Assembly (NCBI GenBank): GCA_016176405.1
Contig: JACOXG010000011.1
Location: 1 to 63,277, forward strand
Reading direction: 5' to 3'
DNA from: Candidatus Daviesbacteria bacterium
GTDB lineage: Bacteria > Patescibacteriota > Microgenomatia > Daviesbacterales > UBA10151
Length of the DNA stretch: 63,277 nucleotides
Part shown: piece by piece, positions 1 to 63,277 of the stretch
Layout: the number at the start of each line of letters is the position of its first letter
Position numbering within the stretch: position 1 is the first letter of the stretch
Notes under the pieces: model-generated
Told to the model about the DNA's origin: nothing
The model's database searches: none
Seen by the model: only the letters and a program-made list of their open reading frames with translations
Translations under genes and position numbers: made by a program

Positions 1-439
1 ATATTTTCTCCTTAGAATAATATACAGTTCTTTCAGCTGACCGACTGTCTCCGCTGCCATCAAAAACCGCCACGCTGATATTATTAACCCCTTCATCCAG
101 TTCTAAAACTGTGGAAAAATTTCCCTCTACAGAGGATTTAATGATCACATCTTGTGTCTCAGTCATGATTAAAACATTGGAGGATGGAGCACTCTTGCCC
201 GAAATTACCACCGATGGATCAAACACCAATAAATTATCCTCCGGCTGTTCCAGTTCCAGCCTTAAACTTTTGGGAGCGGCAGTAACTGGTTCTCCCTTTT
301 TCAGATAACCTCGATCAGCGGCTGTCTGAATATTAACCAGATAATGAAGATATCCTAAAAAGAGAAGACTAAGGATAAAAATAATCAGTTGGGCCAACAG
401 AAACTGTTTGGTAGATAATTTTTTAGTCAATTTGAGCAT
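1..439 (-). CDS. hypothetical membrane-anchored protein, C-terminal part cut by window edge
   Basis: Not in ORF track. Hand translation of the reverse strand from ATG (complement of 437-439) gives MLKLTKKLSTKQFLLAQLIIFILSLLFLGYL..., open to position 1. N-terminal TM helix. Confidence 0.55.
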   Translation of the reverse strand, partial: MLKLTKKLSTKQFLLAQLIIFILSLLFLGYLHYLVNIQTAADRGYLKKGEPVTAAPKSLRLELEQPEDNLLVFDPSVVISGKSAPSSNVLIMTETQDVIIKSSVEGNFSTVLELDEGVNNISVAVFDGSGDSRSAERTVYYSKEKI

Positions 440-500
440 TGAAGCTATTCTACCATATTGTCTCACCGCAAAAATTTTGGTAGGATTGTTCCTTGCTCCC

Positions 501-1154
501 ATGGATATCTATTGGTATGGCCAAGCCTGTTTTAAGTTGAAAGGTAAATCAACCACCATTGTGATTGACCCGTTTAGTCCTGAATTTACTGGTTTGAAAA
601 AACCTAAAGATTTAGAAGCAGATGCTATTTTAGTCACCCATGAGCATGAAGATCATAATTTCACTGATTTGGTGGCTCCCAAAGAGGGGATGATGGTGTT
701 TAGCCGTCCTGGTGAATATGAGGTGAGTGGTGCGGTGATTACTGGCATAGACTCCTTTCATGATGAATCTTTGGGTTCACAGCGCGGTTCAAATACCATT
801 TTTCATTTAATGATGGATGGATTAAATATTGTGCATTTGGGAGATCTGGGTCAAAGTAAGTTGAGCGAAGAGCAACTGACTCAGATTGGGGATGCAGATA
901 TTTTGCTGACCCCGGTAGGCTCAATCTATACTATTGATGCCAAGGCAGCCTCGGATATTGTAGCCCAGCTGGAACCAAAAATTATCATCCCCATGCATTA
1001 TTTGATTGAGGGTTTAAAGTTCCAATTAGAGGGCGTGGATAAATTTTTGAAAGAAATGGGAGTGGAAGGGGTGGTCCCACAACCCAAGTTATCCATTACA
1101 AAAGAAAAATTGCCTGAAGAACCACAGGTGATTTTGCTTGCAAAATCATCCTGA
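501..1154 (+). CDS. MBL-fold metallo-hydrolase (UPF0173-like)
   Basis: HEHEDH metal motif. MDIYWYGQACFKLKG start is typical of the family. ATG 501 is preferred because 408-500 overlaps the divergent gene at 1-439. Confidence 0.8.
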   Translation: MDIYWYGQACFKLKGKSTTIVIDPFSPEFTGLKKPKDLEADAILVTHEHEDHNFTDLVAPKEGMMVFSRPGEYEVSGAVITGIDSFHDESLGSQRGSNTIFHLMMDGLNIVHLGDLGQSKLSEEQLTQIGDADILLTPVGSIYTIDAKAASDIVAQLEPKIIIPMHYLIEGLKFQLEGVDKFLKEMGVEGVVPQPKLSITKEKLPEEPQVILLAKSS

Positions 1155-1174
1155 GCGATTAGCGAAGGATCTGG
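1146..1174 (+). repeat. single copy of the GTCATCCTGAGCG..CGAAGGATC repeat family
   Basis: TCATCCTGAGCGATTAGCGAAGGATCTGG overlaps the stop codon of the MBL gene. Related copies at 25102, 25149, 26830, 27149, 42071, 42115, 45529 and 57000. Confidence 0.7.
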
Positions 1175-1187
1175 AACATTTAAGAAT

Positions 1188-2546
1188 ATGGCACAAGCTA
1201 CCAAACTTCCGCCCCAAAATATAGATGCTGAGCAATCCCTGTTGGGAGCTTTGCTTATTGATAAAGATGCCATTGTTCGGGTATCAGAGGTTTTGCATCC
1301 CTCCAACTTTTACAGAAGCGAGCAACATGGCCCAATTTATGAAGTCATCCAAAAATTGTTTGATCGACGCGAGCCAATTGATCTGATCACTGTTACTGAA
1401 GAGTTAAAAAGAGAAGGTTTTTACGATAAGGTAGGTGGAGCAGCCTATCTGACCACCTTGGTTAATATTGTGCCAACCTCTGCTCATATTGAGCATTATG
1501 CCAAGATTGTCAAAGATCATGCTGTCAGGAGAGCTTTAATTTCTCAAGCTACCCAACTGATTGAGAAAGCCTATAATGAACAAGAGGCAGTGGAGGAATT
1601 GTTGGAAGGGGCTGAGGCAGCCATCTTTTCTCTATCTCAACAACACGTCAGCCGCGACTTTTTACCCATTAAAGATGCCTTAACAGAATCTTTTGATAGA
1701 TTGGATGAATTACAAAAATCTTCTGGAAAACTTCGGGGAGTACCCACTGGTTTTAGGGATTTGGATAATAAGCTGGCTGGCATGCAGGATTCTAACCTTT
1801 TAATTTTGGCTTCCCGCCCAGGTCAAGGAAAAACTAGTATGGCCTTAAATATTGCCCAGCATGTGGCAGTTAATGCTACTCTCCCGGTGGGAATTTTTTC
1901 TTTGGAGATGAGCCAGGAGGAGTTGGTGGATAGATTGTTGGTAGGACAAGCTGATATTGATGCTTGGAAGCTAAAAACAGGTAGATTAGATGAGAAGGAT
2001 TTTGACAGGCTGTCTTTGGCCATGGGAGAGTTGGCTGAGGCACCTATTTTTATTGATGATACTCCTGGTATTTCTATTTCTGAGATGAGAACTAAGGCCA
2101 GAAGATTGCAGGTTGAACATGGTTTGAAACTGCTGATAGTGGATTATTTGCAGCTGATCAGGGGCAGAAATTTGGAAAATCGGGTTCAGGAAGTTTCAGA
2201 AATTTCCCAGCAGCTAAAAAATCTGGCTAGAGAATTAAAGATTCCGGTTCTGGCCATTTCTCAACTGTCCCGGGCAGTGGAACAAAGAGGTACCAGAAAG
2301 CCACAGCTGGCGGATTTAAGGGAATCTGGAGCTATTGAGCAGGATGCAGATGTGGTGATGTTTATCTGGAGGGAAGATTCGGAGAAACCGGAACTGGTGA
2401 CTTTGGATATTCAAAAACACAGAAATGGCCCAACAGGAGAAATTCAATTATTCTTTCATGCAGAAAGAGTCAGGTTTCATGGTATGGAAAAACAACGCGG
2501 CCGACCTCCCAAAGAAGAAGAAACTAAGGAAGCTGCAGCAGCCTAA
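1188..2546 (+). CDS. dnaB: replicative DNA helicase DnaB
   Basis: PPQNIDAEQSLLGALL N-terminus, Walker A GQGKTSMALNIA, full-length 452 aa with no intein. Confidence 0.95.
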   Translation: MAQATKLPPQNIDAEQSLLGALLIDKDAIVRVSEVLHPSNFYRSEQHGPIYEVIQKLFDRREPIDLITVTEELKREGFYDKVGGAAYLTTLVNIVPTSAHIEHYAKIVKDHAVRRALISQATQLIEKAYNEQEAVEELLEGAEAAIFSLSQQHVSRDFLPIKDALTESFDRLDELQKSSGKLRGVPTGFRDLDNKLAGMQDSNLLILASRPGQGKTSMALNIAQHVAVNATLPVGIFSLEMSQEELVDRLLVGQADIDAWKLKTGRLDEKDFDRLSLAMGELAEAPIFIDDTPGISISEMRTKARRLQVEHGLKLLIVDYLQLIRGRNLENRVQEVSEISQQLKNLARELKIPVLAISQLSRAVEQRGTRKPQLADLRESGAIEQDADVVMFIWREDSEKPELVTLDIQKHRNGPTGEIQLFFHAERVRFHGMEKQRGRPPKEEETKEAAAA

Positions 2547-2550
2547 ATTG

Positions 2551-2634
2551 TGCCGAGAGAGGGAGTCGAACCCACATGAGGTTTGCCCTCAAAGGTTTTT
2601 GAGACCTTCGCGTCTACCATTCCGCCACCTCGGC
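2551..2634 (-). tRNA. tRNA-Leu (anticodon CAA), long variable arm, CCA not encoded
   Basis: Reverse complement GCCGAGGTGGCGGAATGGTAGACGC..AAGGTCTCAAAAACCTT..GGGTTCGACTCCC..TCTCGGCA folds as a cloverleaf. Anticodon loop is CTCAAAA. There is one T-T mismatch in the T stem. Confidence 0.85.
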
Positions 2635-2699
2635 TTGGAGCTCATTATATCAATTGTAAAATGAATAGGAAAGTAAAAGAAAGTAAAGAAAGGTAATAG

Positions 2700-2724
2700 A
2701 CAAATTTCCTCCGATCGTGGTAAA
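2700..2724 (+). repeat. direct repeat copy 1 (ACAAATTTCCTCCGATCGTGGTAAA)
   Basis: 22/25 identical to 3251-3275; ends 11 nt before ATG 2736. Confidence 0.7.
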
Positions 2725-2735
2725 GTTGTCTACTA

Positions 2736-3251
2736 ATGGCGGCACCACCGAGTAAACGCAAAACTCTGACTAATATAATCCTTTTAATTCTTGAGAAATC
2801 AGTCGATGGCACAGTGAGAATAAATGACTTTCTCAACAATCCTAGTTTTTATGCTTACAAAGGAGGCTGGGACTATCCTCTTAAAAAGAGTTCTTTAGCT
2901 AGAACAGTCAAAAGACTCAGAGAGAATGGTTTGATCGATTTTATCAGCGATCAGGAATTGCTTATTAGATTGACTGATGAGGGTAGGGATAGAGCATTAT
3001 GGGAAAAGGTGAGGTCTGAAAATACAAAATGGGATGGGAAGTGGAGACTGGTGATTTGGGATGTTCCAGAAAAAAGAAGGCAAGCAAGAGATTTACTTCG
3101 GTATAAACTTAAACAACTGGGCTTTAAACAGTGGCAGCAAAGTGTCTGGGCTACCAAAGTAAACTGTACAAAACTCTTAAGAGATTTTATTAGGAAGGTA
3201 GGGATAGAGGACTGGGTGATGGTAGTAGAATCTGATAATGTGGGATTGTAA
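2736..3251 (+). CDS. PaaX-like transcriptional regulator (C-terminal PaaX-type domain)
   Basis: WDGKWRLVIWDVPEKRRQARDLLRYKLKQLGFKQWQQSVW matches the PaaX-family signature as I recall it. Confidence 0.65.
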   Translation: MAAPPSKRKTLTNIILLILEKSVDGTVRINDFLNNPSFYAYKGGWDYPLKKSSLARTVKRLRENGLIDFISDQELLIRLTDEGRDRALWEKVRSENTKWDGKWRLVIWDVPEKRRQARDLLRYKLKQLGFKQWQQSVWATKVNCTKLLRDFIRKVGIEDWVMVVESDNVGL

Positions 3252-3275
3252 CAAATTTCCTCCGGCCGTGGGAAA
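3251..3275 (+). repeat. direct repeat copy 2 (ACAAATTTCCTCCGGCCGTGGGAAA)
   Basis: Starts at the last base of the PaaX-like stop codon; 22/25 identical to 2700-2724. Confidence 0.7.
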
Positions 3276-3293
3276 AATGAAATTTTGAGATAA

Positions 3294-3728
3294 TTAAACT
3301 TTAGGAGATAAATTACGTGTGACTAGTCTCACCACCATGTATAGAGCTCTAAGGATTGTTGAATACATTTCTGGGTTAGGTTTTCCGTCTTCAGAAAAGT
3401 AATCAGGGAAATTAATTTCCAAGTCCCTCTTAAATGCGAGAGTTTCAGTTAGTATTGTGTGAAATTCTGGAAATTCTCCATTCTGCAATAAAAAAACGTT
3501 CTCGAGTCTTCCCACAGGTCTGCCTGCTGAATCAACTCTAACTGTTCTTTCACCAAACTGTCTGGTTGTCCAAGGAGCAGATTCGATTCTAGGGCGAGGA
3601 ATTCGTTTATGCCAAAGAGCAACAGATGTTTCTCTGTATATATCAAAATCATCTCTTTCTGTACGTACCTCAGTAAATGAATGAGAATATTCTCCTATTG
3701 AGCGTTCTCTAATCTCTTCACGCAACAT
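3294..3728 (-). CDS. hypothetical protein, no recognisable motif
   Basis: 144-aa ORF with no better competing frame. Confidence 0.5.
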   Translation of the reverse strand: MLREEIRERSIGEYSHSFTEVRTERDDFDIYRETSVALWHKRIPRPRIESAPWTTRQFGERTVRVDSAGRPVGRLENVFLLQNGEFPEFHTILTETLAFKRDLEINFPDYFSEDGKPNPEMYSTILRALYMVVRLVTRNLSPKV

Positions 3729-3824
3729 ATGTGTAGAATTATATACCTTTTAAATTTGAAAGTCAACTTATAGTAATAATTGTGTAGGATAGACAAAATA
3801 ATAGCAATTGAGTATAAATAGTGC

Positions 3825-6374
3825 ATGCAAAACCCACATAGATTACCTGCTCATGTTAGGCCTGAGAGATATAAAATTATGCTTAAGCCTGATTTGGAAA
3901 ATTTTATTTTTGAAGGTGAAGAGACTATTTACCTTGTGTTGGAAAAGCCCACTAAGCAAATTACCTTACATTCAGCTGATTTGGAAATAATTTCTGCAGA
4001 ATGGATCCATAAAACCAAAGAAGTTTGGGCAGGTAAGATCTCATATAACAAAGAGGGGGAGACTGCCACATTTACTTTCCCTAAAAATTTGGAGCCTGGA
4101 AAGGGTGAATTAAGGTTGAAGTTTAGGGGAATCTTAACTGATAAAATGAGGGGTTTTTATAGGAGTAAATATACTCATGAAGGAGTTGATAAACACTTAT
4201 CTGTTACCCAATTTGAAGCAACGGATGCTCGTCGTGCTTTTCCTTGTTTTGATGAGCCATCTCAAAAAGCTATTTTTGATGTAACTTTAATGATTCCTTC
4301 TCACACAGTGGCTATCTCAAATACCATTGAGTCCAGCATAAAAGAACATGAATCAGGTATAAAAATTGTGGAGTTTGAGCCTACTCCTACAATGAGTACT
4401 TATCTTTTGGCTTTTATTGTGGGGGAGTTTGAGTACATCGAAGGGAAAAGCGGAAAGGGGAAAGCGGTAAGGGTCTTCACTACGCCTGGCAAAAAAGAGC
4501 AAGGCAGTTTTGCTTTGGAGGTGGCCATAAAATGTTTGGACTTTTACGAAGAATACTTCGGAATAGACTATCCCTTGCCAGTTTTAGATTTAATTGCCAT
4601 TCCTGATTTTGCCTCAGGAGCCATGGAAAATTGGGGAGCAGTCACTTATAGGGAATCAACCCTGTTAATTGATGAAGAAAAATCATCTTTGGGTAATAAA
4701 CAATGGGTAGGGATGGTAATAGCACATGAATTAGCTCATCAGTGGTTTGGCAATTTAGTGACTATGGAGTGGTGGACACATCTTTGGTTAAATGAGGGAT
4801 TTGCTTCTTTTATAGAGTATTTAGCAATAGATCACATATTCCCAAGTTGGGATATTTGGACTCAATTTGTCTCATCTGAGATGGGCACAGCCTATTCTCT
4901 AGATGCTTTGAAAAATACCCATCCTATTGAGGTAGAGGTGGGGCATCCGGCAGAGATTTCTGAGATTTTTGATAAGGTTTCTTATTCAAAGGGAGCATCT
5001 ATTTTAAGAATGCTTCATGAATATTTAGGGCCAAAAGATTTTAGGGATGGATTAAGGCATTATTTAAAAAAACATTCCTATTCTAATGCTCAAACAGAGG
5101 ATTTATGGAAATCTTTAGAAGAAGTTTCAGGAAAACCAGTTTCTAAAGTGATGAGGAATTGGACCTCAAAACCTGGGCACCCAGTAATTATAGTAGTTGA
5201 TAGTGGGAAAGATTTAAAACTAACACAATCTAGATTTTTTTCCAGCCCAATTTCTAAAAAAGAAAGTAAAGATAAAACTGTCTGGAGTATTCCTATAAGT
5301 ACCAAGTACCAAAATTCAAGTACCAAACAAATTCTAATGGACCAAAAATCAATAGTAATTCCAGATAAAGGAGAAAAATTAAACTTAGGAGAAGCTTCTT
5401 TTGTTAGAGTTGATTATCCACATCAGTATTTAAAGAAGTTAGAAAAAGAGGTGAAAAGTGGAAAGTTGTCAGCTCCAGATAGGTTGGGGTTAATCAGGGA
5501 TAGTTTTAGTTTAGCTCAAGCAGGGGATTCTCCAACAACTTTAGCTTTGGAGTTAGCTCAAAGTTATGTTGATGAGGAAGATTACACTGTTTGGGCAGAG
5601 CTGACAGGCCAGCTAAGTCAGCTAGACAGCCTTCTTGCTTATGAGTCCTTTTATAACAATTATAAAATTTATAACAGATATATTTACCAAAGAATTGCTA
5701 AAAAAATGGCATGGAATAAAAAGCCTCATGAGAAGCATACAGATGCACTTTTAAGAGGAATGGTACTTTATAAATTGGGAAGCTATGGGGATAAAGAAAC
5801 AGTTGAAATGGCTCAGAAATTGTGGAAGAGCGGGGAAAAGGTGGATCCAGATTTGAAGGGAGTAGTTTATAACTTGGTGGCTGAAAATGGAGCAGAGAGT
5901 GAGTGGAGCAGTTTAGTTAAAATGTATAAAGAAGAAGATAATCAGCAGGAAAAAGACAGATTAGGTAGAGCATTAGGGCTTTTTAAGAATAAAACTCTTC
6001 TTAAAAAAACTTTGGAGTTTGCAATTTCTAAACATGTTAGATTTCAAAGTGCTTTGGGGATAATTTCTTCTGTTTGGGGAAATCCAAAGGGTAGATATTT
6101 AGCCTGGGAGTTTGTTAAAAAGAATTGGAAGTTACTTAAGGAAAGATATGCAGGAGGACATTATTTTACTAGAGTTTTTGGACCAGCCACAGAGTTTACC
6201 AAAGTTTCTGATGCTAGGGATATTGAGAGGTTTACCACCAAAAACCCAATTCCTGAGGCTAAAAGAACTATAGCTCAGGCTTTAGAGCAAATTTATTCAA
6301 ATAGTGAGTGGCTGAGGCGGGATAGAGCCGCGGTTAAAAAGTTTTTAGAAAAATTTGTGCCTGAAAGGATCTAA
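3825..6374 (+). CDS. pepN: M1-family aminopeptidase N with ERAP1-like C-terminal domain
   Basis: GAMEN exopeptidase motif and HELAHQWFGNLVTMEWW..WLNEGFA (HEXXH-18-E) zinc site. Confidence 0.93.
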   Translation: MQNPHRLPAHVRPERYKIMLKPDLENFIFEGEETIYLVLEKPTKQITLHSADLEIISAEWIHKTKEVWAGKISYNKEGETATFTFPKNLEPGKGELRLKFRGILTDKMRGFYRSKYTHEGVDKHLSVTQFEATDARRAFPCFDEPSQKAIFDVTLMIPSHTVAISNTIESSIKEHESGIKIVEFEPTPTMSTYLLAFIVGEFEYIEGKSGKGKAVRVFTTPGKKEQGSFALEVAIKCLDFYEEYFGIDYPLPVLDLIAIPDFASGAMENWGAVTYRESTLLIDEEKSSLGNKQWVGMVIAHELAHQWFGNLVTMEWWTHLWLNEGFASFIEYLAIDHIFPSWDIWTQFVSSEMGTAYSLDALKNTHPIEVEVGHPAEISEIFDKVSYSKGASILRMLHEYLGPKDFRDGLRHYLKKHSYSNAQTEDLWKSLEEVSGKPVSKVMRNWTSKPGHPVIIVVDSGKDLKLTQSRFFSSPISKKESKDKTVWSIPISTKYQNSSTKQILMDQKSIVIPDKGEKLNLGEASFVRVDYPHQYLKKLEKEVKSGKLSAPDRLGLIRDSFSLAQAGDSPTTLALELAQSYVDEEDYTVWAELTGQLSQLDSLLAYESFYNNYKIYNRYIYQRIAKKMAWNKKPHEKHTDALLRGMVLYKLGSYGDKETVEMAQKLWKSGEKVDPDLKGVVYNLVAENGAESEWSSLVKMYKEEDNQQEKDRLGRALGLFKNKTLLKKTLEFAISKHVRFQSALGIISSVWGNPKGRYLAWEFVKKNWKLLKERYAGGHYFTRVFGPATEFTKVSDARDIERFTTKNPIPEAKRTIAQALEQIYSNSEWLRRDRAAVKKFLEKFVPERI

Positions 6375-6489
6375 AAATCCGCAGGTGCAGCTACAGTTTC
6401 ACCCCAAGGGTGCAATCAGGGTGCAATCACAAGGGTGTAATCATGCCCTTTGTGTCAATGCAAGTAGGATAATTGAAAAAATCCCTAGG

Positions 6490-6789
6490 TTACCTATCTA
6501 AAATCTGTTTTAGAAATAAATAAACTAAGGCCGCCAACCCAATTATAATATAAACTAGTATTCCAATTGAACGTCCCCTATTATAATCTGGCTTGTCCAT
6601 TTGTTCTCGGTTTGCCAAATAATGCCATATGAAAAGTGGTATAAGAATTAATGTAGGTAATAGGTATACCAAATATGACAAGTTTCGATTACCCTTAAAA
6701 GCCTCTCCAAATGAAATGATAAGGATTGCTGGTAACGTAAGAACATTGAAAAAAATTGACAAAAGAATATAAACAAACAAATTTTTCAT
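6490..6789 (-). CDS. small integral membrane protein
   Basis: 99 aa with three hydrophobic helices. Confidence 0.5.
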   Translation of the reverse strand: MKNLFVYILLSIFFNVLTLPAILIISFGEAFKGNRNLSYLVYLLPTLILIPLFIWHYLANREQMDKPDYNRGRSIGILVYIIIGLAALVYLFLKQILDR

Positions 6790-6854
6790 TCTTATTAATT
6801 ATATATTTATTTTCATTACTAAAAGCAAATAATTTATGATAGAATTCCTTGATT

Positions 6855-7418
6855 ATGGCACTTAATGTAACTGAGTTAAGAAATGGTACTGTTTATAAAG
6901 AAGGCAATAATTTGCTTCAAGTTCTCACATATGAACATGTGAAGGTGGGCAGAGGTTCTGGGAATATTAAAGTTAAAGTTAAAAATTTAAGATCAGGAAG
7001 TATAGTTGAGAAATCCTTTATTACTGGAGCAAGGGTAGAGGAGGCAAATGTGGAAAAGAAAAAAGCTCAGTTCCTTTATAAGGATGGAGATACATTTAAC
7101 TTCATGGACGGTATATCTTTTGAGCAGTTCTCATTATCCTTATCTGTTTTAGGTGAGCAAGCTAAATATTTAAAAGATGGGTTAGAGGTAATCTTAATAG
7201 TTTCAGAGGGGGAAGCTTTAGGTTTGGAACTTCCTAATAGCTTAGTGTATGAAATAGCTGAAACTGGTCCAGGTGAAAGGGGCAATACTGTTTCGAATGT
7301 TTACAAAGAAGCAACTTTAGAAAATGGATTAGTAGTAAAGGTGCCTATGTTTATGAAAGTGGGGGAAAAGGTGAAGATTGATACTAGGTCTGGGGAATAT
7401 GTAGAGCGGGTTAAATGA
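6855..7418 (+). CDS. efp: translation elongation factor P
   Basis: MALNVTELRNGTVY..KVGRGSGNIKVKVKNLRSG, three-domain length. ATG 6855 preferred over TTG 6849. Confidence 0.93.
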   Translation: MALNVTELRNGTVYKEGNNLLQVLTYEHVKVGRGSGNIKVKVKNLRSGSIVEKSFITGARVEEANVEKKKAQFLYKDGDTFNFMDGISFEQFSLSLSVLGEQAKYLKDGLEVILIVSEGEALGLELPNSLVYEIAETGPGERGNTVSNVYKEATLENGLVVKVPMFMKVGEKVKIDTRSGEYVERVK

Positions 7419-7420
7419 TT

Positions 7421-7487
7421 TATGAGATATGAAATATGATTTATGATTAAACTCATAAATCCTAAATCATTGTTCATAAATCATGTA
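7421..7487. repeat. heptamer-periodic hairpin spacer (TATGANN)x4 - AAAC - (TCATNNN)x5
   Basis: Read directly: tatgaga tatgaaa tatgatt tatgatt aaac tcataaa tcctaaa tcattgt tcataaa tcatgta. Confidence 0.8.
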
Positions 7488-7498
7488 TAATCAAATTT

Positions 7499-8392
7499 AT
7501 GAGTAAAAAGATTACAAAAGCCCTCATTCCCGCCGCAGGCTTCGGAACGCGCTTCTTGCCACAAACTAAGGCCATGCCTAAGGAAATGATGCCTTTGGTG
7601 GATAAACCTATCATCCAAAGAGTGGTGGAAGAGTTAGTTGATGCAGGAATAGAAACAATCGTCATTATCACTGGTTGGAATAAAAGATCTATTGAGGACC
7701 ATTTTGATAATAATTTTGAACTTGAGGAAAGATTACAAGAAGCGGGTAAAACTGATGCTTTGGAAGAAGTAAGAAGAATCTCAGATCTGGCTGAATTTGT
7801 TTACATTAGACAAAAAGGACCAGAAGGAAATGCCACCCCTATTTTAAATGCCAAACATATTATGAGAGATGATCCTTTTTTGGTTTTTTTTGGAGATGAT
7901 TTTGTGGATGCAGAGCCTAGTAGGGCCAAACAAGTGATTGCAGCCTATGAAAAATATGATTCGACTATTTTTAGTGGTGTTAGAGCCAGGGAAGATGAGG
8001 ATTATCAAAAGTATGGTTTTGCAGCAGGCCAAAATGTTAATGGACGTGTCATAAAATTGGAAAAAATAATAGAAAAACCAGGTTCCAAAGAGACTTCACC
8101 TTCTGATTTGGCTATAGTTTCAGGCTATCTTTATACTCCTGAAATTTACAAACATTTGGAAAAGGCTCTGGCTAATCTGAAAGAGGGAGAGGAACTTGTT
8201 TATACCATGGGTGTCCAAAGCATGATAGATGCTGGTATACCAGTTCATGCAGTAGAACTGGAGAATGCTATTTATAGAGATACTGGTAATAAGTTAGAAT
8301 ATCTCAAAACACTAATTGAATATGGTAAAGAACATCCGGAAATAGGGGAAGAGTTCCAAAAATATCTTAAGTCTTTAGTGAACAAATCTTAA
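7499..8392 (+). CDS. galU: UTP--glucose-1-phosphate uridylyltransferase
   Basis: ALIPAAGFGTRFLPQTKAMPKEMMPLVDKPIIQ nucleotidyltransferase signature. Confidence 0.9.
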   Translation: MSKKITKALIPAAGFGTRFLPQTKAMPKEMMPLVDKPIIQRVVEELVDAGIETIVIITGWNKRSIEDHFDNNFELEERLQEAGKTDALEEVRRISDLAEFVYIRQKGPEGNATPILNAKHIMRDDPFLVFFGDDFVDAEPSRAKQVIAAYEKYDSTIFSGVRAREDEDYQKYGFAAGQNVNGRVIKLEKIIEKPGSKETSPSDLAIVSGYLYTPEIYKHLEKALANLKEGEELVYTMGVQSMIDAGIPVHAVELENAIYRDTGNKLEYLKTLIEYGKEHPEIGEEFQKYLKSLVNKS

Positions 8393-8815
8393 GGCAAAAA
8401 CTAGACCTCCCACCGTGACTGCTTGAGTGACAATTCCCCAAGGTAATTTAGCTTTTCCATTAATATCATGTTGAAACTTATAAAAGGTGGAAAAAGGGAA
8501 CTTCCATCCCCAAAGAAGATATGGCATCTGCATTAAATCCCAAACCTCAGACATAAAAATGGCTGATATTAAGTAAACTGGTTCAGTGGATCTGCCAAAT
8601 AAAAGAAAGGCCAAAGTCAAACCAAAGATTAAATCAAAGGAAGATTGGACAAATAATTTAAATTTGGTCTTTTTCTTCCAGCCCCAGCCAAAATCCCAGT
8701 GAGGCACCATATCAGCAATTGGGTGGGATAGAGCAGCTAAGGGTAAACCAATTGAGGGATTAGAAATGGAGGCAGCAATGGCTCCTCCAATAAGGGCATG
8801 GGCTGTTGCAGTCAT
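8375..8815 (-). CDS. hypothetical integral membrane protein
   Basis: 146 aa, four or more hydrophobic segments; 3' end overlaps galU by 18 nt. Confidence 0.55.
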   Translation of the reverse strand: MTATAHALIGGAIAASISNPSIGLPLAALSHPIADMVPHWDFGWGWKKKTKFKLFVQSSFDLIFGLTLAFLLFGRSTEPVYLISAIFMSEVWDLMQMPYLLWGWKFPFSTFYKFQHDINGKAKLPWGIVTQAVTVGGLVFALRFVH

Positions 8816-8883
8816 TCGTCATTACAGTGTATCATGTTTTGTCAATTTGATTCAACTAAATATGTATGGTAGGCTAGTTACTT

Positions 8884-9801
8884 ATGTTTCCGGTGCTCTT
8901 GGCGATAGATGGATTTTCTCTCTCCTCTTTTGGAGTATTTTTGGCAGCTGGATTTATTTTTGGAGTCTTTTTGGTCTGGAGGCTCTCCCGTGCCTGGGAT
9001 TTAAATGAGGAAAAAGTTTTAGATTTAACTTTATTAACATTTTTAGGCGGACTAGTCACTTCCAGAATTTATTTTGCTTTAGAACATTGGCAATTCTTTT
9101 TTCCCAATATTTTGAATCTAATTTTGGTCCTAAAAAATCCGGGATTTTCCTTTTGGGGAGGATTTCTAGGCGGTTGGCTGAGCTTGTATTTTTTTGCCAG
9201 AAAATTCAGGATAGATTTTTGGCAAGTGGCAGACATTGCCGCAGTCGGGTTTTTGGGAGGCTTAATTTTTGCCCAAATTGGCTGCTTTTTGGGAGGCTGT
9301 GATATTGGCATTGTGCAAAAAGGGTTTTTATCAGTTTCTATGGTAGGAGCTATTGGGAGTAGGTTTCCCATCCAAATATTTGAAGCAGCAGTTTTATTTT
9401 TGATTTTGCGAAAAATTTGGGCCAAAGCCACCCATTTTCATCAAAGAGGTCAAATCATTTCCCTGACCTTAATTTCCATCGGGATAGTGAAACTGTTGGC
9501 CTTACCCTGGAAAGAAAGAGCTCAGCTGGAATTTATATTTCCTCTGATTTTGCTCATTTTAGGCATCATCATCTTCTATAAAATGCAGCCCACAAGAACT
9601 CCTTTATCCGATTTTAAAAATCTGGGCAAATTTGTTTGGGGACTTTTCAGCAATGGGGAAGTCAGAGAAAAGGTAGTTATTAACATTAAAAAAAGTTGGT
9701 ATAATCAAAGGGTTAATTTGGTTTGGAAAGTTAAAAGTTTGATTAAACTATTAAGGAGGCTAAATGTTAGATCTTCCCCAAAAAACACTGCAAACTATTA
9801 G
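8884..9801 (+). CDS. lgt: prolipoprotein diacylglyceryl transferase-like
   Basis: Polytopic membrane protein. The FGVFLAAGFIFGVFLVWR N-terminus and glycine-rich helices are typical of Lgt. Basic C-terminal tail. Confidence 0.72.
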   Translation: MFPVLLAIDGFSLSSFGVFLAAGFIFGVFLVWRLSRAWDLNEEKVLDLTLLTFLGGLVTSRIYFALEHWQFFFPNILNLILVLKNPGFSFWGGFLGGWLSLYFFARKFRIDFWQVADIAAVGFLGGLIFAQIGCFLGGCDIGIVQKGFLSVSMVGAIGSRFPIQIFEAAVLFLILRKIWAKATHFHQRGQIISLTLISIGIVKLLALPWKERAQLEFIFPLILLILGIIIFYKMQPTRTPLSDFKNLGKFVWGLFSNGEVREKVVINIKKSWYNQRVNLVWKVKSLIKLLRRLNVRSSPKNTANY

Positions 9802-10123
9802 AAAATACTTGCTGAGGCAAAAAAGTGAGGTGGAAAAAAACTTAAAAGAGGTGGTGGAGGATGATCCAGCCACTACCCCTGCTTTGGCTGAATCCTCAGA
9901 GCCTGGGACAGATTCTTGGGTGGCAGATGCACATAATAGGGCTTTGGTTTTTAGGGATCAGCTAAAAAAAAGAGGAGACAGCATTAAAAAAGCCTTAGGA
10001 AAAATAAGAAAAGGGACTTATGGTAAATGTGAAAGATGTGGTCAGAGAATTGAGCTATCCAGGCTTTTAGCTATGCCCACAGCTCAATATTGCTTATCTT
10101 GCTCAAAAAAGTTCTCCAAATAA
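9764..10123 (+). CDS. DksA/TraR-family C4 zinc-finger protein
   Basis: CERCGQRIELSRLLAMPTAQYCLSCSKK C4 finger at the C-terminus. Confidence 0.8.
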   Translation: MLDLPQKTLQTIRKYLLRQKSEVEKNLKEVVEDDPATTPALAESSEPGTDSWVADAHNRALVFRDQLKKRGDSIKKALGKIRKGTYGKCERCGQRIELSRLLAMPTAQYCLSCSKKFSK

Positions 10124-10168
10124 TTCCTTGATAATTAAAATATCCTTGAATAAAAGTTAAAAAATGTA

Positions 10169-10197
10169 TTGACAAATAATCAATGAATTAGTATAAT
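10169..10197 (+). promoter_or_regulatory. sigma70-type promoter TTGACA-17-TATAAT upstream of vapB
   Basis: Perfect consensus hexamers with a 17-nt spacer; -10 ends 9 nt before ATG 10207. Confidence 0.6.
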
Positions 10198-10206
10198 ATA
10201 CTTGAT

Positions 10207-10461
10207 ATGCAGCAAATAGCGACTATTACAGGGAAGATGCAACTGACAGTGCCAATGCGTTTGGCAAAGAAGTTCGGTCTTAAACGAGGCCAAAAAATAG
10301 TTTTCGCAGAGAAAGACGGCCAGCTTGTTCTTACTCCGGCTACAGAGTTAGTTGAACAACTAGCTGGTTCTTTGAAAACATATAGAAAAAGAAGTTCAAA
10401 ATCACTTGATAAAATTATTGAGGAAGCAAAAGAAATCTATTTTAAAAATCATAAAGTATGA
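10207..10461 (+). CDS. vapB: AbrB/SpoVT-fold antitoxin (VapB-type)
   Basis: MQLTVPMRLAKKFGLKRGQKIVF swapped-hairpin motif; 4-nt overlap with the PIN gene. Confidence 0.8.
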   Translation: MQQIATITGKMQLTVPMRLAKKFGLKRGQKIVFAEKDGQLVLTPATELVEQLAGSLKTYRKRSSKSLDKIIEEAKEIYFKNHKV

Positions 10462-10853
10462 TATTTGTTGATACCAACTATTTTCTTCGGTATCTGCTTC
10501 AGGATGATCCCAGGCAATATAATGTAGCAAAACAACTTTTTGTGGATGCAGCCAGTGGCCAAAAGCAACTGATTACCTCAACGATTGTATTATTTGAAAT
10601 ATTTTGGGTATTAAAGTCATATTATAATATGGAAAAAGCTCTGATTATTGTTACAATACGCAATATACTAAAGCTACAGTTCATCACCCTTGACGATCGC
10701 AGCATTTTAGAAAAAGCCTTAGGCTATTTTGCTAAAACAAACTTAAGTCTGGAAGATTGCTATAATATAGCATATGCGAAATCGAAAGTGGCAAAGGTAT
10801 TTAAAACTTTTGATGTAAAATTAGAAAAGGAGTTTAAAAAGAAAACTAATTAG
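10458..10853 (+). CDS. vapC: PIN-domain ribonuclease toxin (VapC-type)
   Basis: MIFVDTNYFLRYL with conserved acidic residues (D5, E, D near LEDCYN). Confidence 0.85.
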   Translation: MIFVDTNYFLRYLLQDDPRQYNVAKQLFVDAASGQKQLITSTIVLFEIFWVLKSYYNMEKALIIVTIRNILKLQFITLDDRSILEKALGYFAKTNLSLEDCYNIAYAKSKVAKVFKTFDVKLEKEFKKKTN

Positions 10854-10855
10854 CC

Positions 10856-10906
10856 ATGCCCACCGCCCAATATTGCTTATCTTGTTCAAAAAAGGTTTCT
10901 AAATAA
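10856..10906 (+). pseudogene. relic duplicate of the last 17 codons of the DksA/TraR-type gene
   Basis: 45/51 nt identical to 10073-10123. Encodes MPTAQYCLSCSKKVSK* versus MPTAQYCLSCSKKFSK* in the intact gene. Confidence 0.8.
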
Positions 10907-10920
10907 TTTCTGGTTGTCTT

Positions 10921-11178
10921 TCAGTCTATTTGAGAGATTACAATCCTGTAGGTTCTTTCGGGAGTTATCACATCTACTTCCTCACCAACACTTCTATTTA
11001 AGATAGCTTTAGCAACAGGAGCTTTGGGGGAAATATAAATAAGATTTTCCTCATTTTGTCTCTTTTGTTCCTCTTCTGGGACAACACAAACTCTGATAGG
11101 TTTCTCTTTGGGATCCCTATAACGGATTGTGACAATTTTATTATATTCAACCTTCGGTAAAATTGTTTCCATCTCCAC
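10921..11178 (-). CDS. stand-alone GreA/GreB C-terminal-domain-like protein
   Basis: ISPKAPVAKAILNRSVGEEVDVITPERTYRIVISQI resembles the GreA C-terminal (FKBP-like) domain; no coiled-coil N-domain. Confidence 0.6.
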   Translation of the reverse strand: MEMETILPKVEYNKIVTIRYRDPKEKPIRVCVVPEEEQKRQNEENLIYISPKAPVAKAILNRSVGEEVDVITPERTYRIVISQID

Positions 11179-11292
11179 GAGTTAGTATTTATATAACACA
11201 ACAATTATTAAATATCAAGTATTTGATAGCTAATATTTGATAACTAATATATGATATCAATAAATTATGACATAAAATGGTAAAATTAAAGT

Positions 11293-12102
11293 ATGTTAAC
11301 TGCGACACTGGGGGGACTTATTAAAGATTATAGAATCAAGAAAAGACTTTCACAACTGGAGGTCTCTTTGCGTATTGGTTGGAAAGACACCTCTAGGCTT
11401 TCAAAAATAGAGCAGGGAAGAGTAGGAAAGCCAACTAGGGAAACAGCTGAAAAAATAATTAAGGCCTTAGATTTAAATATGCAAGAAAAAGGGGAGCTTT
11501 TACTTATGGGAGGATATTTGCCGACAGCCCAAGAAATAAAGAAAATATTGAAAGTTCTTGTTCCGCAAGTGGATAACTGGTCATATCCAGCCTACGTTAT
11601 GGATTTTAGTTGGAGACTGCTTTATAGCAATGACCTTAATTTAAAGGTTTTAACTTTACCCCTATCTGTAAAAGATTTTATAGAAAAAGAATATCCGAAT
11701 GTATTACTTTTTGCCTTCTTGCCTAAAGAACAATTTCCTGCTGAGGTAGAAAAAGGAGAAGATAAAAACCATTTAAAACCTTTTCAGATTGCCCAAATAG
11801 CTGCTTTTAAAACAGAAACTCATCAATTTCAAAATGAGGGTTGGTATAACAAACTTGTCCAAGATTTGATGAAATTTGAAAAATTTAGGGAACTCTGGTC
11901 AAAAATTGATCAAAAGGATTACCATAAAAAGCTTTATGATTATGAATATAAAAAGATTAATAGTGTCTATGAAGGTAAAAAAAGATCATTTGAGTTTCAT
12001 ATTTTTACGGCCAAGATAATTTATGATCCCAGGTTTCAATTAGTCCTTTATTTCCCGGCCAATAAGGAAACAGATAGGTATTGGGAGAAATTTAAAAGGT
12101 AA
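11293..12102 (+). CDS. XRE-family HTH regulator with MmyB-like C-terminal ligand-binding domain
   Basis: LSQLEVSLRIGWKDTSRLSKIEQGRVGKPTRETAEKIIKALDL, followed by a VPQVDNWSYPAYVMDFSWRLLYSN segment resembling MmyB-type regulators. Confidence 0.7.
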   Translation: MLTATLGGLIKDYRIKKRLSQLEVSLRIGWKDTSRLSKIEQGRVGKPTRETAEKIIKALDLNMQEKGELLLMGGYLPTAQEIKKILKVLVPQVDNWSYPAYVMDFSWRLLYSNDLNLKVLTLPLSVKDFIEKEYPNVLLFAFLPKEQFPAEVEKGEDKNHLKPFQIAQIAAFKTETHQFQNEGWYNKLVQDLMKFEKFRELWSKIDQKDYHKKLYDYEYKKINSVYEGKKRSFEFHIFTAKIIYDPRFQLVLYFPANKETDRYWEKFKR

Positions 12103-12146
12103 TAACTTAATCCCACCCCATAGTATTTGATTTTTTGATGATATTT

Positions 12147-12177
12147 GTTATATGATTTGACGATTGCTCATATAACA
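12147..12177. promoter_or_regulatory. inverted repeat GTTATATGA-N13-TCATATAAC, candidate operator
   Basis: Perfect 9-bp arms in the leader between the regulator and the orphan operon. Confidence 0.35.
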
Positions 12178-12247
12178 TGAGTAAAATAAAATAAAATATA
12201 TAATCTAAATATTTCCTTGCAGCACTGCTGCGGAAAAGTTTATTCTT

Positions 12248-13228
12248 ATGGGTTCACCCGAACAAAGGCAAACAAAACTAAATTCACCCCTGCTTTACAC
12301 ACAAGCAGATAGATCTAGACTTCTTGAGTGGCATTTTAATATTGCAGAAAAATTTGGTGTTAAAGAACCCTACTTTAACTTCTCGACAGATTTACCTTCA
12401 GAAAAAAAATCGCTCATTAGGGTAAGAAATTATTTCCCAGGGATTGATCTTATCATCGGCCCTCTAAGAGCATTTTCCAGAGGGGAAGTCGCTGCTGTCA
12501 TTCATGATCAAGTAGTAATCTATGTAATGGATCGGGCATTGGGTAATTTTCCTATTGGAGATACAGAGGCGGAAGAAGAATTAGTAGCGAGTATGATTGG
12601 GGGGTTTAATCAGCACGATGTATTTATTAGCTTTCACGTACGATCACAAGAGAGTTTCAAACCCGTAGCTGGAGGTAGACTAACCTTTGGTAGATCACAA
12701 GAAAGCCTAGTTAAAAATATAACTAGAGAAGACGACTCCCATATTCAAACCTTTAATGCACTTCATGTTAAGGAAGAAACTTTATCAAAATCCCCATTGG
12801 CAAATACTTCTGAGAGTGAGGTAGTTTGTATTTCTCGTTATTTTTGTCAACCTCGTCAAGTACTAAAGGAATTAAGATTAGAAAATATAGGATATAGATT
12901 ACCATTGTACACAGTTGCTCATTTCGTTGGAGGGTATGTTGGATATGCTCAACGAGAGGGTCTGCCGGTCCCTAAGTTTGCAGTTTACGATACTCATTTA
13001 TCATCATTAGCTGAAGTTACTAGGAAAAAGTTCGGAGCCGAGGTTATTGCTTCCGGAGAAGATGTCAGTCCAACAAAGTTGATTCTAGGAACCATTTTAA
13101 GATATCATTACGGTGGCCTTGAATATGGGGGATATAAAAACCATATAATGGTTGTCGCTTTTCCCACAACAGAATATTTAAAAGGTGCAGAAAGGGTATT
13201 AGGATCATCTTTGGCGCTTCCTTTTTAA
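12248..13228 (+). CDS. hypothetical protein, first gene of the orphan operon
   Basis: 326-aa ORF with no confident motif; a weak GNAT/LuxI-like impression around VVCISRYF is unverified. Confidence 0.65.
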   Translation: MGSPEQRQTKLNSPLLYTQADRSRLLEWHFNIAEKFGVKEPYFNFSTDLPSEKKSLIRVRNYFPGIDLIIGPLRAFSRGEVAAVIHDQVVIYVMDRALGNFPIGDTEAEEELVASMIGGFNQHDVFISFHVRSQESFKPVAGGRLTFGRSQESLVKNITREDDSHIQTFNALHVKEETLSKSPLANTSESEVVCISRYFCQPRQVLKELRLENIGYRLPLYTVAHFVGGYVGYAQREGLPVPKFAVYDTHLSSLAEVTRKKFGAEVIASGEDVSPTKLILGTILRYHYGGLEYGGYKNHIMVVAFPTTEYLKGAERVLGSSLALPF

Positions 13229-13231
13229 ACT

Positions 13232-14653
13232 ATGTCTTATTCAGAGCTTTCACCAGAACTTAACAATCAGAGGCTTGCTAGGTTACCTCAACTGAATCAT
13301 TTAAGGCAGCCTCCTTCATCTAGTGATTTAGATCCTAATTCTTACCGACCTGAAATTATTGATCACCATACATCTTCGGGGATTGATAGATTAGCAGGGT
13401 TAATATCACAATGCCCTTTACCTGAACAAAACATTACAATACGTCCATTTTTAAAAGGAGTTGACGAGTTAATTAGTCTTGATGGATTTTTTAAAAGGGC
13501 TTTTGAAGATGTTGATTTTACAGGTTCAGATGCAATTATTCAGGTAAGAGATCAAGTGGCGCAAAGATTGATTCAGGCAAGTCAAGGTGTTATTGAGAAA
13601 AGTCAAATAGATATTTTATTAACAGAGAATACTCTAGTTCCGGATTTAACAACTCTGATACAGCGAGTTTCACAATATAGTGTCCCTGAGGCTTTGGAAG
13701 CAGAATCTAAATGGATATGGGATCCTCTGGATTTAACACTTACAAAGTTTATTGGACCGGATGCAAAAAGGACATTATCTGCATCAAGAGTATTAGGTCT
13801 TATACCTTTTGATGCTATTAACAGAATACAAACAACCAGGTTTAGAGTTTTAGGAGCAAGTGTGGCTGCATCAACTATTGATCTATTAGTGGCGCTAGGT
13901 GCTGAGGATATTGTATTTGTTGATGGAGGATTATTAGATCCTTCGAATGAAGGCAAAATGTTAGGTGATATGGCAGATTTCAGGAGCAATGGTGAATCAA
14001 AAGCGATGATCTTAATGCATCAGATGTATAAACGCAATCCCTATGGTAGTTATTTAGGTTACTCTGGAAAAGTTGTAACTTTAGATGAATCAAAAGGTCC
14101 CTATGATAAAACCATTGATGAATTAGTCAAAGATGCTGACGAAGTGATTGAGGTGGTGGATAGTGCGCATATGAAAATCTATACAAGGTTTTACATGCAA
14201 GGACAATATCCCAGTACACCTATTGGATTTATTGCTGATGTGGGTAGTCAACCCTTTGCAGGAAGAGAAGTTCCTTCGGAGGGAAACTTTTTCCATCAAA
14301 ATTTATCTAATGAGGAAAAACAAAGAATGGAAATGTTATTAGCAGAAACAGATAAAGTTAGAATAGCAACTGAGGGGTTACGATCTGTTTATCAGATGGT
14401 CAGGAGAAATTTTCCACCAGAGCATCAACTGCAATTTTTGCTAAGTAGCCTAGGTATGATACCTTTTTGGTCACAGACACCAATATCTGCCAGAGAATCA
14501 GCCGCAACCTATGCTAAAATTTTCATAAGAGAGGTGAGTGGAGAAAATATTACCTTCGACCAAGCCCCTAGGACTTTGATAAAAGAATTGTCTGAAGAGC
14601 AAATACGAACTATTCAAGCTATTTGTAAAAAAGTTTTTGATATTCAATCTTGA
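13232..14653 (+). CDS. hypothetical protein with degenerate E1/ThiF-like Rossmann core
   Basis: RFRVLGASVAASTIDLLVALGAEDIVFVDGGLLDPSN ... DEVIEVVDSAHMKIY follows the ThiF/MoeB topology but lacks GxGxxG; 3-nt gap to the upstream gene. Confidence 0.65.
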   Translation: MSYSELSPELNNQRLARLPQLNHLRQPPSSSDLDPNSYRPEIIDHHTSSGIDRLAGLISQCPLPEQNITIRPFLKGVDELISLDGFFKRAFEDVDFTGSDAIIQVRDQVAQRLIQASQGVIEKSQIDILLTENTLVPDLTTLIQRVSQYSVPEALEAESKWIWDPLDLTLTKFIGPDAKRTLSASRVLGLIPFDAINRIQTTRFRVLGASVAASTIDLLVALGAEDIVFVDGGLLDPSNEGKMLGDMADFRSNGESKAMILMHQMYKRNPYGSYLGYSGKVVTLDESKGPYDKTIDELVKDADEVIEVVDSAHMKIYTRFYMQGQYPSTPIGFIADVGSQPFAGREVPSEGNFFHQNLSNEEKQRMEMLLAETDKVRIATEGLRSVYQMVRRNFPPEHQLQFLLSSLGMIPFWSQTPISARESAATYAKIFIREVSGENITFDQAPRTLIKELSEEQIRTIQAICKKVFDIQS

Positions 14654-14691
14654 AATTGACTCTTTAAGCGCAACCCTCGTATAGTATATAT

Positions 14692-16926
14692 ATGGTATTT
14701 GGGTTACTGGGATTGCCAGTTGTTAGCTTTACCTTTTTTGCAAATTTATTTATTGCTTATCTCGTATATAGAAAAAACCCTCGATCCATAACCCATATCT
14801 TGATTGCAGCCTTAGCTCTTTGCATGGGACTTTGGGCCGCTTTTAATTATCTTGCTCTTTCACCTGGACCAGAATCAATGCGCTTATTTTGGGTAAGAGT
14901 AGTTATGTTTGTTACCACCCCCTTCGGTCCCTTGATTTTTCTCTTAGCAAAGGTTTTTCCTCAAACAAAATCTGCAATTAACAAGTTGACCATTGGGATA
15001 ACGGCGGTATTTGTTTTAGCTACTGCAGTATTAGCCCTATCTCCTTATATGTTTATTAAATTAGAAAATCAACCTGATGGTAGTTTCAATCTTTCCCCCG
15101 GTTTAGCAATTGTACTTTATGCCATCACTTTACTAGGTTTTATGGCCTATGGATTTATAATCCTAATTAAAAAATATAAAGGTAGCGTAGGGCTTCAAAA
15201 GAAGCAACTTAGTTTATTTTTAACTGGTATTGTTGTGGCTTTTATATTAATGACTGCTACAAATTTTATAGCAGTAGTTGTCTTCAAAACTATTAGCCTA
15301 ACCTTTTTAGGGCCCACCTTCACTCTAATCATGGTGGGTTTTATGGCCTATGCTATTATTAAACACCGTTTTCTAGACATAAAATTAATTATTGCTCGTA
15401 CTATTGGATATACCTTGCTTGTCACATTGATTGCTATTTTCTATGTGACGACAACTTTCATATTAAGCACTCTGTTTTTTGATTTTCTTAGCAGAAGAGC
15501 CCAGTTAATTGCTTATATGGCCTTAACTATATTAATCGCTTTATCTTTTAATAGCTTAAGGTCAGTAATTGAAAAGGTTACTGATAAAATCTTCTTTAAA
15601 GGAAATTATGATTCTTCTAAGCTGCTGTCATCTTTTGGTTCAATCATGAGCACCATGATTGAGTTAAGGCCATTATCTACGGCTATTTTACAAACACTTA
15701 CCTCTGAGATGAGAATTAGTAGGGGAGCTATTGTTCTTTTGGAAAAAGAGGCAATATATGACATTATCAGGGTTGGTTTTTCCAAGCAATATCCTTACTC
15801 ATATTCAACAGTAGCTTCTTTTTTAGCAGGGGTAAATACTGTTATTTTTGATGAATTAGAAGAGGGGAATTTAAAACAGTTAATGCGTGATTTAAATATA
15901 GCTATTGCTCACCTTCTTGTGGTTAAAGGTGAAATAGTGGGATTGTTATTACTGGGTGAAAAAGCCTCAGGAGAAGTTTATTCAGAGGGGGATTTAAGAG
16001 TATTGGATATTTTTTCACCAGAACTGGCAATTGCCATTCAAAATGCTAAATCCTATGATAAAATCCAAAAATTTAATATTACTTTACAAGAAGAAGTACA
16101 GAAAGCTACCAGTGATCTTAAGGTTGCTAATCAAAAACTAAAAGAGCTGGATCAGCTTAAAGATGAGTTTGTCTCCATTACCTCCCATGAACTAAGGACT
16201 CCCATGACTGTCATCCGCTCCTATGCCTGGATGGCTTTAAATAAAGCTGATATAGACCTTTCTGACAAAATGAAAAAATCATTGGTGAGAATTTTAATTT
16301 CCGCAGAAAGATTGATTAATTTAGTCAATGATCTTTTGAATGTGTCTAGAATTGAGGCTCAAAGAATAGAGATTTCCCCCCGTCCACTGGATTTAATCAG
16401 CTTGGTCAAAGATATTATAGATGAGATCTATTATTCCAAATCAACCGAGAAAAACATTCAATTTAATATTTTGGAGCAAAAGTTACCAGAAGTTTTTGCT
16501 GATCCTGATAAATTAAGACAAGTTTTACTAAATTTGGTGGGTAATTCTGTCAAATTTACTCCTCCGGGAGGCAAAATTATCTTTAGTTTTTTTACTGATG
16601 GAAAAGTGGTTGAGACATCTGTTAAAGATACCGGTGTTGGTATTTCCCAAGAAGATTTGGGCAGGCTGTTTACCAAGTTTGGCAGATTAGATACTTCTTA
16701 TGTATCTATTTCCACATCCGGTGGTACAGGTTTAGGTCTTTATATCTCCAAAAAACTGATCGAGCTAATGCATGGGAAAATTTGGGCCTCTTCAGAGGGA
16801 GTAGGGAAGGGGACCACCTTTACTTTTTCTCTACCTGTTGCCTCTTCTGAAATTTTACAGCATGCTGATCAGTTTAAGATTAAGCCTAAAGGAGAGATTA
16901 AAGGATTGGAACCGGTGGCAATATAA
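14692..16926 (+). CDS. sensor histidine kinase (polytopic N-terminus, GAF-like, HisKA, HATPase_c)
   Basis: H-box SHELRTPMT, N box LVGNSVKFT, G boxes DTGVGIS and GGTGLGLYISK. Confidence 0.9.
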   Translation: MVFGLLGLPVVSFTFFANLFIAYLVYRKNPRSITHILIAALALCMGLWAAFNYLALSPGPESMRLFWVRVVMFVTTPFGPLIFLLAKVFPQTKSAINKLTIGITAVFVLATAVLALSPYMFIKLENQPDGSFNLSPGLAIVLYAITLLGFMAYGFIILIKKYKGSVGLQKKQLSLFLTGIVVAFILMTATNFIAVVVFKTISLTFLGPTFTLIMVGFMAYAIIKHRFLDIKLIIARTIGYTLLVTLIAIFYVTTTFILSTLFFDFLSRRAQLIAYMALTILIALSFNSLRSVIEKVTDKIFFKGNYDSSKLLSSFGSIMSTMIELRPLSTAILQTLTSEMRISRGAIVLLEKEAIYDIIRVGFSKQYPYSYSTVASFLAGVNTVIFDELEEGNLKQLMRDLNIAIAHLLVVKGEIVGLLLLGEKASGEVYSEGDLRVLDIFSPELAIAIQNAKSYDKIQKFNITLQEEVQKATSDLKVANQKLKELDQLKDEFVSITSHELRTPMTVIRSYAWMALNKADIDLSDKMKKSLVRILISAERLINLVNDLLNVSRIEAQRIEISPRPLDLISLVKDIIDEIYYSKSTEKNIQFNILEQKLPEVFADPDKLRQVLLNLVGNSVKFTPPGGKIIFSFFTDGKVVETSVKDTGVGISQEDLGRLFTKFGRLDTSYVSISTSGGTGLGLYISKKLIELMHGKIWASSEGVGKGTTFTFSLPVASSEILQHADQFKIKPKGEIKGLEPVAI

Positions 16927-16974
16927 AGGGTTTAGGGTATAGCGTTTAGGGTCTAGTTATGATATATAGAAATT

Positions 16975-17355
16975 ATGGATGGTACTAAAAAAAGAATTCT
17001 GATAGTTGAGGATGATCAATTCTTAAGGGAATTTTACCAAGAATTGTTGGAGGGAGAAGGCTTTCAGGTGGAGGTGGCTTCCGATGGGGAAGTTGGTTTG
17101 GAAAAAATGCATCAAGGAGGATTTGATGTGGTTCTTTTGGATATCATGCTACCCAAAAAAGACGGTTTACAGATCTTAAGAGATCTAAAAGCTTCTCCAC
17201 CCCAAAATAATAATAAAGCCATTGTGACTTTGACCAATTTAGGTCAAGATACCATCATCAAACAATGTTTTGAACTGGGAGCCTCAGGCTATTTAATCAA
17301 ATCAGCCTTAAATCCAGAGCAGGTATTAGAAGAAATTAAAACCTACCTAAAGTAA
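16975..17355 (+). CDS. single-domain response regulator (CheY-like receiver)
   Basis: ILIVEDD..VLLDIMLPKKDG..LTNL receiver motifs; no output domain. Confidence 0.9.
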   Translation: MDGTKKRILIVEDDQFLREFYQELLEGEGFQVEVASDGEVGLEKMHQGGFDVVLLDIMLPKKDGLQILRDLKASPPQNNNKAIVTLTNLGQDTIIKQCFELGASGYLIKSALNPEQVLEEIKTYLK

Positions 17356-17358
17356 TTG

Positions 17359-18144
17359 ATGTCCCCTAAAGTTGTTTTTGAAGATGATCATGTTTTAGTG
17401 TTAGGAAAGCCTGCCGGGATGGTGGTGACCCCTGCTGAGACCCAAAAAGAGGAAACGCTGATTGATTGGTTGAGAGAAAACTATGATTCTTCCGAGTACC
17501 ATAGTAAGGAGGCTCAAGACAGAATGGGAGTGGTCCATAGATTGGATAAAGAGACCTCTGGGTTATTGATAATCGGAAAAACAGATCAGGCTTTTGCCAA
17601 TCTCCAAAAGCAATTTAAGGAAAGAAAAGTTAAAAAAGAGTACATTGCCTTGGTTCATGGTCATGTTATGGAAGCTGGTAGAGTGGAAGGGGGTATTGGT
17701 AGAAATCCTAGAAACAGGGAGAAGTTTGCAGTACTTTTAGAAGGAAAAGAAGCAGTTACTGAGTATGAACCACTGAAGAGGTTACAGTTTACAGGGGACA
17801 GGTTACAGGAAATATTTTCTGATTTTAATAAGATACAAATGAGAAAACTGTCCACTATCCATTATAACCTGTTCACTCTATTATCTTGCCATCCGCTTAC
17901 TGGACGGACACACCAGATTAGGGTACATTTAAAATATGTGGGGCATCCAATTGTGGCAGATGAAAAGTATGTGGGTAGGAAAATGTACAGGTTAGATAAA
18001 AGATGGTGTCCCAGAATGTTTCTACATGCAGAAAAGCTGGGATTTTATCATCCAGATGGTGGGAAATGGATGGAGGTGGAAAGTAAGTTACCGGAGGATC
18101 TGAGAGAAGTACTGAATAAGCTGACTAGCGAATTGGCTAACTAG
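17359..18144 (+). CDS. RluA-family pseudouridine synthase
   Basis: HRLDKETSGLLIIGK catalytic Asp motif and HQIRVHL motif. Confidence 0.88.
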   Translation: MSPKVVFEDDHVLVLGKPAGMVVTPAETQKEETLIDWLRENYDSSEYHSKEAQDRMGVVHRLDKETSGLLIIGKTDQAFANLQKQFKERKVKKEYIALVHGHVMEAGRVEGGIGRNPRNREKFAVLLEGKEAVTEYEPLKRLQFTGDRLQEIFSDFNKIQMRKLSTIHYNLFTLLSCHPLTGRTHQIRVHLKYVGHPIVADEKYVGRKMYRLDKRWCPRMFLHAEKLGFYHPDGGKWMEVESKLPEDLREVLNKLTSELAN

Positions 18145-18167
18145 TTAACTAGTACACTGATTCGCTA
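18136..18167 (+). repeat. 32-nt repeat GCTAACTAGTTAACTAGTACACTGATTCGCTA
   Basis: 31/32 identical to 26433-26464; contains the palindrome CTAGTTAACTAG and the rluA-like stop codon. Confidence 0.8.
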
Positions 18168-18179
18168 ATTCACTAAAAC

Positions 18180-19874
18180 ATGGATAATATCTTCATACAA
18201 CTGGCTATCATACTTGGCTTGGCTTCTGTTTTAGGTTTTATCACCCATAAATTTAAACTGCCGCTTTTAATTGCTTATTTAATTGGTGGCTTAATTATTG
18301 CCATAATTGGGATCTTTGATATTAAAACCTCTGCCGCCCTGTCTTTCTTACCGGAAATAGGTATTGCTTTTGTATTATTTCTGGTCGGAATGGAGCTGGA
18401 TTTAAGACAACTGAAAAGCCTTGGTACCCCAATTATTGTCTCAGGCTTACTGCAGATTGTGATTACTTCTATTTTAGGCACATTTATTGCCCAAAGCTTT
18501 AATTTTTCCTTAGTTGAATCAATTTATCTGGGAATTGGTTTATCTTTCTCCTCAACTATTGTAGTGGTAAAACTTTTGATCGAAAAAAATACACTAGACT
18601 CCTTATATGGCAAACTATCAGTAGGCATTCTTCTTTTAGAAGACCTTTTGGCAGTGGTGATACTTCTAGGTTTAACTTCCTTTAACTCATCAATTTTTCA
18701 TTTAGGACTGACCGAACTTTTTCCTCTTTTATCTTTTGCAGGGAAGGTCGTGATTCTTTTATCTTTTGCCATACTACTTAGCAAATATATTTTGGGCTCT
18801 TTATTTAAGGCTGTATCTTCCTCGGGGGAGCTACTCTTTTTAACAGCTTTAGCTTGGTGTTTTATTTATATTACATTTGCGCAAAGTTTAGGCTTTTCAG
18901 TTTTGATAGGAGCATTTCTAGCTGGGGTGGCTTTGGCCAATTCTCCTTACCATTTTCAAATTCAAGGTAAGGTTAAACCAATGAGGGATTTTTTTGTGGC
19001 CCTCTTTTTTGTTTATTTAGGCACCAGGGTAGATTTTTCTCAGATTCAATCCACTTTTCTTTTAATTTTAGTTTTCACAACTTATGCAGTTATATTTAAA
19101 CCGGTTCTGTTTTTATTAATCTTGGGTAGTTTTGGTTTTAAAAAACATCCCCTTTTTCAAACAGCTATCAATTTATCACAAATTTCTGAATTTTCTTTGA
19201 TTATTCTTTTGGTCGGGTTATCAGAGGGGATTGTCTCTCAATCTGCTTTAACAGTTATTGCAGCTTCCGGAGTGTTATCAATTATTATCTCATCGGTGGT
19301 GATTTCTAAATCCAACCGGCTTTATAAACAGTTGGCCTTTTTGATTAGTTTTTTTGAAAGGGGAGAAAGACACCTGGTTGAGGGAGTAGATACCAAGACT
19401 CTAGAGGATCATGTGGTGTTGCTAGGTTCTCATAATGTTGGTGCTCAGCTGATCCGCTTTTTTAGAAGAGAGAGGATTCCCTTTATAGTTTTGGATTTTA
19501 ACCCTTATCAGGTGGAAAAACTGGCAAAGGAGGGAATTCCAGTAGTTTTTGGAGATATGGGTGATCCGGAAGTGTTGGATTTTTTAAATCTTCATAAAGC
19601 CATCCTTATCATATCCACTGTGCCGGATATTCATGATAATAAACTGTTGATTGAGGATTTAAAAAATATGAGATTGGGTATTCCCATTATTGTTCGAGCA
19701 GAAAGTTTGGAGGAGGCTAAGGATTTGTATAAGTTTGGAGCCAGTTTCGTTTATATTCCGGACATTGTTTCCGGAGAATTTTTGGTGCAAACTTTAAAAG
19801 ATCATATGAAAGATAGGGAATATTTTAAAGAAAGACCCCGCATTGAACTGGAAAAATTATCCCACCAAATCTAA
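18180..19874 (+). CDS. Kef-type cation:proton antiporter with C-terminal RCK/TrkA-N domain
   Basis: About 12 TM helices followed by VVLLGSHNVGAQLIRFF Rossmann-like RCK. Confidence 0.88.
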   Translation: MDNIFIQLAIILGLASVLGFITHKFKLPLLIAYLIGGLIIAIIGIFDIKTSAALSFLPEIGIAFVLFLVGMELDLRQLKSLGTPIIVSGLLQIVITSILGTFIAQSFNFSLVESIYLGIGLSFSSTIVVVKLLIEKNTLDSLYGKLSVGILLLEDLLAVVILLGLTSFNSSIFHLGLTELFPLLSFAGKVVILLSFAILLSKYILGSLFKAVSSSGELLFLTALAWCFIYITFAQSLGFSVLIGAFLAGVALANSPYHFQIQGKVKPMRDFFVALFFVYLGTRVDFSQIQSTFLLILVFTTYAVIFKPVLFLLILGSFGFKKHPLFQTAINLSQISEFSLIILLVGLSEGIVSQSALTVIAASGVLSIIISSVVISKSNRLYKQLAFLISFFERGERHLVEGVDTKTLEDHVVLLGSHNVGAQLIRFFRRERIPFIVLDFNPYQVEKLAKEGIPVVFGDMGDPEVLDFLNLHKAILIISTVPDIHDNKLLIEDLKNMRLGIPIIVRAESLEEAKDLYKFGASFVYIPDIVSGEFLVQTLKDHMKDREYFKERPRIELEKLSHQI

Positions 19875-19946
19875 TCTCTAGTAGAAGTAGGTGGGTATTT
19901 AAAAAAAGTCTCCTTTTATCTACCCACCATACTCTCAAAATTTCAC

Positions 19947-20222
19947 TTAAACTGCTGGTGGAGCTCCTGGAGCAGGTTCTCCTCCTGGTGCTTGTGGTGG
20001 GCAAGTACAAGCTGCCTCATTTTGTCCACAAGTCATACAGTTGCCAGCTGATTTATCTGCACCACATTTGGCGCATTTCTCAGCGGGAGCTGCGGGTGGT
20101 GCACCTTGCGGAGGCATGCCACCGCCCATTGGAGGCTCACCGCCAGCCGGTGGAGTTTGACCACCTTGAGGGGCATTGGGATCTGGTGGTGGTGTACCAC
20201 CTTGATTACTTTGTTCATCCAT
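19947..20222 (-). CDS. small Pro/Gly-rich protein with a Cys cluster
   Basis: GGGGGTGAG Shine-Dalgarno 9 nt before the ATG. Sequence includes CAKCGADKSAGNCMTCGQNEAACTC. The two other ORFs here are frame shadows. Confidence 0.5.
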   Translation of the reverse strand: MDEQSNQGGTPPPDPNAPQGGQTPPAGGEPPMGGGMPPQGAPPAAPAEKCAKCGADKSAGNCMTCGQNEAACTCPPQAPGGEPAPGAPPAV

Positions 20223-20334
20223 AATTTAAAACTCACCCCCTTTGTTTAGACAGACCTGAAATCTGTTACTTAACAATTAGTTTAACGAGAACTGCTTGCT
20301 AGGTCAATACCTTTTTGCGTACACTAATATTGTA

Positions 20335-21357
20335 ATGCCTAAAAGATCTGCCCAAAGTAAAAAGAATGATGATTGGAGACAGTTACAAAGTAGAATAAAA
20401 GTTAAAAAACAGACTAAATTAGCCCTGATAGTTTTAGGAGCAATCATCCTGATATTTCTATTTAGCCAATTAGTCAATCTAACCAAGACTATTTTAAGTC
20501 CTTGGAGTATGGTAGATACAACCAGAGCTTATCGTTGGGATGATCAATTTAATTTAAATTTGCTAATTAAAGAAGAGCATTTATCTGTTATTTCCTTTAA
20601 CCCAATTGAGAAAAAAGTAGTCAAAATAATTATTCCCGACGAGACCTATATTGATTTACCTTTAGATTTGGGTAAGTGGCAGGTTCGTGGCATCCAGGGA
20701 GTTGGTGGTAATCAGATTCTTAAAGATTCAATCAGCTCTTTTTTGGGAATTCCTTTAGATGGGCTGATTCAATTTGAGGGGGATTTAATTGCCATCAGCC
20801 GCCGAAATCCTTTAGGAGTGCTGATGAGTCTTTCCAAAATCAAAACTGATCTGACCCCGCTAGAACTTATAAAATTTCAGATGGCTTTATCATCTGTTCG
20901 GTATGACAAGATTGAAGCTTTAGATCTAGCAGACTTAAATGTTTTAGAATCCGAGAAACTGGCAGATGGTACAGAAGTTTTTGTCTCTGATCCATTCCGG
21001 TTAGATAGTATCCTATCGGATTTTGCTGATCAAACTATAGTCACGGAACATAAAACTATTGCAGTTTTTAATGCCACCTCCTACCCACAACTGGCTCAAA
21101 AAGGAACCAGGATGATTGCTAACTTAGGAGGGAATGTTACTCAAATAGCCAATGCCACTGCCATGAGCGAGAAAAGTTTAGTCTTAGGGGAACCCTCTGA
21201 AACTTTGACAAGGTTAGGACAAATTTTTGATTCTAGTTGTGAAAAGAAGAATGAATGTGATAAACTCAGCACTCAGAGCTTAGGATTAGAATCATCCCGG
21301 GCTCAAATCAATGTGATTTTGGGACAAGATTTTTATCAAAGGTTTGGCAATAAATGA
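20335..21357 (+). CDS. LytR/CpsA/Psr (LCP)-like protein with LytR_C-like tail
   Basis: N-terminal TM anchor; IIIPDETYIDLP core; TIAVFNATSYPQLAQKGTRMIANLGGNV resembles LytR_C. Divergent. Confidence 0.55.
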   Translation: MPKRSAQSKKNDDWRQLQSRIKVKKQTKLALIVLGAIILIFLFSQLVNLTKTILSPWSMVDTTRAYRWDDQFNLNLLIKEEHLSVISFNPIEKKVVKIIIPDETYIDLPLDLGKWQVRGIQGVGGNQILKDSISSFLGIPLDGLIQFEGDLIAISRRNPLGVLMSLSKIKTDLTPLELIKFQMALSSVRYDKIEALDLADLNVLESEKLADGTEVFVSDPFRLDSILSDFADQTIVTEHKTIAVFNATSYPQLAQKGTRMIANLGGNVTQIANATAMSEKSLVLGEPSETLTRLGQIFDSSCEKKNECDKLSTQSLGLESSRAQINVILGQDFYQRFGNK

Positions 21358-22031
21358 TTGAGGCGATTGTGTTATTTGTTTTGATTGTGGTCATTTCTTT
21401 CTTTTTGGCCCTACGGTCCATGAGAGATTACCAGGAGGTGGGGAATCCTGCTGAATATGCCTTGTTTTTAATCCGTAAATCTGCCGGTCTGACTGAAGAG
21501 CTTTTAGACAATCTTTTTGATGATCTCTTCCAAAAATCACAAGTCTTATCGCTGGAGAGGTTGTTTAAAGGTCAAAATAGTGCCCTGACTGTTTTTGGAC
21601 CAAAAGATATTCTTTTAAAGTATGCCCAGCCGTTAGATCTTTTGGAGCTGGAAGACTATACCAATCTGCCGGAAGATAGACTGACTGTCTGGGAAGTGAC
21701 TCTGAAAAATTCCGCTCCAGAAGATTTCTCTTTTGCCTCCTTTCCCAAATTATTGCCCGATGAACAATTTTTTTGGCAACTGGTTTTTAAGGGCAAAAAA
21801 AACAAAGGGGAAAAAGTATTTTTAGGTCAAATCAGACTGGCGGTAGTGGTACCAGATTCAAGAAGGAAGCAGTTAATTTCCCAGTTACAAAATGTCAACC
21901 ATTTATTAAAAATTCCCCGCCCCTTCTCTCAAATCAAAATGTGGCAATTCTATCAGCAGAGAAGTTTGGAAAATCAGAAGGATAATTTGATCTTGACTGC
22001 ACAGCAAGTTATTAAACTGATTATGCTGTAA
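21354..22031 (+). CDS. hypothetical membrane-anchored protein
   Basis: 4-nt start/stop overlap with the upstream gene; N-terminal TM helix. Confidence 0.55.
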   Translation: MIEAIVLFVLIVVISFFLALRSMRDYQEVGNPAEYALFLIRKSAGLTEELLDNLFDDLFQKSQVLSLERLFKGQNSALTVFGPKDILLKYAQPLDLLELEDYTNLPEDRLTVWEVTLKNSAPEDFSFASFPKLLPDEQFFWQLVFKGKKNKGEKVFLGQIRLAVVVPDSRRKQLISQLQNVNHLLKIPRPFSQIKMWQFYQQRSLENQKDNLILTAQQVIKLIML

Positions 22032-22033
22032 GA

Positions 22034-22825
22034 TTAAACTGGCAGCTCTTCTTCCTCTTCAAAAACTTCCTCTTCTTCATCATCTGTTCTGGTGATAATT
22101 TCAGAAGTGGGATGGTAGCTGACTCCATCCAAAAAAGAGGGCTGATTTTTAAATCTTTTGCTTCGGTAAATCTCTTTGATTAAAACTGATAAGGCATTGA
22201 TGCGAATGGATTTAATAAAGAGCTCGTATTTGTTGCCACCTTTGATTAGCCTGATTAAATGATGACAAATATCATCTGGTAGTACCCCAAAATAATTGTC
22301 ATCGTGATCTACAATGATCACCTTTCTATTTTTGACAACCAGAGCTACTTTCATGCCGCAAAAAGCTTTACTTAGCATCTTGGGTTCAGCTACTTTTAAA
22401 AGAGAGACCACCTTGGTTTTGCCTGGTTCTTGCAGAAAAAGGGAGGGAGAAACTTTATCTTGACCATTAAATTTGTGTGGCCGGCCGTTATGTTTAAAGG
22501 ATTTGATGATTTTTAAATTTTTGGCAGCAATCGGATTATAAGGATCAAACTTTAGGGCTTCAGCATAATATTTTTTGGCCAAGTTAAATTTGCCCAGCTC
22601 CATATAGGCTCTGGCAAATCTATTGAGGCCATCAACATTGGTGGGATCAATTTTAAGGATTTGGCGGTTGATTTTAAGGGCGTCTGTCCATCGGGCCTCA
22701 ATGGCTGCTTGGATGGCCTGATCAGCTAAGCTAGAAGAAATAAGAGATGGACCTTCCACTAAGGAAAAAAGTATAGGACTTCCCATTAACCTTGTCAATA
22801 TTTCGCCTTTTCTTTGTTTAACCAT
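22034..22825 (-). CDS. TPR-repeat protein with unassigned C-terminal domain and acidic tail
   Basis: ARAYMELGKFNLAKKYYAEALKFDPYNPIAAKNL TPR units. Confidence 0.7.
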   Translation of the reverse strand: MVKQRKGEILTRLMGSPILFSLVEGPSLISSSLADQAIQAAIEARWTDALKINRQILKIDPTNVDGLNRFARAYMELGKFNLAKKYYAEALKFDPYNPIAAKNLKIIKSFKHNGRPHKFNGQDKVSPSLFLQEPGKTKVVSLLKVAEPKMLSKAFCGMKVALVVKNRKVIIVDHDDNYFGVLPDDICHHLIRLIKGGNKYELFIKSIRINALSVLIKEIYRSKRFKNQPSFLDGVSYHPTSEIITRTDDEEEEVFEEEEELPV

Positions 22826-22862
22826 GAATTAAATAAGTACAGACATTGTCAGTACATTTTTG

Positions 22863-22871
22863 TGATATAAT
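22863..22871 (+). promoter_or_regulatory. extended -10 element TGaTATAAT upstream of the Phd-like antitoxin
   Basis: TGATATAAT ends 9 nt before ATG 22881; no Shine-Dalgarno between. Confidence 0.45.
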
Positions 22872-22880
22872 ATTTACATC

Positions 22881-23123
22881 ATGCCAAGAAAAGTGTTTAA
22901 AAATGGTAATTCTTTAGCTGTAACTGTGCCTAAAGCTTACGCTCATGAATTGAGCATTAGGGATGGATCAAGGGTGGAGTGGCAAAAAACAGATCGAGGC
23001 TTGCTACTGGTAAACAAGAGAAAAGCTAAAGGCGCCAGAGAAATTGATCCAAGAGTGGCTGAGTTAATCGATGAGATTGATAAGAAGTATACAAAAGTGT
23101 GGCAAGATTTAGCAGACCTCTAA
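22881..23123 (+). CDS. AbrB/SpoVT-fold antitoxin (Phd-like partner of Doc)
   Basis: KNGNSLAVTVPKAYAHELSIRDGSRVEW swapped-hairpin motif. Confidence 0.8.
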   Translation: MPRKVFKNGNSLAVTVPKAYAHELSIRDGSRVEWQKTDRGLLLVNKRKAKGAREIDPRVAELIDEIDKKYTKVWQDLADL

Positions 23124-23518
23124 TAAATTATCTCTCAGAAGGTGAAGTTATAGCCATTAATTCCAAGATGGTTGCTAAATATGGTGGGTTACACGGCGTT
23201 AAGGATGTAAACCTTCTTAGTCTAGCTATTGGCAGACCACAAATGTCAGTCGGATTCCAAGATGCTTATAAAACAATTTTTGATAAAGCAGCTGCCATGT
23301 TTCATTCCATAATTAATAACCATCCTTTCTTAGACGGGAACAAAAGAACCTCGCTATTCAGTGCAGTTTTATTTCTAAAATATAACGGATGGTCCGTAGA
23401 ATTTAGAAGAAAAGAAGCTGTTAAATTTACCAGAAGAGCACACAATCAAGATTATACTGTTGAACAAATCTCCAAATGGCTAAAAGAACATTCTGTAAAA
23501 GTGCCCACAGGGTTATAA
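23099..23518 (+). CDS. doc: Fic/Doc-family toxin (death-on-curing type)
   Basis: HPFLDGNKRTS Fic motif variant typical of Doc; GTG start overlaps the antitoxin by 25 nt. Confidence 0.88.
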   Translation: MARFSRPLINYLSEGEVIAINSKMVAKYGGLHGVKDVNLLSLAIGRPQMSVGFQDAYKTIFDKAAAMFHSIINNHPFLDGNKRTSLFSAVLFLKYNGWSVEFRRKEAVKFTRRAHNQDYTVEQISKWLKEHSVKVPTGL

Positions 23519-23524
23519 ACTAGC

Positions 23525-23561
23525 TTCCCACCTTCCAAGCGGGGATGTAGAGTATTTGATC
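23525..23561 (+). repeat. intergenic copy of the TTCCCAC..GTGGGA hairpin element
   Basis: TTCCCACCTTCCAAGCGGGGATGTAGAGTATTTGATC aligns with 45436-45470 inside holB. Confidence 0.7.
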
Positions 23562-23695
23562 TTGCAACTAAACCCTATTCACTATACACTATACCCTTAC
23601 TATGTCAGGACATTCCAGGTCAATAATAAGCAAAGCTTGATTTCTCGTAAACTCGAAATTAAGCAAAGCTTGTTGTCGACCAGAAAGGACTAAAG

Positions 23696-24490
23696 ATGAG
23701 TGGTCATAGTAAATGGTCGACAATAAAAAGGCAAAAAGGGGCTGCGGATATTAAAAGGGGCCAGACTTTTACCAAAGTGGCCAATGCTATTACTATTGCC
23801 ACTAAAATGGGAGGCTCAGGAGATCCTGAGTCTAATCCCAGGCTGAGGATGGTCATGGATGCAGCCAGGGTTGTGAATATGCCCAAGGATAATGTGCAAA
23901 GGGCCATTGATAGAGGTTTGGGTAAAGGAGAAGGTGGAGCACTGGATGAGGTTTTATATGAAGGTTTCGGGCCCTCCAAAGTGGCATTTTTGGTTGAAGG
24001 AGTAACTGATAATAAGTTGAGGACTTTACAAGAAGTGAAAAGTCTTTTTGAAAGAAATGGTGGTAGTTTGGCAGGGCAGGGTAGTGTAGCATATATGTTT
24101 GACAGAAAAGGGGAAATTAGAGTGAAGGGTAAAGGGCTCGCTTCGCGAAGCGAGGGAAGTAAGGATGAAGAAATGTTGGAACTGATAGATTTAGGAGCAG
24201 AGGATGTGGAGGATTATTTGGAGGAACCCTTCGATGGTACTCAGGGCAAGAATATACAAAAATATTTAGTATACGTAGATGGCTCAGAATTAAATACTAT
24301 GAGTACAAAAATTACTCAAGCAGGGTTTGGGGTAGAGAGCAGTGAAGTAGTGCTAAAACCAAATAGTTTGGTGCAAATTAATGACAAAGAAACTGCACAA
24401 AAAGTATTAGAATTTGCGGAGAAGTTAGAAGAACTGGATGATGTACAAAAGGTGTATAGTAACTTTGATATACCTCAGGAGCTTTTGTAG
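23696..24490 (+). CDS. YebC/PmpR (TACO1) family protein
   Basis: MSGHSKWSTIKRQKGAADIKRG N-terminus is diagnostic. Confidence 0.93.
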   Translation: MSGHSKWSTIKRQKGAADIKRGQTFTKVANAITIATKMGGSGDPESNPRLRMVMDAARVVNMPKDNVQRAIDRGLGKGEGGALDEVLYEGFGPSKVAFLVEGVTDNKLRTLQEVKSLFERNGGSLAGQGSVAYMFDRKGEIRVKGKGLASRSEGSKDEEMLELIDLGAEDVEDYLEEPFDGTQGKNIQKYLVYVDGSELNTMSTKITQAGFGVESSEVVLKPNSLVQINDKETAQKVLEFAEKLEELDDVQKVYSNFDIPQELL

Positions 24491-24558
24491 CTATCAGCTG
24501 TCAGCTTTCAGTCGTCAGATAATTTTAAGTCTGATAGCTGAAGACTGATGACTGACGA
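24491..24558. repeat. heptamer-periodic hairpin spacer (NNNTCAG)x4 - loop - (CTGANNN)x4, possible terminator
   Basis: ctatcag ctgtcag ctttcag tcgtcag ataattttaagt ctgatag ctgaaga ctgatga ctgacga. Confidence 0.8.
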
Positions 24559-24560
24559 CT

Positions 24561-25094
24561 ATGATAATCCTTGGTATTGATCCTGGAACTGCCACTACTG
24601 GTTGGGGACTGATTAAAGTCCCTGATGATATATTAGGCAGGCAGTTTGAATATGGAATTGAGTTAATCAGTTATGGCAACATTTTTACTGATAAGGACAA
24701 ACCCATGGCTGAAAGACTTTGGAAATTATCCAGAGAACTGGATGATTTAATTAAGAAATATCAACCAGATCAGATAGTGACCGAGATGTTATTTTTTGGG
24801 GCTAATCTAAAAACAGCCATCATGGTGGGGCAGGCCAGGGGAATAGTCTTGATGTCCTCTGCCAAATATAGGGTACCTATTACAGAATATACTGGCTTAC
24901 AGGTAAAACTAATGGTAGCCGGAGCAGGCAGAGCTGATAAGGCTCAGGTACATGAGGGAGTAAGAAGATTTTTGGGGAGTAATGGAAGAAGACGCAAAGC
25001 TTTAAAGGTTAATTGGGTAGGAGGACATTTGGATGATGCTACAGATGCCTTGGCCATAGCAATATGCCATGTGCTGAAGCTGGTTTCGAAGTAA
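24561..25094 (+). CDS. ruvC: crossover junction endodeoxyribonuclease RuvC
   Basis: ILGIDPGTATTGWG and C-terminal DDATDALAIAICH. Confidence 0.92.
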   Translation: MIILGIDPGTATTGWGLIKVPDDILGRQFEYGIELISYGNIFTDKDKPMAERLWKLSRELDDLIKKYQPDQIVTEMLFFGANLKTAIMVGQARGIVLMSSAKYRVPITEYTGLQVKLMVAGAGRADKAQVHEGVRRFLGSNGRRRKALKVNWVGGHLDDATDALAIAICHVLKLVSK

Positions 25095-25101
25095 TGAGAA
25101 A

Positions 25102-25183
25102 CCATCCTGAGCGCTCACTAAAGAGCGCGAAGGATCTCGATCATATAGGAGATCCTTCGTCGCTAATCGCTCCTCAGGATGAC
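25102..25183. repeat. empty inverted pair of the GTCATCCTGAGCG..CGAAGGATC family
   Basis: Forward CCATCCTGAGCGCTCACTAAAGAGCGCGAAGGATCTC (25102-25138) and reverse GAGATCCTTCGTCGCTAATCGCTCCTCAGGATGAC (25149-25183). Confidence 0.8.
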
Positions 25184-25215
25184 AAACTGCGTTAAGAAAT
25201 TGTACGCAGTTTGTC
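25181..25215. other. perfect 12-bp stem-loop GACAAACTGCGT-N11-ACGCAGTTTGTC
   Basis: Read directly; no T-tract, so terminator function is uncertain. Confidence 0.6.
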
Positions 25216-25222
25216 AAATAAT

Positions 25223-25999
25223 ATGAACCTAAACAAACGCCAAAAAATAATCATTACCACCATCTTACTAACCTTAGGTTTACTTTCCACCCAGTTGGTG
25301 GATTTTAATTTAAGATTTAGATTTATTGCCGGGCTCGGCGTGGTGGCCTACTTTCTATCACTTTGGGCACTTTGGGAAGGTTTAAATAAGACCAAAGCTA
25401 TCATACTGATGATTTTGCCAACCTTTTTCACTGTGGCTGTGGCCAGTTTTTATTTTTTGCTGCCTGTCAGATGGCTGACCAGGCTGCCAGTGGCTTTATC
25501 TTTTGGTTTAACTTTCTACCTGTTACTTTTATCACAAAATGTGTTCAATGTGGCTTCAATCCGGACCATCCCACTTTATCGAGCTGCCTCTACGGCAGCT
25601 TTTCTTTTTACGCTGCTTTCAGCATTCTTTATATATAATGTAGTTTATGCTTTTAATCTGTTATTTTTTTGGAACGGGTTACTGGTGGCCTTGATTAGTT
25701 TTCCTTTAATTTTACAAGTACTTTGGTCAATAGAGATGGGGGAGAAAATTACAGCCTCAATTTTGGTTCAAGCAGCCATTTTAAGTTTAGTGATAGGGGA
25801 ACTGGCACTGGCATTCTCATTTTGGCCAATGGTTACCACCATTTGGTCTTTATCTTTATCCTCAGCCATGTATGTACTGTTAGGTTTAACCACCAATGTT
25901 TTAAGAGGCAGGGTAAATAGCAGGGTAGTGTGGGAGTATTTGGGGATAGGGGTAGTGGTTTTAATTATCAGCTTCTTTACTACCTCATGGACTGGGTGA
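25223..25999 (+). CDS. polytopic integral membrane protein, unknown function
   Basis: About 8 hydrophobic helices; ATG 25223 preferred over TTG 25211, which lies in the stem-loop. Confidence 0.65.
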   Translation: MNLNKRQKIIITTILLTLGLLSTQLVDFNLRFRFIAGLGVVAYFLSLWALWEGLNKTKAIILMILPTFFTVAVASFYFLLPVRWLTRLPVALSFGLTFYLLLLSQNVFNVASIRTIPLYRAASTAAFLFTLLSAFFIYNVVYAFNLLFFWNGLLVALISFPLILQVLWSIEMGEKITASILVQAAILSLVIGELALAFSFWPMVTTIWSLSLSSAMYVLLGLTTNVLRGRVNSRVVWEYLGIGVVVLIISFFTTSWTG

Positions 26000-26002
26000 T
26001 TA

Positions 26003-26100
26003 GATGCGAGAAGTTAGAAGTGGGAAGATGGATTATTGAGATGAGAAGTGAGATAATCACACATCATTATCCATATTCACATTTCCCATATCTCATATCT
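26003..26100. repeat. heptamer-periodic array (GANNNNN)x8 followed by six inverted-type units
   Basis: gatgcga gaagtta gaagtgg gaagatg gattatt gagatga gaagtga gataatc | acacatc attatcc atattca catttcc catatct catatct. Its reverse complement resembles 63233-63277. Confidence 0.8.
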
Positions 26101-26425
26101 GTTATAAATATCAAGAATAGAGCTATATAACAAGCTAAAGTAGAGGAGTGGAGTAAAGATTTTCCGACGAAAGCGTGAAAACTTATAGGATATTTCGTGA
26201 AAAAAAATCTATGTTATAGTATGATATATTTGCCAGGCACAAATGTGGAAAACTATGGGGTCTATTATGCCTACTCTTGGCATCCTATGTATATAATTGC
26301 TAATGTTGTTCTTTAGATAACCTCGTTATCGCAAGAACTGATAAGTTCTTACATAACCCGAAGCTCCTCGGAGAAGAGAGGTGCTCTGTCCCTTCGCAAT
26401 TTTAATGATTTAATAGTTGACTAGT

Positions 26426-26477
26426 GAAATAAGCTAACTAGTTAACTAGTCCACTGATTCGCTAGTTAGCTTATTTC
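26426..26477. repeat. perfect 16-bp inverted repeat GAAATAAGCTAACTAG-N20-CTAGTTAGCTTATTTC
   Basis: Read directly; embeds the 32-nt repeat shared with 18136-18167. Confidence 0.85.
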
Positions 26478-26829
26478 CCTCTCTTCGGTCTTCCCTATAT
26501 TATCTTGTCGGACAATGTATCTTATGCGATGTCAAAGAAGTGGTTTCCTGGAGAAGTGGCTTTGGTACAACTTAAGCATCTAATTAATGCCAAAGCCAGC
26601 GGATTTTGACTACTATATTTTGGTATCTATTTTGTTATATTCCCGACCAAAATTTTTATTAATAATTATTGCCAAATTATAAACTATATCAATTAAGTCT
26701 TTAGGGCTTTGGGACGGCCTAACCTAAGGATGACTCAATATAGCTCTTATCCCCTGAGAAGCCGTTTTTAGGCCCTTGCAAGGCTTCATGCCTAACTAGC
26801 CTCAGAAGATGTAATGGACCCCAGCCCGT

Positions 26830-27175
26830 GTCATCCTGAACGAAGTGAAGGATCTGATTAAGTGTTTAAATCATTCCAATATGGATTCATACTCATAATA
26901 AGGGAATTTTTCTTTTTTCTAGTCCACCCTTTAAGTCGTTTTTCTGCCGCAATAGCATCATTAACCTGACCAAATTCTTCATAGTATAAAAGTTTAGTGA
27001 TGTTATATTTTTTAGTAAAACCCTCAATTAATTTATTTTTATGTTCATAAATTCTTCTAGTTAGATTGTCAGTAATACCTATGTATATGACTTTATTATT
27101 AGGATTACTCATTATATAAACCCAATAGCTCATCTTTAGATATTATCAGATTCTTCGCTAATCGCTCAGAATGAC
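26830..27175 (-). mobile_element. GIY-YIG nuclease gene flanked by inverted copies of the GTCATCCTGAGCG..CGAAGGATC repeat (candidate autonomous unit)
   Basis: GTCATCCTGAACGAAGTGAAGGATC at 26830-26854. The reverse complement of 27149-27175 is GTCATTCTGAGCGATTAGCGAAGAATC. Confidence 0.45.
26858..27133 (-). CDS. GIY-YIG nuclease-domain protein (UPF0213/YhbQ-like)
   Basis: YWVYIMSN..VIYIGITDNLTRRIYEHK..E..K motifs. Confidence 0.88.
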   Translation of the reverse strand: MSYWVYIMSNPNNKVIYIGITDNLTRRIYEHKNKLIEGFTKKYNITKLLYYEEFGQVNDAIAAEKRLKGWTRKKKNSLIMSMNPYWNDLNT

Positions 27176-27258
27176 ATTCTTGATCTGTCCTTTTGTTGTC
27201 GGACAATATAACTCACTGCTTGACAGCTTGTCTTGTTTTGTTCTACTGTAAACTTATA

Positions 27259-28230
27259 GTGGAAGAAAAGCTTTTCTCCAAGAAAAACCTGATCACCTAT
27301 TTAGGTATGGCCATTTTAATTGTGGCCATTCCTCTGGCAGTCAGATTGGTCCAAACTCAACAACAATTTAAATCCCGGGCAGCCGGCGATGAGATTAAAT
27401 TTGTGGAATCTGAAACCTTAACTTGTGATGATCAGGGAGCTTGTACCACCTCATCCACCACCATTGCCATGGAGTTAACCTCACCTTTGGGTCCGCCAGG
27501 ATCAGTGACTCCTCCACCCCCACCACCTGGACCTCCGCCACCGCCTCCTCCACCAGAACCACCCCCACCACCTCCGCCCCCACCCCCACCAGCCGGGGAT
27601 TCTGCCTCTGTCACCGGTTCCCAAACAGCCATCACTGGCCAAGCAGTCACTTATACAGCCACTTTATCCGGAGCATATATCACCGGTGAAATTCATATAG
27701 CCAAAGGTGATGGATTATCTCCAGTACCAGGATGTTCCACTCCACCTCAAGACCAAGATAATAGTAAGGGAGAATATTGGTGCAGAATTGCCAGAGGAAG
27801 TGCCCCATCTTTTAGTGGGAATTTCACATTTACTGAGGCAGGTACATACAGAGTGGCTGTTAATGGGTATAAATTTGATATTAATACTACTGACTATGAT
27901 GCTACCAAAACTTGTTCTGGTAATCCTTTTGGTAGATATGATTCTGATCCCAATAAAGGTTGGGTTAGTTGTGGCCCAGAAGATGATTTAACTGTTACAG
28001 TCACCGGTTCCTCCATCACTGTTCCCACTGCCAGTCTGTCTGTTTCATCAACTTCTGTTACTCCTGGTCAAACAGTCAATGTGGCTGCCACTCTCGGTGG
28101 TACTGCTCAATATGGAGAATTATTTGTCACCAAAGGTGATGGAAAAACAGAATGGAATTGCCCAGCAGGCACAACTCGAGCCAGCGGCTGGCCAAATAGT
28201 AAAGGTGAATATTGGTGTAAATTAAACTAA
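27259..28230 (+). CDS. secreted/anchored repeat protein with 27-residue poly-proline linker
   Basis: N-terminal anchor conserved with the next gene (VRLVQTQQQFKSRAAG). Contains 1.5 copies of a NSKGEYWC..ATKTCSGNP..GWVSCGP module. GTG 27259 chosen by analogy with the paralog. Confidence 0.7.
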   Translation: MEEKLFSKKNLITYLGMAILIVAIPLAVRLVQTQQQFKSRAAGDEIKFVESETLTCDDQGACTTSSTTIAMELTSPLGPPGSVTPPPPPPGPPPPPPPPEPPPPPPPPPPPAGDSASVTGSQTAITGQAVTYTATLSGAYITGEIHIAKGDGLSPVPGCSTPPQDQDNSKGEYWCRIARGSAPSFSGNFTFTEAGTYRVAVNGYKFDINTTDYDATKTCSGNPFGRYDSDPNKGWVSCGPEDDLTVTVTGSSITVPTASLSVSSTSVTPGQTVNVAATLGGTAQYGELFVTKGDGKTEWNCPAGTTRASGWPNSKGEYWCKLN

Positions 28231-28234
28231 TAAT

Positions 28235-29224
28235 ATGAGTAACAAAATTTTAACCAAGAGAAATATTATTTTATATGTGGTTATAGCAATAATTTTGGTG
28301 GCAATCCCAGTTACCCTTAGGTTGGCGCAGACACAACAGCAACTTAAATCAAAAGCAGCAGGCGAAGGCATCACCATTAATGGTAGCTTTACCCCCCAAG
28401 AGGTAGGTACCTATATCGTGGCTGTTAATGCCTATGGTTATCCTCAAGGTTCTACTTATGATGCTACCAAAACCTGTTCTGGTAATCCTTTAAATAATTA
28501 TGATCCAGCTAACCGTGGTTGGGTAGATTGTGGACCTAATGATAATGTGACAGTAAATGTGGCTAACTTACCAGACCTAATTACTACCAACCTCAATGTT
28601 TTAGCCAATACTTCAGCAGGACTAGTAGTTGGTCTGGTCGCCAATCTGGAAGGAACCATTAAAAATCAGGGTACTGCCATGGCCTCCGCTGCCGCAGTCA
28701 GTTATAAAGTTGATAACCAACTTATTGCAGAGCAATCTACTCCTGAAATTGCTCCGAATTATGCCACCACCAAGTCTGCTGCTTGGACAGCCACCACTGC
28801 CGGTACACACACCTTTACCATTTGTGCTGATAGTAACAATGTGGTGACTGAATCTGATGAGATTAACAATTGTTCTAATCTAGAATTTACCGTGGAAGCC
28901 ACTGCTCCTCCCCCACCACCGCCTCCACCAGCCAATTCTATCAATGGTACAGCCTATTGGTTTTCCAGTGGTGGTTGGTGGGTGCCGGATAGTAATATCA
29001 CCGTTACTGTCTACATTGGCAGTACGGTGGTAGCTACAGGTATTTCGGGTACAGATGGAATCTATTCAGTCACCAATGTACCAGCTGGTACTTATACAGT
29101 CACAGGTGAAACAAATATCACTGGTCAATACTTAGGTGGTGGTTACTACAGTGATGTTAAAAATAATATTACTGTGACAGATGGTCAAGCCACCACCAAT
29201 GTGAACTTATACTTATTGCCATGA
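28235..29224 (+). CDS. secreted/anchored protein: module remainder + CARDB-like + carboxypeptidase-regulatory-like domain
   Basis: PDLITTNLNV..IKNQGTAMA..ESDEINN (CARDB pattern), poly-Pro linker, GTDGIYSVTNVPAGTYTV. Confidence 0.75.
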   Translation: MSNKILTKRNIILYVVIAIILVAIPVTLRLAQTQQQLKSKAAGEGITINGSFTPQEVGTYIVAVNAYGYPQGSTYDATKTCSGNPLNNYDPANRGWVDCGPNDNVTVNVANLPDLITTNLNVLANTSAGLVVGLVANLEGTIKNQGTAMASAAAVSYKVDNQLIAEQSTPEIAPNYATTKSAAWTATTAGTHTFTICADSNNVVTESDEINNCSNLEFTVEATAPPPPPPPPANSINGTAYWFSSGGWWVPDSNITVTVYIGSTVVATGISGTDGIYSVTNVPAGTYTVTGETNITGQYLGGGYYSDVKNNITVTDGQATTNVNLYLLP

Positions 29225-31422
29225 AAAAAATATTTTTAATTATATTTAGCTTGATAGTAATGTTTAGTTTTGTAAGTCCTGTAAATGCAGGACATGAATG
29301 TCCAAATGCTTTCAATTTCTGTGGTTCTGATGGTAATCTCTGGCAAGACAGATGTGACCCTTATGATCATGTTCAAATTCAGGATTGTGGTGGTAGAGGG
29401 TGTAGTAATGGACAATGTGTTGGATCTACAGCCCCCCCACCTCCCCCACCCCCTGGTGGAACCAGTACCTGTACCACCGGAGTTTGTAATACAGTTTCCT
29501 GTAGAAGTTTGGAACCTTCTGAAACAGGTACAGTGGGCGGAGATGTCTGTGATGCTAACCATATCTGGCAAGCAGATTGTTCTAAGACATGTAGTACCAA
29601 TGCTGAGTGTCCTCAGAATACAGATCAGCCTGATTATATCAATGCTTCTACCAGTGCTTGGTGTTATGAGTTTAAAGATGATGATGGTGATACTACCAAT
29701 AATAATCGTTGCCTACAATTAAGATTTGATGGATTTGGTAACCCCAGTTGTGGTGGAACTGGAGGTTCATGTACTCTAGGTAGGCAATCACCAACTGTGA
29801 CAGATGCTTGTGCCAGCTGTATAGTAGGTCAAAGATCTGATCTTAGAACATTTTATAATGATAATGGTCATAGTGCCTGCTCAAGTGTCCAAATAGTTAA
29901 TGATTGGTGCAACGGAGTAGATCCAAATAGTTGTAACAGTGTAAAGTCCGGTGCTTGTGCCTCTTCTTGCGGTGGGACTGGAACAAGACCTGCTTTATGT
30001 CAAAGTATGAGCATTAGTCAAAGTTCCATAAGTAGTGGGCAAACTGTCACTATTACCTCAACAGCCAATACTACTGTCTCTAAATTTATGTATGCATTTT
30101 ATAACAATGATCACCGTGATCCGTCAACCACTACCCCCCAACCTATCTATTACGAGGGATCTACCCACTATACTCCAACAGATACTAGAACAGCTACCTC
30201 TGATACTCAAACATTCAGTTATGAGGAACTAGCACGTCCTGATCATAATTTCTCTGATCAAGTTCCTTCAAGCATTCAGATTAATGGCTACTTTTTTGAT
30301 TCAGCTGGTAATCAATCAGCAGCAGATGCAAATTGTGTAGTACAGTTGGCAGTGGCCGCACCTGCCCCAAGTGCATCCATTGCTCCTACTGAACCCCCTC
30401 CCCCACCTGAGGGAACTGTGTGTTATTCTGTTGCCGAAAGCGAAGCAGCTTTGGCCACAGATTGTTCACAATCCAATGCTCTCTCTTACAATGAACATCC
30501 TAAACTAACTACCTATACCCTACAAGACCAAACTCCTGGGGTTAAAAGAATCTATGTCAGATTTATTGGAACCAAGGGGACTCTCAGTACTCATTTTAAA
30601 GACATCACTTATCAAATTCCAGCTCAAATCAGCAATCTGGTTTGTCATTATGGCACCACTGGTAGCAAGACCGAAGCCACCATCAAAGGTACTAATTTTG
30701 GGGCTCAAGGAACCAATTCCAAAGTCACCATTTCCGGCCAAAATGCCACCATCACCACTTGGGACGGCATAGATACCATTGTAGCTTCCATTAACAGTAA
30801 GCCAGAAGGACAATTAACAGTTGAGGTGACCACTAATGATGGTAGAACTGTTTCTTCAACCTGTACAGTTGGTTTAACCACAGTTTCCTTTAATGCCAAA
30901 AATCAGTGTAAGCAAACCGGTAAATTTGATGCCTCGGATGTGTCTGTGAAGATTTATGATCTAATTTCCAGCGTGACCAAGCCAATTGTTGATCAAAAGG
31001 TCAGTCTGGAAGCAAAAGAGGGAGCTGCTCAAGGATTTAATCCCCAGCTGGAGATTGGTAAGGATTATGCCATAAGTGTGGATGCTCCACAAACTCTGAC
31101 TGAGGTGGTTCAATTTAAGGCAGAAGAAGGCACCACGGTTTTACCAGATATTATCTTACCACCTGGTGATATTTCCGGTAGAGGGGCCACTGTTGGTGCA
31201 TCTGATGGAGTGATTAATTCTGTTGACTACTCTGAGATGGTCAGACAATGGAATCTGGTCCAGGATGTGACCAGAACTGGTGATCTTAATGCAGATAAAA
31301 GAGTTAACAGTGTGGATTATTCCTGTATGGTTTTAAATTTCAATGATTCGGATGAGAAAATACCAGAAGCTACTTCTTCTGCTCAGCTAACATCAAGTGA
31401 CAATTCTAGCAGTTTGTTCTAA
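29221..31422 (+). CDS. large Cys-rich secreted protein with IPT/TIG-like domain and C-terminal dockerin-like repeats
   Basis: Signal peptide, many Cys, EATIKGTNFG..VTISGQNATITTW (IPT/TIG pattern), GDLNADKRVNSVDYSCMV calcium-loop repeat. Confidence 0.75.
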   Translation: MKKIFLIIFSLIVMFSFVSPVNAGHECPNAFNFCGSDGNLWQDRCDPYDHVQIQDCGGRGCSNGQCVGSTAPPPPPPPGGTSTCTTGVCNTVSCRSLEPSETGTVGGDVCDANHIWQADCSKTCSTNAECPQNTDQPDYINASTSAWCYEFKDDDGDTTNNNRCLQLRFDGFGNPSCGGTGGSCTLGRQSPTVTDACASCIVGQRSDLRTFYNDNGHSACSSVQIVNDWCNGVDPNSCNSVKSGACASSCGGTGTRPALCQSMSISQSSISSGQTVTITSTANTTVSKFMYAFYNNDHRDPSTTTPQPIYYEGSTHYTPTDTRTATSDTQTFSYEELARPDHNFSDQVPSSIQINGYFFDSAGNQSAADANCVVQLAVAAPAPSASIAPTEPPPPPEGTVCYSVAESEAALATDCSQSNALSYNEHPKLTTYTLQDQTPGVKRIYVRFIGTKGTLSTHFKDITYQIPAQISNLVCHYGTTGSKTEATIKGTNFGAQGTNSKVTISGQNATITTWDGIDTIVASINSKPEGQLTVEVTTNDGRTVSSTCTVGLTTVSFNAKNQCKQTGKFDASDVSVKIYDLISSVTKPIVDQKVSLEAKEGAAQGFNPQLEIGKDYAISVDAPQTLTEVVQFKAEEGTTVLPDIILPPGDISGRGATVGASDGVINSVDYSEMVRQWNLVQDVTRTGDLNADKRVNSVDYSCMVLNFNDSDEKIPEATSSAQLTSSDNSSSLF

Positions 31423-31435
31423 TATTAAAATATAC

Positions 31436-32032
31436 ATGGAAGACCAACTTGCCCAATTTAAAAGTACCAAAATAACTCGCGGCAGATTAATTCTGATAAT
31501 TTTGGCTCTGATTATTTTAGGTGAAGTGATTTGGGCTGTTTTAACACTCAAGCCTTCCTCAAATATTCCCTCTGCAGTGCAACAGCAAACTGCCACCTCT
31601 GTTTCCCTAAATTCTGAGAAGGCTACAGTTAAAGTTGGTGAACAAATCAATACTACCATTAATTTGTCATCTGATATTAAAACAGATGGGGTAGATTTGA
31701 TTATTAAGTTTGATCCTAATTTGTTGGCTGTAAGTGAGGCCACAGCTGGTGCTGGTCCGGTTAAAGTTGGCTCTATTTATTCAGCCTATCCCCAGAATTT
31801 GCTGGAGAGCCCTGGTCGAATCGTCATTTCTGGTATTACTAATCAACCTGGGGGTATTTTAGCAAATGGGGTTTTTGGCACCATCACTTTCAAAGCTAAA
31901 AAGGTAGGGGTGACTGATATTTCTTTTGAATTTACCCCCTCCACCACCACGGATTCTAATATAATTGAATCAGGGACTGGCAAGGATGTTTTGGAAAAAG
32001 TTAATAATTTACAGCTAAATATAACCCCATGA
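31436..32032 (+). CDS. membrane-anchored cohesin-like domain protein
   Basis: N-terminal TM. VKVGEQINTTINLSSD..GVDLIIKFDPNLLAV..GVFGTITFKAKKVG follows the cohesin pattern. ATG 31436 preferred. Confidence 0.68.
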   Translation: MEDQLAQFKSTKITRGRLILIILALIILGEVIWAVLTLKPSSNIPSAVQQQTATSVSLNSEKATVKVGEQINTTINLSSDIKTDGVDLIIKFDPNLLAVSEATAGAGPVKVGSIYSAYPQNLLESPGRIVISGITNQPGGILANGVFGTITFKAKKVGVTDISFEFTPSTTTDSNIIESGTGKDVLEKVNNLQLNITP

Positions 32033-32727
32033 AACAGATAATAGTTATAATTATTATAATATTTATAACGGTTATACTAACCCCGGCTGCCTTTGCTCAG
32101 CAAGCCACCTTAGTCCTCTCCCCTGCTTCAGGCACTTTTAATAAGGGCTGTAATTTTTCTTTGAATATAGATTTAAATACTGGTGGAGCCCAAACAGACG
32201 GCACAGATGCCATAATTTTGTATGATACCTCTCGCTTTACTGCTACCTCCATCCAATCAGGCACCATTTATCCGGATTATCCTGGTAATAATATTGATGA
32301 GGCTAATGGTAGAATCACTGTTTCCGGTTTAGCCTCTGTTTCCACTCCTTTTACTGGTCAGGGTACTTTGGCTACCCTTAATTTTACGGTCAAGGATACT
32401 GCTCCCACCGGAGCAGTTCAAGTTCGGTTTGATTTTGATCCCAATGATAAAGCCAAAACCACTGACTCAAATGTAGTTCAAAGAGGCACAGTGGCTGATA
32501 TTTTAAGTTCAGTGACTAATGGTAATTACACCATTGGCAGCGGAGCTTGTGGTGGTCAAGGTCAGACTGGCTTAACTCCGCCACCACCAGGTGGCACCCC
32601 TTCTGCCTCTTTGCAGCCCAAGCCCACTCCTCTGCCCCCTGCCGGAACTGAAACATTCACCTTTACTTTAGCCATTGTGGGCTCAATATTGACTATATTG
32701 GGTATACTGGGATTAGCACTTTTGTAA
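32029..32727 (+). CDS. secreted cohesin-like domain protein with Pro-rich stalk and C-terminal TM anchor
   Basis: Signal peptide, FNKGCNFSLNIDLNTGG..GTDAIILYD..GTLATLNFTVKD, C-terminal FTFTLAIVGSILTILGILGLALL. Confidence 0.72.
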   Translation: MKQIIVIIIIIFITVILTPAAFAQQATLVLSPASGTFNKGCNFSLNIDLNTGGAQTDGTDAIILYDTSRFTATSIQSGTIYPDYPGNNIDEANGRITVSGLASVSTPFTGQGTLATLNFTVKDTAPTGAVQVRFDFDPNDKAKTTDSNVVQRGTVADILSSVTNGNYTIGSGACGGQGQTGLTPPPPGGTPSASLQPKPTPLPPAGTETFTFTLAIVGSILTILGILGLALL

Positions 32728-32730
32728 TCC

Positions 32731-33648
32731 ATGACCATCTCTGCCCTAATCACTGACTTTTTGGAATATCTGGAGCTGGAGAGAAATACCTCACAGCTAA
32801 CCATTAAAAATTATGATCATTATTTAAAAAGATTCTTAGAGTTTGCGGGAGATTTAGATCCCAAAGATATTGATTTAAACTTAATTAAAAAATATCGATT
32901 ATATTTGGCCCGCTACTCTGACCCAAAAACCAAAAGGCCCTTAAAAAGGATCACTCAGAATTATTTTATGATCGCTTTACGAGCTTTTTTAAGATATCTG
33001 GCCAGAGTAGATATTAAAACCCTTTCTCCTGAGAGGGTAGAACTGGGAGAGAGTGAGCCCAGGCCACTGAAAATATTGGATGAAACTCAGCTTAAATCTC
33101 TTTTGGATGCACCGGACACTTCTAAAAAGGATGGTTTAAGAGATAGAGCTATTTTAGAGACACTTTTTTCCACAGGGCTTCGGGTATCTGAATTGGCTTC
33201 GCTAAATTGCGATCAGATTAATTTAAGTAGAGGTGAGTTTGGGGTGGTGGGAAAAGGTGGCAAAGAGCGGGTGGTTTTTTTATCTGATTCCTCCAGAGAG
33301 TGGATCCAAAAATATTTACAAATGAGAAAAGATTTTTTTAAACCATTATTTATTAGGTTTCAAGGTAGAGTAGATCCTTCTAATAACGGAGAGAGTATGA
33401 GGTTGACTACTCGTTCTATTGAGAGAATTATTGAAAAGTATGTTAAAGCACTGGGATTACCTGTTAAGGCAACACCTCATACTTTAAGACATAGCTTTGC
33501 CACTGATTTATTAATCAATGGAGCAGATATTAGAAGCGTCCAAGAAATGTTAGGACATAGTAATATCTCCACCACCCAAATCTATACTCACGTCACCAAC
33601 GCCCACCTAAAAGACGTACACAAATCATTCCACAGTGGAAATAAATAG
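32731..33648 (+). CDS. tyrosine recombinase XerC/XerD family
   Basis: R..HTLRHSFAT..GHSNISTTQIYTHV catalytic signature. Confidence 0.9.
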   Translation: MTISALITDFLEYLELERNTSQLTIKNYDHYLKRFLEFAGDLDPKDIDLNLIKKYRLYLARYSDPKTKRPLKRITQNYFMIALRAFLRYLARVDIKTLSPERVELGESEPRPLKILDETQLKSLLDAPDTSKKDGLRDRAILETLFSTGLRVSELASLNCDQINLSRGEFGVVGKGGKERVVFLSDSSREWIQKYLQMRKDFFKPLFIRFQGRVDPSNNGESMRLTTRSIERIIEKYVKALGLPVKATPHTLRHSFATDLLINGADIRSVQEMLGHSNISTTQIYTHVTNAHLKDVHKSFHSGNK

Positions 33649-33684
33649 ATTTACACACCTGGTGTAATAGCTTTACACCTAAGG

Positions 33685-34044
33685 TCACTTGGTCAGTTTA
33701 CCAACATCTTTTAGCACTGATGATAAAACTGTTGAGACTACCGATAAAACTATGGCTCCAAGTATAGCTGGCATCAATCCATCAATCATCAGTCCTTGAG
33801 GAACTATTGCTGAAACTAATAATAAGACCACGGCATTGATGACAAAAGCAAAAAGACCCAAGGTGACGATTGAGATTGGTGCCGTGACAAAGCTTAAGAT
33901 AGGTTTAATGAAAGTATTGACTACCCCAAGCACAATTGCCACCAGAATTAAGGAGGCTGGATCCCCTACATTAAATCCGGGGACAACTTGAGCTGTTATC
34001 CAAAGAGCCACCGCATTTAAAAATAAAGCTACTAAAAGCTGCAT
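33685..34044 (-). CDS. phage-holin-4_2/YvlD-like membrane protein
   Basis: LNAVALWITAQVVPGF.. and four TM helices; recalled family pattern. Confidence 0.65.
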   Translation of the reverse strand: MQLLVALFLNAVALWITAQVVPGFNVGDPASLILVAIVLGVVNTFIKPILSFVTAPISIVTLGLFAFVINAVVLLLVSAIVPQGLMIDGLMPAILGAIVLSVVSTVLSSVLKDVGKLTK

Positions 34045-34109
34045 TATTTAATCACCTCCCTTTTTAATAGATAATTTAATAGTGGAATAAATTTTAGAAG
34101 TTGTCAATA

Positions 34110-34319
34110 TCAGATGGGTTTTCCAAGAAGTCCATAGATGGATAGATCACGCAGAAATCCAATAGCTTGATATGGCCAAGTTAAAATTACGGAATAAAAT
34201 TGTGGTGATAAGAAAGAAAGAAAAGGCCACCTGTAATAGATGGCAAAGATAATGGCAAAAATAAAGCCAAACATAAAATAGAATATGGCAATGGTTGATA
34301 AAAGCTTTTCTTTAGACAT
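34110..34319 (-). CDS. small membrane protein
   Basis: 69 aa, two hydrophobic helices, abuts the gyrA stop. Confidence 0.45.
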   Translation of the reverse strand: MSKEKLLSTIAIFYFMFGFIFAIIFAIYYRWPFLSFLSPQFYSVILTWPYQAIGFLRDLSIYGLLGKPI

Positions 34320-36811
34320 TACTCAACCCTATCCCCTGATGAAACCACGGTGGCAGCAGCCACCTTTTCCCCCGCTCTTACTCTCATCAAAATTACTCCC
34401 TGAGTTTGTCTTTGCAAAGTGGGTACCTGTTTAAGATCCATCTTAATCAGCTGCCCCTTGGTAGAGGTTAAAACCAGGGTATCCATCTTTTTATCAACAA
34501 CTTGTGCTGTCACAATTTGGCCGGTTTTAGAAGTGACTTGAGCAGCCTTGACTCCCTGTCCTCCCCGACCTTGTCTATTCCAGGATGTGGTGAGAGTCTT
34601 TTTACCTAAACCATTCTCCATCACTACCAGGAGTTCCCCTTCATCTTTACCAATTATATTAAGTGAAACTACCTCATCATCTTTGCCTAACTTGATACCT
34701 CTAACACCTGAGGTATCCCGGTGTGTAGCCTTAACCTGACCCTCGGAAAACCTGATACTTTTCCCTTTTAGAGAGACAATCATGGCATCATCCTCCCCAC
34801 TGGTAGGACAAACCCAACCCAACTGATCACCTTGATCTAACTTAATGGCCACCAGGCCGTTTTTGCGAATATTGGCATATTCCTCAAGGGTGGTTTTTTT
34901 GACAGTCCCCTTTTTAGTACACATTAAGAAATATTTGGCCACCTCAGCCTTGGCCCGGCTGGTTAAAACCGCGGTGATTTTCTCACCTTGCTCAATATTG
35001 ATTAAATTAACCACAGCCTGTCCTTTGGCAGCTCTTTGAGTCTCCGGAATCTCCCAAACCTTGATTTGAAAAACCTTGCCTTTATCTGAGAAAAATAATA
35101 AATTATCATGGGTTTGAGTGTAAAAGATGTGGGAAACAGCATCTGTTTCCTTGGTAGCAATACCCATCACCCCTTTGCCACCTCTTTGTTGGGTTCTAAA
35201 TGAATGGGGTGATTGTCTCTTTATATAACCACCTTCAGTGATAGTGACAATAGTCACCTCATTTTGGACCAAATCTTCTTCGGAAAACTCCCCTACTTTT
35301 TGTTTATAAACCCGGGTTTTCCTATCATCGGCATATTTTTCTTTAATATTGATCAGCTCATCTTTAATAACTTTGAGAATTTTTTCCGGGTGAGAGAGCA
35401 AATCCTCCAGATAAGCAATAGTTTCCCTAACCATTTTTAGCTCATCCTCAATTTTTTGCCGCTCCAATGCTGCTAATCTTCGAAGTTGCATATCCAAAAT
35501 AGCAATTGATTGGATTTCAGTTAATTTGAATTTTTTCATTAAATTAGTCTTAGCCTCATCAGCATCCTTGGATTTTTTGATAGTCTCAATCACCGCATCA
35601 ATATTGTCTACCGCAATTTTTAATCCTTCTAAAATATGCTCTCTAGCTTTTGCCTCAGCCAGTTCAAACTCTGATCTTTTTCTGACAATGATTTGCCTAT
35701 GATGAATAAACTCAGTTAGGATCTGTTTTAGAGTTAAAAGATGAGGTACTCCATCTGATAAAGCCACTAAATTAACATTAAAAACAGACTGCATGGCAGT
35801 TGATTTATATAAATTGTTTAATAAAGACTGGGGTTTGGCATCTCTTTTTAGATCAAAGACAATTCTGACCATTTGTTTTCTGTCTGATTCATCCCTAAGG
35901 TCAGAGATTCCCTCCAGCTTTTTGTCCTTGACCAGTTCGGCAATTCTGGCAATTAGAGTGGCTTTATTAACCTGGTATGGCAGTTCTGAAACAATAATTT
36001 GCATTTTTCCCTTAACATCCTCATCAACTTCAGCTTTAGCTCTCATCACAATCCTGCCCTTGCCAGTGGCATAGGCTGCTATAATTTCTTGAGCATCATA
36101 AATTGAGGCACCTGTGGGAAAATCTGGGCCTTTAATATACTGCATTAGATCTTCAACTGTGGCATCAGATTCAAAGGATTCTTCTTTTTTGGCTTCTCCA
36201 TTAGCTTTGATCTGATGGTCAATCATGTAAATTAAGCCGTCACAAACCTCCCCTAAATTATGAGGTGGGATTTGGGTGGCCATACCAACAGCAATACCGG
36301 AGGCTCCATTTAATAACAGGTTGGGTATAACTGAGGGTAAAAGTATTGGTTCTTGGGTAGTGCCAGAATAATTATCAATAAATTTGACAGTATTTTTGTT
36401 GATGTCTCTTAACAGTTCATCTGAAATTGCAGCTAGCCTGGCCTCAGTATATCTCATGGCAGCCGGAGAATCCCCATCTATTGATCCAAAATTTCCCTGT
36501 CCATCAATCAGCATATACCTTAGGGAAAAATTTTGAGCCATTCTGACTAAGGCTTCATAAACAGGAGCATCTCCGTGTGGATGGAAGTTTTTTAAGACTT
36601 CACCTACAACGGCAGCAGACTTTTGGTATCTGGAAGTATGATGAAGTCCTTGCTGGTGCATGGCATAAATAATTCTTCGCTGAACTGGTTTAAGACCATC
36701 CCGGACATCAGGAAGTGCCCTAGATACAATCACAGACATGGCATAGTCCAAATAGGACCTTTGCATCTCTTCCACTATGGGAGCCGGTTGTACTTTACCA
36801 ACGTTTTGCAT
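34319..36811 (-). CDS. gyrA: DNA gyrase subunit A
   Basis: AAMRYTEARL active-site Tyr region; C-terminal beta-pinwheel repeats. Confidence 0.97.
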   Translation of the reverse strand: MQNVGKVQPAPIVEEMQRSYLDYAMSVIVSRALPDVRDGLKPVQRRIIYAMHQQGLHHTSRYQKSAAVVGEVLKNFHPHGDAPVYEALVRMAQNFSLRYMLIDGQGNFGSIDGDSPAAMRYTEARLAAISDELLRDINKNTVKFIDNYSGTTQEPILLPSVIPNLLLNGASGIAVGMATQIPPHNLGEVCDGLIYMIDHQIKANGEAKKEESFESDATVEDLMQYIKGPDFPTGASIYDAQEIIAAYATGKGRIVMRAKAEVDEDVKGKMQIIVSELPYQVNKATLIARIAELVKDKKLEGISDLRDESDRKQMVRIVFDLKRDAKPQSLLNNLYKSTAMQSVFNVNLVALSDGVPHLLTLKQILTEFIHHRQIIVRKRSEFELAEAKAREHILEGLKIAVDNIDAVIETIKKSKDADEAKTNLMKKFKLTEIQSIAILDMQLRRLAALERQKIEDELKMVRETIAYLEDLLSHPEKILKVIKDELINIKEKYADDRKTRVYKQKVGEFSEEDLVQNEVTIVTITEGGYIKRQSPHSFRTQQRGGKGVMGIATKETDAVSHIFYTQTHDNLLFFSDKGKVFQIKVWEIPETQRAAKGQAVVNLINIEQGEKITAVLTSRAKAEVAKYFLMCTKKGTVKKTTLEEYANIRKNGLVAIKLDQGDQLGWVCPTSGEDDAMIVSLKGKSIRFSEGQVKATHRDTSGVRGIKLGKDDEVVSLNIIGKDEGELLVVMENGLGKKTLTTSWNRQGRGGQGVKAAQVTSKTGQIVTAQVVDKKMDTLVLTSTKGQLIKMDLKQVPTLQRQTQGVILMRVRAGEKVAAATVVSSGDRVE

Positions 36812-36882
36812 CTTAGTGAGGCATTAAAAAAAGGCTTTTAAGCCATAATAATTATATCCTTTTTAAGGCTGCAAAAGCAAGG

Positions 36883-37518
36883 TTATACTTCCTCAAATTT
36901 GGCATTTTTGTAAAATTTTGGGCCTGATTCTAGAATAAATTCTTTGGGATCGCCTCTGTCTAAATTTATGATTCCATCTAAATGATCAATTTCGTGTTGA
37001 AAAACTCTATTTAGCTTTTTGCCCAACAGAGTATGGTGCTTGGTTTTCCATTCTTGCAGCTGACCCATTTCATCAAAATATTCAAACTCAATCCAGGTAG
37101 GTCTGATTAAAGGTACAATTACTGGATTAGCACTCATACACATTTCAGGGTACTTATTCTTTTCCTTTGAAAATTTAGTAATTTTGGGATTAATGATGGT
37201 AACTAGCTTCCCACTTGACGAGTGGGAATTCGGATTATAGATGACGGCAAATCTCTCATGAATTCCCACTTGAGGAGCAGCAATTCCTCTACCCATGCCA
37301 GTTAGTTTTCTATATTTTAGTAAACAATTTTTTAAATATTTAATTTTTTGCTGAAAAATTTTAGAAGTAATTTGATTGACCGGAACTGGTTTTGAGGACT
37401 GTCTTAAAATAGGAGACTCCCCTATTTGATAAATAAAATTAGAAACCAAAGCCGCCCTCTCAAAAACTTTAACTTTGTATTTCCTAAATGGAGCTAAATC
37501 TGGTTTCCAAGATTTCAT
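36883..37518 (-). CDS. def: peptide deformylase
   Basis: GRGIAAPQVG, EMCMS and HEIDHLDG motifs. Contains the in-frame hairpin 37208-37228. Confidence 0.9.
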   Translation of the reverse strand: MKSWKPDLAPFRKYKVKVFERAALVSNFIYQIGESPILRQSSKPVPVNQITSKIFQQKIKYLKNCLLKYRKLTGMGRGIAAPQVGIHERFAVIYNPNSHSSSGKLVTIINPKITKFSKEKNKYPEMCMSANPVIVPLIRPTWIEFEYFDEMGQLQEWKTKHHTLLGKKLNRVFQHEIDHLDGIINLDRGDPKEFILESGPKFYKNAKFEEV

Positions 37519-38405
37519 TTCAAAGCTAATTTGATGATTTTATCTAAAAGTTTAGGAAAAGTAATGCCAATAGCTTGAGCTGCTTTGGGAAATAATGAGG
37601 CAGCTGTTAAACCCGGGATTGTATTAATCTCCAATACGTAAGGTGTTCCATTATAAACTATGAAATCTATTCTGGAAAATTGGCCTAGATTTAAAGTTTT
37701 GTGAATTTTTAATGCTATTTTTTGAGCTTGTTGTTGGATCTTTTTACTTACAGATGGAGCATGAGGTATTTCTTGAGTTACCCCAGAATATTTATTTTGA
37801 TAATCAAACCAACCGCCTTTAGGTGGAACAATTTCTATAATTGGTAAAGCATAGTTTTGCAAAATTGCCACTGTAATTTCTACACCTTCCAGATATTTTT
37901 CTACTAGAAGAGGTAATTTTGATTTCAATAATTTATTAATTAGAGAGCTTTTTAAATCACTTACTGTTTTTAAAATAACTACTTCCCTGGAAGATCCACC
38001 AGAAGAACTTTTTAAAACAGAGGGAAAGCCAAATTCCTGTATCTCTTTTTTCGTTTTAACTATTTTCCAAGCTGCCGTTGGAATATTTAAATCTTCACAG
38101 AATTTCTTAAAGGGAATTTTGTACCAGCCCTTTTTATAACCTTGCCACTTACCTCCCACAAATGATATCCCTAAATTTGATAAAAACTTTTGTAAGCCCC
38201 CTCCTTCTCCTTCTTCACCGTGAAGAACTGGAAAAATAACATCAAAATTTTTTGATATTTTTTTAAGCTCCTTAAAACCTTTTTTAAGGTCAAAAAGTTT
38301 TACTGAATGTCCAATTTCTGCCAAGCCCTTTTTAACTTGTTTGGCAGACATAAGAGAAATTCTTCTTTCAGATGATGTTCCACCGGTAATGATTAAAACC
38401 CTCAT
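37515..38405 (-). CDS. ddl: D-alanine--D-alanine ligase
   Basis: GGTSSERRISL..FPVLHGEEGEGG..ATP-grasp C-terminus EINTIPG. Confidence 0.9.
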   Translation of the reverse strand: MRVLIITGGTSSERRISLMSAKQVKKGLAEIGHSVKLFDLKKGFKELKKISKNFDVIFPVLHGEEGEGGGLQKFLSNLGISFVGGKWQGYKKGWYKIPFKKFCEDLNIPTAAWKIVKTKKEIQEFGFPSVLKSSSGGSSREVVILKTVSDLKSSLINKLLKSKLPLLVEKYLEGVEITVAILQNYALPIIEIVPPKGGWFDYQNKYSGVTQEIPHAPSVSKKIQQQAQKIALKIHKTLNLGQFSRIDFIVYNGTPYVLEINTIPGLTAASLFPKAAQAIGITFPKLLDKIIKLALK

Positions 38406-38470
38406 AACAACAAATTATAACCCATAGCGTACATTATTTCGACTATCCAATATCTTGTGGATTGACAAAG

Positions 38471-39025
38471 ATGGTTATCTTGTTTATTGTGGGTTTTATG
38501 CAGCTGAAACTTTTAGCAATAGGGATTATTTTAATGGGAATATTTTCCCGCCTTGTTCCCCATGCTCCCAATATTGCAGCCATCGGGGCTTTAATGCTTT
38601 TTGGAGGAGTATATTTGCCTAAAAAGATTTTCTGGCTGCCTATTTTGGCTTTATTTATTACTGATTTTTTTATTGGCTTTTATGGAACAGATATGATTTA
38701 TGTTTATGGAAGCTATCTACTTGTTGGTTTGATTGGGCTTTGGCTAAGAAAACATAAGAAACCTTTAATTGTTTTAGGTTCTGCTTTAACCTCCTCAGTA
38801 TTATTTTTCTTAATTACTAACTTTGGAGTTTGGGCCCCACCTAATAATTGGTATCCTCACACCCTGGATGGATTACTAACCAGCTACACCATGGCCCTAC
38901 CCTTTTTTAGAAATTCTTTAATAGGAGATTTGGGATATACTGTTTTACTCTTTGGCGGATATGAAATTATTCAATATCTTTCTAAGAAATATTTGCCCCG
39001 AAAACTTTTTCAACTGCTTTATTAA
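38471..39025 (+). CDS. integral membrane protein, unknown function
   Basis: Five or six TM helices; 3' end overlaps the convergent murD by 44 nt. Confidence 0.55.
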   Translation: MVILFIVGFMQLKLLAIGIILMGIFSRLVPHAPNIAAIGALMLFGGVYLPKKIFWLPILALFITDFFIGFYGTDMIYVYGSYLLVGLIGLWLRKHKKPLIVLGSALTSSVLFFLITNFGVWAPPNNWYPHTLDGLLTSYTMALPFFRNSLIGDLGYTVLLFGGYEIIQYLSKKYLPRKLFQLLY

Positions 39026-40415
39026 ATTTTCTGCCTCTATCAAATTCATTTTGGAATAAATTAAAAGAAGTAGCTGCTGGGGAAAAGAGAATGATATCCC
39101 CTTTTTTGACTATTTCTTTTACATCAATAAGTAATTTTTCTAAATCATCATAAGTCCCTGCTATTAAATCTTTGTTTTTCATTAATTTTTTAATTTGATC
39201 CGTAGAATCTCCTTCTAAAAAGAAAACTTTCTTGACAGAATTCCCTACGATCGTTGCATATTTTGTATAGTCCATTCCTTTGTTCATCCCTCCACAAATT
39301 AGGATACACCCTGGAAATGTTTTGATGGCTTGAATCCCCGCTTCAGGGGAAGTGGCAGTTGTATCATTGATAATTTTGACTCCATTCCAAACCTTGATAA
39401 GTTCCATCCGAAATGAGATACCTTTAAAATGTAATGTAACCTCCAAAATGGTTTCTTCATCCATCCCAAACGTCTTGGTTATAGCAAAAGCAGCTGCTAT
39501 GTTTTCTAAGTTATGTTCCCCCTTCAATCTTGGTTTAAAATCTTTAGGAAGGTCCTCTTTTGAAAAATAAATTATTTGAGCCTTTAATCCTTTTAGGAAG
39601 TTAGGTTTACTGGTTATTGGATCAAATTTTTTTAAAAATAAGTAATCAGACTTTGTTTGGTATTTTCCTATTATTATTTTTGACTGAATATATTCTTCCA
39701 TGGTTTGGTAATAATTAAGGTGGTCAGGTGTAATGTTGGTGATCACAGCCCACTTGGGAGAAACCTTATGTTGCTCGAAAGCTTCCAGCTGAAATGAGGA
39801 AATTTCTAAAACTACCAGAGTATCTGGTTTAACATGAGGTATGGTATCCAAAACACTTTTACCAATGTTTCCTGCTAAAATTATATTATTCCATGTATGT
39901 ATGCGTTGTACATGCCCGGCATGGGTTAGCTTGACATGCCAGGATTTTGCCAGATATTTGTTCAAAACATCATAAATCAAGGAAGCTATAGTGGATTTGC
40001 CTTTGGTGCCGGTGATTCCAATAATTTGAGAAGGTTTTACAAAATCTAGAAAAATTCCCATGTCTTGTTGTACCTTTTTGCCCTGTTTTCTAGCATATTC
40101 AATATGAACATTCCCAGGTTTTACAGCAGGATTTTTAATGATTAGATCAGCCCACTCTATATCCTCATTTTTATGTTCACCTAAAGTATAGGTAATATTG
40201 GGAAAGCTTTTTAATTGATCTAATGAGAGCTTAAGAATCTGTTTTGATTTTAAATCAGTTACTCTAACTGTTGCCCCCTGTTGGGCAAAAAATTTAGCAG
40301 ATCCCACTCCACCCTGATTTAACCCCAAGCCAAAGATAAGAACCCGCGTTCCACGGAACCTTGCCTTTTTGCTTCGCAAAAACGTAAGTACCTTCTTTCC
40401 TTTAAATTCATCCAT
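38982..40415 (-). CDS. murD: UDP-N-acetylmuramoylalanine--D-glutamate ligase
   Basis: GITGTKGKST P-loop; Mur ligase middle and C-terminal domains. Confidence 0.9.
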   Translation of the reverse strand: MDEFKGKKVLTFLRSKKARFRGTRVLIFGLGLNQGGVGSAKFFAQQGATVRVTDLKSKQILKLSLDQLKSFPNITYTLGEHKNEDIEWADLIIKNPAVKPGNVHIEYARKQGKKVQQDMGIFLDFVKPSQIIGITGTKGKSTIASLIYDVLNKYLAKSWHVKLTHAGHVQRIHTWNNIILAGNIGKSVLDTIPHVKPDTLVVLEISSFQLEAFEQHKVSPKWAVITNITPDHLNYYQTMEEYIQSKIIIGKYQTKSDYLFLKKFDPITSKPNFLKGLKAQIIYFSKEDLPKDFKPRLKGEHNLENIAAAFAITKTFGMDEETILEVTLHFKGISFRMELIKVWNGVKIINDTTATSPEAGIQAIKTFPGCILICGGMNKGMDYTKYATIVGNSVKKVFFLEGDSTDQIKKLMKNKDLIAGTYDDLEKLLIDVKEIVKKGDIILFSPAATSFNLFQNEFDRGRKFNKAVEKVFGANIS

Positions 40416-40437
40416 GGTATGGTATTATATCGCCCAT

Positions 40438-41244
40438 ATGAATAACAATCCAATTGGCATATTTGATTCAGGGATCGGTGGTTTAACAGTTGTTAAGGAA
40501 ATTTTAAAAGAATTACCCAGTGAAAATATTATTTATCTAGGTGATACAGCCAGAGTGCCTTATGGCACTAGAGGTAAGGAAGTTATCACTAAATTTGCTT
40601 TGGATCTGGCCAATTTCCTTTTAAAAAAGAAAGTCAAATTTTTAGTAGTTTCTTGTAATACCATTTCCTCTATCTGTTTGGATGTAATTGAATATATTTC
40701 CCCTGTGCCAGTTCTGGGAGTTATCCAACCGGCTGTAGATGAAGCCTTAAAGACTACCAGATCTGGTGTAATAGGGGTAATAGGAACTCCTGCCACCATT
40801 GCTTCTAAAATTTATGAGAAAAAACTTAAAAGGAAAAATCCCAAATTAAAAGTAAAGACTGTCTCCTGTCCTTTATTTGTGCCTCTGGCTGAAGAGGGAT
40901 TGATAAATCATGCTGCCACTAAATTGGTAGCCAAAGAATATCTTAAAGGATTCAAAAATAATGGAATTGATACTTTAATTTTGGGTTGCACTCACTATCC
41001 CATCCTAAGATCCATTATCCAGCAAACAGTTGGACCAAAAGTAACTTTGATTGATTCAGCCAAACCTACGGCCAAAAAACTGAACGAGCTTTTAGAAGAA
41101 AAAAATTTACTAAGAAGTGAGGAAAAAGTTAGGCATGAGTTTTTTGTGACAGATGCACCAGAGAGGGTGTATAAAGTGGCTGACAATTTTTTTGGCGATC
41201 ACCTAAATGGGAAGTTAAAAGAGATTAACCTACCAATTGCTTAG
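40438..41244 (+). CDS. murI: glutamate racemase
   Basis: IGIFDSGIGGLTV and LGCTHYP catalytic Cys motifs; ATG 40438 preferred. Confidence 0.92.
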   Translation: MNNNPIGIFDSGIGGLTVVKEILKELPSENIIYLGDTARVPYGTRGKEVITKFALDLANFLLKKKVKFLVVSCNTISSICLDVIEYISPVPVLGVIQPAVDEALKTTRSGVIGVIGTPATIASKIYEKKLKRKNPKLKVKTVSCPLFVPLAEEGLINHAATKLVAKEYLKGFKNNGIDTLILGCTHYPILRSIIQQTVGPKVTLIDSAKPTAKKLNELLEEKNLLRSEEKVRHEFFVTDAPERVYKVADNFFGDHLNGKLKEINLPIA

Positions 41245-42604
41245 CAATTTTATCTATATCCCCTGCTCCCATGAAAAAGATAATATCACCACTTTGAACA
41301 TGGTGTTTAAGCATTGGTATTATTTGGTCCTTGGTATGATAGACTAGATTACTTGACCCAACTGCCTCTACTAATTGTTTTGAAGTAACTAAACCTGTGT
41401 CCACTTCCCTACTTGGATAAATATCAGTAATAATTATTTTGTCCACAGGTAATTCTTTAAATACTTTGACAAAATCATCAAAAAGGGCTTTTGTTCTAGA
41501 AAACATGTGGGGTTGATAAATTAAAATAATTCTATTTTTAGGAAATTTTTCCCTGGCAGCTTGCATGGTGGTTTTTATTTCTGTTGGGTGATGTCCAAAA
41601 TCAGAATAAACCTTAGCTCCCACTTGTCCTGAGCTTGTCGAAGGATGGTACTCCCCAATATACTCAAATCTTCTGCCTATTCCAGGGTAATTGGATAAAC
41701 TTTTTTGAATAGTTTGTGGACTAATTCCTAAAAGAAGTCCAACTTGATAAGCTGCTGAGGCATTCCATCTGTTAAATTCACCAGGAATCTCTAAGGAAAA
41801 ATCTATGGGTTTCTTTGAATAATCTAAAGTTATATTGCCACCCTTGGGGTGGACATTCAGAATTTCTGTTACTACAGGATCCGAAAGATTGGCCACAATG
41901 GTCTGTTTTGTGGATTCCAAGAATTTTTTAAAACTATCTTTGTACGAATCAAAATCCTGAAAATACTCCGGATGATCCATTTCAATATTGGTGACAACTG
42001 AAATATCAGGAGAGGTTGCTAAAAAATTATCATTAAACTCATCAGCTTCAACTAGGAAAAAACCCTTTTTGTCATCTCGAGTGATTAACGAGAGATCTCT
42101 AGATTTTGAATCATGAGATTCCTCACTTCGTTCGGAATGACGTGAGGAAATTCTGTAATTTGCTTTCCACCAAGGGACTATGGTTCCTAGTTCCACCGTA
42201 GGATCTAGCCCAGCATCCTCTAAAATTTTAGCAATCATGGCAGTGGTGGTAGTTTTACCATGAGTTCCACAAACAGCTATTACAAATTTATCCTTCATTA
42301 AATACTTTCCCATAAACTCCTGCCAAGTAAGAATAGGAATTTCCCCCCCCTTTGCCTCTAAAAGTTCTGGATTATTGGGATCTAAAGAGTATATGGCAGG
42401 TGTTACTGCCAATATATCTACGTTCCCACTTTTCAAGTGGGAAGCTGAATGCCCTTGGGATAACTTGACACTTCCGATGTGTAAAGTGAATTCGTTGTTT
42501 GGCTCAAGGTCACAGCCACTAACTTCAAATCCATAAGCTTTTGCAATAGCTGCAGCAGCAGATGCTCCAGACCCCCCAATTCCTAAAAAATGTACTTTTT
42601 TCAT
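41225..42604 (-). CDS. murC: UDP-N-acetylmuramate--L-alanine ligase
   Basis: GIGGSGASA, GTHGKTTT, EADEF, NIEMDH, GHHPTE motifs. Carries repeat insertions. Confidence 0.93.
   Translation of the reverse strand: MKKVHFLGIGGSGASAAAAIAKAYGFEVSGCDLEPNNEFTLHIGSVKLSQGHSASHLKSGNVDILAVTPAIYSLDPNNPELLEAKGGEIPILTWQEFMGKYLMKDKFVIAVCGTHGKTTTTAMIAKILEDAGLDPTVELGTIVPWWKANYRISSRHSERSEESHDSKSRDLSLITRDDKKGFFLVEADEFNDNFLATSPDISVVTNIEMDHPEYFQDFDSYKDSFKKFLESTKQTIVANLSDPVVTEILNVHPKGGNITLDYSKKPIDFSLEIPGEFNRWNASAAYQVGLLLGISPQTIQKSLSNYPGIGRRFEYIGEYHPSTSSGQVGAKVYSDFGHHPTEIKTTMQAAREKFPKNRIILIYQPHMFSRTKALFDDFVKVFKELPVDKIIITDIYPSREVDTGLVTSKQLVEAVGSSNLVYHTKDQIIPMLKHHVQSGDIIFFMGAGDIDKIAKQLVG
42071..42141. repeat. in-frame inverted pair of the GTCATCC..GGATC family inside murC
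   Basis: GTCATCTCGAGTGATTAACGAGAGATCTC (42071-42099) and GAGATTCCTCACTTCGTTCGGAATGAC (42115-42141), translated as SRHSERSEESHDSKSRDLSLITRDD. Confidence 0.8.
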
Positions 42605-42682
42605 TTGACAAATTATATGATTTTTAAGGTGTAAAAGCGACTAATTGATTATTTTATTATTAAGATATAAACTAATTCTAAA

Positions 42683-44859
<2,177 letters not shown>

Positions 44860-44870
44860 TTATTTTATCA

Positions 44871-45524
44871 TTATTTGGAGGGCATCACCAGCATTAAATA
44901 TTCCAAAATGGCCCGGATATTGACATTTTGATTGGCCCATTCTTCAGCCTGCAGTAATTCTTTTATAAAATCTGTGCTCCCACTTTGAATGTGGGAAGCT
45001 AGATTTTTATGAAAATAATTTACTAAGGCATATAAAAATTCTTCTCTATCCTTTAGTTTTTCAATGTATTCAAATCTTTCTTCTATGCTTATTCTTAAAA
45101 GTCTTTCAATATCAGCTATATAGATACCAACCCCCGGTGTTGGATAGCTTGAAACCTCGGGTATATGGATAACCTGGCAGCGTGAGATGATAGTGGGTAA
45201 CAACTTTGACTCATTATCCACCCCCAAAATAAAAAGCCCCTCCTTCGGTAGTTCCTCAAGGGTTTTTAACAGGGCATTTTGGGCCTCAATTGTCAAATTA
45301 GAAGCATCTTCCAAAACGACTGCTCTGCCTTTGGCAGAATATGGTTTTAGGGAAAAATGTTCTTTAATTTTTCTGGCCTCAGCAATTCCTAATTTAGAAT
45401 CAGCATTAAAATATAAAACATCCGGATGATTTGTATTCCCACTTCCCAAGTGGGAACGTAGAGTTTGATCAATTTCTTTTTTGATATCTTCTAAAGATGG
45501 TGAAATCAAAAGTTTGGCTATCAT
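44871..45524 (-). CDS. holB: DNA polymerase III delta-prime-like subunit (short form)
   Basis: EAQNALLKTLEELP and SRCQVIHI motifs. 217 aa. Contains three repeat-derived segments. Confidence 0.78.
   Translation of the reverse strand: MIAKLLISPSLEDIKKEIDQTLRSHLGSGNTNHPDVLYFNADSKLGIAEARKIKEHFSLKPYSAKGRAVVLEDASNLTIEAQNALLKTLEELPKEGLFILGVDNESKLLPTIISRCQVIHIPEVSSYPTPGVGIYIADIERLLRISIEERFEYIEKLKDREEFLYALVNYFHKNLASHIQSGSTDFIKELLQAEEWANQNVNIRAILEYLMLVMPSK
45126..45163 (+). repeat. REP copy (ACCAACCCCCGGTGTTGGATAGCTTGAAACCTCGGGTA) inside holB
   Basis: Same element as at 52932, 53684 (inverted) and 62874; translated as IPEVSSYPTPGVGI. Confidence 0.8.
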
Positions 45525-45528
45525 AATA

Positions 45529-45587
45529 GAGATCCTTCACTAATCGCTCAGGTCTTCGACCCTGAGGCTCAGACCCGAAGGGATGAC
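45529..45587 (-). repeat. reverse-orientation copy of the GTCATCC..GGATC family with an internal 28-nt insert
   Basis: GAGATCCTTCACTAATCGCTCAGG + TCTTCGACCCTGAGGCTCAGACCCGAAG + GGATGAC. Confidence 0.7.
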
Positions 45588-45628
45588 ACTTCGTGTCAGT
45601 TTTAACTTTTTAGCATTGACATGTCAAG

Positions 45629-47410
45629 ATGGATCTGGACATAATAGATCTAGACCCAAAAAATAATTTGGGTTTTAAGCTTATGGCAAATCAGGCTGCC
45701 CAAACTACTCAGACCAATAGAGACCAAATAGAAGATATTTTATTTAAGCAAGGACTGTTAACCTCTGATCAGCTGTCTGCAATTAAATTAGAAAGTATCA
45801 ATTCTGGCCAACCGATTGATAAAATCTTGGTTCAGCACAATTTAGTGCCCCTAGATAAGTTAACTCAGGCCAAGGCCCAGCTTCTTAATGTCCCCTTTAT
45901 CAAGCTGGAGGGTAAGGCCATCTCGGCAGATATTTTAAATCTGATTCCTGAACCTGCTGCCAGACGTTATCAGATCATTCCCTTTGACAGACGAGAAGAT
46001 GAGCTCATGGTAGCCATGGTAGATCCTTTGGATATTCAAATCATCCAATTTATTGAAAAAAGGTCAGGTTTTAGAGTTAAGCCCTTTTTGGCTTTAGGGG
46101 ATGATATTTTAAAAGCTATCAGGGATCAATATGCCCAAAATTTAACTAGTGAGGTGACCTCAGCCTTAAGGGAAGTAGAAGAGGTTAAGCCAGAAGAAGT
46201 TCAAGAACAAGGGCCAGAAATGATCAGGGAGGCACCTGTCTCCAATATCATCAACCAACTCTTGGAATATGCTGTTAAAACTCGGGCCTCTGATATTCAT
46301 ATTGAACCGCAAGATGATCGGACCAGAGTCAGATATAGAATTGATGGAATTTTACAGGAGAAGATCTTACTGCCAAAAGGGGTGCATGAGGCCTTGATTT
46401 CTAGAGTGAAAATTTTGGCAGTCTTAAAAATTGATGAAAAAAGACTGCCCCAGGATGGTAGATTCACCTTTAATTATGGATCAAATGAGGTGGATTTGAG
46501 AATTTCCACTGTCCCCACAGTTTTTGGAGAAAAAGTGGTGATGAGACTTTTACCTAAATCATCTGCCGCTCCCTCTCTTTTCGAATTAGGTCTAAGAGGT
46601 ACCTCTTTGAGAAATCTGGAGGCTCAGCTGCTTCGGACTCATGGTATCATCTTAATTTGTGGCCCCACCGGTTCTGGTAAAACTACCACGCTGTATTCGA
46701 TACTCACCAAAGTTTCCACCACCAAGGTGAACGTGGTTACTATTGAAGATCCGGTCGAGTATCAAATTCCTGGTGTTAATCAGGTTCAGGTTAATCCTCA
46801 AGTAGGTTTAACCTTTGCCTCAGCCTTAAGGAGTTTCCTTCGGCAAGATCCTAATATAATAATGGTAGGAGAGATTAGAGATACGGAAACCGCGGATTTG
46901 GCCATTCAGGCGGCTTTGACTGGTCACCAAGTTTTCTCCACTGTCCATACCAATTCTGCTGCCGGTGCTCCACCCAGGTTGTTGGACATGGGAGTTGAAC
47001 CATTTCTTCTTACCTCTTCCCTTTATGCCGCAGTCGGCCAAAGGGTGGTCAGAAAAATTTGCCCAAAATGTAGAGTGGAATTTGTAGCTATTCCAGAGGT
47101 GGTGGAAAATATCAAAACGGTTTTAGGCAAACTGTTGCCGCAATCTGCAGTCAATGGTAGTTTAAAACTTTTTAAAGGAAAGGGCTGTAACTTTTGTGCA
47201 ACCACTGGTTATTTGGGTAGAATTGGTATTTTTGAATCACTGATTGTGACAGATGCCATTGCCAAGTTGATTTTAGAGCATGCTTCTTCCTCAATCATTG
47301 AGAAAGAAGCCATCGCCTCCGGCATGATTACCATGAAACAGGATGGATATTTAAAGGTGCTGGAGGGCATAACAACTTTGGAGGAGGTACTTAGAGTTGC
47401 ACAAGATTAA
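45629..47410 (+). CDS. pilB: type IV pilus assembly ATPase PilB (GspE family)
   Basis: N-terminal GspE_N-type domain, Walker A GPTGSGKTTT, Asp/His boxes, C-terminal CPKC..CNFC zinc cluster. An alternative ATG lies at 45683. Confidence 0.93.
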   Translation: MDLDIIDLDPKNNLGFKLMANQAAQTTQTNRDQIEDILFKQGLLTSDQLSAIKLESINSGQPIDKILVQHNLVPLDKLTQAKAQLLNVPFIKLEGKAISADILNLIPEPAARRYQIIPFDRREDELMVAMVDPLDIQIIQFIEKRSGFRVKPFLALGDDILKAIRDQYAQNLTSEVTSALREVEEVKPEEVQEQGPEMIREAPVSNIINQLLEYAVKTRASDIHIEPQDDRTRVRYRIDGILQEKILLPKGVHEALISRVKILAVLKIDEKRLPQDGRFTFNYGSNEVDLRISTVPTVFGEKVVMRLLPKSSAAPSLFELGLRGTSLRNLEAQLLRTHGIILICGPTGSGKTTTLYSILTKVSTTKVNVVTIEDPVEYQIPGVNQVQVNPQVGLTFASALRSFLRQDPNIIMVGEIRDTETADLAIQAALTGHQVFSTVHTNSAAGAPPRLLDMGVEPFLLTSSLYAAVGQRVVRKICPKCRVEFVAIPEVVENIKTVLGKLLPQSAVNGSLKLFKGKGCNFCATTGYLGRIGIFESLIVTDAIAKLILEHASSSIIEKEAIASGMITMKQDGYLKVLEGITTLEEVLRVAQD

Positions 47411-47415
47411 GTGAG

Positions 47416-47482
47416 AAAATTCCAAATCACAAATTCCAAATAACAAACTATTTGTAATTTGGTGCTTGGAATTTGGAATTTT
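47416..47482. repeat. long imperfect hairpin spacer built from CAAATNN / NNATTTG heptamers
   Basis: Arms 47416-47447 and 47451-47482 pair at 26 of 32 positions by hand alignment. Confidence 0.75.
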
Positions 47483-47486
47483 ATTT

Positions 47487-48539
47487 ATGAACATTAACCA
47501 GCTCTTAGACTTAACTATCTTAAGAAAAGCCTCAGATTTACATCTGTCTGTTGGTTTTCCTCCCACACTCAGGATTAACGGAGAACTGATCCCCATCCCT
47601 GGTGAAGAGGTCATGACCGAGTCCCAGATTGAAAGTTTGGTCACGCCCTTGTTGTCTGAGATCCAAAAAAATATCTTTGCTCAGACTTTTGAATTAGACT
47701 TTTCCTTTGAATTTGAAAATAAGGGTAGGTTTAGAGTCAATATTTATAAACAAAGAGGTAATATAGCAGCTGCCTTAAGATTAATCCCTTTCCGTATTCC
47801 CCTTTTGGAAGAAACTGGCTTGCCTCAAGTAGTTTCCAAACTGACCGAGCTTAGACAGGGTTTTATTTTGGTGACAGGGCCGACCGGCCATGGTAAAACC
47901 ACCACCCAGGCAGCCTTTATCAACAAAATTAACCATGATCGAGCTGTTCATGTGATTACAGTAGAAGATCCGATTGAGTACGTTTATCCAAAGGGCAAAT
48001 CTTTGATTGATCAGCGGGAGATGTATCGAGACACCAAATCCTGGTCCAATGCCCTGAGGGCTATACTTAGGGAAGACCCAGATGTGGTGTTGATCGGAGA
48101 AATGAGGGATTTGGAAACAATTGCCTCGGCCATGACCATTGCTGAAACTGGACATTTGGTGTTTGGTACCTTGCATACCAACTCAGCTGCTCAATCAGTG
48201 GATAGAATTATCGATGTCTTTCCTGAGATTCAACAGCCGCAAATTAAGTTACAGCTAGCTGCTACCTTAGAAGCCATTATTTCTTTAAGACTAATTCCCA
48301 CCATCGAACCTGGTCGAACTTTGGCAGCAGAGATTCTGTTTGCCACTCCGGCTGTCCGCAACATCATCAGAGAAGGTAAATCATACCTGATAGATAATAT
48401 TATTGAAACTTCAGCTGAGTTGGGCATGCAAAGTATCGAGCGCTCCCTGGCAGAGCTGGTTAAAAAAGGCAAGATCTCTCAAGATGTGGCCTTAAGGTAT
48501 GCTCTACGCCCGGAACTACTCAATAAGCTTATTAAATAA
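47487..48539 (+). CDS. pilT: twitching-motility retraction ATPase PilT
   Basis: ASDLHLSVG, Walker A GPTGHGKTTT, GHLVFGTLHTNSA. Confidence 0.95.
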   Translation: MNINQLLDLTILRKASDLHLSVGFPPTLRINGELIPIPGEEVMTESQIESLVTPLLSEIQKNIFAQTFELDFSFEFENKGRFRVNIYKQRGNIAAALRLIPFRIPLLEETGLPQVVSKLTELRQGFILVTGPTGHGKTTTQAAFINKINHDRAVHVITVEDPIEYVYPKGKSLIDQREMYRDTKSWSNALRAILREDPDVVLIGEMRDLETIASAMTIAETGHLVFGTLHTNSAAQSVDRIIDVFPEIQQPQIKLQLAATLEAIISLRLIPTIEPGRTLAAEILFATPAVRNIIREGKSYLIDNIIETSAELGMQSIERSLAELVKKGKISQDVALRYALRPELLNKLIK

Positions 48540-48540
48540 T

Positions 48541-48629
48541 GATCAAATCACAAGCACCAAATGACAAATAAATCTCAAATCACAAGCACCAAATTCCAAA
48601 CGTTTGTAATTTGTAATTTGTAATTTTTT
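48541..48629. repeat. heptamer-word spacer ending in (TTTGTAA)x3
   Basis: caaatca caagcac caaatga caaataa .. caaattc caaacg tttgtaa tttgtaa tttgtaa. Confidence 0.75.
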
Positions 48630-48638
48630 ATCCAACCT

Positions 48639-49841
48639 ATGGCTGAATTCATCTATAGAGCTAAAGACCTGAATGGCAAAGAATATAGCGGCGACGTTCA
48701 GTCTGCCGATATTCGCACTGCAGTGGGGATTTTAAGAAAAAGAGGCTTGGTGGTGATTACGGTCAAGCCAAAATTTAAATCAGCCGCTCCCTTTTTGGAG
48801 GCTTTTTTAAACCGGGTCAGTTTTTCCGAATTGGTAGTCACCACCAGGCAGCTGGCCACCATGGTAGGTAGCGGTTTGGTGCTGTCTGAGGCTATTGATA
48901 TTTTAGAAGAACAACAGACCAATAAAACTTTTAAAAAGGCTCTGGGAGAAATATCATCAGATGTCAAAGGTGGTTTAACTTTGGCTCAGGCTTTAAGTCG
49001 GCATCCCAAAATTTTCCCTCGACTTTATGTCAATCTGGTCAGAAGCGGAGAAACTTCCGGAAAATTGGATGAGGTACTTCTTCGAATGGCCACTGGATTG
49101 GAGAAGGAAAGAGAATTTCAAGCCAGGGTCAGAGGAGCTATGATCTATCCGGCGGTGGTGTTAACTATGATGGGGGTAGTAATTATCATCATGATGGTCT
49201 TTGTCATCCCCAAATTGGTCACCCTATATGATCAGTCAACTTTGGAACTTCCTTGGCCAACCAAGATTTTAATTGCTTCCTCAAATCTTTTTATCAATTT
49301 CTGGTGGGCTTTTATTATCTTAGTAGTGGCGGCTATTTTTGGCCTAAAAAGGTGGAACAAAACTCCTGAAGGCCATCTATTTTTAAGCAACCTAATACTT
49401 AAGCTGCCGATTGTTGGTAAAATTGTCTCAAATGTTACTTTGACTAACTTTAACCGCACCTTTGGGCTACTCACCTCAGCTGGTATTCCCCTTTTGGACT
49501 CAATCTCAATTGTGGAAGATATGACAGAGAATGCTGCTTTTAAAAAGGTGTTAAAAGAAGCGCATGGGGGAGTAGAAAAGGGGTTGCCACTTTCCTCGCT
49601 TTTGACTAGTACCATTTTCCCCCGGATTGTGGGGCAGATGGTTAAGGTAGGTGAAGAAACAGGCAAGATTGATGAAATATTTTTGAAACTGGCAGACTAT
49701 TTTGAGTCAGAGTCTGATCATTTAATTAAAAATCTGACAGTGGCTATTGAGCCAATTATCTTGATTATTTTGGGAATTGGAGTAGGATTTTTGGTTATAT
49801 CCATTATTTTGCCGATCTACCAATTAACCACCAGCTTTTAA
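48639..49841 (+). CDS. pilC: type IV pilus platform protein PilC (GspF family)
   Basis: Two T2SSF repeats, three TM segments, 400 aa. Confidence 0.93.
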   Translation: MAEFIYRAKDLNGKEYSGDVQSADIRTAVGILRKRGLVVITVKPKFKSAAPFLEAFLNRVSFSELVVTTRQLATMVGSGLVLSEAIDILEEQQTNKTFKKALGEISSDVKGGLTLAQALSRHPKIFPRLYVNLVRSGETSGKLDEVLLRMATGLEKEREFQARVRGAMIYPAVVLTMMGVVIIIMMVFVIPKLVTLYDQSTLELPWPTKILIASSNLFINFWWAFIILVVAAIFGLKRWNKTPEGHLFLSNLILKLPIVGKIVSNVTLTNFNRTFGLLTSAGIPLLDSISIVEDMTENAAFKKVLKEAHGGVEKGLPLSSLLTSTIFPRIVGQMVKVGEETGKIDEIFLKLADYFESESDHLIKNLTVAIEPIILIILGIGVGFLVISIILPIYQLTTSF

Positions 49842-49911
49842 ATGACCCCTTGACGAAAGAGTAGAGGTTATGAATACAATAAAATATAGAGTGAAGGGGG
49901 GTGAGTAGTTT

Positions 49912-50481
49912 TTGAGAAAATCTGCCCAGGTTCTAACTAGAGGGTTTACCCTAGTGGAACTTTTGGTTGTTATTGCTATTATTGCCATTTTGGCGGCAGT
50001 GGTGGTACTGATTGTTAATCCCTTAGAGGTAACTAGAAGGGCTCGTGATGCCACCAGATTTGCTGATGTGACTAATGTTCAACAAGCCATCAATGTGACT
50101 GTTCAAGAAGCAACTGGATCAGGAGCTGAAGTGCTTTGTGCTGGAGGATCTGCTCCCTGTGTAGGTAGAAGTACAGATAGTGGTTCCCAATCATCAGCTG
50201 GTACTGGATGGGTTAAAGTTGATTTGACTGTGCAAAATGCAGTGGCTGTACCAAACTTGCCAAATGATCCGCAAAATACATCCGGTGCAACCGGCATGCA
50301 CTATACTTATTGTTCTGACGGTAATGCTTGGGAAATCAATACCAGGCTAGAGTCAACCCGATATACAGTGGATGAAGATCGTGATGGTGGAGATGGTGGG
50401 GATGATCCTGATATATACGAGACTGGTTCTGACCCAGGTTTGAATTTGATCTCACCATCAGGTGGTTCATGTACTTATTAA
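49912..50481 (+). CDS. type IV pilin (class III signal peptide)
   Basis: RGFTLVELLVVIAIIAILAA prepilin cleavage/methylation motif; TTG start 6 nt after GGGGGGTGAG. Confidence 0.85.
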   Translation: MRKSAQVLTRGFTLVELLVVIAIIAILAAVVVLIVNPLEVTRRARDATRFADVTNVQQAINVTVQEATGSGAEVLCAGGSAPCVGRSTDSGSQSSAGTGWVKVDLTVQNAVAVPNLPNDPQNTSGATGMHYTYCSDGNAWEINTRLESTRYTVDEDRDGGDGGDDPDIYETGSDPGLNLISPSGGSCTY

Positions 50482-51380
50482 GTTTAGTTGCTTCTGGCTT
50501 TATTTTAGGGACGATTTTAGGTAGTTTAACCAAAGCCCTAGCTGACAGAAGTTTAACTAATGGTAAGTTTTTGGGAAGGTCGTACTGCCCGCATTGCAAA
50601 AAAGTCTTGCGATGGTACGACCTTCTTCCTATTGTCTCCTACCTACTTCTAAAAGGAAAATGTCATTATTGCCACAAAAATATTGGCAAAGAATATTTAA
50701 TGGTGGAGTTAGTGATGGGGCTTTTGATAGCCTATTTATTCTATCAGAACTTCTCATACTTTAACTTTCCCCTTTCTCCTTTACCCTTTACCCTTTTTTT
50801 CTTAGATCTTATTTATAAAATCTTCTTTATCACGGTTTTAGCCATTCTATTTATAACAGATCTTAAGAAGATGTTAATTCCGGATCGGATAGTTATTCCA
50901 GCAATCATCATCAGCTCTATCTATCTAATTATGACCACCATTCTAAAAATTGGCTTCCTATATTATTCCCTCTCCCAAACTCAAATAGGCAGATACTTAC
51001 TTCCTCCTCACAGTGAATTTTTTCAAAGGCATGCCTTAATTGCGGCTGAGGGAGCAATAGGAGCATTTTTAGTGGCGCTTACAATTGGAGGACTCTTTTT
51101 ATTTTTGGCAAAAATTACTGGAGGTCGAGGTATGGGAGGTGGAGATGTCAAGTTAGGATTTTTAATGGGATTAGGCTTAGGTTTCCCCAATGCTTTGGTG
51201 GCCTTAATGGGAGGATTTTTATCAGGGGCAGTGGTAGCCATCATCTTAATTATTTTAGGTAAAAAACATTTTGGCCAGTCTATCCCCTTTGGACCATTTT
51301 TGGTGTTAGGTAGTTTAGTGGCTCTTTTTTGGGGTAATCAAATAATGGGGTGGTATCTGAGATTATCATTCTCAGGCTAA
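50469..51380 (+). CDS. pilD: prepilin peptidase/N-methyltransferase PilD (A24 family)
   Basis: CPHCKKVL..CHYCHK zinc motif and GGGDVKL catalytic Asp motif. Confidence 0.92.
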   Translation: MYLLSLVASGFILGTILGSLTKALADRSLTNGKFLGRSYCPHCKKVLRWYDLLPIVSYLLLKGKCHYCHKNIGKEYLMVELVMGLLIAYLFYQNFSYFNFPLSPLPFTLFFLDLIYKIFFITVLAILFITDLKKMLIPDRIVIPAIIISSIYLIMTTILKIGFLYYSLSQTQIGRYLLPPHSEFFQRHALIAAEGAIGAFLVALTIGGLFLFLAKITGGRGMGGGDVKLGFLMGLGLGFPNALVALMGGFLSGAVVAIILIILGKKHFGQSIPFGPFLVLGSLVALFWGNQIMGWYLRLSFSG

Positions 51381-51436
51381 ATTGGGGTCTTGACAAGATG
51401 TTAATTCATATGCAAATAATGGAATAGAACTAAAAA

Positions 51437-51877
51437 ATGAAAAAGTATCTGCCCAAAACTTCTGGTTTCACCTTAGTTGAACTTTTGGTAGTTGTGGCCA
51501 TTATTGCCATTTTAGCAATAATTGGTATTGCTATTTTCTCCGGTCTTCAACCAAGGGCTAGAGATGCCACCAGAAAATCAGATCTAGAAGCTATTTCTAA
51601 GGCTATGGAAACTCAGTATGTAGAAAGTACTGCTCAATATGCTGCCTTGGCTGCGACCTTCTTTGCAGGTGGAACAATTCCCACAGATCCACTAAACGGA
51701 ACAACTACCTGTCAATCAAATACTTGTAAATACTGTGTGAGAACAAGCAATGGCAATTGTACAACTACAGACACTACTGTAGCAGCTGGGCAACCTCCTG
51801 CAGGTACCAGCTATAGAGTTTGTACTAATTTAGAACAAGGTACACCCACTTTTCTTTGTTACGCCAGTCAACGCTAA
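51437..51877 (+). CDS. type IV pilin
   Basis: SGFTLVELLVVVAIIAILA motif; Cys-containing C-terminal region. Confidence 0.88.
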   Translation: MKKYLPKTSGFTLVELLVVVAIIAILAIIGIAIFSGLQPRARDATRKSDLEAISKAMETQYVESTAQYAALAATFFAGGTIPTDPLNGTTTCQSNTCKYCVRTSNGNCTTTDTTVAAGQPPAGTSYRVCTNLEQGTPTFLCYASQR

Positions 51878-51885
51878 CTTACTAC

Positions 51886-51915
51886 TTGCATTTTAAAAAA
51901 ATTTATTGGAATAAT
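51886..51915 (+). promoter_or_regulatory. candidate promoter TTGCAT-18-AATAAT
   Basis: -10-like box ends 8 nt before ATG 51924; no Shine-Dalgarno. Confidence 0.35.
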
Positions 51916-51923
51916 AAATTAAC

Positions 51924-52841
51924 ATGCCCAACAAAAAAGGTTTTACCCTGGTTGAACTGCTGGTAGTTATAGCTATCCTGGCCATCCTGGCTATTATTGG
52001 CATAGTGATTTTCACCGGGCTGACCAAAAATGCTAATGAAAGTAGAAAAAAATCCGATGTGGAAACCATAGCCAAAGTTTTGGAAGCACAGTATAGTCCA
52101 ATAGCTGGTTACCCTAATCCTCTGGCAGGCACTTTCTTTGCTTCAGGAATAGTACCAACACCTCCTGAGGGAGGTACCTACAATGTTGTATATAGTACTG
52201 GTAATGTTGGTTTTAGAGTTTGTGCAGATTCTGCTGATACTGATCCCCTTACAACCTGTAGTGCGTCTTCTAGTACTTGTTTCTGTAAAGATTCCAGCCA
52301 ATCACAATACGTAGCCGCTGGTGGTCCCCCACCAGGAGGTGGTGGAAATCCCAAACGGGTCTTTGTGACCAGTACCACATCTAATGGTAATTTAGGTGGA
52401 TTAGCTGGAGCTGATACTACCTGTAACACACGCGCCAGTTCAGAAGGATTAGGAGGTACTTGGGTGGCTTGGCTGTCCACTACTACAGTTGCTGCCAGTT
52501 CAAGGGTGAATCAAACAGGTGCTCCTTATGAGTTAGTCAATGGTACAGATATTGCCGATGATTGGACAGATTTAACCACTCTTCATGATGGAACTAATTA
52601 CCTAAAAGCTGCAATTAATATTAATGAAAGTGGAACAACAGTAACAGCTAATGTCTGGACCAATACAACTGTAACTGGAGGTATACCCGCCACATCAGCT
52701 GATTGTAGTGGTTGGACCTCGCCAGATTCTGCTGTTACTGGAAAAGGTGGCACTACCACAAGTACCACTGCTACCTGGACTGCTGCTGGTAGTACTCCAA
52801 CCTGTAATAATTCTTATCGTTTATATTGTTTTGAGCAATAA
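51924..52841 (+). CDS. type IV pilin fused to a C-terminal endostatin/DUF1554-like domain
   Basis: KGFTLVELLVVIAILAILA, then a Gly/Pro linker, then KRVFVTSTTSNGNLGGLAGADTTCNTRA..GGTWVAWLS..YRLYCFEQ. Confidence 0.85.
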   Translation: MPNKKGFTLVELLVVIAILAILAIIGIVIFTGLTKNANESRKKSDVETIAKVLEAQYSPIAGYPNPLAGTFFASGIVPTPPEGGTYNVVYSTGNVGFRVCADSADTDPLTTCSASSSTCFCKDSSQSQYVAAGGPPPGGGGNPKRVFVTSTTSNGNLGGLAGADTTCNTRASSEGLGGTWVAWLSTTTVAASSRVNQTGAPYELVNGTDIADDWTDLTTLHDGTNYLKAAININESGTTVTANVWTNTTVTGGIPATSADCSGWTSPDSAVTGKGGTTTSTTATWTAAGSTPTCNNSYRLYCFEQ

Positions 52842-52931
52842 TTTAAATTTACCTAGTACCACTACGCCCTTTATCAAATTTATCAAACAGGTATGCCCCT
52901 CGCTACTAGTCGCACTACTAATTACGTGTTA

Positions 52932-53727
52932 CCAACCCCCGGTGTCAACACCCGGGGTTTAATAGCTTGAAACCTAAGGATATTTTGTGGTAATGTAGCC
53001 TTATGCCATACCGTAAGACTCCCCTATCCCAAGGAGAGATTTATCACATCTTCAATCGCAGTGTTGCCAGACAACCCATCTTTTTAGGAAATAGAGATTA
53101 TCAAAGAGCTTTGGAGACGATCAGATTTTATCTCTTTTCCGGAGCTCATTTAAGTTTCTCCCATTATGACAGGTTACCTCTGCAACAACGCTCTGATTTT
53201 ATGAAAAAACTGGAAGAGTCAAATGAAAGGCAGATAGAAATCTTTGCTTACTGTCTCATGCCAAATCACCTCCATTTCTTAATGAAGTGCCTAAGGGATA
53301 AAGGTATTAGCAATTTCATGAATTGGTTGCAAAATAGCTACGCCAAATACTTCAATATTAAAACGGAGAGAAGTGGGGCTTTATTCCAATCAATGTTTAA
53401 GGCAGTCAGAATTGAATCAGATGAACAATTCATCCATGTGGGGCGTTATATCCATCTTAATCCCTTAACTGCCTATATTATAAAAAACTCAGCCCAACTA
53501 GAGAACTATCCATGGTCTTCCTTTGCAGAGTATCTGGATAATCAGGATCCCAAAATTATCAGCAGAGAGCTCATGTTAGGTCACTTCTCTTCCGTAGAAG
53601 CCTTTAAAAGATTCACTTTTGATCAAATAGATTATCAAAGAAAATTAGCCGAAATTAAACACTTACTAAATGAGTAAACTTTGGATTTTCCTTAGGTTTC
53701 TATTCAACCAACCCCCGGTGTTGGTTT
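52932..53727 (+). mobile_element. RAYT (REP-associated Y1 transposase) unit with flanking inverted REPs
   Basis: Left REP 52932-52980 and inverted right REP 53684-53727 bracket the IS200-like gene. Confidence 0.75.
53003..53677 (+). CDS. IS200-like/REP-associated tyrosine transposase (RAYT)
   Basis: HIFNRSVARQPIF, HUH motif in CLMPNHLHFLM, catalytic Tyr region GRYIHLNPL. Confidence 0.88.
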   Translation: MPYRKTPLSQGEIYHIFNRSVARQPIFLGNRDYQRALETIRFYLFSGAHLSFSHYDRLPLQQRSDFMKKLEESNERQIEIFAYCLMPNHLHFLMKCLRDKGISNFMNWLQNSYAKYFNIKTERSGALFQSMFKAVRIESDEQFIHVGRYIHLNPLTAYIIKNSAQLENYPWSSFAEYLDNQDPKIISRELMLGHFSSVEAFKRFTFDQIDYQRKLAEIKHLLNE

Positions 53728-53732
53728 TCTCG

Positions 53733-53761
53733 TTGACGAGGCATTAATGGTAGTGAATAAT
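53733..53761 (+). promoter_or_regulatory. candidate promoter TTGACG-17-AATAAT
   Basis: -10-like box ends 7 nt before ATG 53769. Confidence 0.4.
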
Positions 53762-53768
53762 AAAGATA

Positions 53769-54284
53769 ATGCCTAGAAGTAAGCCAAAAGTTTCTGGTTT
53801 TACCCTTATAGAGCTTCTGGTAGTAATCACCATTATAGCTGTTTTGGCTGCTATTGGACTTTTAAGCTATTCCAAATTTATTGAAACTTCTAGAAATGCC
53901 AAAAGACAATCTGACCTAAAATTAATTCAATCAGCCCTAGAACAATATCATGCTGACCAAAAATTCTATCCAAATGAGGGATTAAATTTAGGGAGTGGTA
54001 CAACTCTAACAAACTGTACTGGTAACGCTACAGGTTGTTCTGTTAGTAAAACCTATTTAAATTCCATACCCAAAGATCCTAAAGCCAGTCCTGCTTATTG
54101 CTATAGATCAATGATTAGTTCTTCTCGGACAGGTGATAATTGTAGTAGTGGTTGGTATGATGATTCAGGTCATGAAAAATGTCAGTATTACCGCATATGT
54201 GCAACTTTAGAAAATCCCAGCTCTTCTACATCCTGTGATTGTGGGGGTGGTAAAACTGGTAACTTTGAAGTAAATCCCCCATAA
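53769..54284 (+). CDS. type IV pilin
   Basis: SGFTLIELLVVITIIAVLAA motif; Cys-rich C-terminus. Confidence 0.88.
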   Translation: MPRSKPKVSGFTLIELLVVITIIAVLAAIGLLSYSKFIETSRNAKRQSDLKLIQSALEQYHADQKFYPNEGLNLGSGTTLTNCTGNATGCSVSKTYLNSIPKDPKASPAYCYRSMISSSRTGDNCSSGWYDDSGHEKCQYYRICATLENPSSSTSCDCGGGKTGNFEVNPP

Positions 54285-54322
54285 AGCTTTAGATTTTCCC
54301 CAATTTATGTTACTTTTAAATC

Positions 54323-54865
54323 ATGCCCACTTCATCTACCAACTCCTCAGGTTTCACATTGCTTGAGCTTTTAATTGTTTTGGTAATTTTAGCAATTTTA
54401 GCAGTAACTGCCGGAATCAATTTTAGGACCCTTTCGGAGGATCAAGTTTTAAAAAAAGCCACCTCTGATATTCAATCCTTTTTAAGGCTGGCCCAATCTA
54501 ATTCCACTGCAGGAGTTAAATGTCCTGGTACATCTACAGCGGGTAGCTGGTCAGTGGTATTCAATGGCAGTGATAAAAAAAAATTAGAGATGAATTGCAG
54601 TTATGTTTCTGGAGATAGTGGTATTTTGATTGCTAATGCAAAACCACCCCTGGTATTAGAAAATGCAGAGGTTTCATCAATTACTGGTAGCAGTTGTACT
54701 GCTGGCCCACCCTTTACAGTTTACTATGCCACTCTTTATGGCACTGTGACATTTAATTCTGATACTAATTGTTCAAAGGCGACTGTTACAGTCAAAAGAG
54801 TCAATTCTACCAGCACCAAAGACTTTTATATTACCAAAGGAGGATCCATAGATGCAGCGCCGTGA
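54323..54865 (+). CDS. minor pilin / pseudopilin
   Basis: SGFTLLELLIVLVILAILA motif. Confidence 0.85.
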   Translation: MPTSSTNSSGFTLLELLIVLVILAILAVTAGINFRTLSEDQVLKKATSDIQSFLRLAQSNSTAGVKCPGTSTAGSWSVVFNGSDKKKLEMNCSYVSGDSGILIANAKPPLVLENAEVSSITGSSCTAGPPFTVYYATLYGTVTFNSDTNCSKATVTVKRVNSTSTKDFYITKGGSIDAAP

Positions 54866-55400
54866 AGGTGGGCAGACATTGTTGGAATTGACCATAGTAG
54901 TGGGAATTACCGTGATTGTGGTGACAGCTTTAGTCTTTGCCACTATTTTCAGCCTCAGAAACGCTCAATTGGCTAAAAATCAAACTCAAGCTACTAAACT
55001 GGCCCAGGAAGGACTGGAAAGAGTCAGAAGCGGCAGGAGTAGAAACCTACCCATTACCGGTATCGGAAGTGTGACCAGTTGGAATGGTGATACGAGTGGG
55101 GCTGGAGCTATCTGGAGCTACACTATTAATGGAAATTGTGGGAATACCACTCTCCCTACCCCCACCTATTGCTACTTTACTCTCTCTTCTAAAACCTCTG
55201 ATAATTCACTAAACTACCTGGCTGTTTCTGATAAGTTTCCAGTCAGCAGCAGTGTTGAGAAAATTGATCAATTCGAGAGAGCCATTATTATTAGTGATGG
55301 CTCCTCTGCTTCCGAAAAAAAAGTCACATCTGTTGTTAAATGGACTGATGCGGCAGGTCCGCATGAGGCCAAAGTGACTACCATATTAGGGAAACTATGA
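54852..55400 (+). CDS. minor pilin-like protein (atypical +1 Gln)
   Basis: GGQTLLELTIVVGITVIVV with Glu at +5. Confidence 0.7.
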   Translation: MQRREGGQTLLELTIVVGITVIVVTALVFATIFSLRNAQLAKNQTQATKLAQEGLERVRSGRSRNLPITGIGSVTSWNGDTSGAGAIWSYTINGNCGNTTLPTPTYCYFTLSSKTSDNSLNYLAVSDKFPVSSSVEKIDQFERAIIISDGSSASEKKVTSVVKWTDAAGPHEAKVTTILGKL

Positions 55401-56065
55401 TAAGAAAAGTTCAAAGTTCGAAGTTCAAAGTTCGAAGTTCAAAGGGTTTTACCTTGGTTGAAATGCTGGTAGTGATAGCAGTATTGGGGGTGATTGGGTC
55501 ATTAATTTTAGCCATTTTCACCTCAACTTTGCGGGGCAGTAATAAATCTCAAATAATTTCTATTATTAAGCAAAACGGCCAATCTGTTTTAGAAACGATG
55601 GATAAAACTATCCGAAATTCTGAGGGTGTGGTCTGTGTATCTAGCGCAAATGATGTGATTGCTGTTGTCCAGGATAATATCTATACCAGATATAAATTTG
55701 TCACATCCTCCTCCTCAGCTAAAAGTGATTGCGTCACAGAAAATGGTTGCATACTGCAAGACAATCCGGTGAGGCCATCTTCCGGTTCAGAAGCTGATAT
55801 AGACCTATTCCTCGATAGTCTTTGTGTAAATCCTCTAGATTCACCCAAAATATTAACAGATACCAACAAGAAAACAGGTGTTTCTGTTAGAAAAACCAAG
55901 GATGCTTCAGGTAGTGAGCTGCCCTACATTAGCCGCAGTGAAAGATCAGGTTTTAAGGATGTGGTGACTATTCGCTTTAGCTTGGAGGAAGGTAAAGAGG
56001 CTCCTCCCGAGGTGGCTGGGCAGATTGATCCCATACCTTTTCAAACAAGCATAGAGTTAAGATGA
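55397..56065 (+). CDS. minor pilin / pseudopilin with long repeat-encoded leader
   Basis: KGFTLVEMLVVIAVLGV motif. The leader MIRKVQSSKFKVRSSK is encoded by the (AGTTCRA)x5 array. Confidence 0.8.
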   Translation: MIRKVQSSKFKVRSSKGFTLVEMLVVIAVLGVIGSLILAIFTSTLRGSNKSQIISIIKQNGQSVLETMDKTIRNSEGVVCVSSANDVIAVVQDNIYTRYKFVTSSSSAKSDCVTENGCILQDNPVRPSSGSEADIDLFLDSLCVNPLDSPKILTDTNKKTGVSVRKTKDASGSELPYISRSERSGFKDVVTIRFSLEEGKEAPPEVAGQIDPIPFQTSIELR

Positions 56066-56991
56066 GACTGTTGACAAATGTCCGTCAAAAATTGACAATT
56101 AAAGTAATGAAAGGCCAAACTCTGTTGGTAATTATTTTGGTTGTAACTGTGGCCTTGGCAATTGGACTCTCAGTGGTACAAAGAAGCTTAACAGACATAT
56201 CTACCTCCTCCAAAGTAGAAGAATCTGCCCGGGCTTTTTCCGCAGCTGAGGCAGGGATAGAGAGAGTCTTGCAGTCAGCTCCGGCAGGACCAACCAGTTT
56301 CACCTTACCTCTTACTGAAACCCAAGCTTCAGCCCAAGTTACTGATACCGGTTTACTTCCCATCACCTCGGCAGGTAGTACTCAGGTGGCTTTGGAAGAG
56401 GATCCGCCCTTATCCAAAGAGGAAGTCTCCCATATCTGGCTGGCTGATCCTGCTTCAAGTAGCAATACTCCCTCTGAATACTACAATCAGGATACTCTGG
56501 ATATCTATTGGGGTGAAAAAAATACCAGCCAAAAACCGGCCTTAGAACTTAAGATAGTCTGGCATGATGGCACAAATTATCAAGTACTACCCTTTTATTG
56601 GGATTCAGCCCCAGCCACCAGGACTACTCCTAATGGTTTTGATGACAAATCTGGCAATTGTTCGGATGATCCCGCTAGAAATACTGTCAATACCACCTCT
56701 GGTAATAACAGACCATTTTATTGCAAGACTACCATCACTGGATTATCCAGCAATAGAAGATTGATCCTCTTAAGAGCCAGAATTTTGTATAGTGGGGATC
56801 CTCAGCCTTTTGCGGTGGGACCTATTGGTAGTTGTGGTCAAGGTTGTTCTCTCCCCCGTCAGGTCCAAATTCTCACTTCCACCGGTACTGCTGGAGAGAC
56901 ACAAAGAAAGGTTCGAGTCTCTAAAAAGATTAAGGTTGTTCCCTTCTATTTTGACTATGCCATCTTCTCGGCAGGAGATATAAGTAAGTGA
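56062..56991 (+). CDS. PilX-like pilus-associated protein
   Basis: MKGQTLLVIILVVTVALAIG hydrophobic N-terminus without Glu5; alternative start ATG 56107. Confidence 0.6.
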   Translation: MRLLTNVRQKLTIKVMKGQTLLVIILVVTVALAIGLSVVQRSLTDISTSSKVEESARAFSAAEAGIERVLQSAPAGPTSFTLPLTETQASAQVTDTGLLPITSAGSTQVALEEDPPLSKEEVSHIWLADPASSSNTPSEYYNQDTLDIYWGEKNTSQKPALELKIVWHDGTNYQVLPFYWDSAPATRTTPNGFDDKSGNCSDDPARNTVNTTSGNNRPFYCKTTITGLSSNRRLILLRARILYSGDPQPFAVGPIGSCGQGCSLPRQVQILTSTGTAGETQRKVRVSKKIKVVPFYFDYAIFSAGDISK

Positions 56992-56999
56992 CGCTTTGC

Positions 57000-57037
57000 G
57001 TCATCCTGAGGAGCCATAAAGGCGACGAAGGATCTGG
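57000..57037 (+). repeat. single copy of the GTCATCCTGAG..CGAAGGATC family
   Basis: GTCATCCTGAGGAGCCATAAAGGCGACGAAGGATCTGG between two pilin-like genes. Confidence 0.75.
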
Positions 57038-57042
57038 AAATT

Positions 57043-57441
57043 ATGTCAAATGAAAAAGGTCTTTCCCTCATTGAAGTACTGCTGATCATTGCCATCATTG
57101 GGGTAACAGTCATACTTTTAGCCAATATTCCCAATGCCATGAATTTAATTACCAGAAGCAGACATACCTCTTTAGCCAGAGAAATTGCCACCAAACAAAT
57201 TGAAGATAAAAGAGCGGTAAATTATATAAATTTGGCTAATGGTTCCTCAAATATTAGCGATTCCCGAATGAGTCAACTTCCCCAAGGATCAGGTACTATT
57301 TTAATCGAAGATTGCGATCTGTCAGTTTGCACCAACTCAGAAGCCATTAAAACAATTACCGTCACTGTCAATTGGTTAAATAACAGTAAACCACAGACTC
57401 TGACCTTAACTACTTTTATTGGCCAAGGAGGACTACAGTGA
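57043..57441 (+). CDS. minor pilin / pseudopilin
   Basis: KGLSLIEVLLIIAIIGV motif. Confidence 0.75.
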   Translation: MSNEKGLSLIEVLLIIAIIGVTVILLANIPNAMNLITRSRHTSLAREIATKQIEDKRAVNYINLANGSSNISDSRMSQLPQGSGTILIEDCDLSVCTNSEAIKTITVTVNWLNNSKPQTLTLTTFIGQGGLQ

Positions 57442-58010
57442 AAGAGAGAGGGGTGACTATTTCCGAGGCTTTGATTGTTTTGGCCATCACCGCTTTAGTG
57501 GGTTCAATACTCACAGCCATTATTGTCAACAGTACTGGCTTATTTTATAAAGAATCTTCCAAAGTCCAACAGGGTTTGGGATTAAATGATGCTCTAGCCA
57601 AAATTAGGGTGAATGTTAAAGAGGCCTCCTCGATTGCCTCTTCATTTGTTGATCAAGGCACGACTTACACATCTTCTGCTACTCAGCTAGTTTTACAAGT
57701 ACCCTCGATTGACTCAGGGGGTAATATCATTGCCAATACCTTTGATCATGTGGTAATTTATCTGGATGGAACTCTACTTCGATTTAAACTATTTCCTAAT
57801 CAACTAAGTAGCAGGATATTGGTTGATGAAATCCTGACGACTGTGGCAGAAGCTATTGTTTTTAAATATTATGACAGCGCTAATCCTCCCCAAGAAGTCT
57901 CGCCTATTGCAGCCGAAAAAGTGCAGATTAGTCTGACAGTCAAACAAAAGGCGGGAGCCAACTTTGAAACAGCCACAGCCACATCGGAGGCAAATTTAAG
58001 AAATGATTAA
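57438..58010 (+). CDS. minor pilin-like protein
   Basis: RGVTISEALIVLAITALVG with Glu at +5. Confidence 0.7.
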   Translation: MKERGVTISEALIVLAITALVGSILTAIIVNSTGLFYKESSKVQQGLGLNDALAKIRVNVKEASSIASSFVDQGTTYTSSATQLVLQVPSIDSGGNIIANTFDHVVIYLDGTLLRFKLFPNQLSSRILVDEILTTVAEAIVFKYYDSANPPQEVSPIAAEKVQISLTVKQKAGANFETATATSEANLRND

Positions 58011-59787
58011 TCAGAAGGGTCAAGTATTAGTAATTGTCATTGCTGCCTTAGGGATAGTTCTTTTTACAGTGCTTTTTATTATTGCCGGAGCCCAGCTTTA
58101 TTTCCAAAACTCTGCCTATAATGTTAACGCAGAAAAGGCCACAGCTTTGGCTGAGGCAGGAATTGACAAAGCCATCAATGCTTTAAATGCCACCGGCGGA
58201 AATTATACTGGTGAGACAGAAACCAGCTTGGGTGATGGTTCATTCTCTGTGACAATCACCCCGGTTGATACTACCACCTCCATCATAGAATCGACCGGTT
58301 ATGTGCCAAATAAATCAAATCCCAAAGCTAAAAGAACCATCAAAATTACCACCTCCAAAGGAGTAGGGATAGCTTTTAATTACGGTATCCAGGTTGGTGA
58401 GGGCGGTTTGGAGTTAGGTAATAGTAATTTAGTGAAAGGATCAGTCTATTCCAATGGTAGTATCACAGCTGGCAATACCAATGAGATCACAGGTGATGTT
58501 TGGGTGGCAGGCGGGCCACAGCCTAATCCTGATCAGGCTGCTCCCGATTGTGTGGATAATAATTGTCAAGATTTTATTTTTGGTAGATCTGTTAATGGCG
58601 AGAGTCATCTTGATGTGGCTCAAAGCTTTAAACCCCAAGAGAGCGGAGTTTTAAACAAGGTCTCGATCAGAATAAAAAAATTTGGTTCTCCCCCCAATAT
58701 CACAGTCAGGATTTTACAAGATGATGATGGTGAACCAGACAAAAATGCTGTTTTAACTACCGGAACACTCTATGCTTCTTTAGTCACCGCCAGCTACGGT
58801 TGGATTGATATCACTTTCAACTCCTCCCCTGCTTTAACCCAAGACGAATCATATTGGTTAATGTTTGATACCTCATCAGATAATAATAATTATTGGTCTT
58901 GGCAAAATGATCTGGCTCAAAGTTATACTCGAGGAGTGCCCAAGTGGTCCCCCAATTGGTCAATCGGCAATGCTCAGTGGAACTCTTTTAATGGAGATTT
59001 AGCCTTCAAGGACTATTTGGGAGGAGCTCCCACATCTGTGAGAGCCAACAGCAGTAAAATGGAGGTAGGAGGCGAAGTCCATGCCAACACCATCCAAAAT
59101 CTGGAAATTGAGGGAAATGCTTATTATCAAACCATCATTACCTCAACAGTTAATGGTACTTCTAATCCTGGTTCAGCTGATCCTCCGCCCAAAGTTTTTC
59201 CCATTTCTGAGGCCAATATAGCAGAATGGAAGGATCAGGCAGATGGAGAAGATAATGATAATACCACCGGGCCTATCTCAAATTGTGTCTCAACTTTGGG
59301 GCCAATCAAGGTGATAGGCGATGTTAATTTTGACAGTGGTTGTAGGGTTACTATCAAAAGTCCCATCTGGATCACAGGCAATTTGACCATGAATAGTAAC
59401 AATGTTTTAACTTTGGATTCCTCATGGGGAGCGGGCTCAGGGGTGATGGTGGTGGATGGAACAATCGAGATGAACAGCAATAACCACTTAAATGGTACTG
59501 GAGTGGGTACCAGCTTGCTGATGGGGTTGTCCAATTATAATTCTCCTCAAAATGGGGGATTAGCAGCCATCAAGGTTAATAGTAATGGTAATACGGGAGT
59601 TTATTATGCCTCCTCTGGTATTATTGAGCCTGGTACCGCCAACTCCTTTAAGGAATTAACTGCCTGGGGAATCAGATTGGTCAGTAACTCTGTCATTGAT
59701 TATGAAACAGGCTTATCCTCTACCCTTTTTACTTCAGGACCGACGGGTGCATATACTTTACTGAAAGGAACATATCAGGTTAAATAG
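58003..59787 (+). CDS. large pilus-associated protein (PilX/PilY-like position), beta-helix-like repeats
   Basis: KGQVLVIVIAALGIVLF N-terminus; GSVYSNGSITAGNTNEITGDVWVAG repeat-like stretch. Confidence 0.6.
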   Translation: MINQKGQVLVIVIAALGIVLFTVLFIIAGAQLYFQNSAYNVNAEKATALAEAGIDKAINALNATGGNYTGETETSLGDGSFSVTITPVDTTTSIIESTGYVPNKSNPKAKRTIKITTSKGVGIAFNYGIQVGEGGLELGNSNLVKGSVYSNGSITAGNTNEITGDVWVAGGPQPNPDQAAPDCVDNNCQDFIFGRSVNGESHLDVAQSFKPQESGVLNKVSIRIKKFGSPPNITVRILQDDDGEPDKNAVLTTGTLYASLVTASYGWIDITFNSSPALTQDESYWLMFDTSSDNNNYWSWQNDLAQSYTRGVPKWSPNWSIGNAQWNSFNGDLAFKDYLGGAPTSVRANSSKMEVGGEVHANTIQNLEIEGNAYYQTIITSTVNGTSNPGSADPPPKVFPISEANIAEWKDQADGEDNDNTTGPISNCVSTLGPIKVIGDVNFDSGCRVTIKSPIWITGNLTMNSNNVLTLDSSWGAGSGVMVVDGTIEMNSNNHLNGTGVGTSLLMGLSNYNSPQNGGLAAIKVNSNGNTGVYYASSGIIEPGTANSFKELTAWGIRLVSNSVIDYETGLSSTLFTSGPTGAYTLLKGTYQVK

Positions 59788-59789
59788 AA

Positions 59790-59817
59790 TCTAGAGTCTA
59801 GAATCTAGATTCTAGAT
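59790..59817. repeat. (TCTAGAN)x4 heptamer array, with CTAG-rich partner arm near 59840-59870
   Basis: tctagag tctagaa tctagat tctagat read directly. Confidence 0.8.
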
Positions 59818-59878
59818 AGTGTAAAGTTTAATTATTGTCTAGTCTCTAGACTCTAGCGACTAGTCACTATTACTGCCT

Positions 59879-60916
59879 ATGGCAAAAGTTACTGTTGGTT
59901 TAGATATTGGTCTTTCCTCGATTAAAGCAGTTTCCTTAGCTGCCGATCATGGTCAATTTAAACTCCTCTCCTTAGCCACCATTTCCTCTCCCCAACCAGG
60001 CATGTTATCTGATAATGAGGCTGATTTAGAGGCAGTGGCTCAATCCATCAAAAAGTTACTCTCCTCAGCCAGAATTGATACCAGGGAGGTAGTGATGGCT
60101 TTGCCAGAATCCAAAGTCTTCACCAGGGTAATAGATGATTTGCCGTATCTGACCGATCAAGAGCTTTCCTCCGCCATCCGTTATGCTGCTGAGGAGTTTA
60201 TTCCCATGCCCCTTTTAGATGTTAATTTAAATTGGCAAGTCCTATCACGCTCCGACAACAAGAATAAAAAAGAAAGAACTGTGGTTTTTGTGATAGCTTC
60301 TCCCAAAAATATTGTATCCAAATATATTAAGGTTTTGGGATTGGCAGGACTGACCCCCAAAGCTTTAGAAACTGAGATTATTGCCGTAACCCGTTCTTTG
60401 GTGGGTAATAATCCCTTTTCACCAAATACTTTAATAGTGCAGCTTGGTTCCACTACCACAGATTTTGCCACCGTGGCTGGTGGCTTAATCTGGCTAACCA
60501 GATCCATCTCCACTGGCGGCATGTCTTTAACCAGATCTTTGGCTCAACAATTTAACTTTGAGGTGGTTCAGGCAGAAGAATATAAAAAGGTTTATGGACT
60601 TTTGGAAGATCAACTGGAAGGTAAAGTGTTGGAGGCTTTAAAACCGATTGTGGATATTATTGTGACCGAATCAAAAAGAGTCATCCAAGGTTATAACACC
60701 AAATATCCCCAGAATCCTGTTAAAAGGGTGGTTTTATCCGGCGGTGGAGCTAAGATGCCAGGACTAGTGATTTATTTTGCCAACAATTTAGGCTTAGAAG
60801 TGCAAGAGGCTGATCCCTGGTTTTCTATTTCTAAAGACCGGGCCATTGCCTCAAAACTGACCAAAGATGCTCCACTCTACTCTGTGGCAGTCGGGTTGGC
60901 TTTAAGAGAGGGGTAG
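59879..60916 (+). CDS. pilM: type IV pilus assembly protein PilM (actin-like ATPase fold)
   Basis: VGLDIGLSSIKAV start, 345 aa, GGGAKMPGL motif. Confidence 0.9.
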   Translation: MAKVTVGLDIGLSSIKAVSLAADHGQFKLLSLATISSPQPGMLSDNEADLEAVAQSIKKLLSSARIDTREVVMALPESKVFTRVIDDLPYLTDQELSSAIRYAAEEFIPMPLLDVNLNWQVLSRSDNKNKKERTVVFVIASPKNIVSKYIKVLGLAGLTPKALETEIIAVTRSLVGNNPFSPNTLIVQLGSTTTDFATVAGGLIWLTRSISTGGMSLTRSLAQQFNFEVVQAEEYKKVYGLLEDQLEGKVLEALKPIVDIIVTESKRVIQGYNTKYPQNPVKRVVLSGGGAKMPGLVIYFANNLGLEVQEADPWFSISKDRAIASKLTKDAPLYSVAVGLALREG

Positions 60917-60924
60917 GTTTCAAA

Positions 60925-61458
60925 ATGATCAACATTAATTTATTACCTCAGGAATTTACATTTGAAAGAAGTAAGAAGGTGAGATTTTTTAAAATCCAAG
61001 CTTTGGGAGTAGCAATCTTACTCTTTTTTATTTTTCTCTCCTCCTTGACCGTGGCTTTGAGAATTTTGCAAAGTCGAAATATTGATTTAGTCCGTACCAA
61101 GCTAAGTGCGGTGGAGCAAAGAATCACCAGTGAAATAGATAAACAAGGTTCAGTTCTGCTGGTCAAAGATAGATTAAACACAATTAATCAATTTTTGGGG
61201 GTTTCTTCTGAGCAAGCCTCCATATATAAATTAATCACCTCTCTGATTCCTGCAGGCGTTTTGGTCTCTAACATGTCCATAGATAAAAACAGTGATGTGA
61301 CTTTACAAATAACTGTGCCTGATGCTAATTCTTTAGATAATCTGATCAGCTCTCTTTTAAATACAGAGAAGAATGAAGGTAAAATTACTAAAATCGATGT
61401 GGAAAATTTAAGTCGAGCTCAGGGTGGCATTTATAGAGTAGGTTTGAAGGTTAAATAA
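60925..61458 (+). CDS. pilN: PilN-like bitopic protein
   Basis: MININLLPQE followed by a single TM helix. Confidence 0.78.
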   Translation: MININLLPQEFTFERSKKVRFFKIQALGVAILLFFIFLSSLTVALRILQSRNIDLVRTKLSAVEQRITSEIDKQGSVLLVKDRLNTINQFLGVSSEQASIYKLITSLIPAGVLVSNMSIDKNSDVTLQITVPDANSLDNLISSLLNTEKNEGKITKIDVENLSRAQGGIYRVGLKVK

Positions 61459-61483
61459 GGAACAGGAGACAAAAACATAAAGA

Positions 61484-62173
61484 ATGAACAAAGAAGCTCT
61501 AGGTAAATTTTACTATGCATATAGGCTCTACATATTTCCCCTGGTGATAGGGTTGTCTTGCATAATTTTAATAATTTTGGTGATTTATCCACAAATCTCT
61601 AAATTGATTAGCAATAGGAAGGTGGAAGGGGAGCTTAAAGACAAAACAATACTTTTGGAGGCTAAAGCCGAACAGTTGGAAAGTTTTGATGCGCAAGCTT
61701 TGTCAAAAAGAGTTGATTATGTGCTAAGTTCTTATCCAGCTGAGAAAGATTTTGCCACCACGGTGGGTTTGATTCCCCAAATAGCAGCCAATTCCGGGTT
61801 TAGTGTGACATCGCTTAATTTCGCCTCATCATCATCTGAAGGAGAAAAAAATTACAGGGTCTCCCTTGATGTGATTGGTCCAGGATCGTTAATCGACACT
61901 TTTGTGTCAGATATTGAAAGCTCGGCCAGATTGATGAGAGTCAGTAATCTGGAAATATCAGCAGGTAGAAGTGGTGATGAGATTAATGCCACCATTGGGA
62001 TTGATGTTTTGTATAGTTCACTGCCTGCGGAATTTGGCACAGTTGATACTCCTTTACCTGAGTTCTCTGCCAAAGATGAAGATGTTATTGCCAAATTGGC
62101 TCAAACTGCTCCAGCAGTTGCTACTGTCTTTATTTCATCCGGTCCAAAAGGAAAAACTAATCCATTTGAGTAA
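61484..62173 (+). CDS. pilO: PilO-like bitopic protein
   Basis: N-terminal TM, coiled-coil segment, position after pilN. Confidence 0.62.
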   Translation: MNKEALGKFYYAYRLYIFPLVIGLSCIILIILVIYPQISKLISNRKVEGELKDKTILLEAKAEQLESFDAQALSKRVDYVLSSYPAEKDFATTVGLIPQIAANSGFSVTSLNFASSSSEGEKNYRVSLDVIGPGSLIDTFVSDIESSARLMRVSNLEISAGRSGDEINATIGIDVLYSSLPAEFGTVDTPLPEFSAKDEDVIAKLAQTAPAVATVFISSGPKGKTNPFE

Positions 62174-62175
62174 AG

Positions 62176-62871
62176 TTACAAAAGGTCTGGCCTGACCTTT
62201 TTAGTCTTCTTAATAGCTTGTTCTTTTCTCCATTTAGCAATTTTTTGATGGTTTCCAGAAAGTAGGATAGCAGGAACTTTTTTACCTTCAAATATTTCTG
62301 GTCTGGTATATTGAGGATGCTCTAGTAATTTGTAATTTGGAATTTGAAATTTGAAATTTGAGAATGATTCATTCTGTGTGGCTTCCTCCTTTTCAAGAAC
62401 TCCAGGGATTAATCTCACCACAGAATCCACAATTACCATGGCAGGAATTTCTCCACCAGTTAAAACATAGTCTCCAATAGAGATTTCCAAATCTACGTAT
62501 TCATCTATAAATCTTTGATCAACTCCTTCGTAATGCCCACAGACTATGATTAAATGTTCTATTTTTGATAGTCTTTGGGCATCTGATTGTTTGTAAGGTT
62601 TACCTGATGCAGAGGTGAGGATAACTTTCCCCTTTCCCCTTTCCCCTTTCCCCTTTTTTAATGCCTTAGCCAAAATATCAGCTCTTAGAACCATTCCTGC
62701 TCCCCCACCATAGACTCTATCATCTACAACTTTATGTTTTCCTTCACCAAAGTCTCTTAAATTAATAAGTTCAAATTTGACCATGCCTTTTTGTTGGGCT
62801 CTTTTAAGGATAGATGAATTTAATATGGGATCAAAAACTTGGGGGAAAAGAGTGATTATAGATATCTTCAT
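62176..62871 (-). CDS. trmD: tRNA (guanine37-N1)-methyltransferase
   Basis: YGGGAGMVL, VCGHYEGVDQR, LTGGE motifs. Contains two heptamer arrays. Confidence 0.95.
   Translation of the reverse strand: MKISIITLFPQVFDPILNSSILKRAQQKGMVKFELINLRDFGEGKHKVVDDRVYGGGAGMVLRADILAKALKKGKGERGKGKVILTSASGKPYKQSDAQRLSKIEHLIIVCGHYEGVDQRFIDEYVDLEISIGDYVLTGGEIPAMVIVDSVVRLIPGVLEKEEATQNESFSNFKFQIPNYKLLEHPQYTRPEIFEGKKVPAILLSGNHQKIAKWRKEQAIKKTKKVRPDLL
62180..62201. terminator. stem-loop AAAAGGTC-N6-GACCTTTT at the pilO/trmD convergence
   Basis: 8-bp perfect stem with a T-run on the 3' arm; lies in the last codons of trmD. Confidence 0.4.
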
Positions 62872-62873
62872 GT

Positions 62874-62909
62874 AAACACCGGGTGTTGGTTAGCTTGAAA
62901 CCTCGGGAT
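62874..62909 (+). repeat. REP copy overlapping the 3' end of the KH-domain gene
   Basis: AAACACCGGGTGTTGGTTAGCTTGAAACCTCGGGAT. The reverse strand reads ..NPEVSS-stop. Confidence 0.8.
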
Positions 62910-63150
62910 TTTGTCCACCTGGTTCAGCAAGTTGCAAATTCACTCTAACGTTTTCAGCTATAGCTCTGACAGTTAAAAGCTTTCTAATTGCCCTAATTGT
63001 CTGGCCATTTTTACCAATAATTAGTCCCATATCAGATGGATCAACAGTTAAATTAAGATCTACATTACCCTCCTGATTGTTTTCTTCAATTTTAACAGCA
63101 TCCGGTTTGGTCACCAAACTGGTGACAATAAAATTAAGCAGGTCTTTCAT
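62890..63150 (-). CDS. KH-domain RNA-binding protein (YlqC/UPF0109-like)
   Basis: MKDLLNFIVTSLV..GLIIGKNGQTIRAIRKLL (GxxG KH motif). ATG 63150 preceded by AGGAG. The upstream ORF extension lies in heptamer-repeat DNA. Confidence 0.85.
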   Translation of the reverse strand: MKDLLNFIVTSLVTKPDAVKIEENNQEGNVDLNLTVDPSDMGLIIGKNGQTIRAIRKLLTVRAIAENVRVNLQLAEPGGQNPEVSS

Positions 63151-63277
63151 CTTTAGGCTCCTTTTCAGATGTGGGAGGTGTGACATGTGAGGTGGGATTT
63201 TGAGGTGGGATTTCTTGATTTTCTTGATCTTGATTCTCACTTCTCACCTCATTATCCATTTTCTCACTTCCCACTTC

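Follow-up and report, generated by a model that had tools for sequence, protein, structure and literature searches.

We are confident that genes A and B, two adjacent open reading frames in the 63,277-nucleotide stretch of Candidatus Daviesbacteria DNA analysed here (hereafter the window), belong to a conserved cassette of four genes, in which the coupled pair A-B is joined by genes for a histidine kinase with a 7TM sensor and for a response regulator that has only a receiver domain. The constant partner of A-B is this downstream membrane sensor kinase together with its small response regulator, and not the regulator gene that lies upstream in the window. The first-pass annotation of the same DNA had described the unit as an MmyB-like regulator joined to an orphan two-gene operon, a delimitation that has to be abandoned, given that homologs of this regulator are absent from the 19 related loci and that the kinase and receiver genes follow A-B.

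Conservation of the cassette in related loci

A and B occur side by side, or fused as a single protein of 725-820 aa, in 11 independent related loci. Separate adjacent pairs are found in the window and in loci L001, L003/4, L007, L014, L016 and L017, always in the order A then B and with a spacing that ranges from +31 to -26 nt, the genes often overlapping or standing only a few nucleotides apart. Moreover, 12 of the 91 A-family representatives (~13%) carry both profiles as A-to-B fusions, and in three fusion loci (L018, L022 and L023) the kinase gene is again found downstream. Given this fixed order, the close spacing and the fusions, A and B form a single functional unit. Failure of the two genes to co-occur in other genomes had been named in the first-pass annotation as a result that would speak against its reading; they do co-occur, and are fused, elsewhere.

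A HisKA_7TM kinase ortholog lies directly 3' of A-B, or of the fused gene, in all 11 loci that extend far enough, with E-values of 1e-86 to 1e-192 for the orthologs in L001, L003, L007, L011, L014, L016, L017, L018, L022 and L023. Wherever the contig extends, a receiver-only regulator gene encoding 120-160 aa also adjoins the cassette in related loci. Within the cassette, conservation is highest in the 7TM segment, whose median identity is 48% as against 32% for A. Several cassettes are flanked by extra PAS or Cache kinases, and those of L001, L003, L016, L018 and L023 are embedded in type IV pilus/competence clusters; the window's own cassette stands 35 kb from the window's pilin cluster. An exception to the pairing is protein P0064 (L019), a cNMP_binding-A fusion without B. 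Solo B genes also exist, far from any kinase, and in L005, L012 and L013 they adjoin S4-pseudouridine synthase genes.

Organisation of the locus in the window

All features of the locus lie on the forward strand. Gene R (11,293-12,102) encodes an MmyB-like XRE regulator of 269 aa with an HTH_3 domain (6.9e-10) and a borderline MLTR_LBD match (E 1e-5), which spans positions 10-122 of the 168-position profile and, at 26.1 bits, narrowly misses the cut-off of 26.3. It is followed by a 145-bp AT-rich region with inverted repeats (12,103-12,247; 26.9% GC vs 38.8% for the window), which forms the leader/promoter region of the cassette. Within this leader, a perfect 10-nt inverted repeat, TGTTATATGA-N12-TCATATAACA (12,146-12,177), overlaps a -10-like TATGAT and represents a candidate operator, and a palindrome, GCAGC-ACT-GCTGC (12,220-12,232), is located just 5' of the start codon of A. 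Folding of the leader RNA gives z = -2.85 relative to shuffles, and an Rfam search of the leader matched no family.

Gene A (12,248-13,228; 326 aa) ends in a TAA stop codon, which is followed after 3 nt by the ATG of gene B (13,232-14,653; 473 aa). The gap of 38 nt between B and the kinase gene includes a promoter-like site, TTGACT-18-TATAGT (14,656-14,685), a consensus match only (10/12), with 6 nt separating its end from the kinase ATG; promoter-like sites in the region are no more numerous than in shuffles. The three reading frames, the 145-bp palindromic leader and the 3-nt A/B gap all lie where the first-pass annotation had placed them, and the neighbours that it listed are present as described, namely a MazE/AbrB-type antitoxin with a PIN toxin (vapBC) and a stand-alone 85-aa GreA/GreB C-terminal domain gene. 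On the other side of the cassette, a gene for an RluA-type pseudouridine synthase abuts the receiver gene.

Together with vapBC and the GreA-C gene, R occupies a lower-GC patch that looks like a local insertion beside the cassette, and none of these genes recurs in the related loci (0/19). R is consequently best viewed as a window-specific neighbour, which may regulate the cassette locally, and not as a conserved part of it.

The kinase and its receiver

The kinase (14,692-16,926) is composed of an N-terminal 7TM sensor (HisKA_7TM, 1.2e-12), a weak GAF-like middle region, HisKA (8.1e-16) and HATPase_c (4.6e-28). The sensor consists of the 7TM block and has no extracytoplasmic domain; cassette kinases often contain GAF domains. 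The CheY-like response regulator (16,975-17,355; 126 aa) consists of a receiver domain alone (Response_reg, 2.6e-24, residues 8-121), with no output domain, and contains the motifs IVEDD and LLDIMLP, which we read as its acidic pocket and phosphoacceptor region. The two proteins thus possess the HisKA plus HATPase_c core and the receiver domain with acidic pocket of a two-component system. Both genes had been left unconnected to A-B in the earlier reading of the window.

Protein A

Searches of Pfam, NCBIfam, PADLOC and PDB sequences returned no match for A, bearing out the earlier view that it belongs to no characterised family. The family is rare: 1.84 billion proteins yielded 91 cluster representatives. 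On sequence grounds it is an unannotated family, of which A is a founding-type member. A profile of 60 A-family sequences found nothing relevant in the PDB, and no sequence link to GNAT, LuxI or Fem proteins was detected; searches of 60 members against Pfam and NCBIfam revealed no GNAT family, except that one member reached E 0.061 to an S5-alanine acetyltransferase model. A has no match to the LuxI family (PF00765) either, its sole connection to LuxI-type synthases being a resemblance to MesI at the level of the fold, and no Q/RxxGxG/A CoA motif is evident in A.

Structural comparison nevertheless suggests a relationship, since the top 50 Foldseek matches of an AF2 model of A, made from a 3-sequence alignment (pLDDT 60, pTM 0.62), are all of GNAT fold, with a best E-value of only 2.7e-3. 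The top match is the cAMP-regulated acetyltransferase Rv0998 (4AVB), and the AHL synthase MesI (6WNS; probability 1.00, TMt 0.45), PatZ and Kre33 are also among the matches. Furthermore, the predicted order of elements fits the GNAT arrangement beta1-alpha1-alpha2-beta2-4-alpha3-beta5-alpha4-beta6-7. GNAT active sites lie at the ends of beta4 and beta5, and in the family alignment, in which R197, D248, H287 and Y288 are near-invariant or invariant, R197 (near-invariant) and D248 (invariant) are placed at the ends of predicted beta4 and beta5. A is therefore probably GNAT-like, and the GNAT/LuxI-like impression recorded in the first-pass annotation gains structural support, albeit weak, from Foldseek matches of a low-confidence model.

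Protein B

B comprises a helical N-terminal domain of ~150 aa (approximately residues 35-185), an E1 Rossmann core (approximately residues 186-350) and a C-terminal region that contains the motif IPFWSQTPISARESA. Its match to Pfam ThiF (PF00899; E 1.6e-3, 18.1 bits) falls under the gathering cut-off of 28.1, although some fused relatives pass this cut-off (e.g. P0057 at 57.6 bits). Against the PDB, the B profile matches the TcdA domain of 8IDE (1.7e-7, 33.7 bits), ATG7 (1.6e-5) and ThiF (4.5e-4), as well as TCD1. A model of B (pLDDT 87, pTM 0.87) retrieves SUMO E1, NEDD8 E1, AclA, MccB, Cap2, ThiF and BubCD in Foldseek (E 5.9e-7, probability 1.0), the best target-normalised TM-score being that of AclA (9EGB; 0.73). 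Profile and model together argue firmly for an E1-type Rossmann adenylation fold, so that the E1/ThiF-type core proposed previously stands, as does the statement that B belongs to no characterised family; B is a divergent protein of the E1/ThiF type.

In an alignment of all 15 B family members, and in the fused relatives that it includes, G-A-S-V-A-A stands in place of the GxGxxG loop, with one residue deleted by comparison with the GLGGLG of E. coli ThiF and MoeB. Residues R186, D231, K257 and D310 are invariant, and at position 241 the window protein has K where most relatives have R; by our own count on the E. coli sequences, these five positions align with R14, D62, K86, D130 and, for position 241, R73 of MoeB. 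Judged from this alignment, B has retained the Mg-binding Asp and the D-R/K-K ATP motif as well as the Arg finger. The motif also aligns with D803-R814-K827 of the TsaN TcdA domain, in which the R814A and K827A mutants are inactive (PMC10484737). The family alignment contains no CxxC zinc motifs and no conserved or catalytic Cys, and because these are missing, the only chemistry open to B would be adenylation. As no member has the canonical glycine loop, it is not certain that B binds ATP; on balance, we lean towards a catalytically competent B. The earlier label of a "degenerate E1/ThiF" protein is consequently apt for the glycine loop, but not for the catalytic side chains, which are conserved. 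As a candidate, a sulfur-carrier activator of the ThiF/MoeB kind was rejected for B: it has no ThiS/MoaD partner, no CxxC zinc site and no persulfide or thioester Cys, and a ThiS/MoaD-type beta-grasp protein with a C-terminal GG was found neither in nor beside any cassette examined.

Proposed function

Our tentative proposal is that A-B constitutes a two-part, ATP-dependent acyl-transfer enzyme that is coupled to the kinase and receiver, its most likely role being to make the ligand of the kinase; with the same reserve, we see it as a signal synthase rather than a regulated output. B would adenylate a carboxylate using ATP, and A, as a GNAT-like transferase, would move the activated acyl group onto an amine, yielding an amide-linked product. 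This product would most likely be a signal molecule, small and probably amphipathic, to which the neighbouring membrane-embedded 7TM kinase would respond by phosphorylating the CheY-like receiver. In several genomes, the output would probably be type IV pili or DNA uptake, and in the window further, local control may come from the MmyB-like regulator and the leader palindrome.

Layouts with a synthase next to its receptor are known from LuxM/LuxN, CqsA/CqsS, agrBDCA and comQXPA. The cassette would be analogous to these systems, in which one or more synthase genes likewise lie directly upstream of a multi-pass sensor kinase, followed by a response regulator, and in which the sensor, as in the cassette kinase, is without a periplasmic domain. 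However, the cassette differs from them in its enzyme families, in having no precursor peptide and in its regulator, which has no DNA-binding domain and hence provides no obvious transcriptional feedback. Furthermore, its sensor is the most conserved part and not the most variable, unlike those of strain-specific quorum-sensing cassettes, which speaks against the proposed mechanism. The same is true of the solo B genes remote from kinases, and of the fact that no sequence profile ties A to GNAT or LuxI proteins, its model reaching a pLDDT of only 60.

A second reading, which we consider possible but doubtful, makes A-B the effector arm, such that the phosphorylated receiver (or cNMP, in fused relatives) binds A-B and activates it to acylate or ligate a target protein in an ATP-dependent reaction, the candidate targets being a pilus/competence component or the kinase/receiver pair itself. 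Analogies exist in the cAMP-regulated Rv0998/Pat and in the Acs-dependent acetylation of CheY. Every cassette regulator is receiver-only and would therefore need a protein target, yet receiver-only proteins are equally usable as phosphorelay intermediates. The flanking PAS and Cache kinases suggest many inputs converging on the receiver, and P0064, which looks like a regulated output enzyme and so counts against the signal-synthase view, shares the layout of Rv0998, itself the top structural match of A. The location of cassettes within pilus/competence clusters also fits an output enzyme; against this, the window's cassette is remote from its pilin cluster, and no conserved C-terminal tail on A, the receiver or the pilins points to an E1 substrate. 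It is improbable that an XRE/MmyB-type regulator runs A-B as a self-contained two-gene small-molecule operon to which the kinase is unrelated. R does lie directly upstream on the same strand, and the perfect leader repeat over the -10-like hexamer is a plausible operator, but no related locus has an R homolog, whereas kinase and receiver always follow A-B; moreover, the MLTR_LBD match is slightly under the Pfam cut-off, and the patch in which R sits is insertion-like.

The remaining explanations take the similarities of B as their starting point. That B acts on a modified nucleoside as an ATP-dependent dehydratase or ligase of the TcdA kind, with A as an accessory transferase and the two-component link secondary, is very unlikely, even though its best PDB profile match is a TcdA domain, TCD1 is matched too, and pseudouridine synthase genes adjoin both solo B genes and the window's receiver gene. 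The 8IDE match amounts to just 33.7 bits, with ATG7 and ThiF nearly equal; TcdA proteins, in our reading of the alignment, keep the canonical glycine loop; the synteny of solo B may simply be conserved housekeeping gene order, and the invariant A-B-kinase linkage would be left unexplained. We give still less credence to a peptide natural product of the MccB/PaaA type (RiPP) or a TOMM-type docking scaffold. MccB and AclA do rank with the closest structural neighbours of B, whose extra N-terminal domain could serve as a peptide clamp, but in 9 loci the 700 nt preceding A contain no conserved small ORF, the cassettes have no YcaO, exporter, immunity or tailoring genes, and B retains its catalytic residues, unlike TOMM docking proteins. 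Least credible of all is an anti-phage module resembling Cap2/CBASS, Bil or Bub systems, as suggested by the Foldseek matches to Cap2 and BubCD and by the nearby vapBC pair: PADLOC gives no match for A or B, B has no conserved Cys, and the neighbours in all related loci are signalling, pilus and housekeeping genes. The absence of the usual partners noted in the first-pass annotation was borne out (no YcaO, E2, JAB, Ubl, CD-NTase or precursor peptide was found), and of the roles it envisaged, a signalling or secondary-metabolite module or a defence module, signalling fits the context, whereas defence finds neither a PADLOC match nor a defence-island setting.

Relationship to known enzyme families

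With E1, ThiF, MoeB and TcdA proteins, B shares the Rossmann-type fold, the Arg finger, the D-R/K-K motif and the Mg-binding Asp, but it departs from them in its clade-wide glycine-loop replacement and deletion, in having no CxxC zinc motifs, catalytic Cys or ThiS/MoaD/Ubl partner, and in adding its own helical N-terminal domain and C-terminal motif. MccB, PaaA and AclA are, like B, stand-alone adenylating E1-like proteins that have an additional N-terminal domain and lack an E2; the cassette differs in having no precursor peptide, exporter or immunity gene. In its low-confidence model, A would resemble GNAT proteins, above all LuxI-type synthases and Rv0998, in strand-helix order and in the placement of conserved residues at the predicted beta4 and beta5 ends, and a cNMP-binding domain precedes A in one relative, an arrangement also seen in Rv0998. 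However, A has no detectable sequence similarity to GNAT, LuxI or Fem proteins, is long (~330 aa) with long insertions, and is found beside, or fused to, an E1-like partner, which we infer to replace acyl-CoA or acyl-ACP. Finally, PatZ/Pat and TmcA/Kre33-NAT10 resemble the A-B fusions in joining a GNAT-type domain to an NTP-binding domain, but the partner of A is E1-like, and neither acyl-CoA-synthetase-like nor helicase-like, with no homology detectable beyond the fold.

Implications

The genes described here make up an undescribed four-gene signalling cassette of Patescibacteria, with a putative function that we propose from sequence and models. In its most specific form, which we regard as unlikely, our proposal is of an undescribed class of signal-synthase/receptor circuit specific to the Patescibacteria (CPR), in which an acyl-amide signal would be made by the E1-like adenylase and the GNAT-like transferase together without acyl-CoA or acyl-ACP, and the 7TM kinase, through the CheY-like receiver, would steer type IV pili or DNA uptake. 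If true, no chemistry of cell-cell or symbiont-host signalling would have been defined earlier in the ultrasmall CPR bacteria.

Conservation of the A-B-kinase-receiver cassette

The two genes of interest in this window encode protein A (326 aa; 12248-13228, + strand), a GNAT-like candidate, and protein B (473 aa; 13232-14653, + strand), an E1/ThiF-type protein. They are preceded by an MmyB-like XRE regulator, R (269 aa; 11293-12102, + strand), and all three ORFs lie exactly where the first-pass annotation had placed them, with the A stop codon (TAA) separated by ACT from the B ATG, which confirms its 3-nt gap. That annotation considered the regulator and the two genes to be the unit, an arrangement that related loci from other contigs (L001-L023) contradict. 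Scoring the neighbourhoods of relatives with profiles of A, B, R and the two genes that follow B, namely a HisKA_7TM histidine kinase (14692-16926, + strand) and a CheY-like receiver (16975-17355, + strand), showed that neither R nor the GreA-C protein encoded upstream of it has a homolog in any related locus, whereas the kinase and receiver are conserved. Consequently, the conserved unit is A-B-kinase-receiver, and R and the vapBC/GreA-C patch are local neighbours rather than parts of the cassette.

Relatives of B number about 14 in a word-indexed search, which returned 2-3 proteins for A; an exhaustive HMM search of 1.84 billion proteins recovered 91 representatives of the A family (clusters at 50% identity), and one A locus was added by scanning metagenome contigs with a 3-sequence alignment. 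A lies directly 5' of B in the window, in L001 and L008 (Patescibacteria UBA1449), L003, L004 and L009 (Woesebacteria), L007, L014, L016 and L017, with intergenic gaps ranging from +31 to -26 nt, and the two are fused into a single protein of 725-820 aa in L018, L022 and L023, such A-to-B fusions accounting for 12 of the 91 A representatives. The co-occurrence that the first-pass annotation had asked about is therefore found, as adjacency or as fusion. Wherever a locus extends far enough, the gene after A-B is an ortholog of the window kinase (E-values from 1e-86 to 1e-192), which is also present in L011 (Gottesmanbacteria), and each such cassette is adjoined by a response regulator that consists of a receiver alone (120-160 aa). 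A and B form one functional unit, which is linked to one particular 7TM kinase and to a CheY-like receiver. The cassette is narrowly distributed: every named locus belongs to Patescibacteria.

Several loci carry one protein of the pair alone. B occurs without A or the kinase in L005 (6001-7461), L006, L010, L012 (7713-8978) and L013 (7872-9104), where gene order is conserved: B has PRPP synthetase and an S4-pseudouridine synthase on one side, in divergent orientation, and SecA on the other, in convergent orientation. One of these loci, L010 (CAZMXT010000013.1; 44% GC), is labelled 'uncultured Pseudomonadales', and its B homolog scores nearly identically to those of the JGI loci L005 and L006; its bin label may be wrong. 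In L015 (5028-8476; 62% GC), B overlaps the end of a 657-aa AAA-lid/Fis-type HTH_8 protein, the N-terminal 520 aa of which have no assigned domain, with a ketoacyl synthase before the two genes and REC-STAS and hybrid kinases after them. A was not detected by profile in this locus, and a hidden A domain in the 657-aa protein was rejected, since that protein fails the A profile. Conversely, L019 has no B and encodes, at 4411-6441, a 676-aa fusion of a cNMP_binding domain to A, with genes for a TPR protein and a Ser/Thr kinase coming after it; the 395-aa protein after the fusion was considered as a carrier of a hidden B domain and is not B. Each protein can thus work, or at least persist, alone, and signalling proteins are the common theme across these exceptions.

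B is a divergent E1-like protein

The first-pass annotation had recognised an E1/ThiF-type core in B, and structure and profile comparisons bear this out. The Pfam ThiF match is weak (1.6e-3, under the cut-off), and the family profile matches PDB sequences of the TcdA domain of pandoravirus TsaN (8IDE; 1.7e-7), ATG7 (1.6e-5) and ThiF (4.5e-4). A confident AF2 model (pLDDT 87, pTM 0.87) matches SUMO, NEDD8 and ubiquitin E1s, MccB, AclA, Cap2 and ThiF in Foldseek, each at probability 1.0; a literature search for AclA/9EGB was without match. The earlier description of B as degenerate holds for its glycine loop, as G-A-S-V-A-A with a one-residue deletion replaces the GLGGLG of E. coli ThiF/MoeB throughout the aligned clade, fusions included, but fails for its ATP/Mg side chains, which are invariant or conservatively replaced in the alignment (R186, D231, K257, D310). 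R186 corresponds to the N-terminal Arg finger, K241 is R in most relatives, and S237-N238 is kept in most members. B residues also match the D803-R814-K827 motif of the TsaN TcdA domain, which is essential, the R814A and K827A mutants being inactive (PMC10484737). Zinc motifs of the CxxC type are missing from the family alignment, as is any conserved cysteine. Given the retained ATP/Mg side chains and the lack of CxxC motifs and of a conserved cysteine, B is probably a competent, if atypical, adenylating enzyme of the adenylation-only type. Neither its approximately 150-aa N-terminal helical domain nor its C-terminal motif IPFWSQTPISARESA, which is strongly conserved, could be matched to anything known.

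B therefore shares the fold and catalytic side chains of the E1 superfamily, yet it lacks the glycine loop and the window protein falls under the Pfam threshold. It also stands outside the ThiF/MoeB, MccB/PaaA, TOMM and Cap2/Bil/Bub systems, the defining partners of which were sought and not found: cassette loci contain no exporter, Ubl, E2, JAB, YcaO or defence-type neighbour, and a precursor peptide was rejected, since no small ORF is conserved upstream of A. The absence of the usual E1 partners had been anticipated from the window sequence, as had the position of the pair outside characterised families.

A belongs to an unannotated family

The window A protein has no match in Pfam, NCBIfam or PADLOC, 60 members of its family have none in Pfam or NCBIfam, and profiles of 4 and of 60 sequences found none among PDB sequences. 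An AF2 model from a 3-sequence alignment is poor (pLDDT 60, pTM 0.62), and on this poor model the order of predicted secondary-structure elements fits a GNAT domain. The best 50 Foldseek matches of the same model (pLDDT 60) are all GNAT-fold proteins, including Rv0998 (2.7e-3), the AHL synthase MesI (3e-3, probability 1.00), NAT9, PA3270, RimL, Rv1347c, PatZ and MccE. The GNAT active site is located at the ends of beta4 and beta5; in A, these two predicted strands have a near-invariant R197 and an invariant D248 at their ends. Moreover, P0064, the A-family representative from L019, carries its cNMP-binding domain N-terminal to A, the same domain arrangement as in the cAMP-regulated acetyltransferase Rv0998. 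The modelled fold of A is thus probably GNAT-like; A does not belong to the GNAT sequence families, and is at most GNAT-like, by predicted fold.

Sensor, receiver and candidate functions

None of the regulators in the cassette has an output domain. The sensor part of the kinase consists of a 7TM block and has no extracytoplasmic domain; a GAF domain often comes after it (clear in L023, weak in the window), and several cassettes have PAS or Cache kinases on their flanks. Across nine loci, no other segment of the cassette is as conserved as this 7TM block (14692-15400 in the window), whose median pairwise identity is 48%, compared with 40% for the kinase core, 38% for the receiver, 35% for the E1 part of B, 32% for A and 29% for the N-terminal part of B. 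Such strong conservation is unusual for a sensor domain.

In the mechanism we propose, B would adenylate a carboxylate and A would move the activated acyl group onto an amine. Our favoured, though tentative, explanation is that A-B and the kinase are a signal synthase and its receptor. In LuxM/LuxN, CqsA/CqsS, agrBDCA and comQXPA, synthase genes immediately precede the gene for a polytopic sensor kinase, as A-B does here, and this layout, the membrane-embedded sensor and the likeness of A to acyl-amide synthases all favour a signal synthase. The receiver-only regulators, the unusually conserved sensor and the cNMP-A fusion, which resembles a regulated enzyme, count against it; they favour A-B as an output enzyme regulated by the receiver or by cNMP, which we still consider rather unlikely.

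Other explanations are weaker. The MmyB-controlled two-gene operon of the first-pass annotation is improbable: an XRE-type regulator does precede A-B in the window, and no homolog of it occurs in the related loci, where the kinase and receiver accompany A-B. Slightly less probable again is a TcdA-like role in RNA or nucleoside modification, which would draw on the TsaN profile match and would not explain the tie of A-B to a sensor kinase. A RiPP pathway, to which the MccB match of B might point, seems very improbable with neither YcaO nor precursor peptide found, and defence, despite the Cap2 match, is scarcely credible where no defence-type neighbour occurs. Overall, the earlier interpretation is partly supported.

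Genomic context

In 5 of 11 loci, type IV pilus or competence genes surround or adjoin the cassette: pilB/pilC-type genes are downstream of it in L001, pilM and pilins upstream in L003, and comEA and comEC upstream in L023, and L016 and L018 have pilB-pilC on one side of it and pilins on the other. A link to pili or competence is suggestive only, and we regard it as unlikely that the cassette represents a Patescibacteria-specific signalling chemistry controlling pili or DNA uptake. Adjacent pili were rejected for the window: its pilin cluster, six prepilin-like ORFs with a G-F-T-L-[VIL]-E class III signal motif at 49909-56062, is 35 kb from the cassette, and other genes follow the receiver.

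The 145-bp leader between R and A is AT-rich with palindromes, as first described (26.9% GC versus 38.8% for the window). It contains a perfect inverted repeat at 12146-12177 (TGTTATATGA-N12-TCATATAACA) and a palindrome at 12220-12232 (GCAGC-ACT-GCTGC), and it folds as RNA somewhat better than shuffles do (z = -2.85). A riboswitch was dropped, an Rfam scan of the leader having no match. The XRE-type HTH of R is clear (HTH_3, 6.9e-10), and its MmyB-type ligand-binding domain scores just under the Pfam cut-off (26.1 versus 26.3 bits). Upstream of R, the reported vapBC-type pair and stand-alone GreA C-terminal domain gene are indeed present, as a MazE/AbrB-PIN pair and an 85-aa GreA/GreB C-terminal domain protein (10921-11178, - strand), along with a 119-aa DksA/TraR zinc-finger protein (9764-10123, + strand); GC is slightly lower over the vapBC/GreA-C patch and R. 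The GreA-C and DksA/TraR genes lie at most 1.5 kb apart, flanking the vapBC-like pair, and by family both proteins would be secondary-channel RNA polymerase factors.

A promoter-like TTGACT-18-TATAGT, a consensus match only, lies within 14656-14691 and ends 6 nt 5' of the kinase ATG, so that the kinase could be transcribed separately on a nearly leaderless mRNA. On the 3' side of the receiver follow a pseudouridine synthase gene that abuts it (17356-18144), a Na/H exchanger and a LytR_C protein.

Implications

A full-text literature search returned no description of the A-B pair or of the cassette. The pair is real, conserved and uncharacterised, and in the cassette an adenylating enzyme of the E1 type, paired with a new partner family, forms part of a two-component system. 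If B is active, an E1 adenylation site would be shown to function in the absence of the canonical GxGxxG loop, and a GNAT-like partner would join the known partners of E1 proteins (Ubl, E2, YcaO, peptides and tRNA); if A-B is inert or purely structural, it would still be a new accessory module of two-component signalling. Because A and B are naturally fused in some loci, the biochemistry could be done on a single polypeptide. Patescibacteria are host-dependent bacteria that occur in abundance and are for the most part uncultured, and to our knowledge their sensing of partners and control of pili and DNA uptake are little understood. In this group, the cassette couples a putative enzyme pair, drawn from a new protein family and an atypical E1-like clade, to a dedicated membrane kinase, so that its function is directly testable on four genes.

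Follow-up and report, generated by a model that had tools for sequence, protein, structure and literature searches.

A small GIY-YIG nuclease gene and its flanking hairpins in a Daviesbacteria-like CPR bacterium: a probable new example of the Ssn/SRM system

In a 63,277-nt stretch of DNA from a Daviesbacteria-like CPR bacterium (the whole stretch analysed here, hereafter the window), a gene for a 91-aa protein lies between two inverted copies of a short repeat that is also found elsewhere in the window. We asked whether the gene and the repeat belong together and, if so, what kind of system they form. A preliminary description of the locus had proposed an autonomous element with MITE derivatives, and had described a 346-bp unit made up of a forward repeat, a cargo gene and a reverse repeat. 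Its coordinates, distances and geometry all checked out. On the strand of the gene the order is forward hairpin, gene and reverse hairpin, and the two hairpins are the terminal inverted repeats that bound the gene and form the ends of the unit. The upstream hairpin is situated 15 nt before the ATG and its inverted copy 3 nt past the stop codon; the reverse complement of positions 27149-27175 is GTCATTCTGAGCGATTAGCGAAGAATC. All features are collected in Table 1.

Table 1. Positions of the nuclease gene and the hairpin copies in the window, with the scores of the profile searches.
Feature	Coordinates	Strand	Details
ssn-like gene	26858..27133	minus	putative 91-aa single-domain GIY-YIG nuclease; Pfam PF01541, E=6.5e-18
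Forward hairpin, GTCATTCTGA-GC-GATTA-GC-GAAGAATC on the sense strand of the gene	27149..27175	minus	covariance model 33 bits, E=4.6e-5
Hairpin, reverse relative to the gene, GTCATCCTGAACGAAGTGAAGGATC	26830..26854	plus	covariance model 41.7 bits, E=6.1e-7
Left arm of gene-less pair between ruvC and the next gene	25101..25136	plus	covariance model E=0.11
Right arm of gene-less pair near ruvC	25151..25183	minus	covariance model E=2.2e-4
Arm of in-frame murC pair	42071..42097	plus	covariance model E=7e-5
Other murC arm, murC sense strand	42117..42141	minus	covariance model E=5.2e-7
Single hairpin between ORF 408-1154 and dnaB	1145..1171	plus	covariance model E=0.019
Single hairpin, 51-nt gap between genes of a plus-strand row	57000..57034	plus	covariance model E=1e-3

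The Pfam match to PF01541 spanned residues 3-75 of the 91-aa protein, and no NCBIfam model matched it. An alignment of 45 homologs revealed the invariant residues Y6, Y17, G19, R27, H31, F39, Y43, A60, E64, K65, K68, R72, K75 and N83; the window protein thus contains Y6, Y17, R27, H31, E64 and N83, which are the residues that will be considered below for catalysis. The AlphaFold2 model of the protein (pLDDT 96.4) consisted of one compact GIY-YIG domain without an extra domain. Its nearest folds, in a PDB set that contained no Ssn structure, were the UPF0213 protein BH0048, Slx1 and the N-terminal domain of UvrC.

Using a structure-aware scan and a covariance model we found exactly 8 copies of the hairpin in the window, arranged as three forward/reverse pairs and two singles. 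Their covariance-model E-values ranged from 5e-7 to 0.11, and the next-best match was at 0.7; the model was made from hairpins of other genomes and one window copy (42117-42141). A degenerate 25-mer pattern of the repeat was expected 0.00 times in shuffled sequences. We concluded that the repeat pattern in the window is not due to chance. The gene-less pairs at 25101-25183 and in murC (42071-42141) have the same forward...reverse geometry as the gene unit, as had been stated in the preliminary description and was confirmed by the scan. In the pair near ruvC the spacer is 15-16 nt long, depending on how the trailing C of each unit is counted. Its left arm has a degenerate 5' tag, ACCAT for GTCAT, an inner stem of 6 bp and a DNA fold of -9.9 kcal/mol (z=-3.5). 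The TGA of the single hairpin upstream of dnaB doubles as the stop codon of the preceding ORF.

The hairpin unit follows the formula GTC-A(T)nnn-GA-[2-6 bp stem, 3-6 nt loop]-GA-nnn(A)T-C(T), in which an outer stem of 5 bp leads into a symmetric tandem G.A/A.G internal loop that is topped by a small hairpin. Covariation of the outer stem was seen already within the window, where the combinations ATCCT/AGGAT, ATTCT/AGAAT, ATTCC/GGAAT and ATCTC/GAGAT occur. For the corresponding sites in 80 other genomes only the sequence anchors GTCA-N4-GA-N7-GA-N4-TC were used and pairing was not required, in order to avoid circularity. This search yielded 128 sites (66 distinct), compared to 0 in shuffled sequences. 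The outer-stem positions were paired in 89-95% of cases, three positions each had both C-G and T-A in many copies, and a formal count on the same set gave 90.5% paired stem cells overall. Cells that had changed on both sides numbered 104 compared to 31 in shuffles, with 0 of 500 shuffles reaching the observed value, and all slid registers collapsed in the stem-pairing count. G-T pairs were almost absent among the covarying pairs. The commonest loops were GNA triloops closed by C-G, as in GCGAAGC, and not GNRA or UNCG loops. The sequence d(GCGNAGC) is a classic, unusually stable DNA mini-hairpin, and because of this mini-hairpin and the rarity of G-T pairs the structure points to the DNA level and not to RNA. 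Nearest-neighbour DNA folding of most single units was weak (-1.6 to -3.6 kcal/mol, z between -1 and +0.7) and therefore the case for a structure rests on the covariation. A reading of the CUGA...GAA portion as a hammerhead or other ribozyme was ruled out by inspection, as the core CUGANGA is absent.

The preliminary description had associated gene and repeat on the basis of this one stretch, and we found that the association extends well beyond it. Database searches returned 815 relatives of the window protein at E<1e-5; the best 120 of the 815 were 59-73% identical, and the named relatives among these 120 came from very distant phyla. In many annotated homologs the N terminus is extended by a tail such as CHSERSEES, CHPERSEGS or CHVERSETS, which is the translated upstream forward hairpin, and many have C-terminal tails such as DSSLRSE or DPSLRSG, the translated downstream reverse hairpin. 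We assembled 80 homologous loci, one genome per species, from more than 15 phyla, including Clostridia, Ignavibacteria, Chloroflexota, Cyanobacteria, Bacteroidota, Pseudomonadota, Acidobacteriota, Actinomycetota, CPR and others. A loose detector (TCA plus a 5-bp stem) gave 1321 hits compared to 531 in shuffled sequences, and because this background was too high it was replaced by stricter detectors and the covariance model. The strict detector found 393 hairpins in the 80 loci where 15 were expected. Up to 200 nt from the gene there were 5-8 per kb, as opposed to 0.06-0.2 per kb at distances above 1 kb, a 30-100 times enrichment close to the gene. The orientation was polar: within 50 nt upstream of the gene forward and reverse hairpins numbered 18 and 4, and within 50 nt downstream 4 and 18, respectively. 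With a more tolerant detector (444 hits, compared to 2 in shuffles) a hairpin was present within 150 nt of the gene in 61 of the 80 loci; the remaining loci, inspected by eye, contained mostly variant hairpins, for example a perfect-stem type in Bacteroidota. Forward-gene-reverse was the commonest class (24/80). Other geometries were whole pairs on both sides of the gene (L008, L009), copies in the same orientation (L005, L018) and alternating arrays. In adjacent forward-reverse pairs the modal spacer was 17 nt. A G preceded the TCA in 357 and a C followed the stem in 359 of the 393 hairpins, neither being required by the detector. The link between gene and hairpin is general across phyla.

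A system of this kind has been described by Chenal et al. (Nat Commun 2025;16:2388, PMC11893778), who named the enzymes Ssn, for site-specific single-stranded nuclease, and the repeats SRM, for Ssn-related motif. SsnA of N. meningitidis is a 94-aa single-domain GIY-YIG protein classified in CDD as cd10448 (GIY-YIG_unchar_3). Its target is the NTS repeat CGTCATTCCCGCGMAVGCGGGAATCYRG (CGTCATTCCC...GGGAATC), which it binds exclusively in single-stranded form; duplex DNA, RNA and the reverse strand are not substrates, and the cut is made a few nt upstream of the NTS (PMC11893778). Binding of the hairpin only in single-stranded DNA and upstream cutting were demonstrated for four homologs, and the SsnA mutants Y6A, Y17A and E64A no longer cut. 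For binding, the C just after the palindrome matters most, for cutting the three nt before the palindrome, and the loop is dispensable (PMC11893778). At least one SRM was found near 71% of the Ssn homologs, with SRMs on both sides in 42%, and 81% of the genomes with more than 200 SRMs encode an Ssn homolog. Transformation of Neisseria with DNA that carries NTS is reduced by the enzyme. The SRMs are described broadly as hairpin-forming inverted repeats of 20-50 nt, and the family survey, in which homology was defined by blastp E<1e-10 and coverage of at least 75%, drew on RefSeq reference and representative genomes; we saw no discussion of CPR in the accessible part of the article (PMC11893778). 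Our literature search found no later work on SsnA, and nothing relevant to the window system in the literature on UPF0213/YhbQ proteins and on MITE/REPIN repeats.

For comparison with SsnA we utilized the N. gonorrhoeae ortholog (L088 1501-1770) as a proxy for the N. meningitidis protein CAX49033.1. It was obtained by tblastn against a 7.3 Gb plasmid collection, in which two N. gonorrhoeae chromosomes, filed as plasmids, were matched at E=2e-17. When counted out, the ortholog is 94 aa long and contains Y6, Y17 and E64, and in that strain it has no in-frame ATG; 11 canonical NTS copies are located in the 3.2 kb around the gene. In the pairwise alignment the window protein was 46% identical to it over residues 5-89 without gaps (E=5e-27), covering 85 of 91 residues, which is within the published homology limits. 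Every invariant position of the 45-sequence alignment is common to both proteins, and the residues Y6, Y17 and E64, essential in SsnA, are present in the window protein with identical numbering. With 91 aa it is of the size given for single-domain members (approx. 90-150 aa, no extra DNA-binding domain). Oriented hairpins with a GTC tag and a 3' C are present on both sides of the gene, within 500 bp, in the window and in most of the 80 loci. The covariance model of the G.A-loop hairpins aligned to 11 of 11 gonococcal NTS copies through GUCAU-stem...stem-AUCU, and the positions that are critical in the paper are those conserved here, the G before TCA and the C after the stem each in 91% of the 393 hairpins. 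From the homology to SsnA, the shared residues, the flanking oriented hairpins and the shared outer architecture we consider it very likely that the window holds an Ssn-type single-stranded-DNA nuclease together with its cognate hairpins. The gene-hairpin unit is a new example of an already published system. The earlier suggestion that the small GIY-YIG protein recognises the repeat agrees with the binding and cutting of single-stranded hairpins by the homologs (PMC11893778). Two other statements of the preliminary description have to be revised. It had called the protein UPF0213-type, which appears inaccurate given 46% identity to gonococcal SsnA and 28% to YhbQ, and had ascribed no established function to such proteins, which is outdated since activity of the Ssn family was demonstrated in 2025 (PMC11893778).

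The hairpins of the window differ from the published search pattern. None of the 8 matches the SRM string HGTCWYN(0-2)YYVSBRHN(0-5)WNVSBRGN(0-2)RNCYNB, since its YYVSBRH segment is interrupted by the G.A internal loop. The string had only 14 matches in the 1.17 Mb of sequence flanking ssn genes, and at only 1 locus was a match located 500 nt or less from the gene. Around the closest Ssn homologs of the window protein, the hairpins are thus a structural variant that is missed by the string, which, given the broad description of SRMs in the paper, is a search pattern and not a definition. Since the string matches no window hairpin, recognition of the G.A-loop variant by the enzyme is extrapolated from the published cases. 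The 71% of homologs published as having an SRM nearby is probably an underestimate, as the string misses the class that dominates near the closest homologs.

By homology, the 91-aa protein would be a monomeric, single-domain GIY-YIG endonuclease. It is predicted to bind the forward strand of the hairpin only when this is single-stranded, for example in incoming transforming DNA or in the lagging-strand template, and to read the 5' GTC tag and the stem, along with the C that directly follows the stem on its 3' side. Cutting would take place a few nt 5' of the tag, using Y6, Y17, R27, H31, E64 and N83 together with Mg2+. As the flanking copies are inverted, a forward hairpin stands at the 5' boundary of each strand of the gene unit, and the predicted cuts would consequently fall just outside the unit, one per strand. 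The enzyme may in some way drive the spread of the hairpins, as RAYT does for REP, and it may limit the recombination of hairpin-bearing single-stranded DNA. The latter role gains plausibility from the type IV pilus components encoded in the window, namely a PilB-like ATPase, a second T2SSE ATPase, a PilC-like protein and a prepilin peptidase; judged from the gene content, uptake of single-stranded DNA in this organism is plausible too. That the window enzyme restricts transformation is something we only infer.

Two of the hairpin copies are located inside murC, whose protein homologs assign the window to Candidatus Daviesbacteria / Microgenomates. The pair is translated in frame as RHSERSEESHDSKSRDLSLITRDD, at a loop where most relatives read GKGK. 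Other MurC proteins of Microgenomates have an insert at the GKGK loop as well, four with a single hairpin and one with a different pair, so at least six Microgenomates murC alleles, the window included, have a hairpin at the same loop, and in one codon register. At the DNA level GTCAT begins 7 nt after the conserved AGA-AYT codons in the window, in one allele with a single hairpin (L082) and in the one with a pair (L083). The nearest MurC relatives of every carrier are without an insert, and the carriers are scattered among non-carriers. Either the hairpins were inserted repeatedly at a preferred site or an old insert has kept its pairing while the stems changed. The frequent MurC loop variant PRQKVHDRE was considered as a hairpin remnant and rejected, as no hairpin was present at the DNA level.

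Three other readings of the locus were weighed against an Ssn system acting on single-stranded DNA hairpins. The hairpins could be elements of RNA, serving as transcript stabilisers, processing sites or terminators as proposed for REP, with the nuclease gene merely lying among them or homing into them. Long ORFs take up all but 18% of the sequence, and 64% of the copies distant from the gene lie outside them; both singles of the window are on the sense strand of their gene rows, and tandem G.A pairs are common in RNA too. Against this, the intergenic copies were unbiased relative to the flanking transcription (22 : 20), the hairpins are not followed by a terminator-like T run, G-U pairs are nearly absent among the covarying pairs and the loops are GNA triloops. 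Rfam searches of the whole window at gathering thresholds and of 24900-27400 at permissive E-values returned no family for the hairpins, only tRNA and noise. Furthermore, the homologous SsnA does not bind RNA (PMC11893778), and we regard a role at the RNA level as very improbable. The same low probability is assigned to a free-standing GIY-YIG homing gene whose target is the spacer within an already present hairpin pair, the gene-less pairs being the empty sites. Occupied and empty sites would indeed look alike, and the spacer of the pair at 25101-25183 (CTCGATCATAT...) is similar to the sequence (CTGATAATAT...) that borders the forward hairpin on the inner side of the gene unit. However, whole pairs or copies in the same orientation are often found on the flanks of the gene, the protein is without the DNA-binding domain typical of characterised GIY-YIG homing enzymes, and SsnA leaves double-stranded DNA uncut (PMC11893778).

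The third reading is the autonomous mobile element of the preliminary description, in which forward-ssn-reverse is an IS-like transposon and the gene-less pairs and singles are non-autonomous derivatives, all moved by the nuclease via single-stranded intermediates. The authors of the Ssn paper raised the same idea, likening NTS-ssnA-NTS to an insertion sequence and to RAYT/REP (PMC11893778); the RAYT/REP analogy made for the window had thus been drawn by the Ssn authors themselves. In our data the terminal inverted geometry is the commonest, with 24 of 80 loci by strict detection and 28 of 51 gene-spanning hairpin pairs, and forward-reverse pairs with the modal 17-nt spacer recur. One homolog is located between glyQ and glyS. 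Identity of the protein is 51-66% between very distant phyla, suggesting horizontal transfer. The hairpins have clearly reached new sites, as seen in frame in murC, between glyQ and glyS and at the stop codons of ORFs. For the gene itself we saw no sign of ongoing transposition at the window pairs, in the 80 loci or in the contigs of two homologs. No target-site duplication was present at the three window pairs, the window has one gene copy, and a second copy within 20 kb was found in only 2 of the 80 loci. The two homologs that were followed through different metagenome and genome samples each had one fixed locus among the matches listed (10 and 9), and no hairpin insertion or deletion was detected between these contigs; a 76-nt length difference between contigs with the same Ssn protein was a scaffold gap of Ns. 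In a search for an empty site matching the ssn locus of the window, the nearest relatives had MurC proteins at most 71% identical, and synteny was broken before the ssn position. Forward-forward, reverse-reverse and pair-gene-pair geometries are also frequent, which argues against a transposon. GIY-YIG enzymes hydrolyse DNA, and we know of no joining or strand-transfer step for them. RAYTs are single-copy and vertically stable, and the ssn gene shows the same pattern. The autonomous element with its MITE derivatives is unproven, and we regard it as unlikely. Similarly doubtful is a broader version, that the Ssn-hairpin unit is at present or was recently a GIY-YIG-driven mobile element dependent on single-stranded DNA, that its REPIN-like hairpins spread even into essential genes, and that the G.A-loop hairpin represents a separate specificity class of enzyme and hairpin. 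If this were true, the shared murC loop would reflect site-preferred insertion or long-term selection for a hairpin in coding sequence.

With the Ssn system as the preferred reading, a system that was characterised only in 2025 was recovered here from a reading of raw sequence and is placed in an ultra-small CPR bacterium. The tandem G.A internal-loop variant, the Daviesbacteria-like CPR host and the in-frame hairpin insertions in murC may be new points. The practical implications are modest but concrete. The published search string misses a class of hairpins, the in-frame murC hairpins at one recurrent loop offer a natural test case for whether and how the repeat moves, and the single-stranded-DNA tools proposed by Chenal et al. 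gain a distinct pair of enzyme and hairpin.

Among known systems, homing endonucleases of the I-TevI/Seg type combine a catalytic and a C-terminal DNA-binding domain, whereas the window protein has the catalytic domain only, in 91 aa. The UPF0213 proteins (E. coli YhbQ; BH0048 of B. halodurans, PDB 1ZG2; EF2693 of E. faecalis, PDB 1YWL) are likewise small stand-alone GIY-YIG domains and represent the nearest solved folds and sequences in the PDB. The single window sequence had no match in the PDB, and a profile reached 1ZG2 at E=4e-7. The window protein shares 28% identity with YhbQ (pairwise E=8e-10), for which we know of no association with hairpin repeats; by sequence, UPF0213 is a relative, less close than SsnA. 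The murC insertions resemble the Rickettsia palindromic elements (RPEs), which are also short palindromic repeats found in frame in coding genes, here in what appears to be a tolerated surface loop of murC. The RPEs are 100-150 bp long, whereas the inserts are 25-75 nt hairpin units of an Ssn-associated family; to our knowledge the RPEs have no cognate enzyme.

A close parallel outside the family is RAYT with its REP, REPIN and BIME repeats. In both cases a single-copy nuclease gene that looks vertically stable is flanked by short tagged hairpins, which also occur as singles, as inverted pairs and in alternating arrays, and in both the hairpin would be recognised in single-stranded DNA. The RAYT enzyme, however, is an HUH Y1 transposase of the IS200/IS605 type, whereas the window protein belongs to the GIY-YIG hydrolases, with an unrelated catalytic fold, and the tag is GTCA in the window compared to GTAG or CGTC in REP. 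A GIY-YIG enzyme forms no covalent intermediate, unlike RAYT, and therefore has no obvious way to rejoin DNA. With Ssn/NTS the window shares a single-domain GIY-YIG protein of approx. 90 aa in which Y6, Y17 and E64 occupy identical positions, a gene bracketed by oriented hairpins whose 5' tag is GTCAT and whose variable stem is followed by a 3' C, and a repeat that is dispersed through the genome, mostly between genes. It differs in the stem: NTS has 8 perfectly paired bp, whereas in the window a tandem G.A/A.G internal loop splits the stem and a mini-stem of 2-6 bp, often d(GC-GNA-GC), closes it at the top. The hosts are different too, a Daviesbacteria-like CPR bacterium compared to Neisseria for the SsnA prototype, and two of the window copies, unlike those in the published description of Ssn, are translated inside a gene, murC.

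In the MurC protein encoded in the window, the loop NYRI-GKGK-YFVxEADEF contains the hairpin pair in in-frame translation. The same loop carries a single hairpin or a different pair in five other Microgenomates MurCs, and the codon register of the hairpin was identical in both alleles for which DNA was retrieved (loci L082 and L083). The insert was absent from the nearest relatives of every hairpin-carrying MurC. Hairpins also supply stop codons: the internal TGA of the hairpin TCATCCTGA (1145-1171) terminates the ORF upstream of dnaB, and at 6 of the 80 related loci it is the ssn ORF itself that runs on through the downstream hairpin, ending at the TGA of ATGAC.

Coordinates of the murC, ssn and hairpin-associated features
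Feature	Sequence or entries	Position	Strand	Remark
murC	window	41225-42604	minus	holds hairpin pair 42071-42141
Other hairpin-related MurC entries	proteins P0128, P0148, P0150, P0177, P0238; DNA L082, L083	L082: 10493-10518		
ORF upstream of dnaB		408-1154		directly upstream; stop codon within hairpin 1145-1171
N. gonorrhoeae ssnA ortholog locus (L088)	NZ_CP119142.1	1880219-1883473		
ssn homolog	L089-L098	3001-3285		
Perfect-stem hairpin loci	L024, L025, L035, L039, L061			Bacteroidota and Cloacimonadota

The roughly 830 nt to the left of the ssn unit (window 26000-26830) are AT-rich; no ORF of at least 40 aa was found in them, and they include a 28-nt inverted repeat at 26423-26480. The near-palindromic motif TTGTCGGACAAT occurs twice, at 26505 (region 26500-26522) and 27195 (region 27191-27213), and the two copies bracket the ssn unit at unequal distances. 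Immediately downstream of the unit are two neighbouring ORFs (27193-29224) with internal sequence segments in common; both products have a hydrophobic N-terminal segment and long proline runs (PPPPPPPP).

Identical Ssn proteins were found at one fixed locus each across many independent samples (L089-L098 and L099-L107). One of these two homologs, from Portnoybacteria, lies between glyQ and glyS, and the other has a Wzy_C gene on one side and a BBP2_2 gene on the other. In N. gonorrhoeae NZ_CP119142.1 and NZ_CP119140.1, two 2.17-Mb chromosomes that PLSDB lists as plasmids, the ssnA ortholog lacks an ATG in frame (ATG CAC G|GTT...) and the sole ORF called was one of 71 aa with a TTG start. Judged from these reading frames, ssnA may therefore be frameshifted in both strains.

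Perfect-stem hairpins, e.g. GTCATTCCTGCGTAGGCAGGAATC, surround the ssn homologs of five loci, whose Ssn proteins are approximately 60% identical to the window protein. We concluded that protein similarity is thus no simple predictor of hairpin class. These hairpins lack the G.A loop and resemble the Neisseria NTS. Tandem arrays of alternating forward and reverse hairpins, as in BIMEs, were present at the ssn loci L005 (8461-8876, with five forward hairpins at a period of 84 nt adjoining or close to the ssn gene), L009 (9538-10490) and L059 (several clusters).

Follow-up and report, generated by a model that had tools for sequence, protein, structure and literature searches.

An in-frame pair of REP-type hairpin units within murC of a Daviesbacteria-like CPR bacterium

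We identified an inverted pair of short hairpin units that is read in frame within murC, an essential cell-wall (peptidoglycan) gene, in the 63-kb stretch of DNA analysed here (the window). The pair very probably represents a non-autonomous, two-unit element of REP type that was copied into murC and is tolerated as passenger DNA in a surface turn of the protein. The host protein has the P-loop GTHGKTT, the EADE motif and the three Mur ligase domains (Pfam PF01225, PF08245 and PF02875), and it matches E. coli MurC (2F00) at E 4e-68 in a HMMER search of PDB sequences; the 2F00 alignment is interrupted exactly between query residues 144/152 and 181/182 (approximately residues 145–181). The gene and the parts of the insert are as follows.

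41225..42604, minus strand: murC (UDP-N-acetylmuramate--L-alanine ligase), the host of the insert, 459 amino acids (ORF list, PDB matches, Pfam, AlphaFold)
42074..42148, minus strand: 25 extra codons (approximately residues 153–177, SSRHSERSEESHDSKSRDLSLITRD) compared with the GKGK turn of 4 residues in orthologs (protein and codon alignments; ends ambiguous by a few nucleotides)
42070..42142, minus strand: whole inverted repeat pair with its outer tag bases (cGTCAT...ATGACa), 73 nt (sequence; aligns with the L008 gyrB, L007 murC and metagenome copies)
42115..42141, minus strand: unit A, forward on the coding strand, 27 nt, GTCATTCCGAACGAAGTGAGGAATCTC (covariance model R1, 38.5 bits, E 3.4e-7)
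42100..42114, minus strand: spacer atgattcaaaatcta (coding strand), 15 nt, encoding part of HDSKS
42071..42099, plus strand: unit B, reverse relative to murC, 29 nt, GTCATCTCGAGTGATTAACGAGAGATCTC (covariance model R1, 41.3 bits, E 7.1e-8)

On the coding strand, cGTCATTCCGAACGAAGTGAGGAATCTC (42141..42115) is followed by the spacer and then by GAGATCTCTCGTTAATCACTCGAGATGACa, the reverse complement of unit B, and the translation is RHSERSEESHDSKSRDLSLITRDD. The upstream flank and unit A read aat tac aga att tcc tca cGT CAT TCC GAA CGA AGT GAG GAA TCT C, and the sequence from the spacer onward reads at gat tca aaa tct aGA GAT CTC TCG TTA ATC ACT CGA GAT GAC aaa aag ggt ttt ttc. The predicted MurC peptide stretch at the insert includes SRHSERSEESHDSK. 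Unit A combines a CGTC tag with the stem ATTCC/GGAAT, a tandem G.A and the loop GAA, and its exact 27-mer is unique in the window (chance expectation 0.00); unit B combines a TGTC tag with the stem ATCTC/GAGAT, a tandem G.A and the loop GATTA. A sequence-only reading of this DNA had attributed positions 42071–42141 to a forward and a reverse copy of a GTCATCC..GGATC family, and both copies are significant matches to R1, at the E values listed above. Its coordinates, its peptide and its length arithmetic (approximately 49 residues in place of approximately 24, from a 71-bp pair) were also correct, and the extra residues match the repeat pair base for base. The pair measures 71 nt, or 73 nt with the tag bases, and the extra length of MurC is 75 nt. 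Only one of the six frames of the element lacks a stop, and that frame is the one used in murC; 22 of the 25 residues of the insert peptide are polar or charged.

The two units belong to a family that is otherwise intergenic in the window. A census by three routes, namely a motif search with no pairing requirement, a pairing scan and R1, gave the same result each time. R1 finds exactly 8 units in the 63 kb, with E values from 1.5e-8 to 1.8e-5 and the next match at E 0.34. The units occupy 6 places, two of them as inverted pairs, and all units except the MurC pair lie between ORFs (5 of 6 places, 6 of 8 units), as listed here.

1145..1173, plus strand: intergenic family unit (R1 E 2.3e-8) whose TGA at 1152–1154 ends ORF 408..1154
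25101..25183: intergenic inverted pair made of 25101–25138 (plus strand, R1 E 1.8e-5) and 25149–25183 (minus strand, R1 E 1.4e-6), between ORFs 24561..25094 and 25211..25999
26830..26856, plus strand: intergenic family unit with the loop type of MurC unit A (GAACGAAGTGA; R1 E 8.2e-8)
27147..27175, minus strand: intergenic family unit with the stem variant ATTCT/AGAAT (R1 E 1.5e-8)
57000..57036, plus strand: intergenic family unit that has an additional nested G.A layer and lies directly upstream of ORF 57043..57441 (R1 E 2.8e-6)

The unit at 26830..26856 is identical to L007:2931-2956 over 26 nt, and the subtype of the unit at 57000..57036 also occurs upstream of gyrB in L002. The segment at 41620–41650 (PSTSSGQV), which looks alike by eye, was rejected as a family member at a non-significant R1 E value of 6.5. 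The unit consensus consists of (C/T)GTC, AT plus three bases, GA, two bases, the loop, two complementary bases, GA, three complementary bases, AT and a CT(C/G/T) tail. In the resulting stem 9 positions stack, 2 of them non-canonical: the 5 Watson-Crick pairs come first, then a tandem G.A/A.G, then 2 further pairs. The loop is GAA, GATTA or a nested hairpin. In a set of 13 units, taken from the window and from related loci, some of the latter collected by a scan that itself requires pairing, 96.7% of cells pair, a level reached by none of 500 shuffles and compared with 16–46% in slid controls. Changes on both sides were seen in 5 of 7 stem pairs, and the A-U and U-A first positions are invariant in all 13 units. 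The hairpin claim is based on this covariation and not on predicted stability, because folding energies are mostly no better than those of shuffles: the 101-nt RNA has a z of -1.41, the two MurC units as DNA have -0.08 and -0.17, and single units behave likewise, with the exception of 25101–25138. Rfam searches of the whole window at the gathering threshold, and of 25000–27300 and 41980–42240 at permissive E, returned only tRNA and chance-level matches.

The insert is derived relative to MurC orthologs. The best matches of the window protein are Candidatus Daviesbacteria MurC sequences, and in an alignment of 120 MurC sequences (A1) the consensus at the turn is NYR(I/V)-GKGK-YFV(I/V)EADEF. The turn has its minimal length of 4 residues in 81 of the 120 and is longest in the window; from the invariant N149 to E186 the window has 36 residues versus 11 in those 81, an excess of 25 residues or 75 nt. 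Because these orthologs, including the near relative P0003, keep the minimal turn, the extra residues are derived and not ancestral. The other of the two nearest relatives, P0002, has a different insert (LTLSERSESNG), and P0005 has near-identical flanking codons (tgg tgg aaa gca aat tac aga att) with a plain turn, ggt aac ggg aga. The sequence-only reading had named, as the finding that would speak against it, extra residues ancestral to the lineage and unrelated to the repeat; this is not what we observed, because the residues are absent from most orthologs and coincide with two significant units of an otherwise intergenic family. No near-identical genome with an empty site was found in databases, the closest non-self MurC being 71% identical, and hence the insertion event itself was not caught.

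The MurC pair is one recurring element and not a one-off. The murC gene of L007 (P0016) contains the same two-unit type, with a GAA-loop and a GATTA-loop unit and tags outward, at a different MurC site, after GHLPSHLY. The L007 and window elements share a reading frame (CHPERSEGSSMNGEDSSLITQNDK versus RHSERSEESHDSKSRDLSLITRDDK), and in L007 likewise only one of six frames is open, and that frame is used. A pair in the gyrB gene of L008 has stems of the same variant subfamily (ATTCC/GGAAT, ATCTT/AAGAT) and a related spacer (GGAATCTCAAGATT..TCTAGAGATCT), and spacers of the form AWGATT..TCTA are found both there and in metagenome copies. A metagenome scan for the L008-type spacer yielded ten stretches of the form tGTCATTCCGA...GGAATCTCAAGATTA..TCTAGAGATCTCTCGCTACGCTCGAGATGACA, none of the ten in a long open frame. 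Further pairs detected by R1 lie inside the L008 murC, the L008 murL-like gene and the L002 gyrA, and others are intergenic. The unit is also widespread: a genome scan with the pattern TCATCCTGAGCG-N3-9-CGAAGGATC matched at least 120 stretches, and among the matches listed are Chloroflexota, Acidobacteriota, Saccharibacteria, Omnitrophota, Planctomycetota, Bacillota, Bacteroidota, Cyanobacteria, Alphaproteobacteria and others. Among these listed matches, plus/minus pairs are frequent, and for 21 of 143 units the surrounding frame stays open over 60 codons or more on each side.

The turn that carries the insert is itself a recurrent site of extra length, with extra residues in 39 of the 120 orthologs and at least four insert types (RHPERSEGS, LxLSERSESNG, PVLSGAEG and xQKVHDRE). 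Other MurC loops vary in length too, and in other Daviesbacteria palindromic inserts are found in several of them as well as in this turn. Eight of the 9 murC genes whose DNA was analysed bear inserts, and the DNA of the 17 lineage-specific inserts in these 8 shows better folding than conserved windows taken from the same gene (median rank 0.06, Fisher p 1.4e-10); several are plain palindromes, such as AATTCGCGGCCGCGAATT in L007. In Daviesbacteria MurC, lineage-specific loop insertions appear to be mostly hairpin DNA.

One ancient REP insertion at this turn could have been inherited by the lineages of the window, P0008, P0028, P0030, P0057 and P0118, with later trimming to a single unit in some of them and gene conversion from each genome's own copies. 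The window, P0118 and P0008 share one start nucleotide for the element, c|GTCAT, located 7 nt past the codon that follows NYR, and the window peptide lines up over its first half (SSRHSERSEESHD) with the entire P0030 insert (PSHRHPERSEGSHD) and the YF after it. A same-nucleotide start in these three could mean shared descent rather than independent insertion. However, in a neighbour-joining tree of MurC, which is star-like and carries no support values, the carriers of each insert type are scattered among insert-free GKGK-type sequences, such that a single old insertion would need many exact restorations. The unit subfamilies also differ from genome to genome (loop GAA, GCA or CTTGA; G.A or Watson-Crick), and the frame of the reverse unit in P0118 differs from that in the window. 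Coincidence of the start under selection is plausible, because the H-frame needs phase 1, which leaves approximately 4 positions in a 4-codon turn. We consider a shared old insertion unlikely.

Both MurC units are stem variants (the commonest form in the window is ATCCT/AGGAT), and all of their differences from the window's intergenic units are compensated. Such compensation could indicate that the insert has gained a function, as a protein loop with a regulatory or interaction role or as a hairpin in mRNA or DNA that controls murC expression, and REPs have been proposed to act as RNA elements (Di Nocera, De Gregorio and Rocco, 2013, BMC Genomics 14:522; PMC3733652). By contrast, the same variant stems occur in the L008 gyrB and in intergenic metagenome copies, and they are therefore features of a subfamily and do not point to selection at this site. 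No ortholog conserves the insert, the model shows it as disordered, a promoter and terminator scan of murC found nothing at the element, and the element has no Rfam match. A functional addition is accordingly an improbable account of the insert.

The fold of MurC is predicted to be preserved despite the insert. An AlphaFold model of the window protein, run on alignment A1, has a mean pLDDT of 90.5 and a pTM of 0.91, and superposes on H. influenzae MurC (1P3D) with a TM of 0.86 and an rmsd of 2.1. The insert is modelled as coil with a pLDDT of 47–54, falling below 50 at residues 160–165 and 167–172, between strands 148–151 and 182–186, and is thus a low-confidence loop in the model. The sequence-only reading proposed that MurC had been hit by a MITE-like element and had kept its frame. 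The in-frame insertion stands, with a full-length ORF and all 63 of the 63 invariant columns of the 120-sequence alignment intact, but the element is better described as an inverted pair of REP type than as a classical MITE. An insert of 25 amino acids placed a few residues before the strand leading into the EADE motif is large, and could have killed MurC and left the ORF as a young pseudogene. The intact ORF and invariant residues argue against this, as do the high-confidence prediction of the core fold, the gene neighbourhood gyrB-murC-murI-murD, which is the same in L002, L004 and L005, and the extra residues at this turn in the 39 orthologs; we regard inactivation as very improbable. Mis-assembly is harder still to credit: assemblers can be misled by short repeats, and the window probably comes from a metagenome assembly, but both flanks stay in the MurC frame with all conserved residues kept, and comparable in-frame inserts occur in independent NCBI, ENA and Logan assemblies. 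An intein, an intron or a translational bypass was rejected, the insert being 75 nt long, open in frame with no stop, free of matching take-off and landing codons, and a bona fide member of a repeat family.

The reading that we favour is that an inverted pair of two non-identical, CGTC/TGTC-tagged hairpin units of REP type was copied as one unit into murC. The landing site would be the tip of a beta-hairpin turn (GKGK in orthologs) before the EADE-bearing strand, in the central ATP-binding domain. The insert would persist because the element lies in its only stop-free frame of six, because its 25-residue peptide is very polar and because the surface turn tolerates extra length. The most likely outcome is a working MurC that carries an additional flexible loop, and the insert would be selfish or neutral passenger DNA and not a functional module. 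Single-stranded hairpin DNA and a trans-acting enzyme are probably involved in its movement. No cognate transposase for the repeat family was found in our searches, and to our knowledge the CGTC-type hairpin has no known transposase. The window does contain one RAYT-like gene.

53003..53677: RAYT-like Y1 transposase ORF (Pfam Y1_Tnp, 43.2 bits; tblastn E 6e-59 to L006:734-1384)

This ORF is flanked by inverted copies of another repeat, of CCAACCCCCGGTGTTGG type. It was set aside as the mover of the CGTC/TGTC family, there being no evidence for such a role because the repeats at its flanks belong to a different family.

In-frame intragenic palindromes are already known from Rickettsia and other bacteria, and the CPR case is apparently unreported; literature searches gave no match for the DNA or peptide strings, and none of the papers they found dealt with REPs in Patescibacteria or CPR. 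What is new is the host lineage (CPR), together with repeated insertion into the same loops of MurC and the broad distribution of the unit across phyla. Essential genes that read palindromic repeats as protein, earlier seen in Rickettsia, Opitutus and others, thereby gain an example from a small-genome CPR lineage. Loops made of hairpin DNA bear on the annotation, alignment and phylogeny of CPR proteins, and in MurC, an antibiotic target, they map permissive loops. A unit that is almost sequence-invariant over many phyla is also a concrete substrate with which to look for the enzyme behind the spread of CGTC-type REPs. A broader scenario, which we put forward only as a speculation with some chance of being right, is that Daviesbacteria, and perhaps CPR widely, are undergoing a Rickettsia-like colonisation of essential genes (murC, gyrB, gyrA, murL-like) by short in-frame palindromes that are the source of most length variation among orthologs, and that the repeated same-nucleotide insertions in the MurC turn reflect the targeted insertion of a CGTC/TGTC hairpin with almost no variation over more than 10 phyla. 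If both colonisation and targeted insertion were true, how CGTC REPs move would become directly testable.

Four known systems resemble the window element to different degrees. Bacterial MITEs (Correia, ERIC, BOX and others) are repeats of small size that are non-autonomous, have inverted ends and can become joined in frame to host ORFs, and the window element is like them in all of these respects. It differs in consisting of two independent hairpin units and in lacking a target-site duplication or a parent IS with matching ends: no target-site duplication, as a MITE should have, was found at the flanks of the intragenic and intergenic copies, and no IS with matching terminal inverted repeats was found in the 63-kb window. 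In REPIN/RAYT systems, doublets of GTAG REPs are mobilised by REP-associated tyrosine transposases. The window element is likewise an inverted doublet of short hairpins behaving as one unit, but its tag is CGTC/TGTC and not GTAG, and the family does not qualify as REPIN/RAYT.

Rickettsia palindromic elements (RPEs), reportedly described by Ogata and colleagues in 2000 (Science 290:347), are the classic case of in-frame palindromes in essential genes. According to PMC10969869 and PMC3733652, RPEs are palindromic repeats that lie in frame in many unrelated and essential genes and encode fold-compatible peptides, and RPE-1 is approximately 150 bp long and specific to Rickettsia. The MurC insert may be likened to them as an in-frame palindrome inside an essential gene, a functional analogy and not membership by sequence; elements of the window type are 66–102 bp long and built of 27–37-nt units, and the host phylum is also different.

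The closest counterpart appears to be the CGTC-tagged REPs. These have an unpaired terminal CGTC, TGTC or CCTC tag, an 8–9-bp stem with A-T and T-A at positions one and two, a loop of 4–5 nt and an unpaired 3-nt tail with the consensus CCA; they are mostly intergenic, have no dedicated transposase and frequently form dimers, often of non-identical units, and their intragenic dimers encode 20–30 residues (PMC3733652). Rickettsia RPE-4 and RPE-6 and Neisseria dRS3 are members (PMC3733652). The 8 window units agree in their tags (2 CGTC, 4 TGTC and 2 degenerate, AATC and AACC) and in a stem of approximately 9 positions starting A-T then T-A, with the qualification that 2 of the 9 positions are G.A pairs, the conserved tandem G.A/A.G being a difference from the published REPs. 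The loop is GATTA (5 nt) in 3 units including unit B, or in 4 if the nested 25149–25183 is counted, and GAA (3 nt) in 2 units including unit A, with longer nested hairpins in the remainder; the tail is conserved but is CT(C/G/T), versus CCA. As seen within 63 kb of genome, the family also resembles CGTC REPs in copy number, in being mostly intergenic, in inverted pairing and in having no flanking or dedicated transposase, and the window, L007 and L008 all have pairs whose two units are not identical, with intragenic pairs that encode peptide segments. Set against the published descriptions rather than the four consensus sequences, the window units match the CGTC/TGTC-tagged REP superfamily, only partly so in loop and tail, in a Daviesbacteria-like CPR host, a group outside those covered in PMC3733652.

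In-frame inverted pairs of the murC repeat family, the CGTC/TGTC-tagged hairpin repeat inserted in the window murC, were also found in other essential genes of related Daviesbacteria genomes (loci L008 and L002):

L008:9110-9211, in gyrB
L008:10220-10285, in murC
L008:13555-13608, in a murL-like gene
L002:14985-15074, in gyrA

GyrB length ranges from 632 aa in the window up to 689 aa in L008. Among the matches listed in a genome scan (loci L009-L128), the unit TGTCATCCTGAGCG-NAG-CGAAGGATCT was almost invariant in sequence across more than 10 phyla and was frequently paired in inverted orientation, with 20-90 nt between units; carriers in the scan include the isolate Hymenobacter glaciei. Within the window, the stop codon of ORF 408..1154 (TGA, 1152-1154) lies inside an intergenic unit of the family (1145-1173), suggesting that the repeat may provide the end of this ORF.

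MurC contains a third extra segment, the eight residues PSTSSGQV (residues 321-328; window 41620-41650), common only to the window protein and P0005 among the 120 orthologs aligned. The DNA encoding this segment (reverse complement CTTGTCCTGAGCTTGTCGAAGGATGG) is akin to the murC repeat family by eye, but scored only E 6.5 with the covariance model of that family. The turn preceding the EADE motif has a recurrent form that is five residues longer, the xQKVHDRE type, in 23 of the 120 orthologs, and a similar motif occurs in a second MurC loop. The DNA coding for these segments (alignment columns 297-312 and 401-418; murC of the related loci L006 and L007) consists of short perfect or near-perfect palindromes, e.g. 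AATTCGCGGCCGCGAATT and GACGGCCGTC.

The window also contains other repeats. A 48-nt inverted pair with the core AACTAGTTAACTAGT (18115-18162 and 26428-26475) has arms that are 79% complementary, separated by 8.3 kb and each partly palindromic. Imperfect CCACC/CCTCC-rich runs (27506-27610, 28899-28930 and 29423-29463) fall within large ORFs (27193..31422), with the strand deciding whether Pro- or Gly-rich tracts are encoded; they look like low-complexity surface-protein regions.

A second hairpin family in the window has the form TTCCCAC-loop-GTGGGAA:

42416-42446, inside murC, encoding ASHLKSGN
23518-23548, 37201-37231, 44970-45000 and 45429-45459, remaining copies

The murC copy leaves the length of the window MurC unaltered, and the hairpin is also found at the corresponding site of murC in L006 and L008 (there ASHIGSGN). 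Because GTAG follows most copies, the family looks like a GTAG-type REP.

Another hairpin repeat, CCAACCCCCGGTGTTGG..TAGCTTGAAACCTAAGGA, belongs to a family distinct from that in murC and flanks a RAYT-like gene:

53003-53677, + strand, gene for a RAYT-like Y1 transposase, scoring 43.2 bits against Pfam Y1_Tnp
52932-52985 and 53689-53723, inverted copies on either side of the gene
45114-45161, 62860-62907 and 39907-39949, other copies

The syntenic gene in L006 is 45% identical to the RAYT-like gene. Together, this gene and its inverted flanking hairpins resemble a REPtron, here carried by a CPR genome.

Follow-up and report, generated by a model that had tools for sequence, protein, structure and literature searches.

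Palindromic hairpins read in frame in essential genes of a Daviesbacteria bacterium: probable REP-type elements accompanied by RAYT-like transposases

REP/RAYT systems and the REPtron are already well described, and palindromic repeats inside genes are likewise known, both as intragenic REPs and as the RPEs of Rickettsia. In the characterised REPs of E. coli, S. maltophilia, and Marinomonas the GTAG tag lies 5' of the hairpin, and the group 3 REPs of S. maltophilia are perfect 8-bp palindromes with a 3-nt loop (PMC8266576). Intragenic GTAG/CGTC REPs have been reported, many of them in replication and repair genes, and they are related to the Rickettsia RPEs (Di Nocera et al. 2013, PMC3733652). 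According to the same paper, the RPEs themselves are CGTC-tagged and without a dedicated transposase (PMC3733652). With such precedents (PMC3733652), the original prediction overstated its case in calling in-frame palindromic inserts unusual.

The hairpins described here are probably short non-autonomous REP-type elements of a REP/RAYT system, surviving in genes where they are harmless. They share with REP/RAYT systems the form of short repeated palindromes (21–36 nt, here with 9-bp arms and a 3-nt loop), a GTAG-containing tag at one end, an internal two-base mismatch, several families per genome, and some copies that lie in genes and are read through. A Y1/HUH gene also lies between inverted copies, for family 1 in the loci L042, L056, L030, L043, and L086 and for family 2 in the DNA analysed here. 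They differ from REP/RAYT systems in that the GTAG is 3' of the hairpin and 1 nt away, not 5', which we count against this reading. REPs are extragenic, whereas four of the five window copies lie in essential genes with one frame dominant. Several palindrome families occupy the same protein loops, a copy is found within the coding sequence of the RAYT homologs themselves, and the host belongs to the CPR/Microgenomates. A limited literature search, which is no proof of absence, found no REP/RAYT report for CPR/Patescibacteria.

Other known systems resemble the hairpins in part. Like the Rickettsia RPEs, they are palindromic repeats found in frame in essential genes and tolerated in permissive surface regions. 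RPE-1 is about 100–150 bp long and is not known outside Rickettsia, whereas the element here adds only 6–13 codons, has a GTAG or CTAG tag, and flanks RAYT-like genes. IS200/IS605 elements rely on transposases of the same superfamily (Pfam Y1_Tnp) and are likewise recognised through folded single-stranded hairpins with an adjacent short guide or tag, but the copies here are single hairpins of about 30 nt with no transposase between two different ends, and the transposase gene occurs once in the window. The uptake sequences of Haemophilus (USS) and Neisseria (DUS) are also nucleotide-defined and genic, with preferred frames and a location in less constrained protein parts. They serve as an analogy only, as they are not palindromic tagged units, are far denser, and have no known link to a transposase.

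The window, which is the whole 63,277-nt stretch of Candidatus Daviesbacteria DNA analysed (contig JACOXG010000011.1), contained TCCCACNNNNNNAGTGGG at 37209, 42424, 44979(-), and 45437, giving four TCCCAC-N6-AGTGGG palindromes (Table 1). Strand-matches to TCCCACNNNNNNAGTGGG numbered 7 against 0.01 expected, and none of 100 shuffles reached 7. Three of the copies, TTCCCACTTGACGAGTGGGAA, TTCCCACTTTTCAAGTGGGAA, and TTCCCACTTCCCAAGTGGGAA, are perfect palindromes with arms of 8–9 bp, and the fourth (CTCCCACTTTGAATGTGGGAA, 44977–44997) is imperfect. Folding of the four intragenic copies as ssDNA gave −6.4 to −8.3 kcal/mol, with z-scores of −3.2 to −5.5. All four (4/4) lie in a single minus-strand gene block with mixed element orientation, another point counted against the REP/RAYT reading, and they are clustered in 8.3 kb next to gyrA and gyrB. 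The original prediction had reported four coding copies with the codons TCC CAC nnn nnn AGT GGG, and these were recovered (0.01 expected) together with their peptides NSHSSSGK, ASHLKSGN, ASHIQSGS, and RSHLGSGN exactly as it gave them. The host gene names def, murC, and holB were borne out by PDB and Pfam matches.

Table 1. Host genes, palindromic repeats, and transposase gene in the window (an empty strand cell means that no strand was assigned)
Feature	Coordinates	Strand	Details
Decayed extragenic family-1 copy	23520–23561	+	CTAGC-TTCCCACCTTCCAAGCGGGGA-TGTAGAGTATTTGATC; 3 nt past the stop codon of a Fic-domain gene
def (peptide deformylase)	36883–37518	-	PDB peptide deformylases, E = 5e-16; HEIDH motif present
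Family-1 copy in def	37201–37235		CTAGC-TTCCCACTTGACGAGTGGGAA-TTCGG; minus-strand reading N-S-H-S-S-S-G-K-L
murC	41225–42604	-	E = 4e-68
Further in-frame palindromic insert (third kind) in murC	42047–42160	-	..SSRHSERSEESHDSKSRDLSLITRDDKKG..; TTCCTCAC..GTGAGGAA
Family-1 copy in murC	42416–42450		Sense strand cattcaGC-TTCCCACTTGAAAAGTGGGAA-CGTAGAT, read as A-S-H-L-K-S-G-N-V-D
holB-like gene (short clamp-loader delta-prime subunit)	44871–45524	-	Pfam DNA_pol3_delta2, E = 6e-26
Family-1 copy, C-terminal site of holB-like gene	44970–45004		Imperfect arms; A-S-H-I-Q-S-G-S; flank GCTAGAT
Family-2 copy in frame, inter-domain linker of holB-like protein	45123–45164		P-E-V-S-S-Y-P-T-P-G-V-G-I (PEVSSYPTPGVGI); pLDDT <50
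Family-1 copy, N-terminal site of holB-like gene	45429–45471		Tail CGTAGAGTTTGATC; minus-strand reading L-R-S-H-L-G-S-G-N
Family-2 palindrome and tail	52930–52981	+	CCAACCCCCGGTGT..; ATAGCTTGAAACCTAAGGAT; directly upstream of RAYT-like gene
RAYT-like Y1 (HUH) transposase gene	53003–53677	+	224 aa; HUH motif H-L-H; catalytic Tyr in YIHLNP
Family-2 inverted copy	53686–53726	-	TCCTTAGGTTTC..AACCAACCCCCGGTGTTGGTT; directly downstream of RAYT-like gene
Family-2 copy	62872–62909	+	18-nt trmD/KH-domain spacer, reaching into the 3' end of the KH-domain ORF (62890–63240)

An intergenic copy had also been proposed at 23525, and it was found as described: it starts 7 nt past the Fic-domain stop and has about 30 of 35 nt in common with the holB copy (23525–23561), including the flank GTAGAGT..TTGATC. 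Its right arm is decayed and its folding is lost. With this decayed copy included, the TTCCCAC hairpin (family 1) occurs 5 times in the window against 0.01 expected. A lone TTCCCACTT stands in the final bases of the window, upstream of the ATG of a KH-domain gene, and the window ends there. A solitary arm at 37263 was rejected as an element, as it is the native PQVGI motif of the deformylase. Searches against Rfam gave zero matches at the hairpin sites.

For comparison we used about 1–1.2 Mb of related Microgenomates DNA, made up of 80 metagenome loci around murC and about 20 genome loci retrieved with the palindrome as query. Family 1 had 67 unique copies in about 1.2 Mb of this DNA, and the TTCCCAC hairpin was the commonest hairpin in about 1 Mb of it (32 copies). 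Among distinct SHxxSG peptides in ORFs of at least 150 aa (about 1 Mb), 41 of 45 were written TCC-CAC..AGT-GGG, where local codon usage predicts 0.14%. Synonymous stem positions did not vary among the unique murC copies (14/14), and neither did the last base of the Val codon GTA next to them, while in the same copies the third base varied freely in the neighbouring conserved Ile, Leu, and Ala codons. The recurrence of SHxxSG in many unrelated proteins might suggest a selected peptide motif, such as a modification, cleavage, or binding site, to which the palindrome is incidental. The use of one codon set in nearly all of these peptides effectively refutes that explanation; extragenic and other-frame copies also exist, and conservation extends past the peptide into the flanking tags. 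Codon invariance, extragenic copies, and a conserved flank of non-coding type thus uphold the view of the original prediction that the element is defined by its hairpin and not by a conserved peptide.

The outward flanks of the 67 distinct copies were of two kinds, GCTA(G/A) and CGTA(G). Mixed pairs were found 22 times and same-kind pairs 1 and 3 times, so the family-1 unit is oriented and forms a longer, bulged palindrome. The full unit measures about 29–36 nt and reads 5'-(AT)CTA-GC-[TTCCCAC-N7-GTGGGAA]-CG-TAG(AT)-3', with a two-base mismatch; some copies have in common an extra tail, GTAGAGTTT(A/G)AT. In 30 of 67 copies one side, and only one, had an xGT(A/G)G flank (about 2 expected), and the pooled outward consensus was SSTAGAT. 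In family 1 the GTAG is 3' of the hairpin and 1 nt off (..GTGGGAA-C-GTAG), with YTAG-C on the 5' side. A few loop subtypes, TTGACAA (13 copies), ATCGGAA (10), TCGTCAA (6), ATGTCAA (5), and TTGGAAA (5), recur across genomes and sites.

A perfect dyad symmetry with a variable centre, and four copies within 8.3 kb beside gyrA and gyrB, would also suit the binding sites of a dimeric DNA-binding protein (parS, Noc-binding, matS, or operator sites) that are genic for want of intergenic space. Sites of the parS, Noc, and matS type are commonly found in coding DNA. The parS consensus is a 16-bp unspaced palindrome (TGTTNCACGTGAAACA), which we take to be unlike the hairpin sequence; the arms here are 7–9 bp long and 3–7 nt apart, and in relatives these positions are vacant or hold something else. 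This explanation is very unlikely in view of the oriented unit with unequal flanks, the copies that flank transposase genes in two phyla, and the close relatives whose orthologous sites lack an insert or contain another palindrome.

The original prediction expected the peptides to be lineage-specific insertions. No gap was seen at SHxxSG when Def and MurC were aligned with PDB entries; the insertion was hidden in these alignments because the net change in length is small. Evolution in place, or an embedded parS/Noc-type site, was considered from these gapless alignments and was overturned by 78 murC and 37 holB orthologs. In the 78 murC orthologs the ancestral site is GH(S/D)P(K/E)HLE--N(V/I)DILA. 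Many murC orthologs have no hairpin at all, and in some others the hairpin adds 6 aa, giving HL(N/S)-SH(L/I)xSG-(K/N)VDILA. The window murC and others show a net gain of 2 aa, the native P-x-H-L having apparently been lost. The murC family-1 site is an insertion hotspot among orthologs, and the same spot also holds other palindromes (TCCCAGAC..GTCTGGGA, CCACCCCGGGGGTGG, ACACCCCAGGGGTGT, CCCACCTGGGAGGTGGG, and a second CCCCGATTCAATCGGGG) and long multi-palindrome inserts. Both holB sites gave the same pattern of presence, absence, and other palindromes in 37 locus orthologs and 117 database homologs. Lineage-specific insertion is thereby established for murC and both holB sites. For def, related loci yielded no close ortholog, only homologs at about 30% identity, and the evidence for insertion concerns the murC and holB genes.

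Many different palindromes at the same loops could point to a local, independent origin of each hairpin by template-switch (quasi-palindrome) mutation, and murC orthologs without an insert already contain ..CTGGAAAACGTAGAT.., a sequence similar to the right arm and tag. This origin is hard to credit, however, when the same 14-nt arms, flanks, and few loop subtypes recur at no fewer than 22 unrelated sites as well as next to transposase genes, and we hold it to be most unlikely.

The holB-like gene holds three in-frame palindromic inserts, two of family 1 and one of family 2. The AlphaFold model of its product (mean pLDDT 88.7) places the inserts at helix ends or in loops. The N-terminal insert is predicted to lie at the end of helix 11–26 and in the loop after it, and the C-terminal insert in the turn between helices 175–179 and 184–198. 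The model thus supports, for the holB-like protein, the earlier expectation that the inserts occupy loops. The third kind of insert in murC (42047–42160) has no counterpart in the MurC of E. coli and H. influenzae. Some of the lineage-specific inserts in the holB-like family are nested.

The reading frames of the family-1 copies were counted by independent site, defined by host protein family and position. ORFs of 450 nt or longer held 22 such sites, of which 18 were in the SH frame, 2 in the FPL frame, and 2 in the VPT frame (binomial P ~4e-6). The hosts that recurred were murC (two sites), murD, the holB-like gene (two sites), and def. Another 14 copies in short ORFs or extragenic DNA showed the three frames 6, 5, and 3 times, as untranslated DNA would give. 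Of the unique Microgenomates copies 53 of 67 (about 79%) were in ORFs of at least 450 nt, in DNA that was mostly chosen around murC. The frame bias is strong, at 18 of 22 independent sites, and it argues that the segments are translated and not cut from the mRNA. When the element is read as P-T..V-G, each flank contributes a TAG that falls in frame as a stop, and one of the three frames is therefore removed. The original claim that the palindrome is always read as SHxxSG held in the window; elsewhere it failed, as the F-P-L-x-K-W-E and V-P-T frames were also found.

The protein encoded by the RAYT-like gene of the window scored 43.2 bits against Pfam Y1_Tnp (cutoff 23). Its sole NCBIfam match was REP_Tyr_transpos at 57 bits, which is below the 80-bit equivalog cutoff. 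This gene is flanked by inverted copies of a family-2 repeat, CCAACCCCCGGTGTTGG followed by TAGCTTGAAACCT(C/A)(G/A)GGAT, and within the window no RAYT gene was flanked by the TTCCCAC family. The window protein was only 37% identical to the RAYT homologs associated with family 1, and the cognate family-1 RAYT would be encoded elsewhere in this genome. The low NCBIfam score, the lack of a TTCCCAC-flanked RAYT gene in the window, and this low identity all count against the REP/RAYT reading.

Family-1 hairpins accompany transposase genes in other genomes. CPR RAYT homologs in L042, L056, and L030 are bordered by the TTCCCAC hairpin both upstream and downstream, and each has one intragenic copy at a fixed position, read in the frame F-P-L-S-K-W-E-R-R. 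The association of hairpin and RAYT gene is partly a matter of ascertainment, because the family-1 RAYT loci were found via the palindrome search. Different palindromes again stand on either side of closer homologs of the window protein in L149, L101, and L140, as would be expected were every transposase lineage paired with a repeat of its own.

The exact 21-mer pattern was found at 97 loci in the genome collection, compared with about 9 estimated by chance, mostly in Campylobacterota and Methylococcaceae. In these two groups the hairpin lies mostly outside long ORFs and has its own flanks, TGCA..CGAG. In Campylobacterota, RAYT-like genes lie between two copies in L043 and L086, one copy lies just downstream of a RAYT-like gene in L010, and a gene fragment lies between two copies in L067. 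Horizontal transfer via closely related RAYTs was considered for CPR and Campylobacterota and was not borne out, the RAYTs of the two groups being only about 23% identical.

Two meanings had been suggested originally, an action at the RNA level and selfish insertions filtered for the one harmless frame. The evidence favours the second, because the hairpin flanks RAYT-type transposase genes. Under the REP/RAYT reading, the RAYT, an ssDNA Y1/HUH transposase of the IS200/IS605 kind, would be expected to recognise the folded hairpin and its tag, and would cut and rejoin the DNA beside it, by which copies may spread or be replaced. On this reading a RAYT would be what mobilises these copies. With almost no intergenic space in Microgenomates genomes, most landings would be in genes, and purifying selection would retain inserts of 3n bases in flexible surface loops. 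The retained frame would give the small polar peptide (A/R)-S-H-x-x-S-G-(N/K); the F-P-L-x-K-W-E frame, which is bulky, would seldom be retained, and the P-T..V-G frame would be lost to the TAG stops in the flanking tags. The inserts that remain are presumably neutral for the proteins.

The state of preservation of the hairpins bears on this reading. Perfect stems and silent-site invariance at 57–71% MurC identity suggest, from sequence comparison, that the hairpin is somehow kept intact. Such preservation would not be expected of a purely neutral selfish element, unless its copies are repeatedly replaced. At the same murC site different genomes have differing loop subtypes, which fits repeated replacement better than one old, drifting insertion, although selection for the hairpin itself may also play a part. 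Loop sharing within genomes, as a sign of concerted evolution, was not significant (permutation p = 0.16). At strain level, the only two contigs found to encode an identical HolB protein, each of 2 kb, also matched exactly across the holB hairpins.

The hairpins might instead be kept for a function at the RNA or ssDNA level and not merely tolerated as parasites, for example in translational pausing at domain boundaries, in mRNA processing or stability, or as a signal for a domesticated RAYT. Such a function would account for the perfect stems and invariant synonymous positions of murC (14/14) amid flanking silent sites that are saturated, for an extragenic copy at 23525 that decayed while the intragenic copies did not, and for RAYT homologs that retain a copy at a fixed position in their own coding sequence; long-term vertical persistence has also been argued for in the REPIN/RAYT literature. 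However, many close orthologs are hairpin-free and others have unrelated palindromes there, the loop subtypes of the murC site also occur at other sites, which fits replacement better than conservation, and a 9-bp stem would be unwound by ribosomes. On balance we regard this function as unlikely. A related possibility, to which we give a little more weight but which we still consider doubtful, is that a CPR REP/RAYT system moved into coding sequence and that its hairpins are actively maintained and serve the host or the RAYT. Silent-site integrity and repeated replacement at the same loops would be the signs of such maintenance, and the hairpins might then act as structural signals in ssDNA or mRNA, or belong to a cassette mechanism that rewrites surface loops.

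The REP-type reading, which we prefer, matters for the biology of these elements in several ways. By definition REPs are extragenic, and how they spread and what they do are matters of continuing debate. Here, a family that is probably of the REP type and its sister families reside mainly inside essential genes of ultra-small CPR genomes, in one frame and in the same few protein loops across many lineages, and transposase genes can be identified. These genomes offer a natural data set on an ssDNA transposase system under a near-absence of non-coding DNA. They may show which loops tolerate six to thirteen extra residues and whether the hairpins are conserved or constantly replaced. The insertions would also account for the odd peptides SHxxSG, TPGVG, and HPxGV that recur in CPR proteins, and for the loops of the holB-like family that are hard to align owing to lineage-specific inserts.

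The RAYT homologs (IS200-like, Y1/HUH REP-associated tyrosine transposases) linked to the TTCCCAC family carried the palindrome within their own coding sequence, just past the catalytic YIHRN motif. There it was read as F-P-L-(S/K)-(K/M)-W-E, and the residues that followed differed between the compared loci, being R-R-V-Y-P only in L042, G-K-V-Y-P in L056, and A-K-Y-H-H in L030.

Positions of palindromes within RAYT coding sequences and of palindrome pairs enclosing an ORF
Feature	Locus	Position (nt)	Source
Intragenic palindrome in RAYT homolog	L030	6482	
Intragenic palindrome in RAYT homolog	L042	793	
Intragenic palindrome in RAYT homolog	L056	4769	
Intragenic palindrome in RAYT homolog	L005	77	
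Inverted TTCCCACTT pair, 592 bp apart	L038	4436-5048	Sulfuricurvum contig
Same two-palindrome arrangement	L047	1078-1690	Contig labelled Lentisphaerae

Inside the window, all four intragenic family-1 copies were located in its sole long minus-strand gene block (34319-45524), which comprises gyrA, def, a ddl-like gene, murD, murC, gyrB, and the holB-like gene, with the plus-strand murI interleaved. Judged from the flanks, the family-1 orientation within this block was mixed. The cumulative GC skew of the window turned at about 27 kb and a second time at about 45 kb. A 1.2-kb stretch at 26000-27190 lacked ORFs of 110 aa or more, and low-complexity GAAGTGGGAAG / GAGAAGTGAG motifs were observed in this stretch and at the window end (63160-63277).

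At 42047-42160, murC contained an in-frame insertion of roughly 30 aa (..SSRHSERSEESHDSKSRDLSLITRDDKKG..). It was composed of other palindromes, TTCCTCAC..GTGAGGAA among them, and MurC of E. coli and H. influenzae showed no counterpart. The RHSERSEES-type peptide recurs in CPR proteins. Palindromic inserts can also be nested or adjacent (compared locus L151, holB N-terminal site and murC site). At the holB N-terminal site the loop of the first palindrome held a second one (ASHIGS-LPAYPSGRRAGKAG-GNTNHPD), and at the murC site a CCCCGATTCAATCGGGG hairpin directly followed the TTCCCAC hairpin.

The gyrB gene (42955-44853, minus strand) showed a length difference. At 44274/44275 the window lacked 57 nt that were present in L178 and L179, two public contigs elsewhere 100% identical to it. 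The segment, which has the inverted repeat ACTCC/GGAGT at its borders, codes for the 19 aa TPDFDRLERQLKQVAYLVA. The difference reflects either an assembly artefact or an in-frame GyrB deletion at the strain level.

A palindrome pair also enclosed an ORF other than a transposase. The ORF between the L038 pair was NarE-like (PF21641), with no transposase, and the L047 pair enclosed an unannotated ORF of the same length.

The identical 21-nt palindrome was found in loci of Campylobacterota, Methylococcaceae, and Gilliamella (within L001-L097) as a REP-like, mostly extragenic repeat with different flanks (TGCA..CGAG). The RAYT associated with it in these distant phyla showed only about 23% identity to the CPR RAYT. 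The palindrome common to CPR and distant phyla may reflect either convergence or old common descent.
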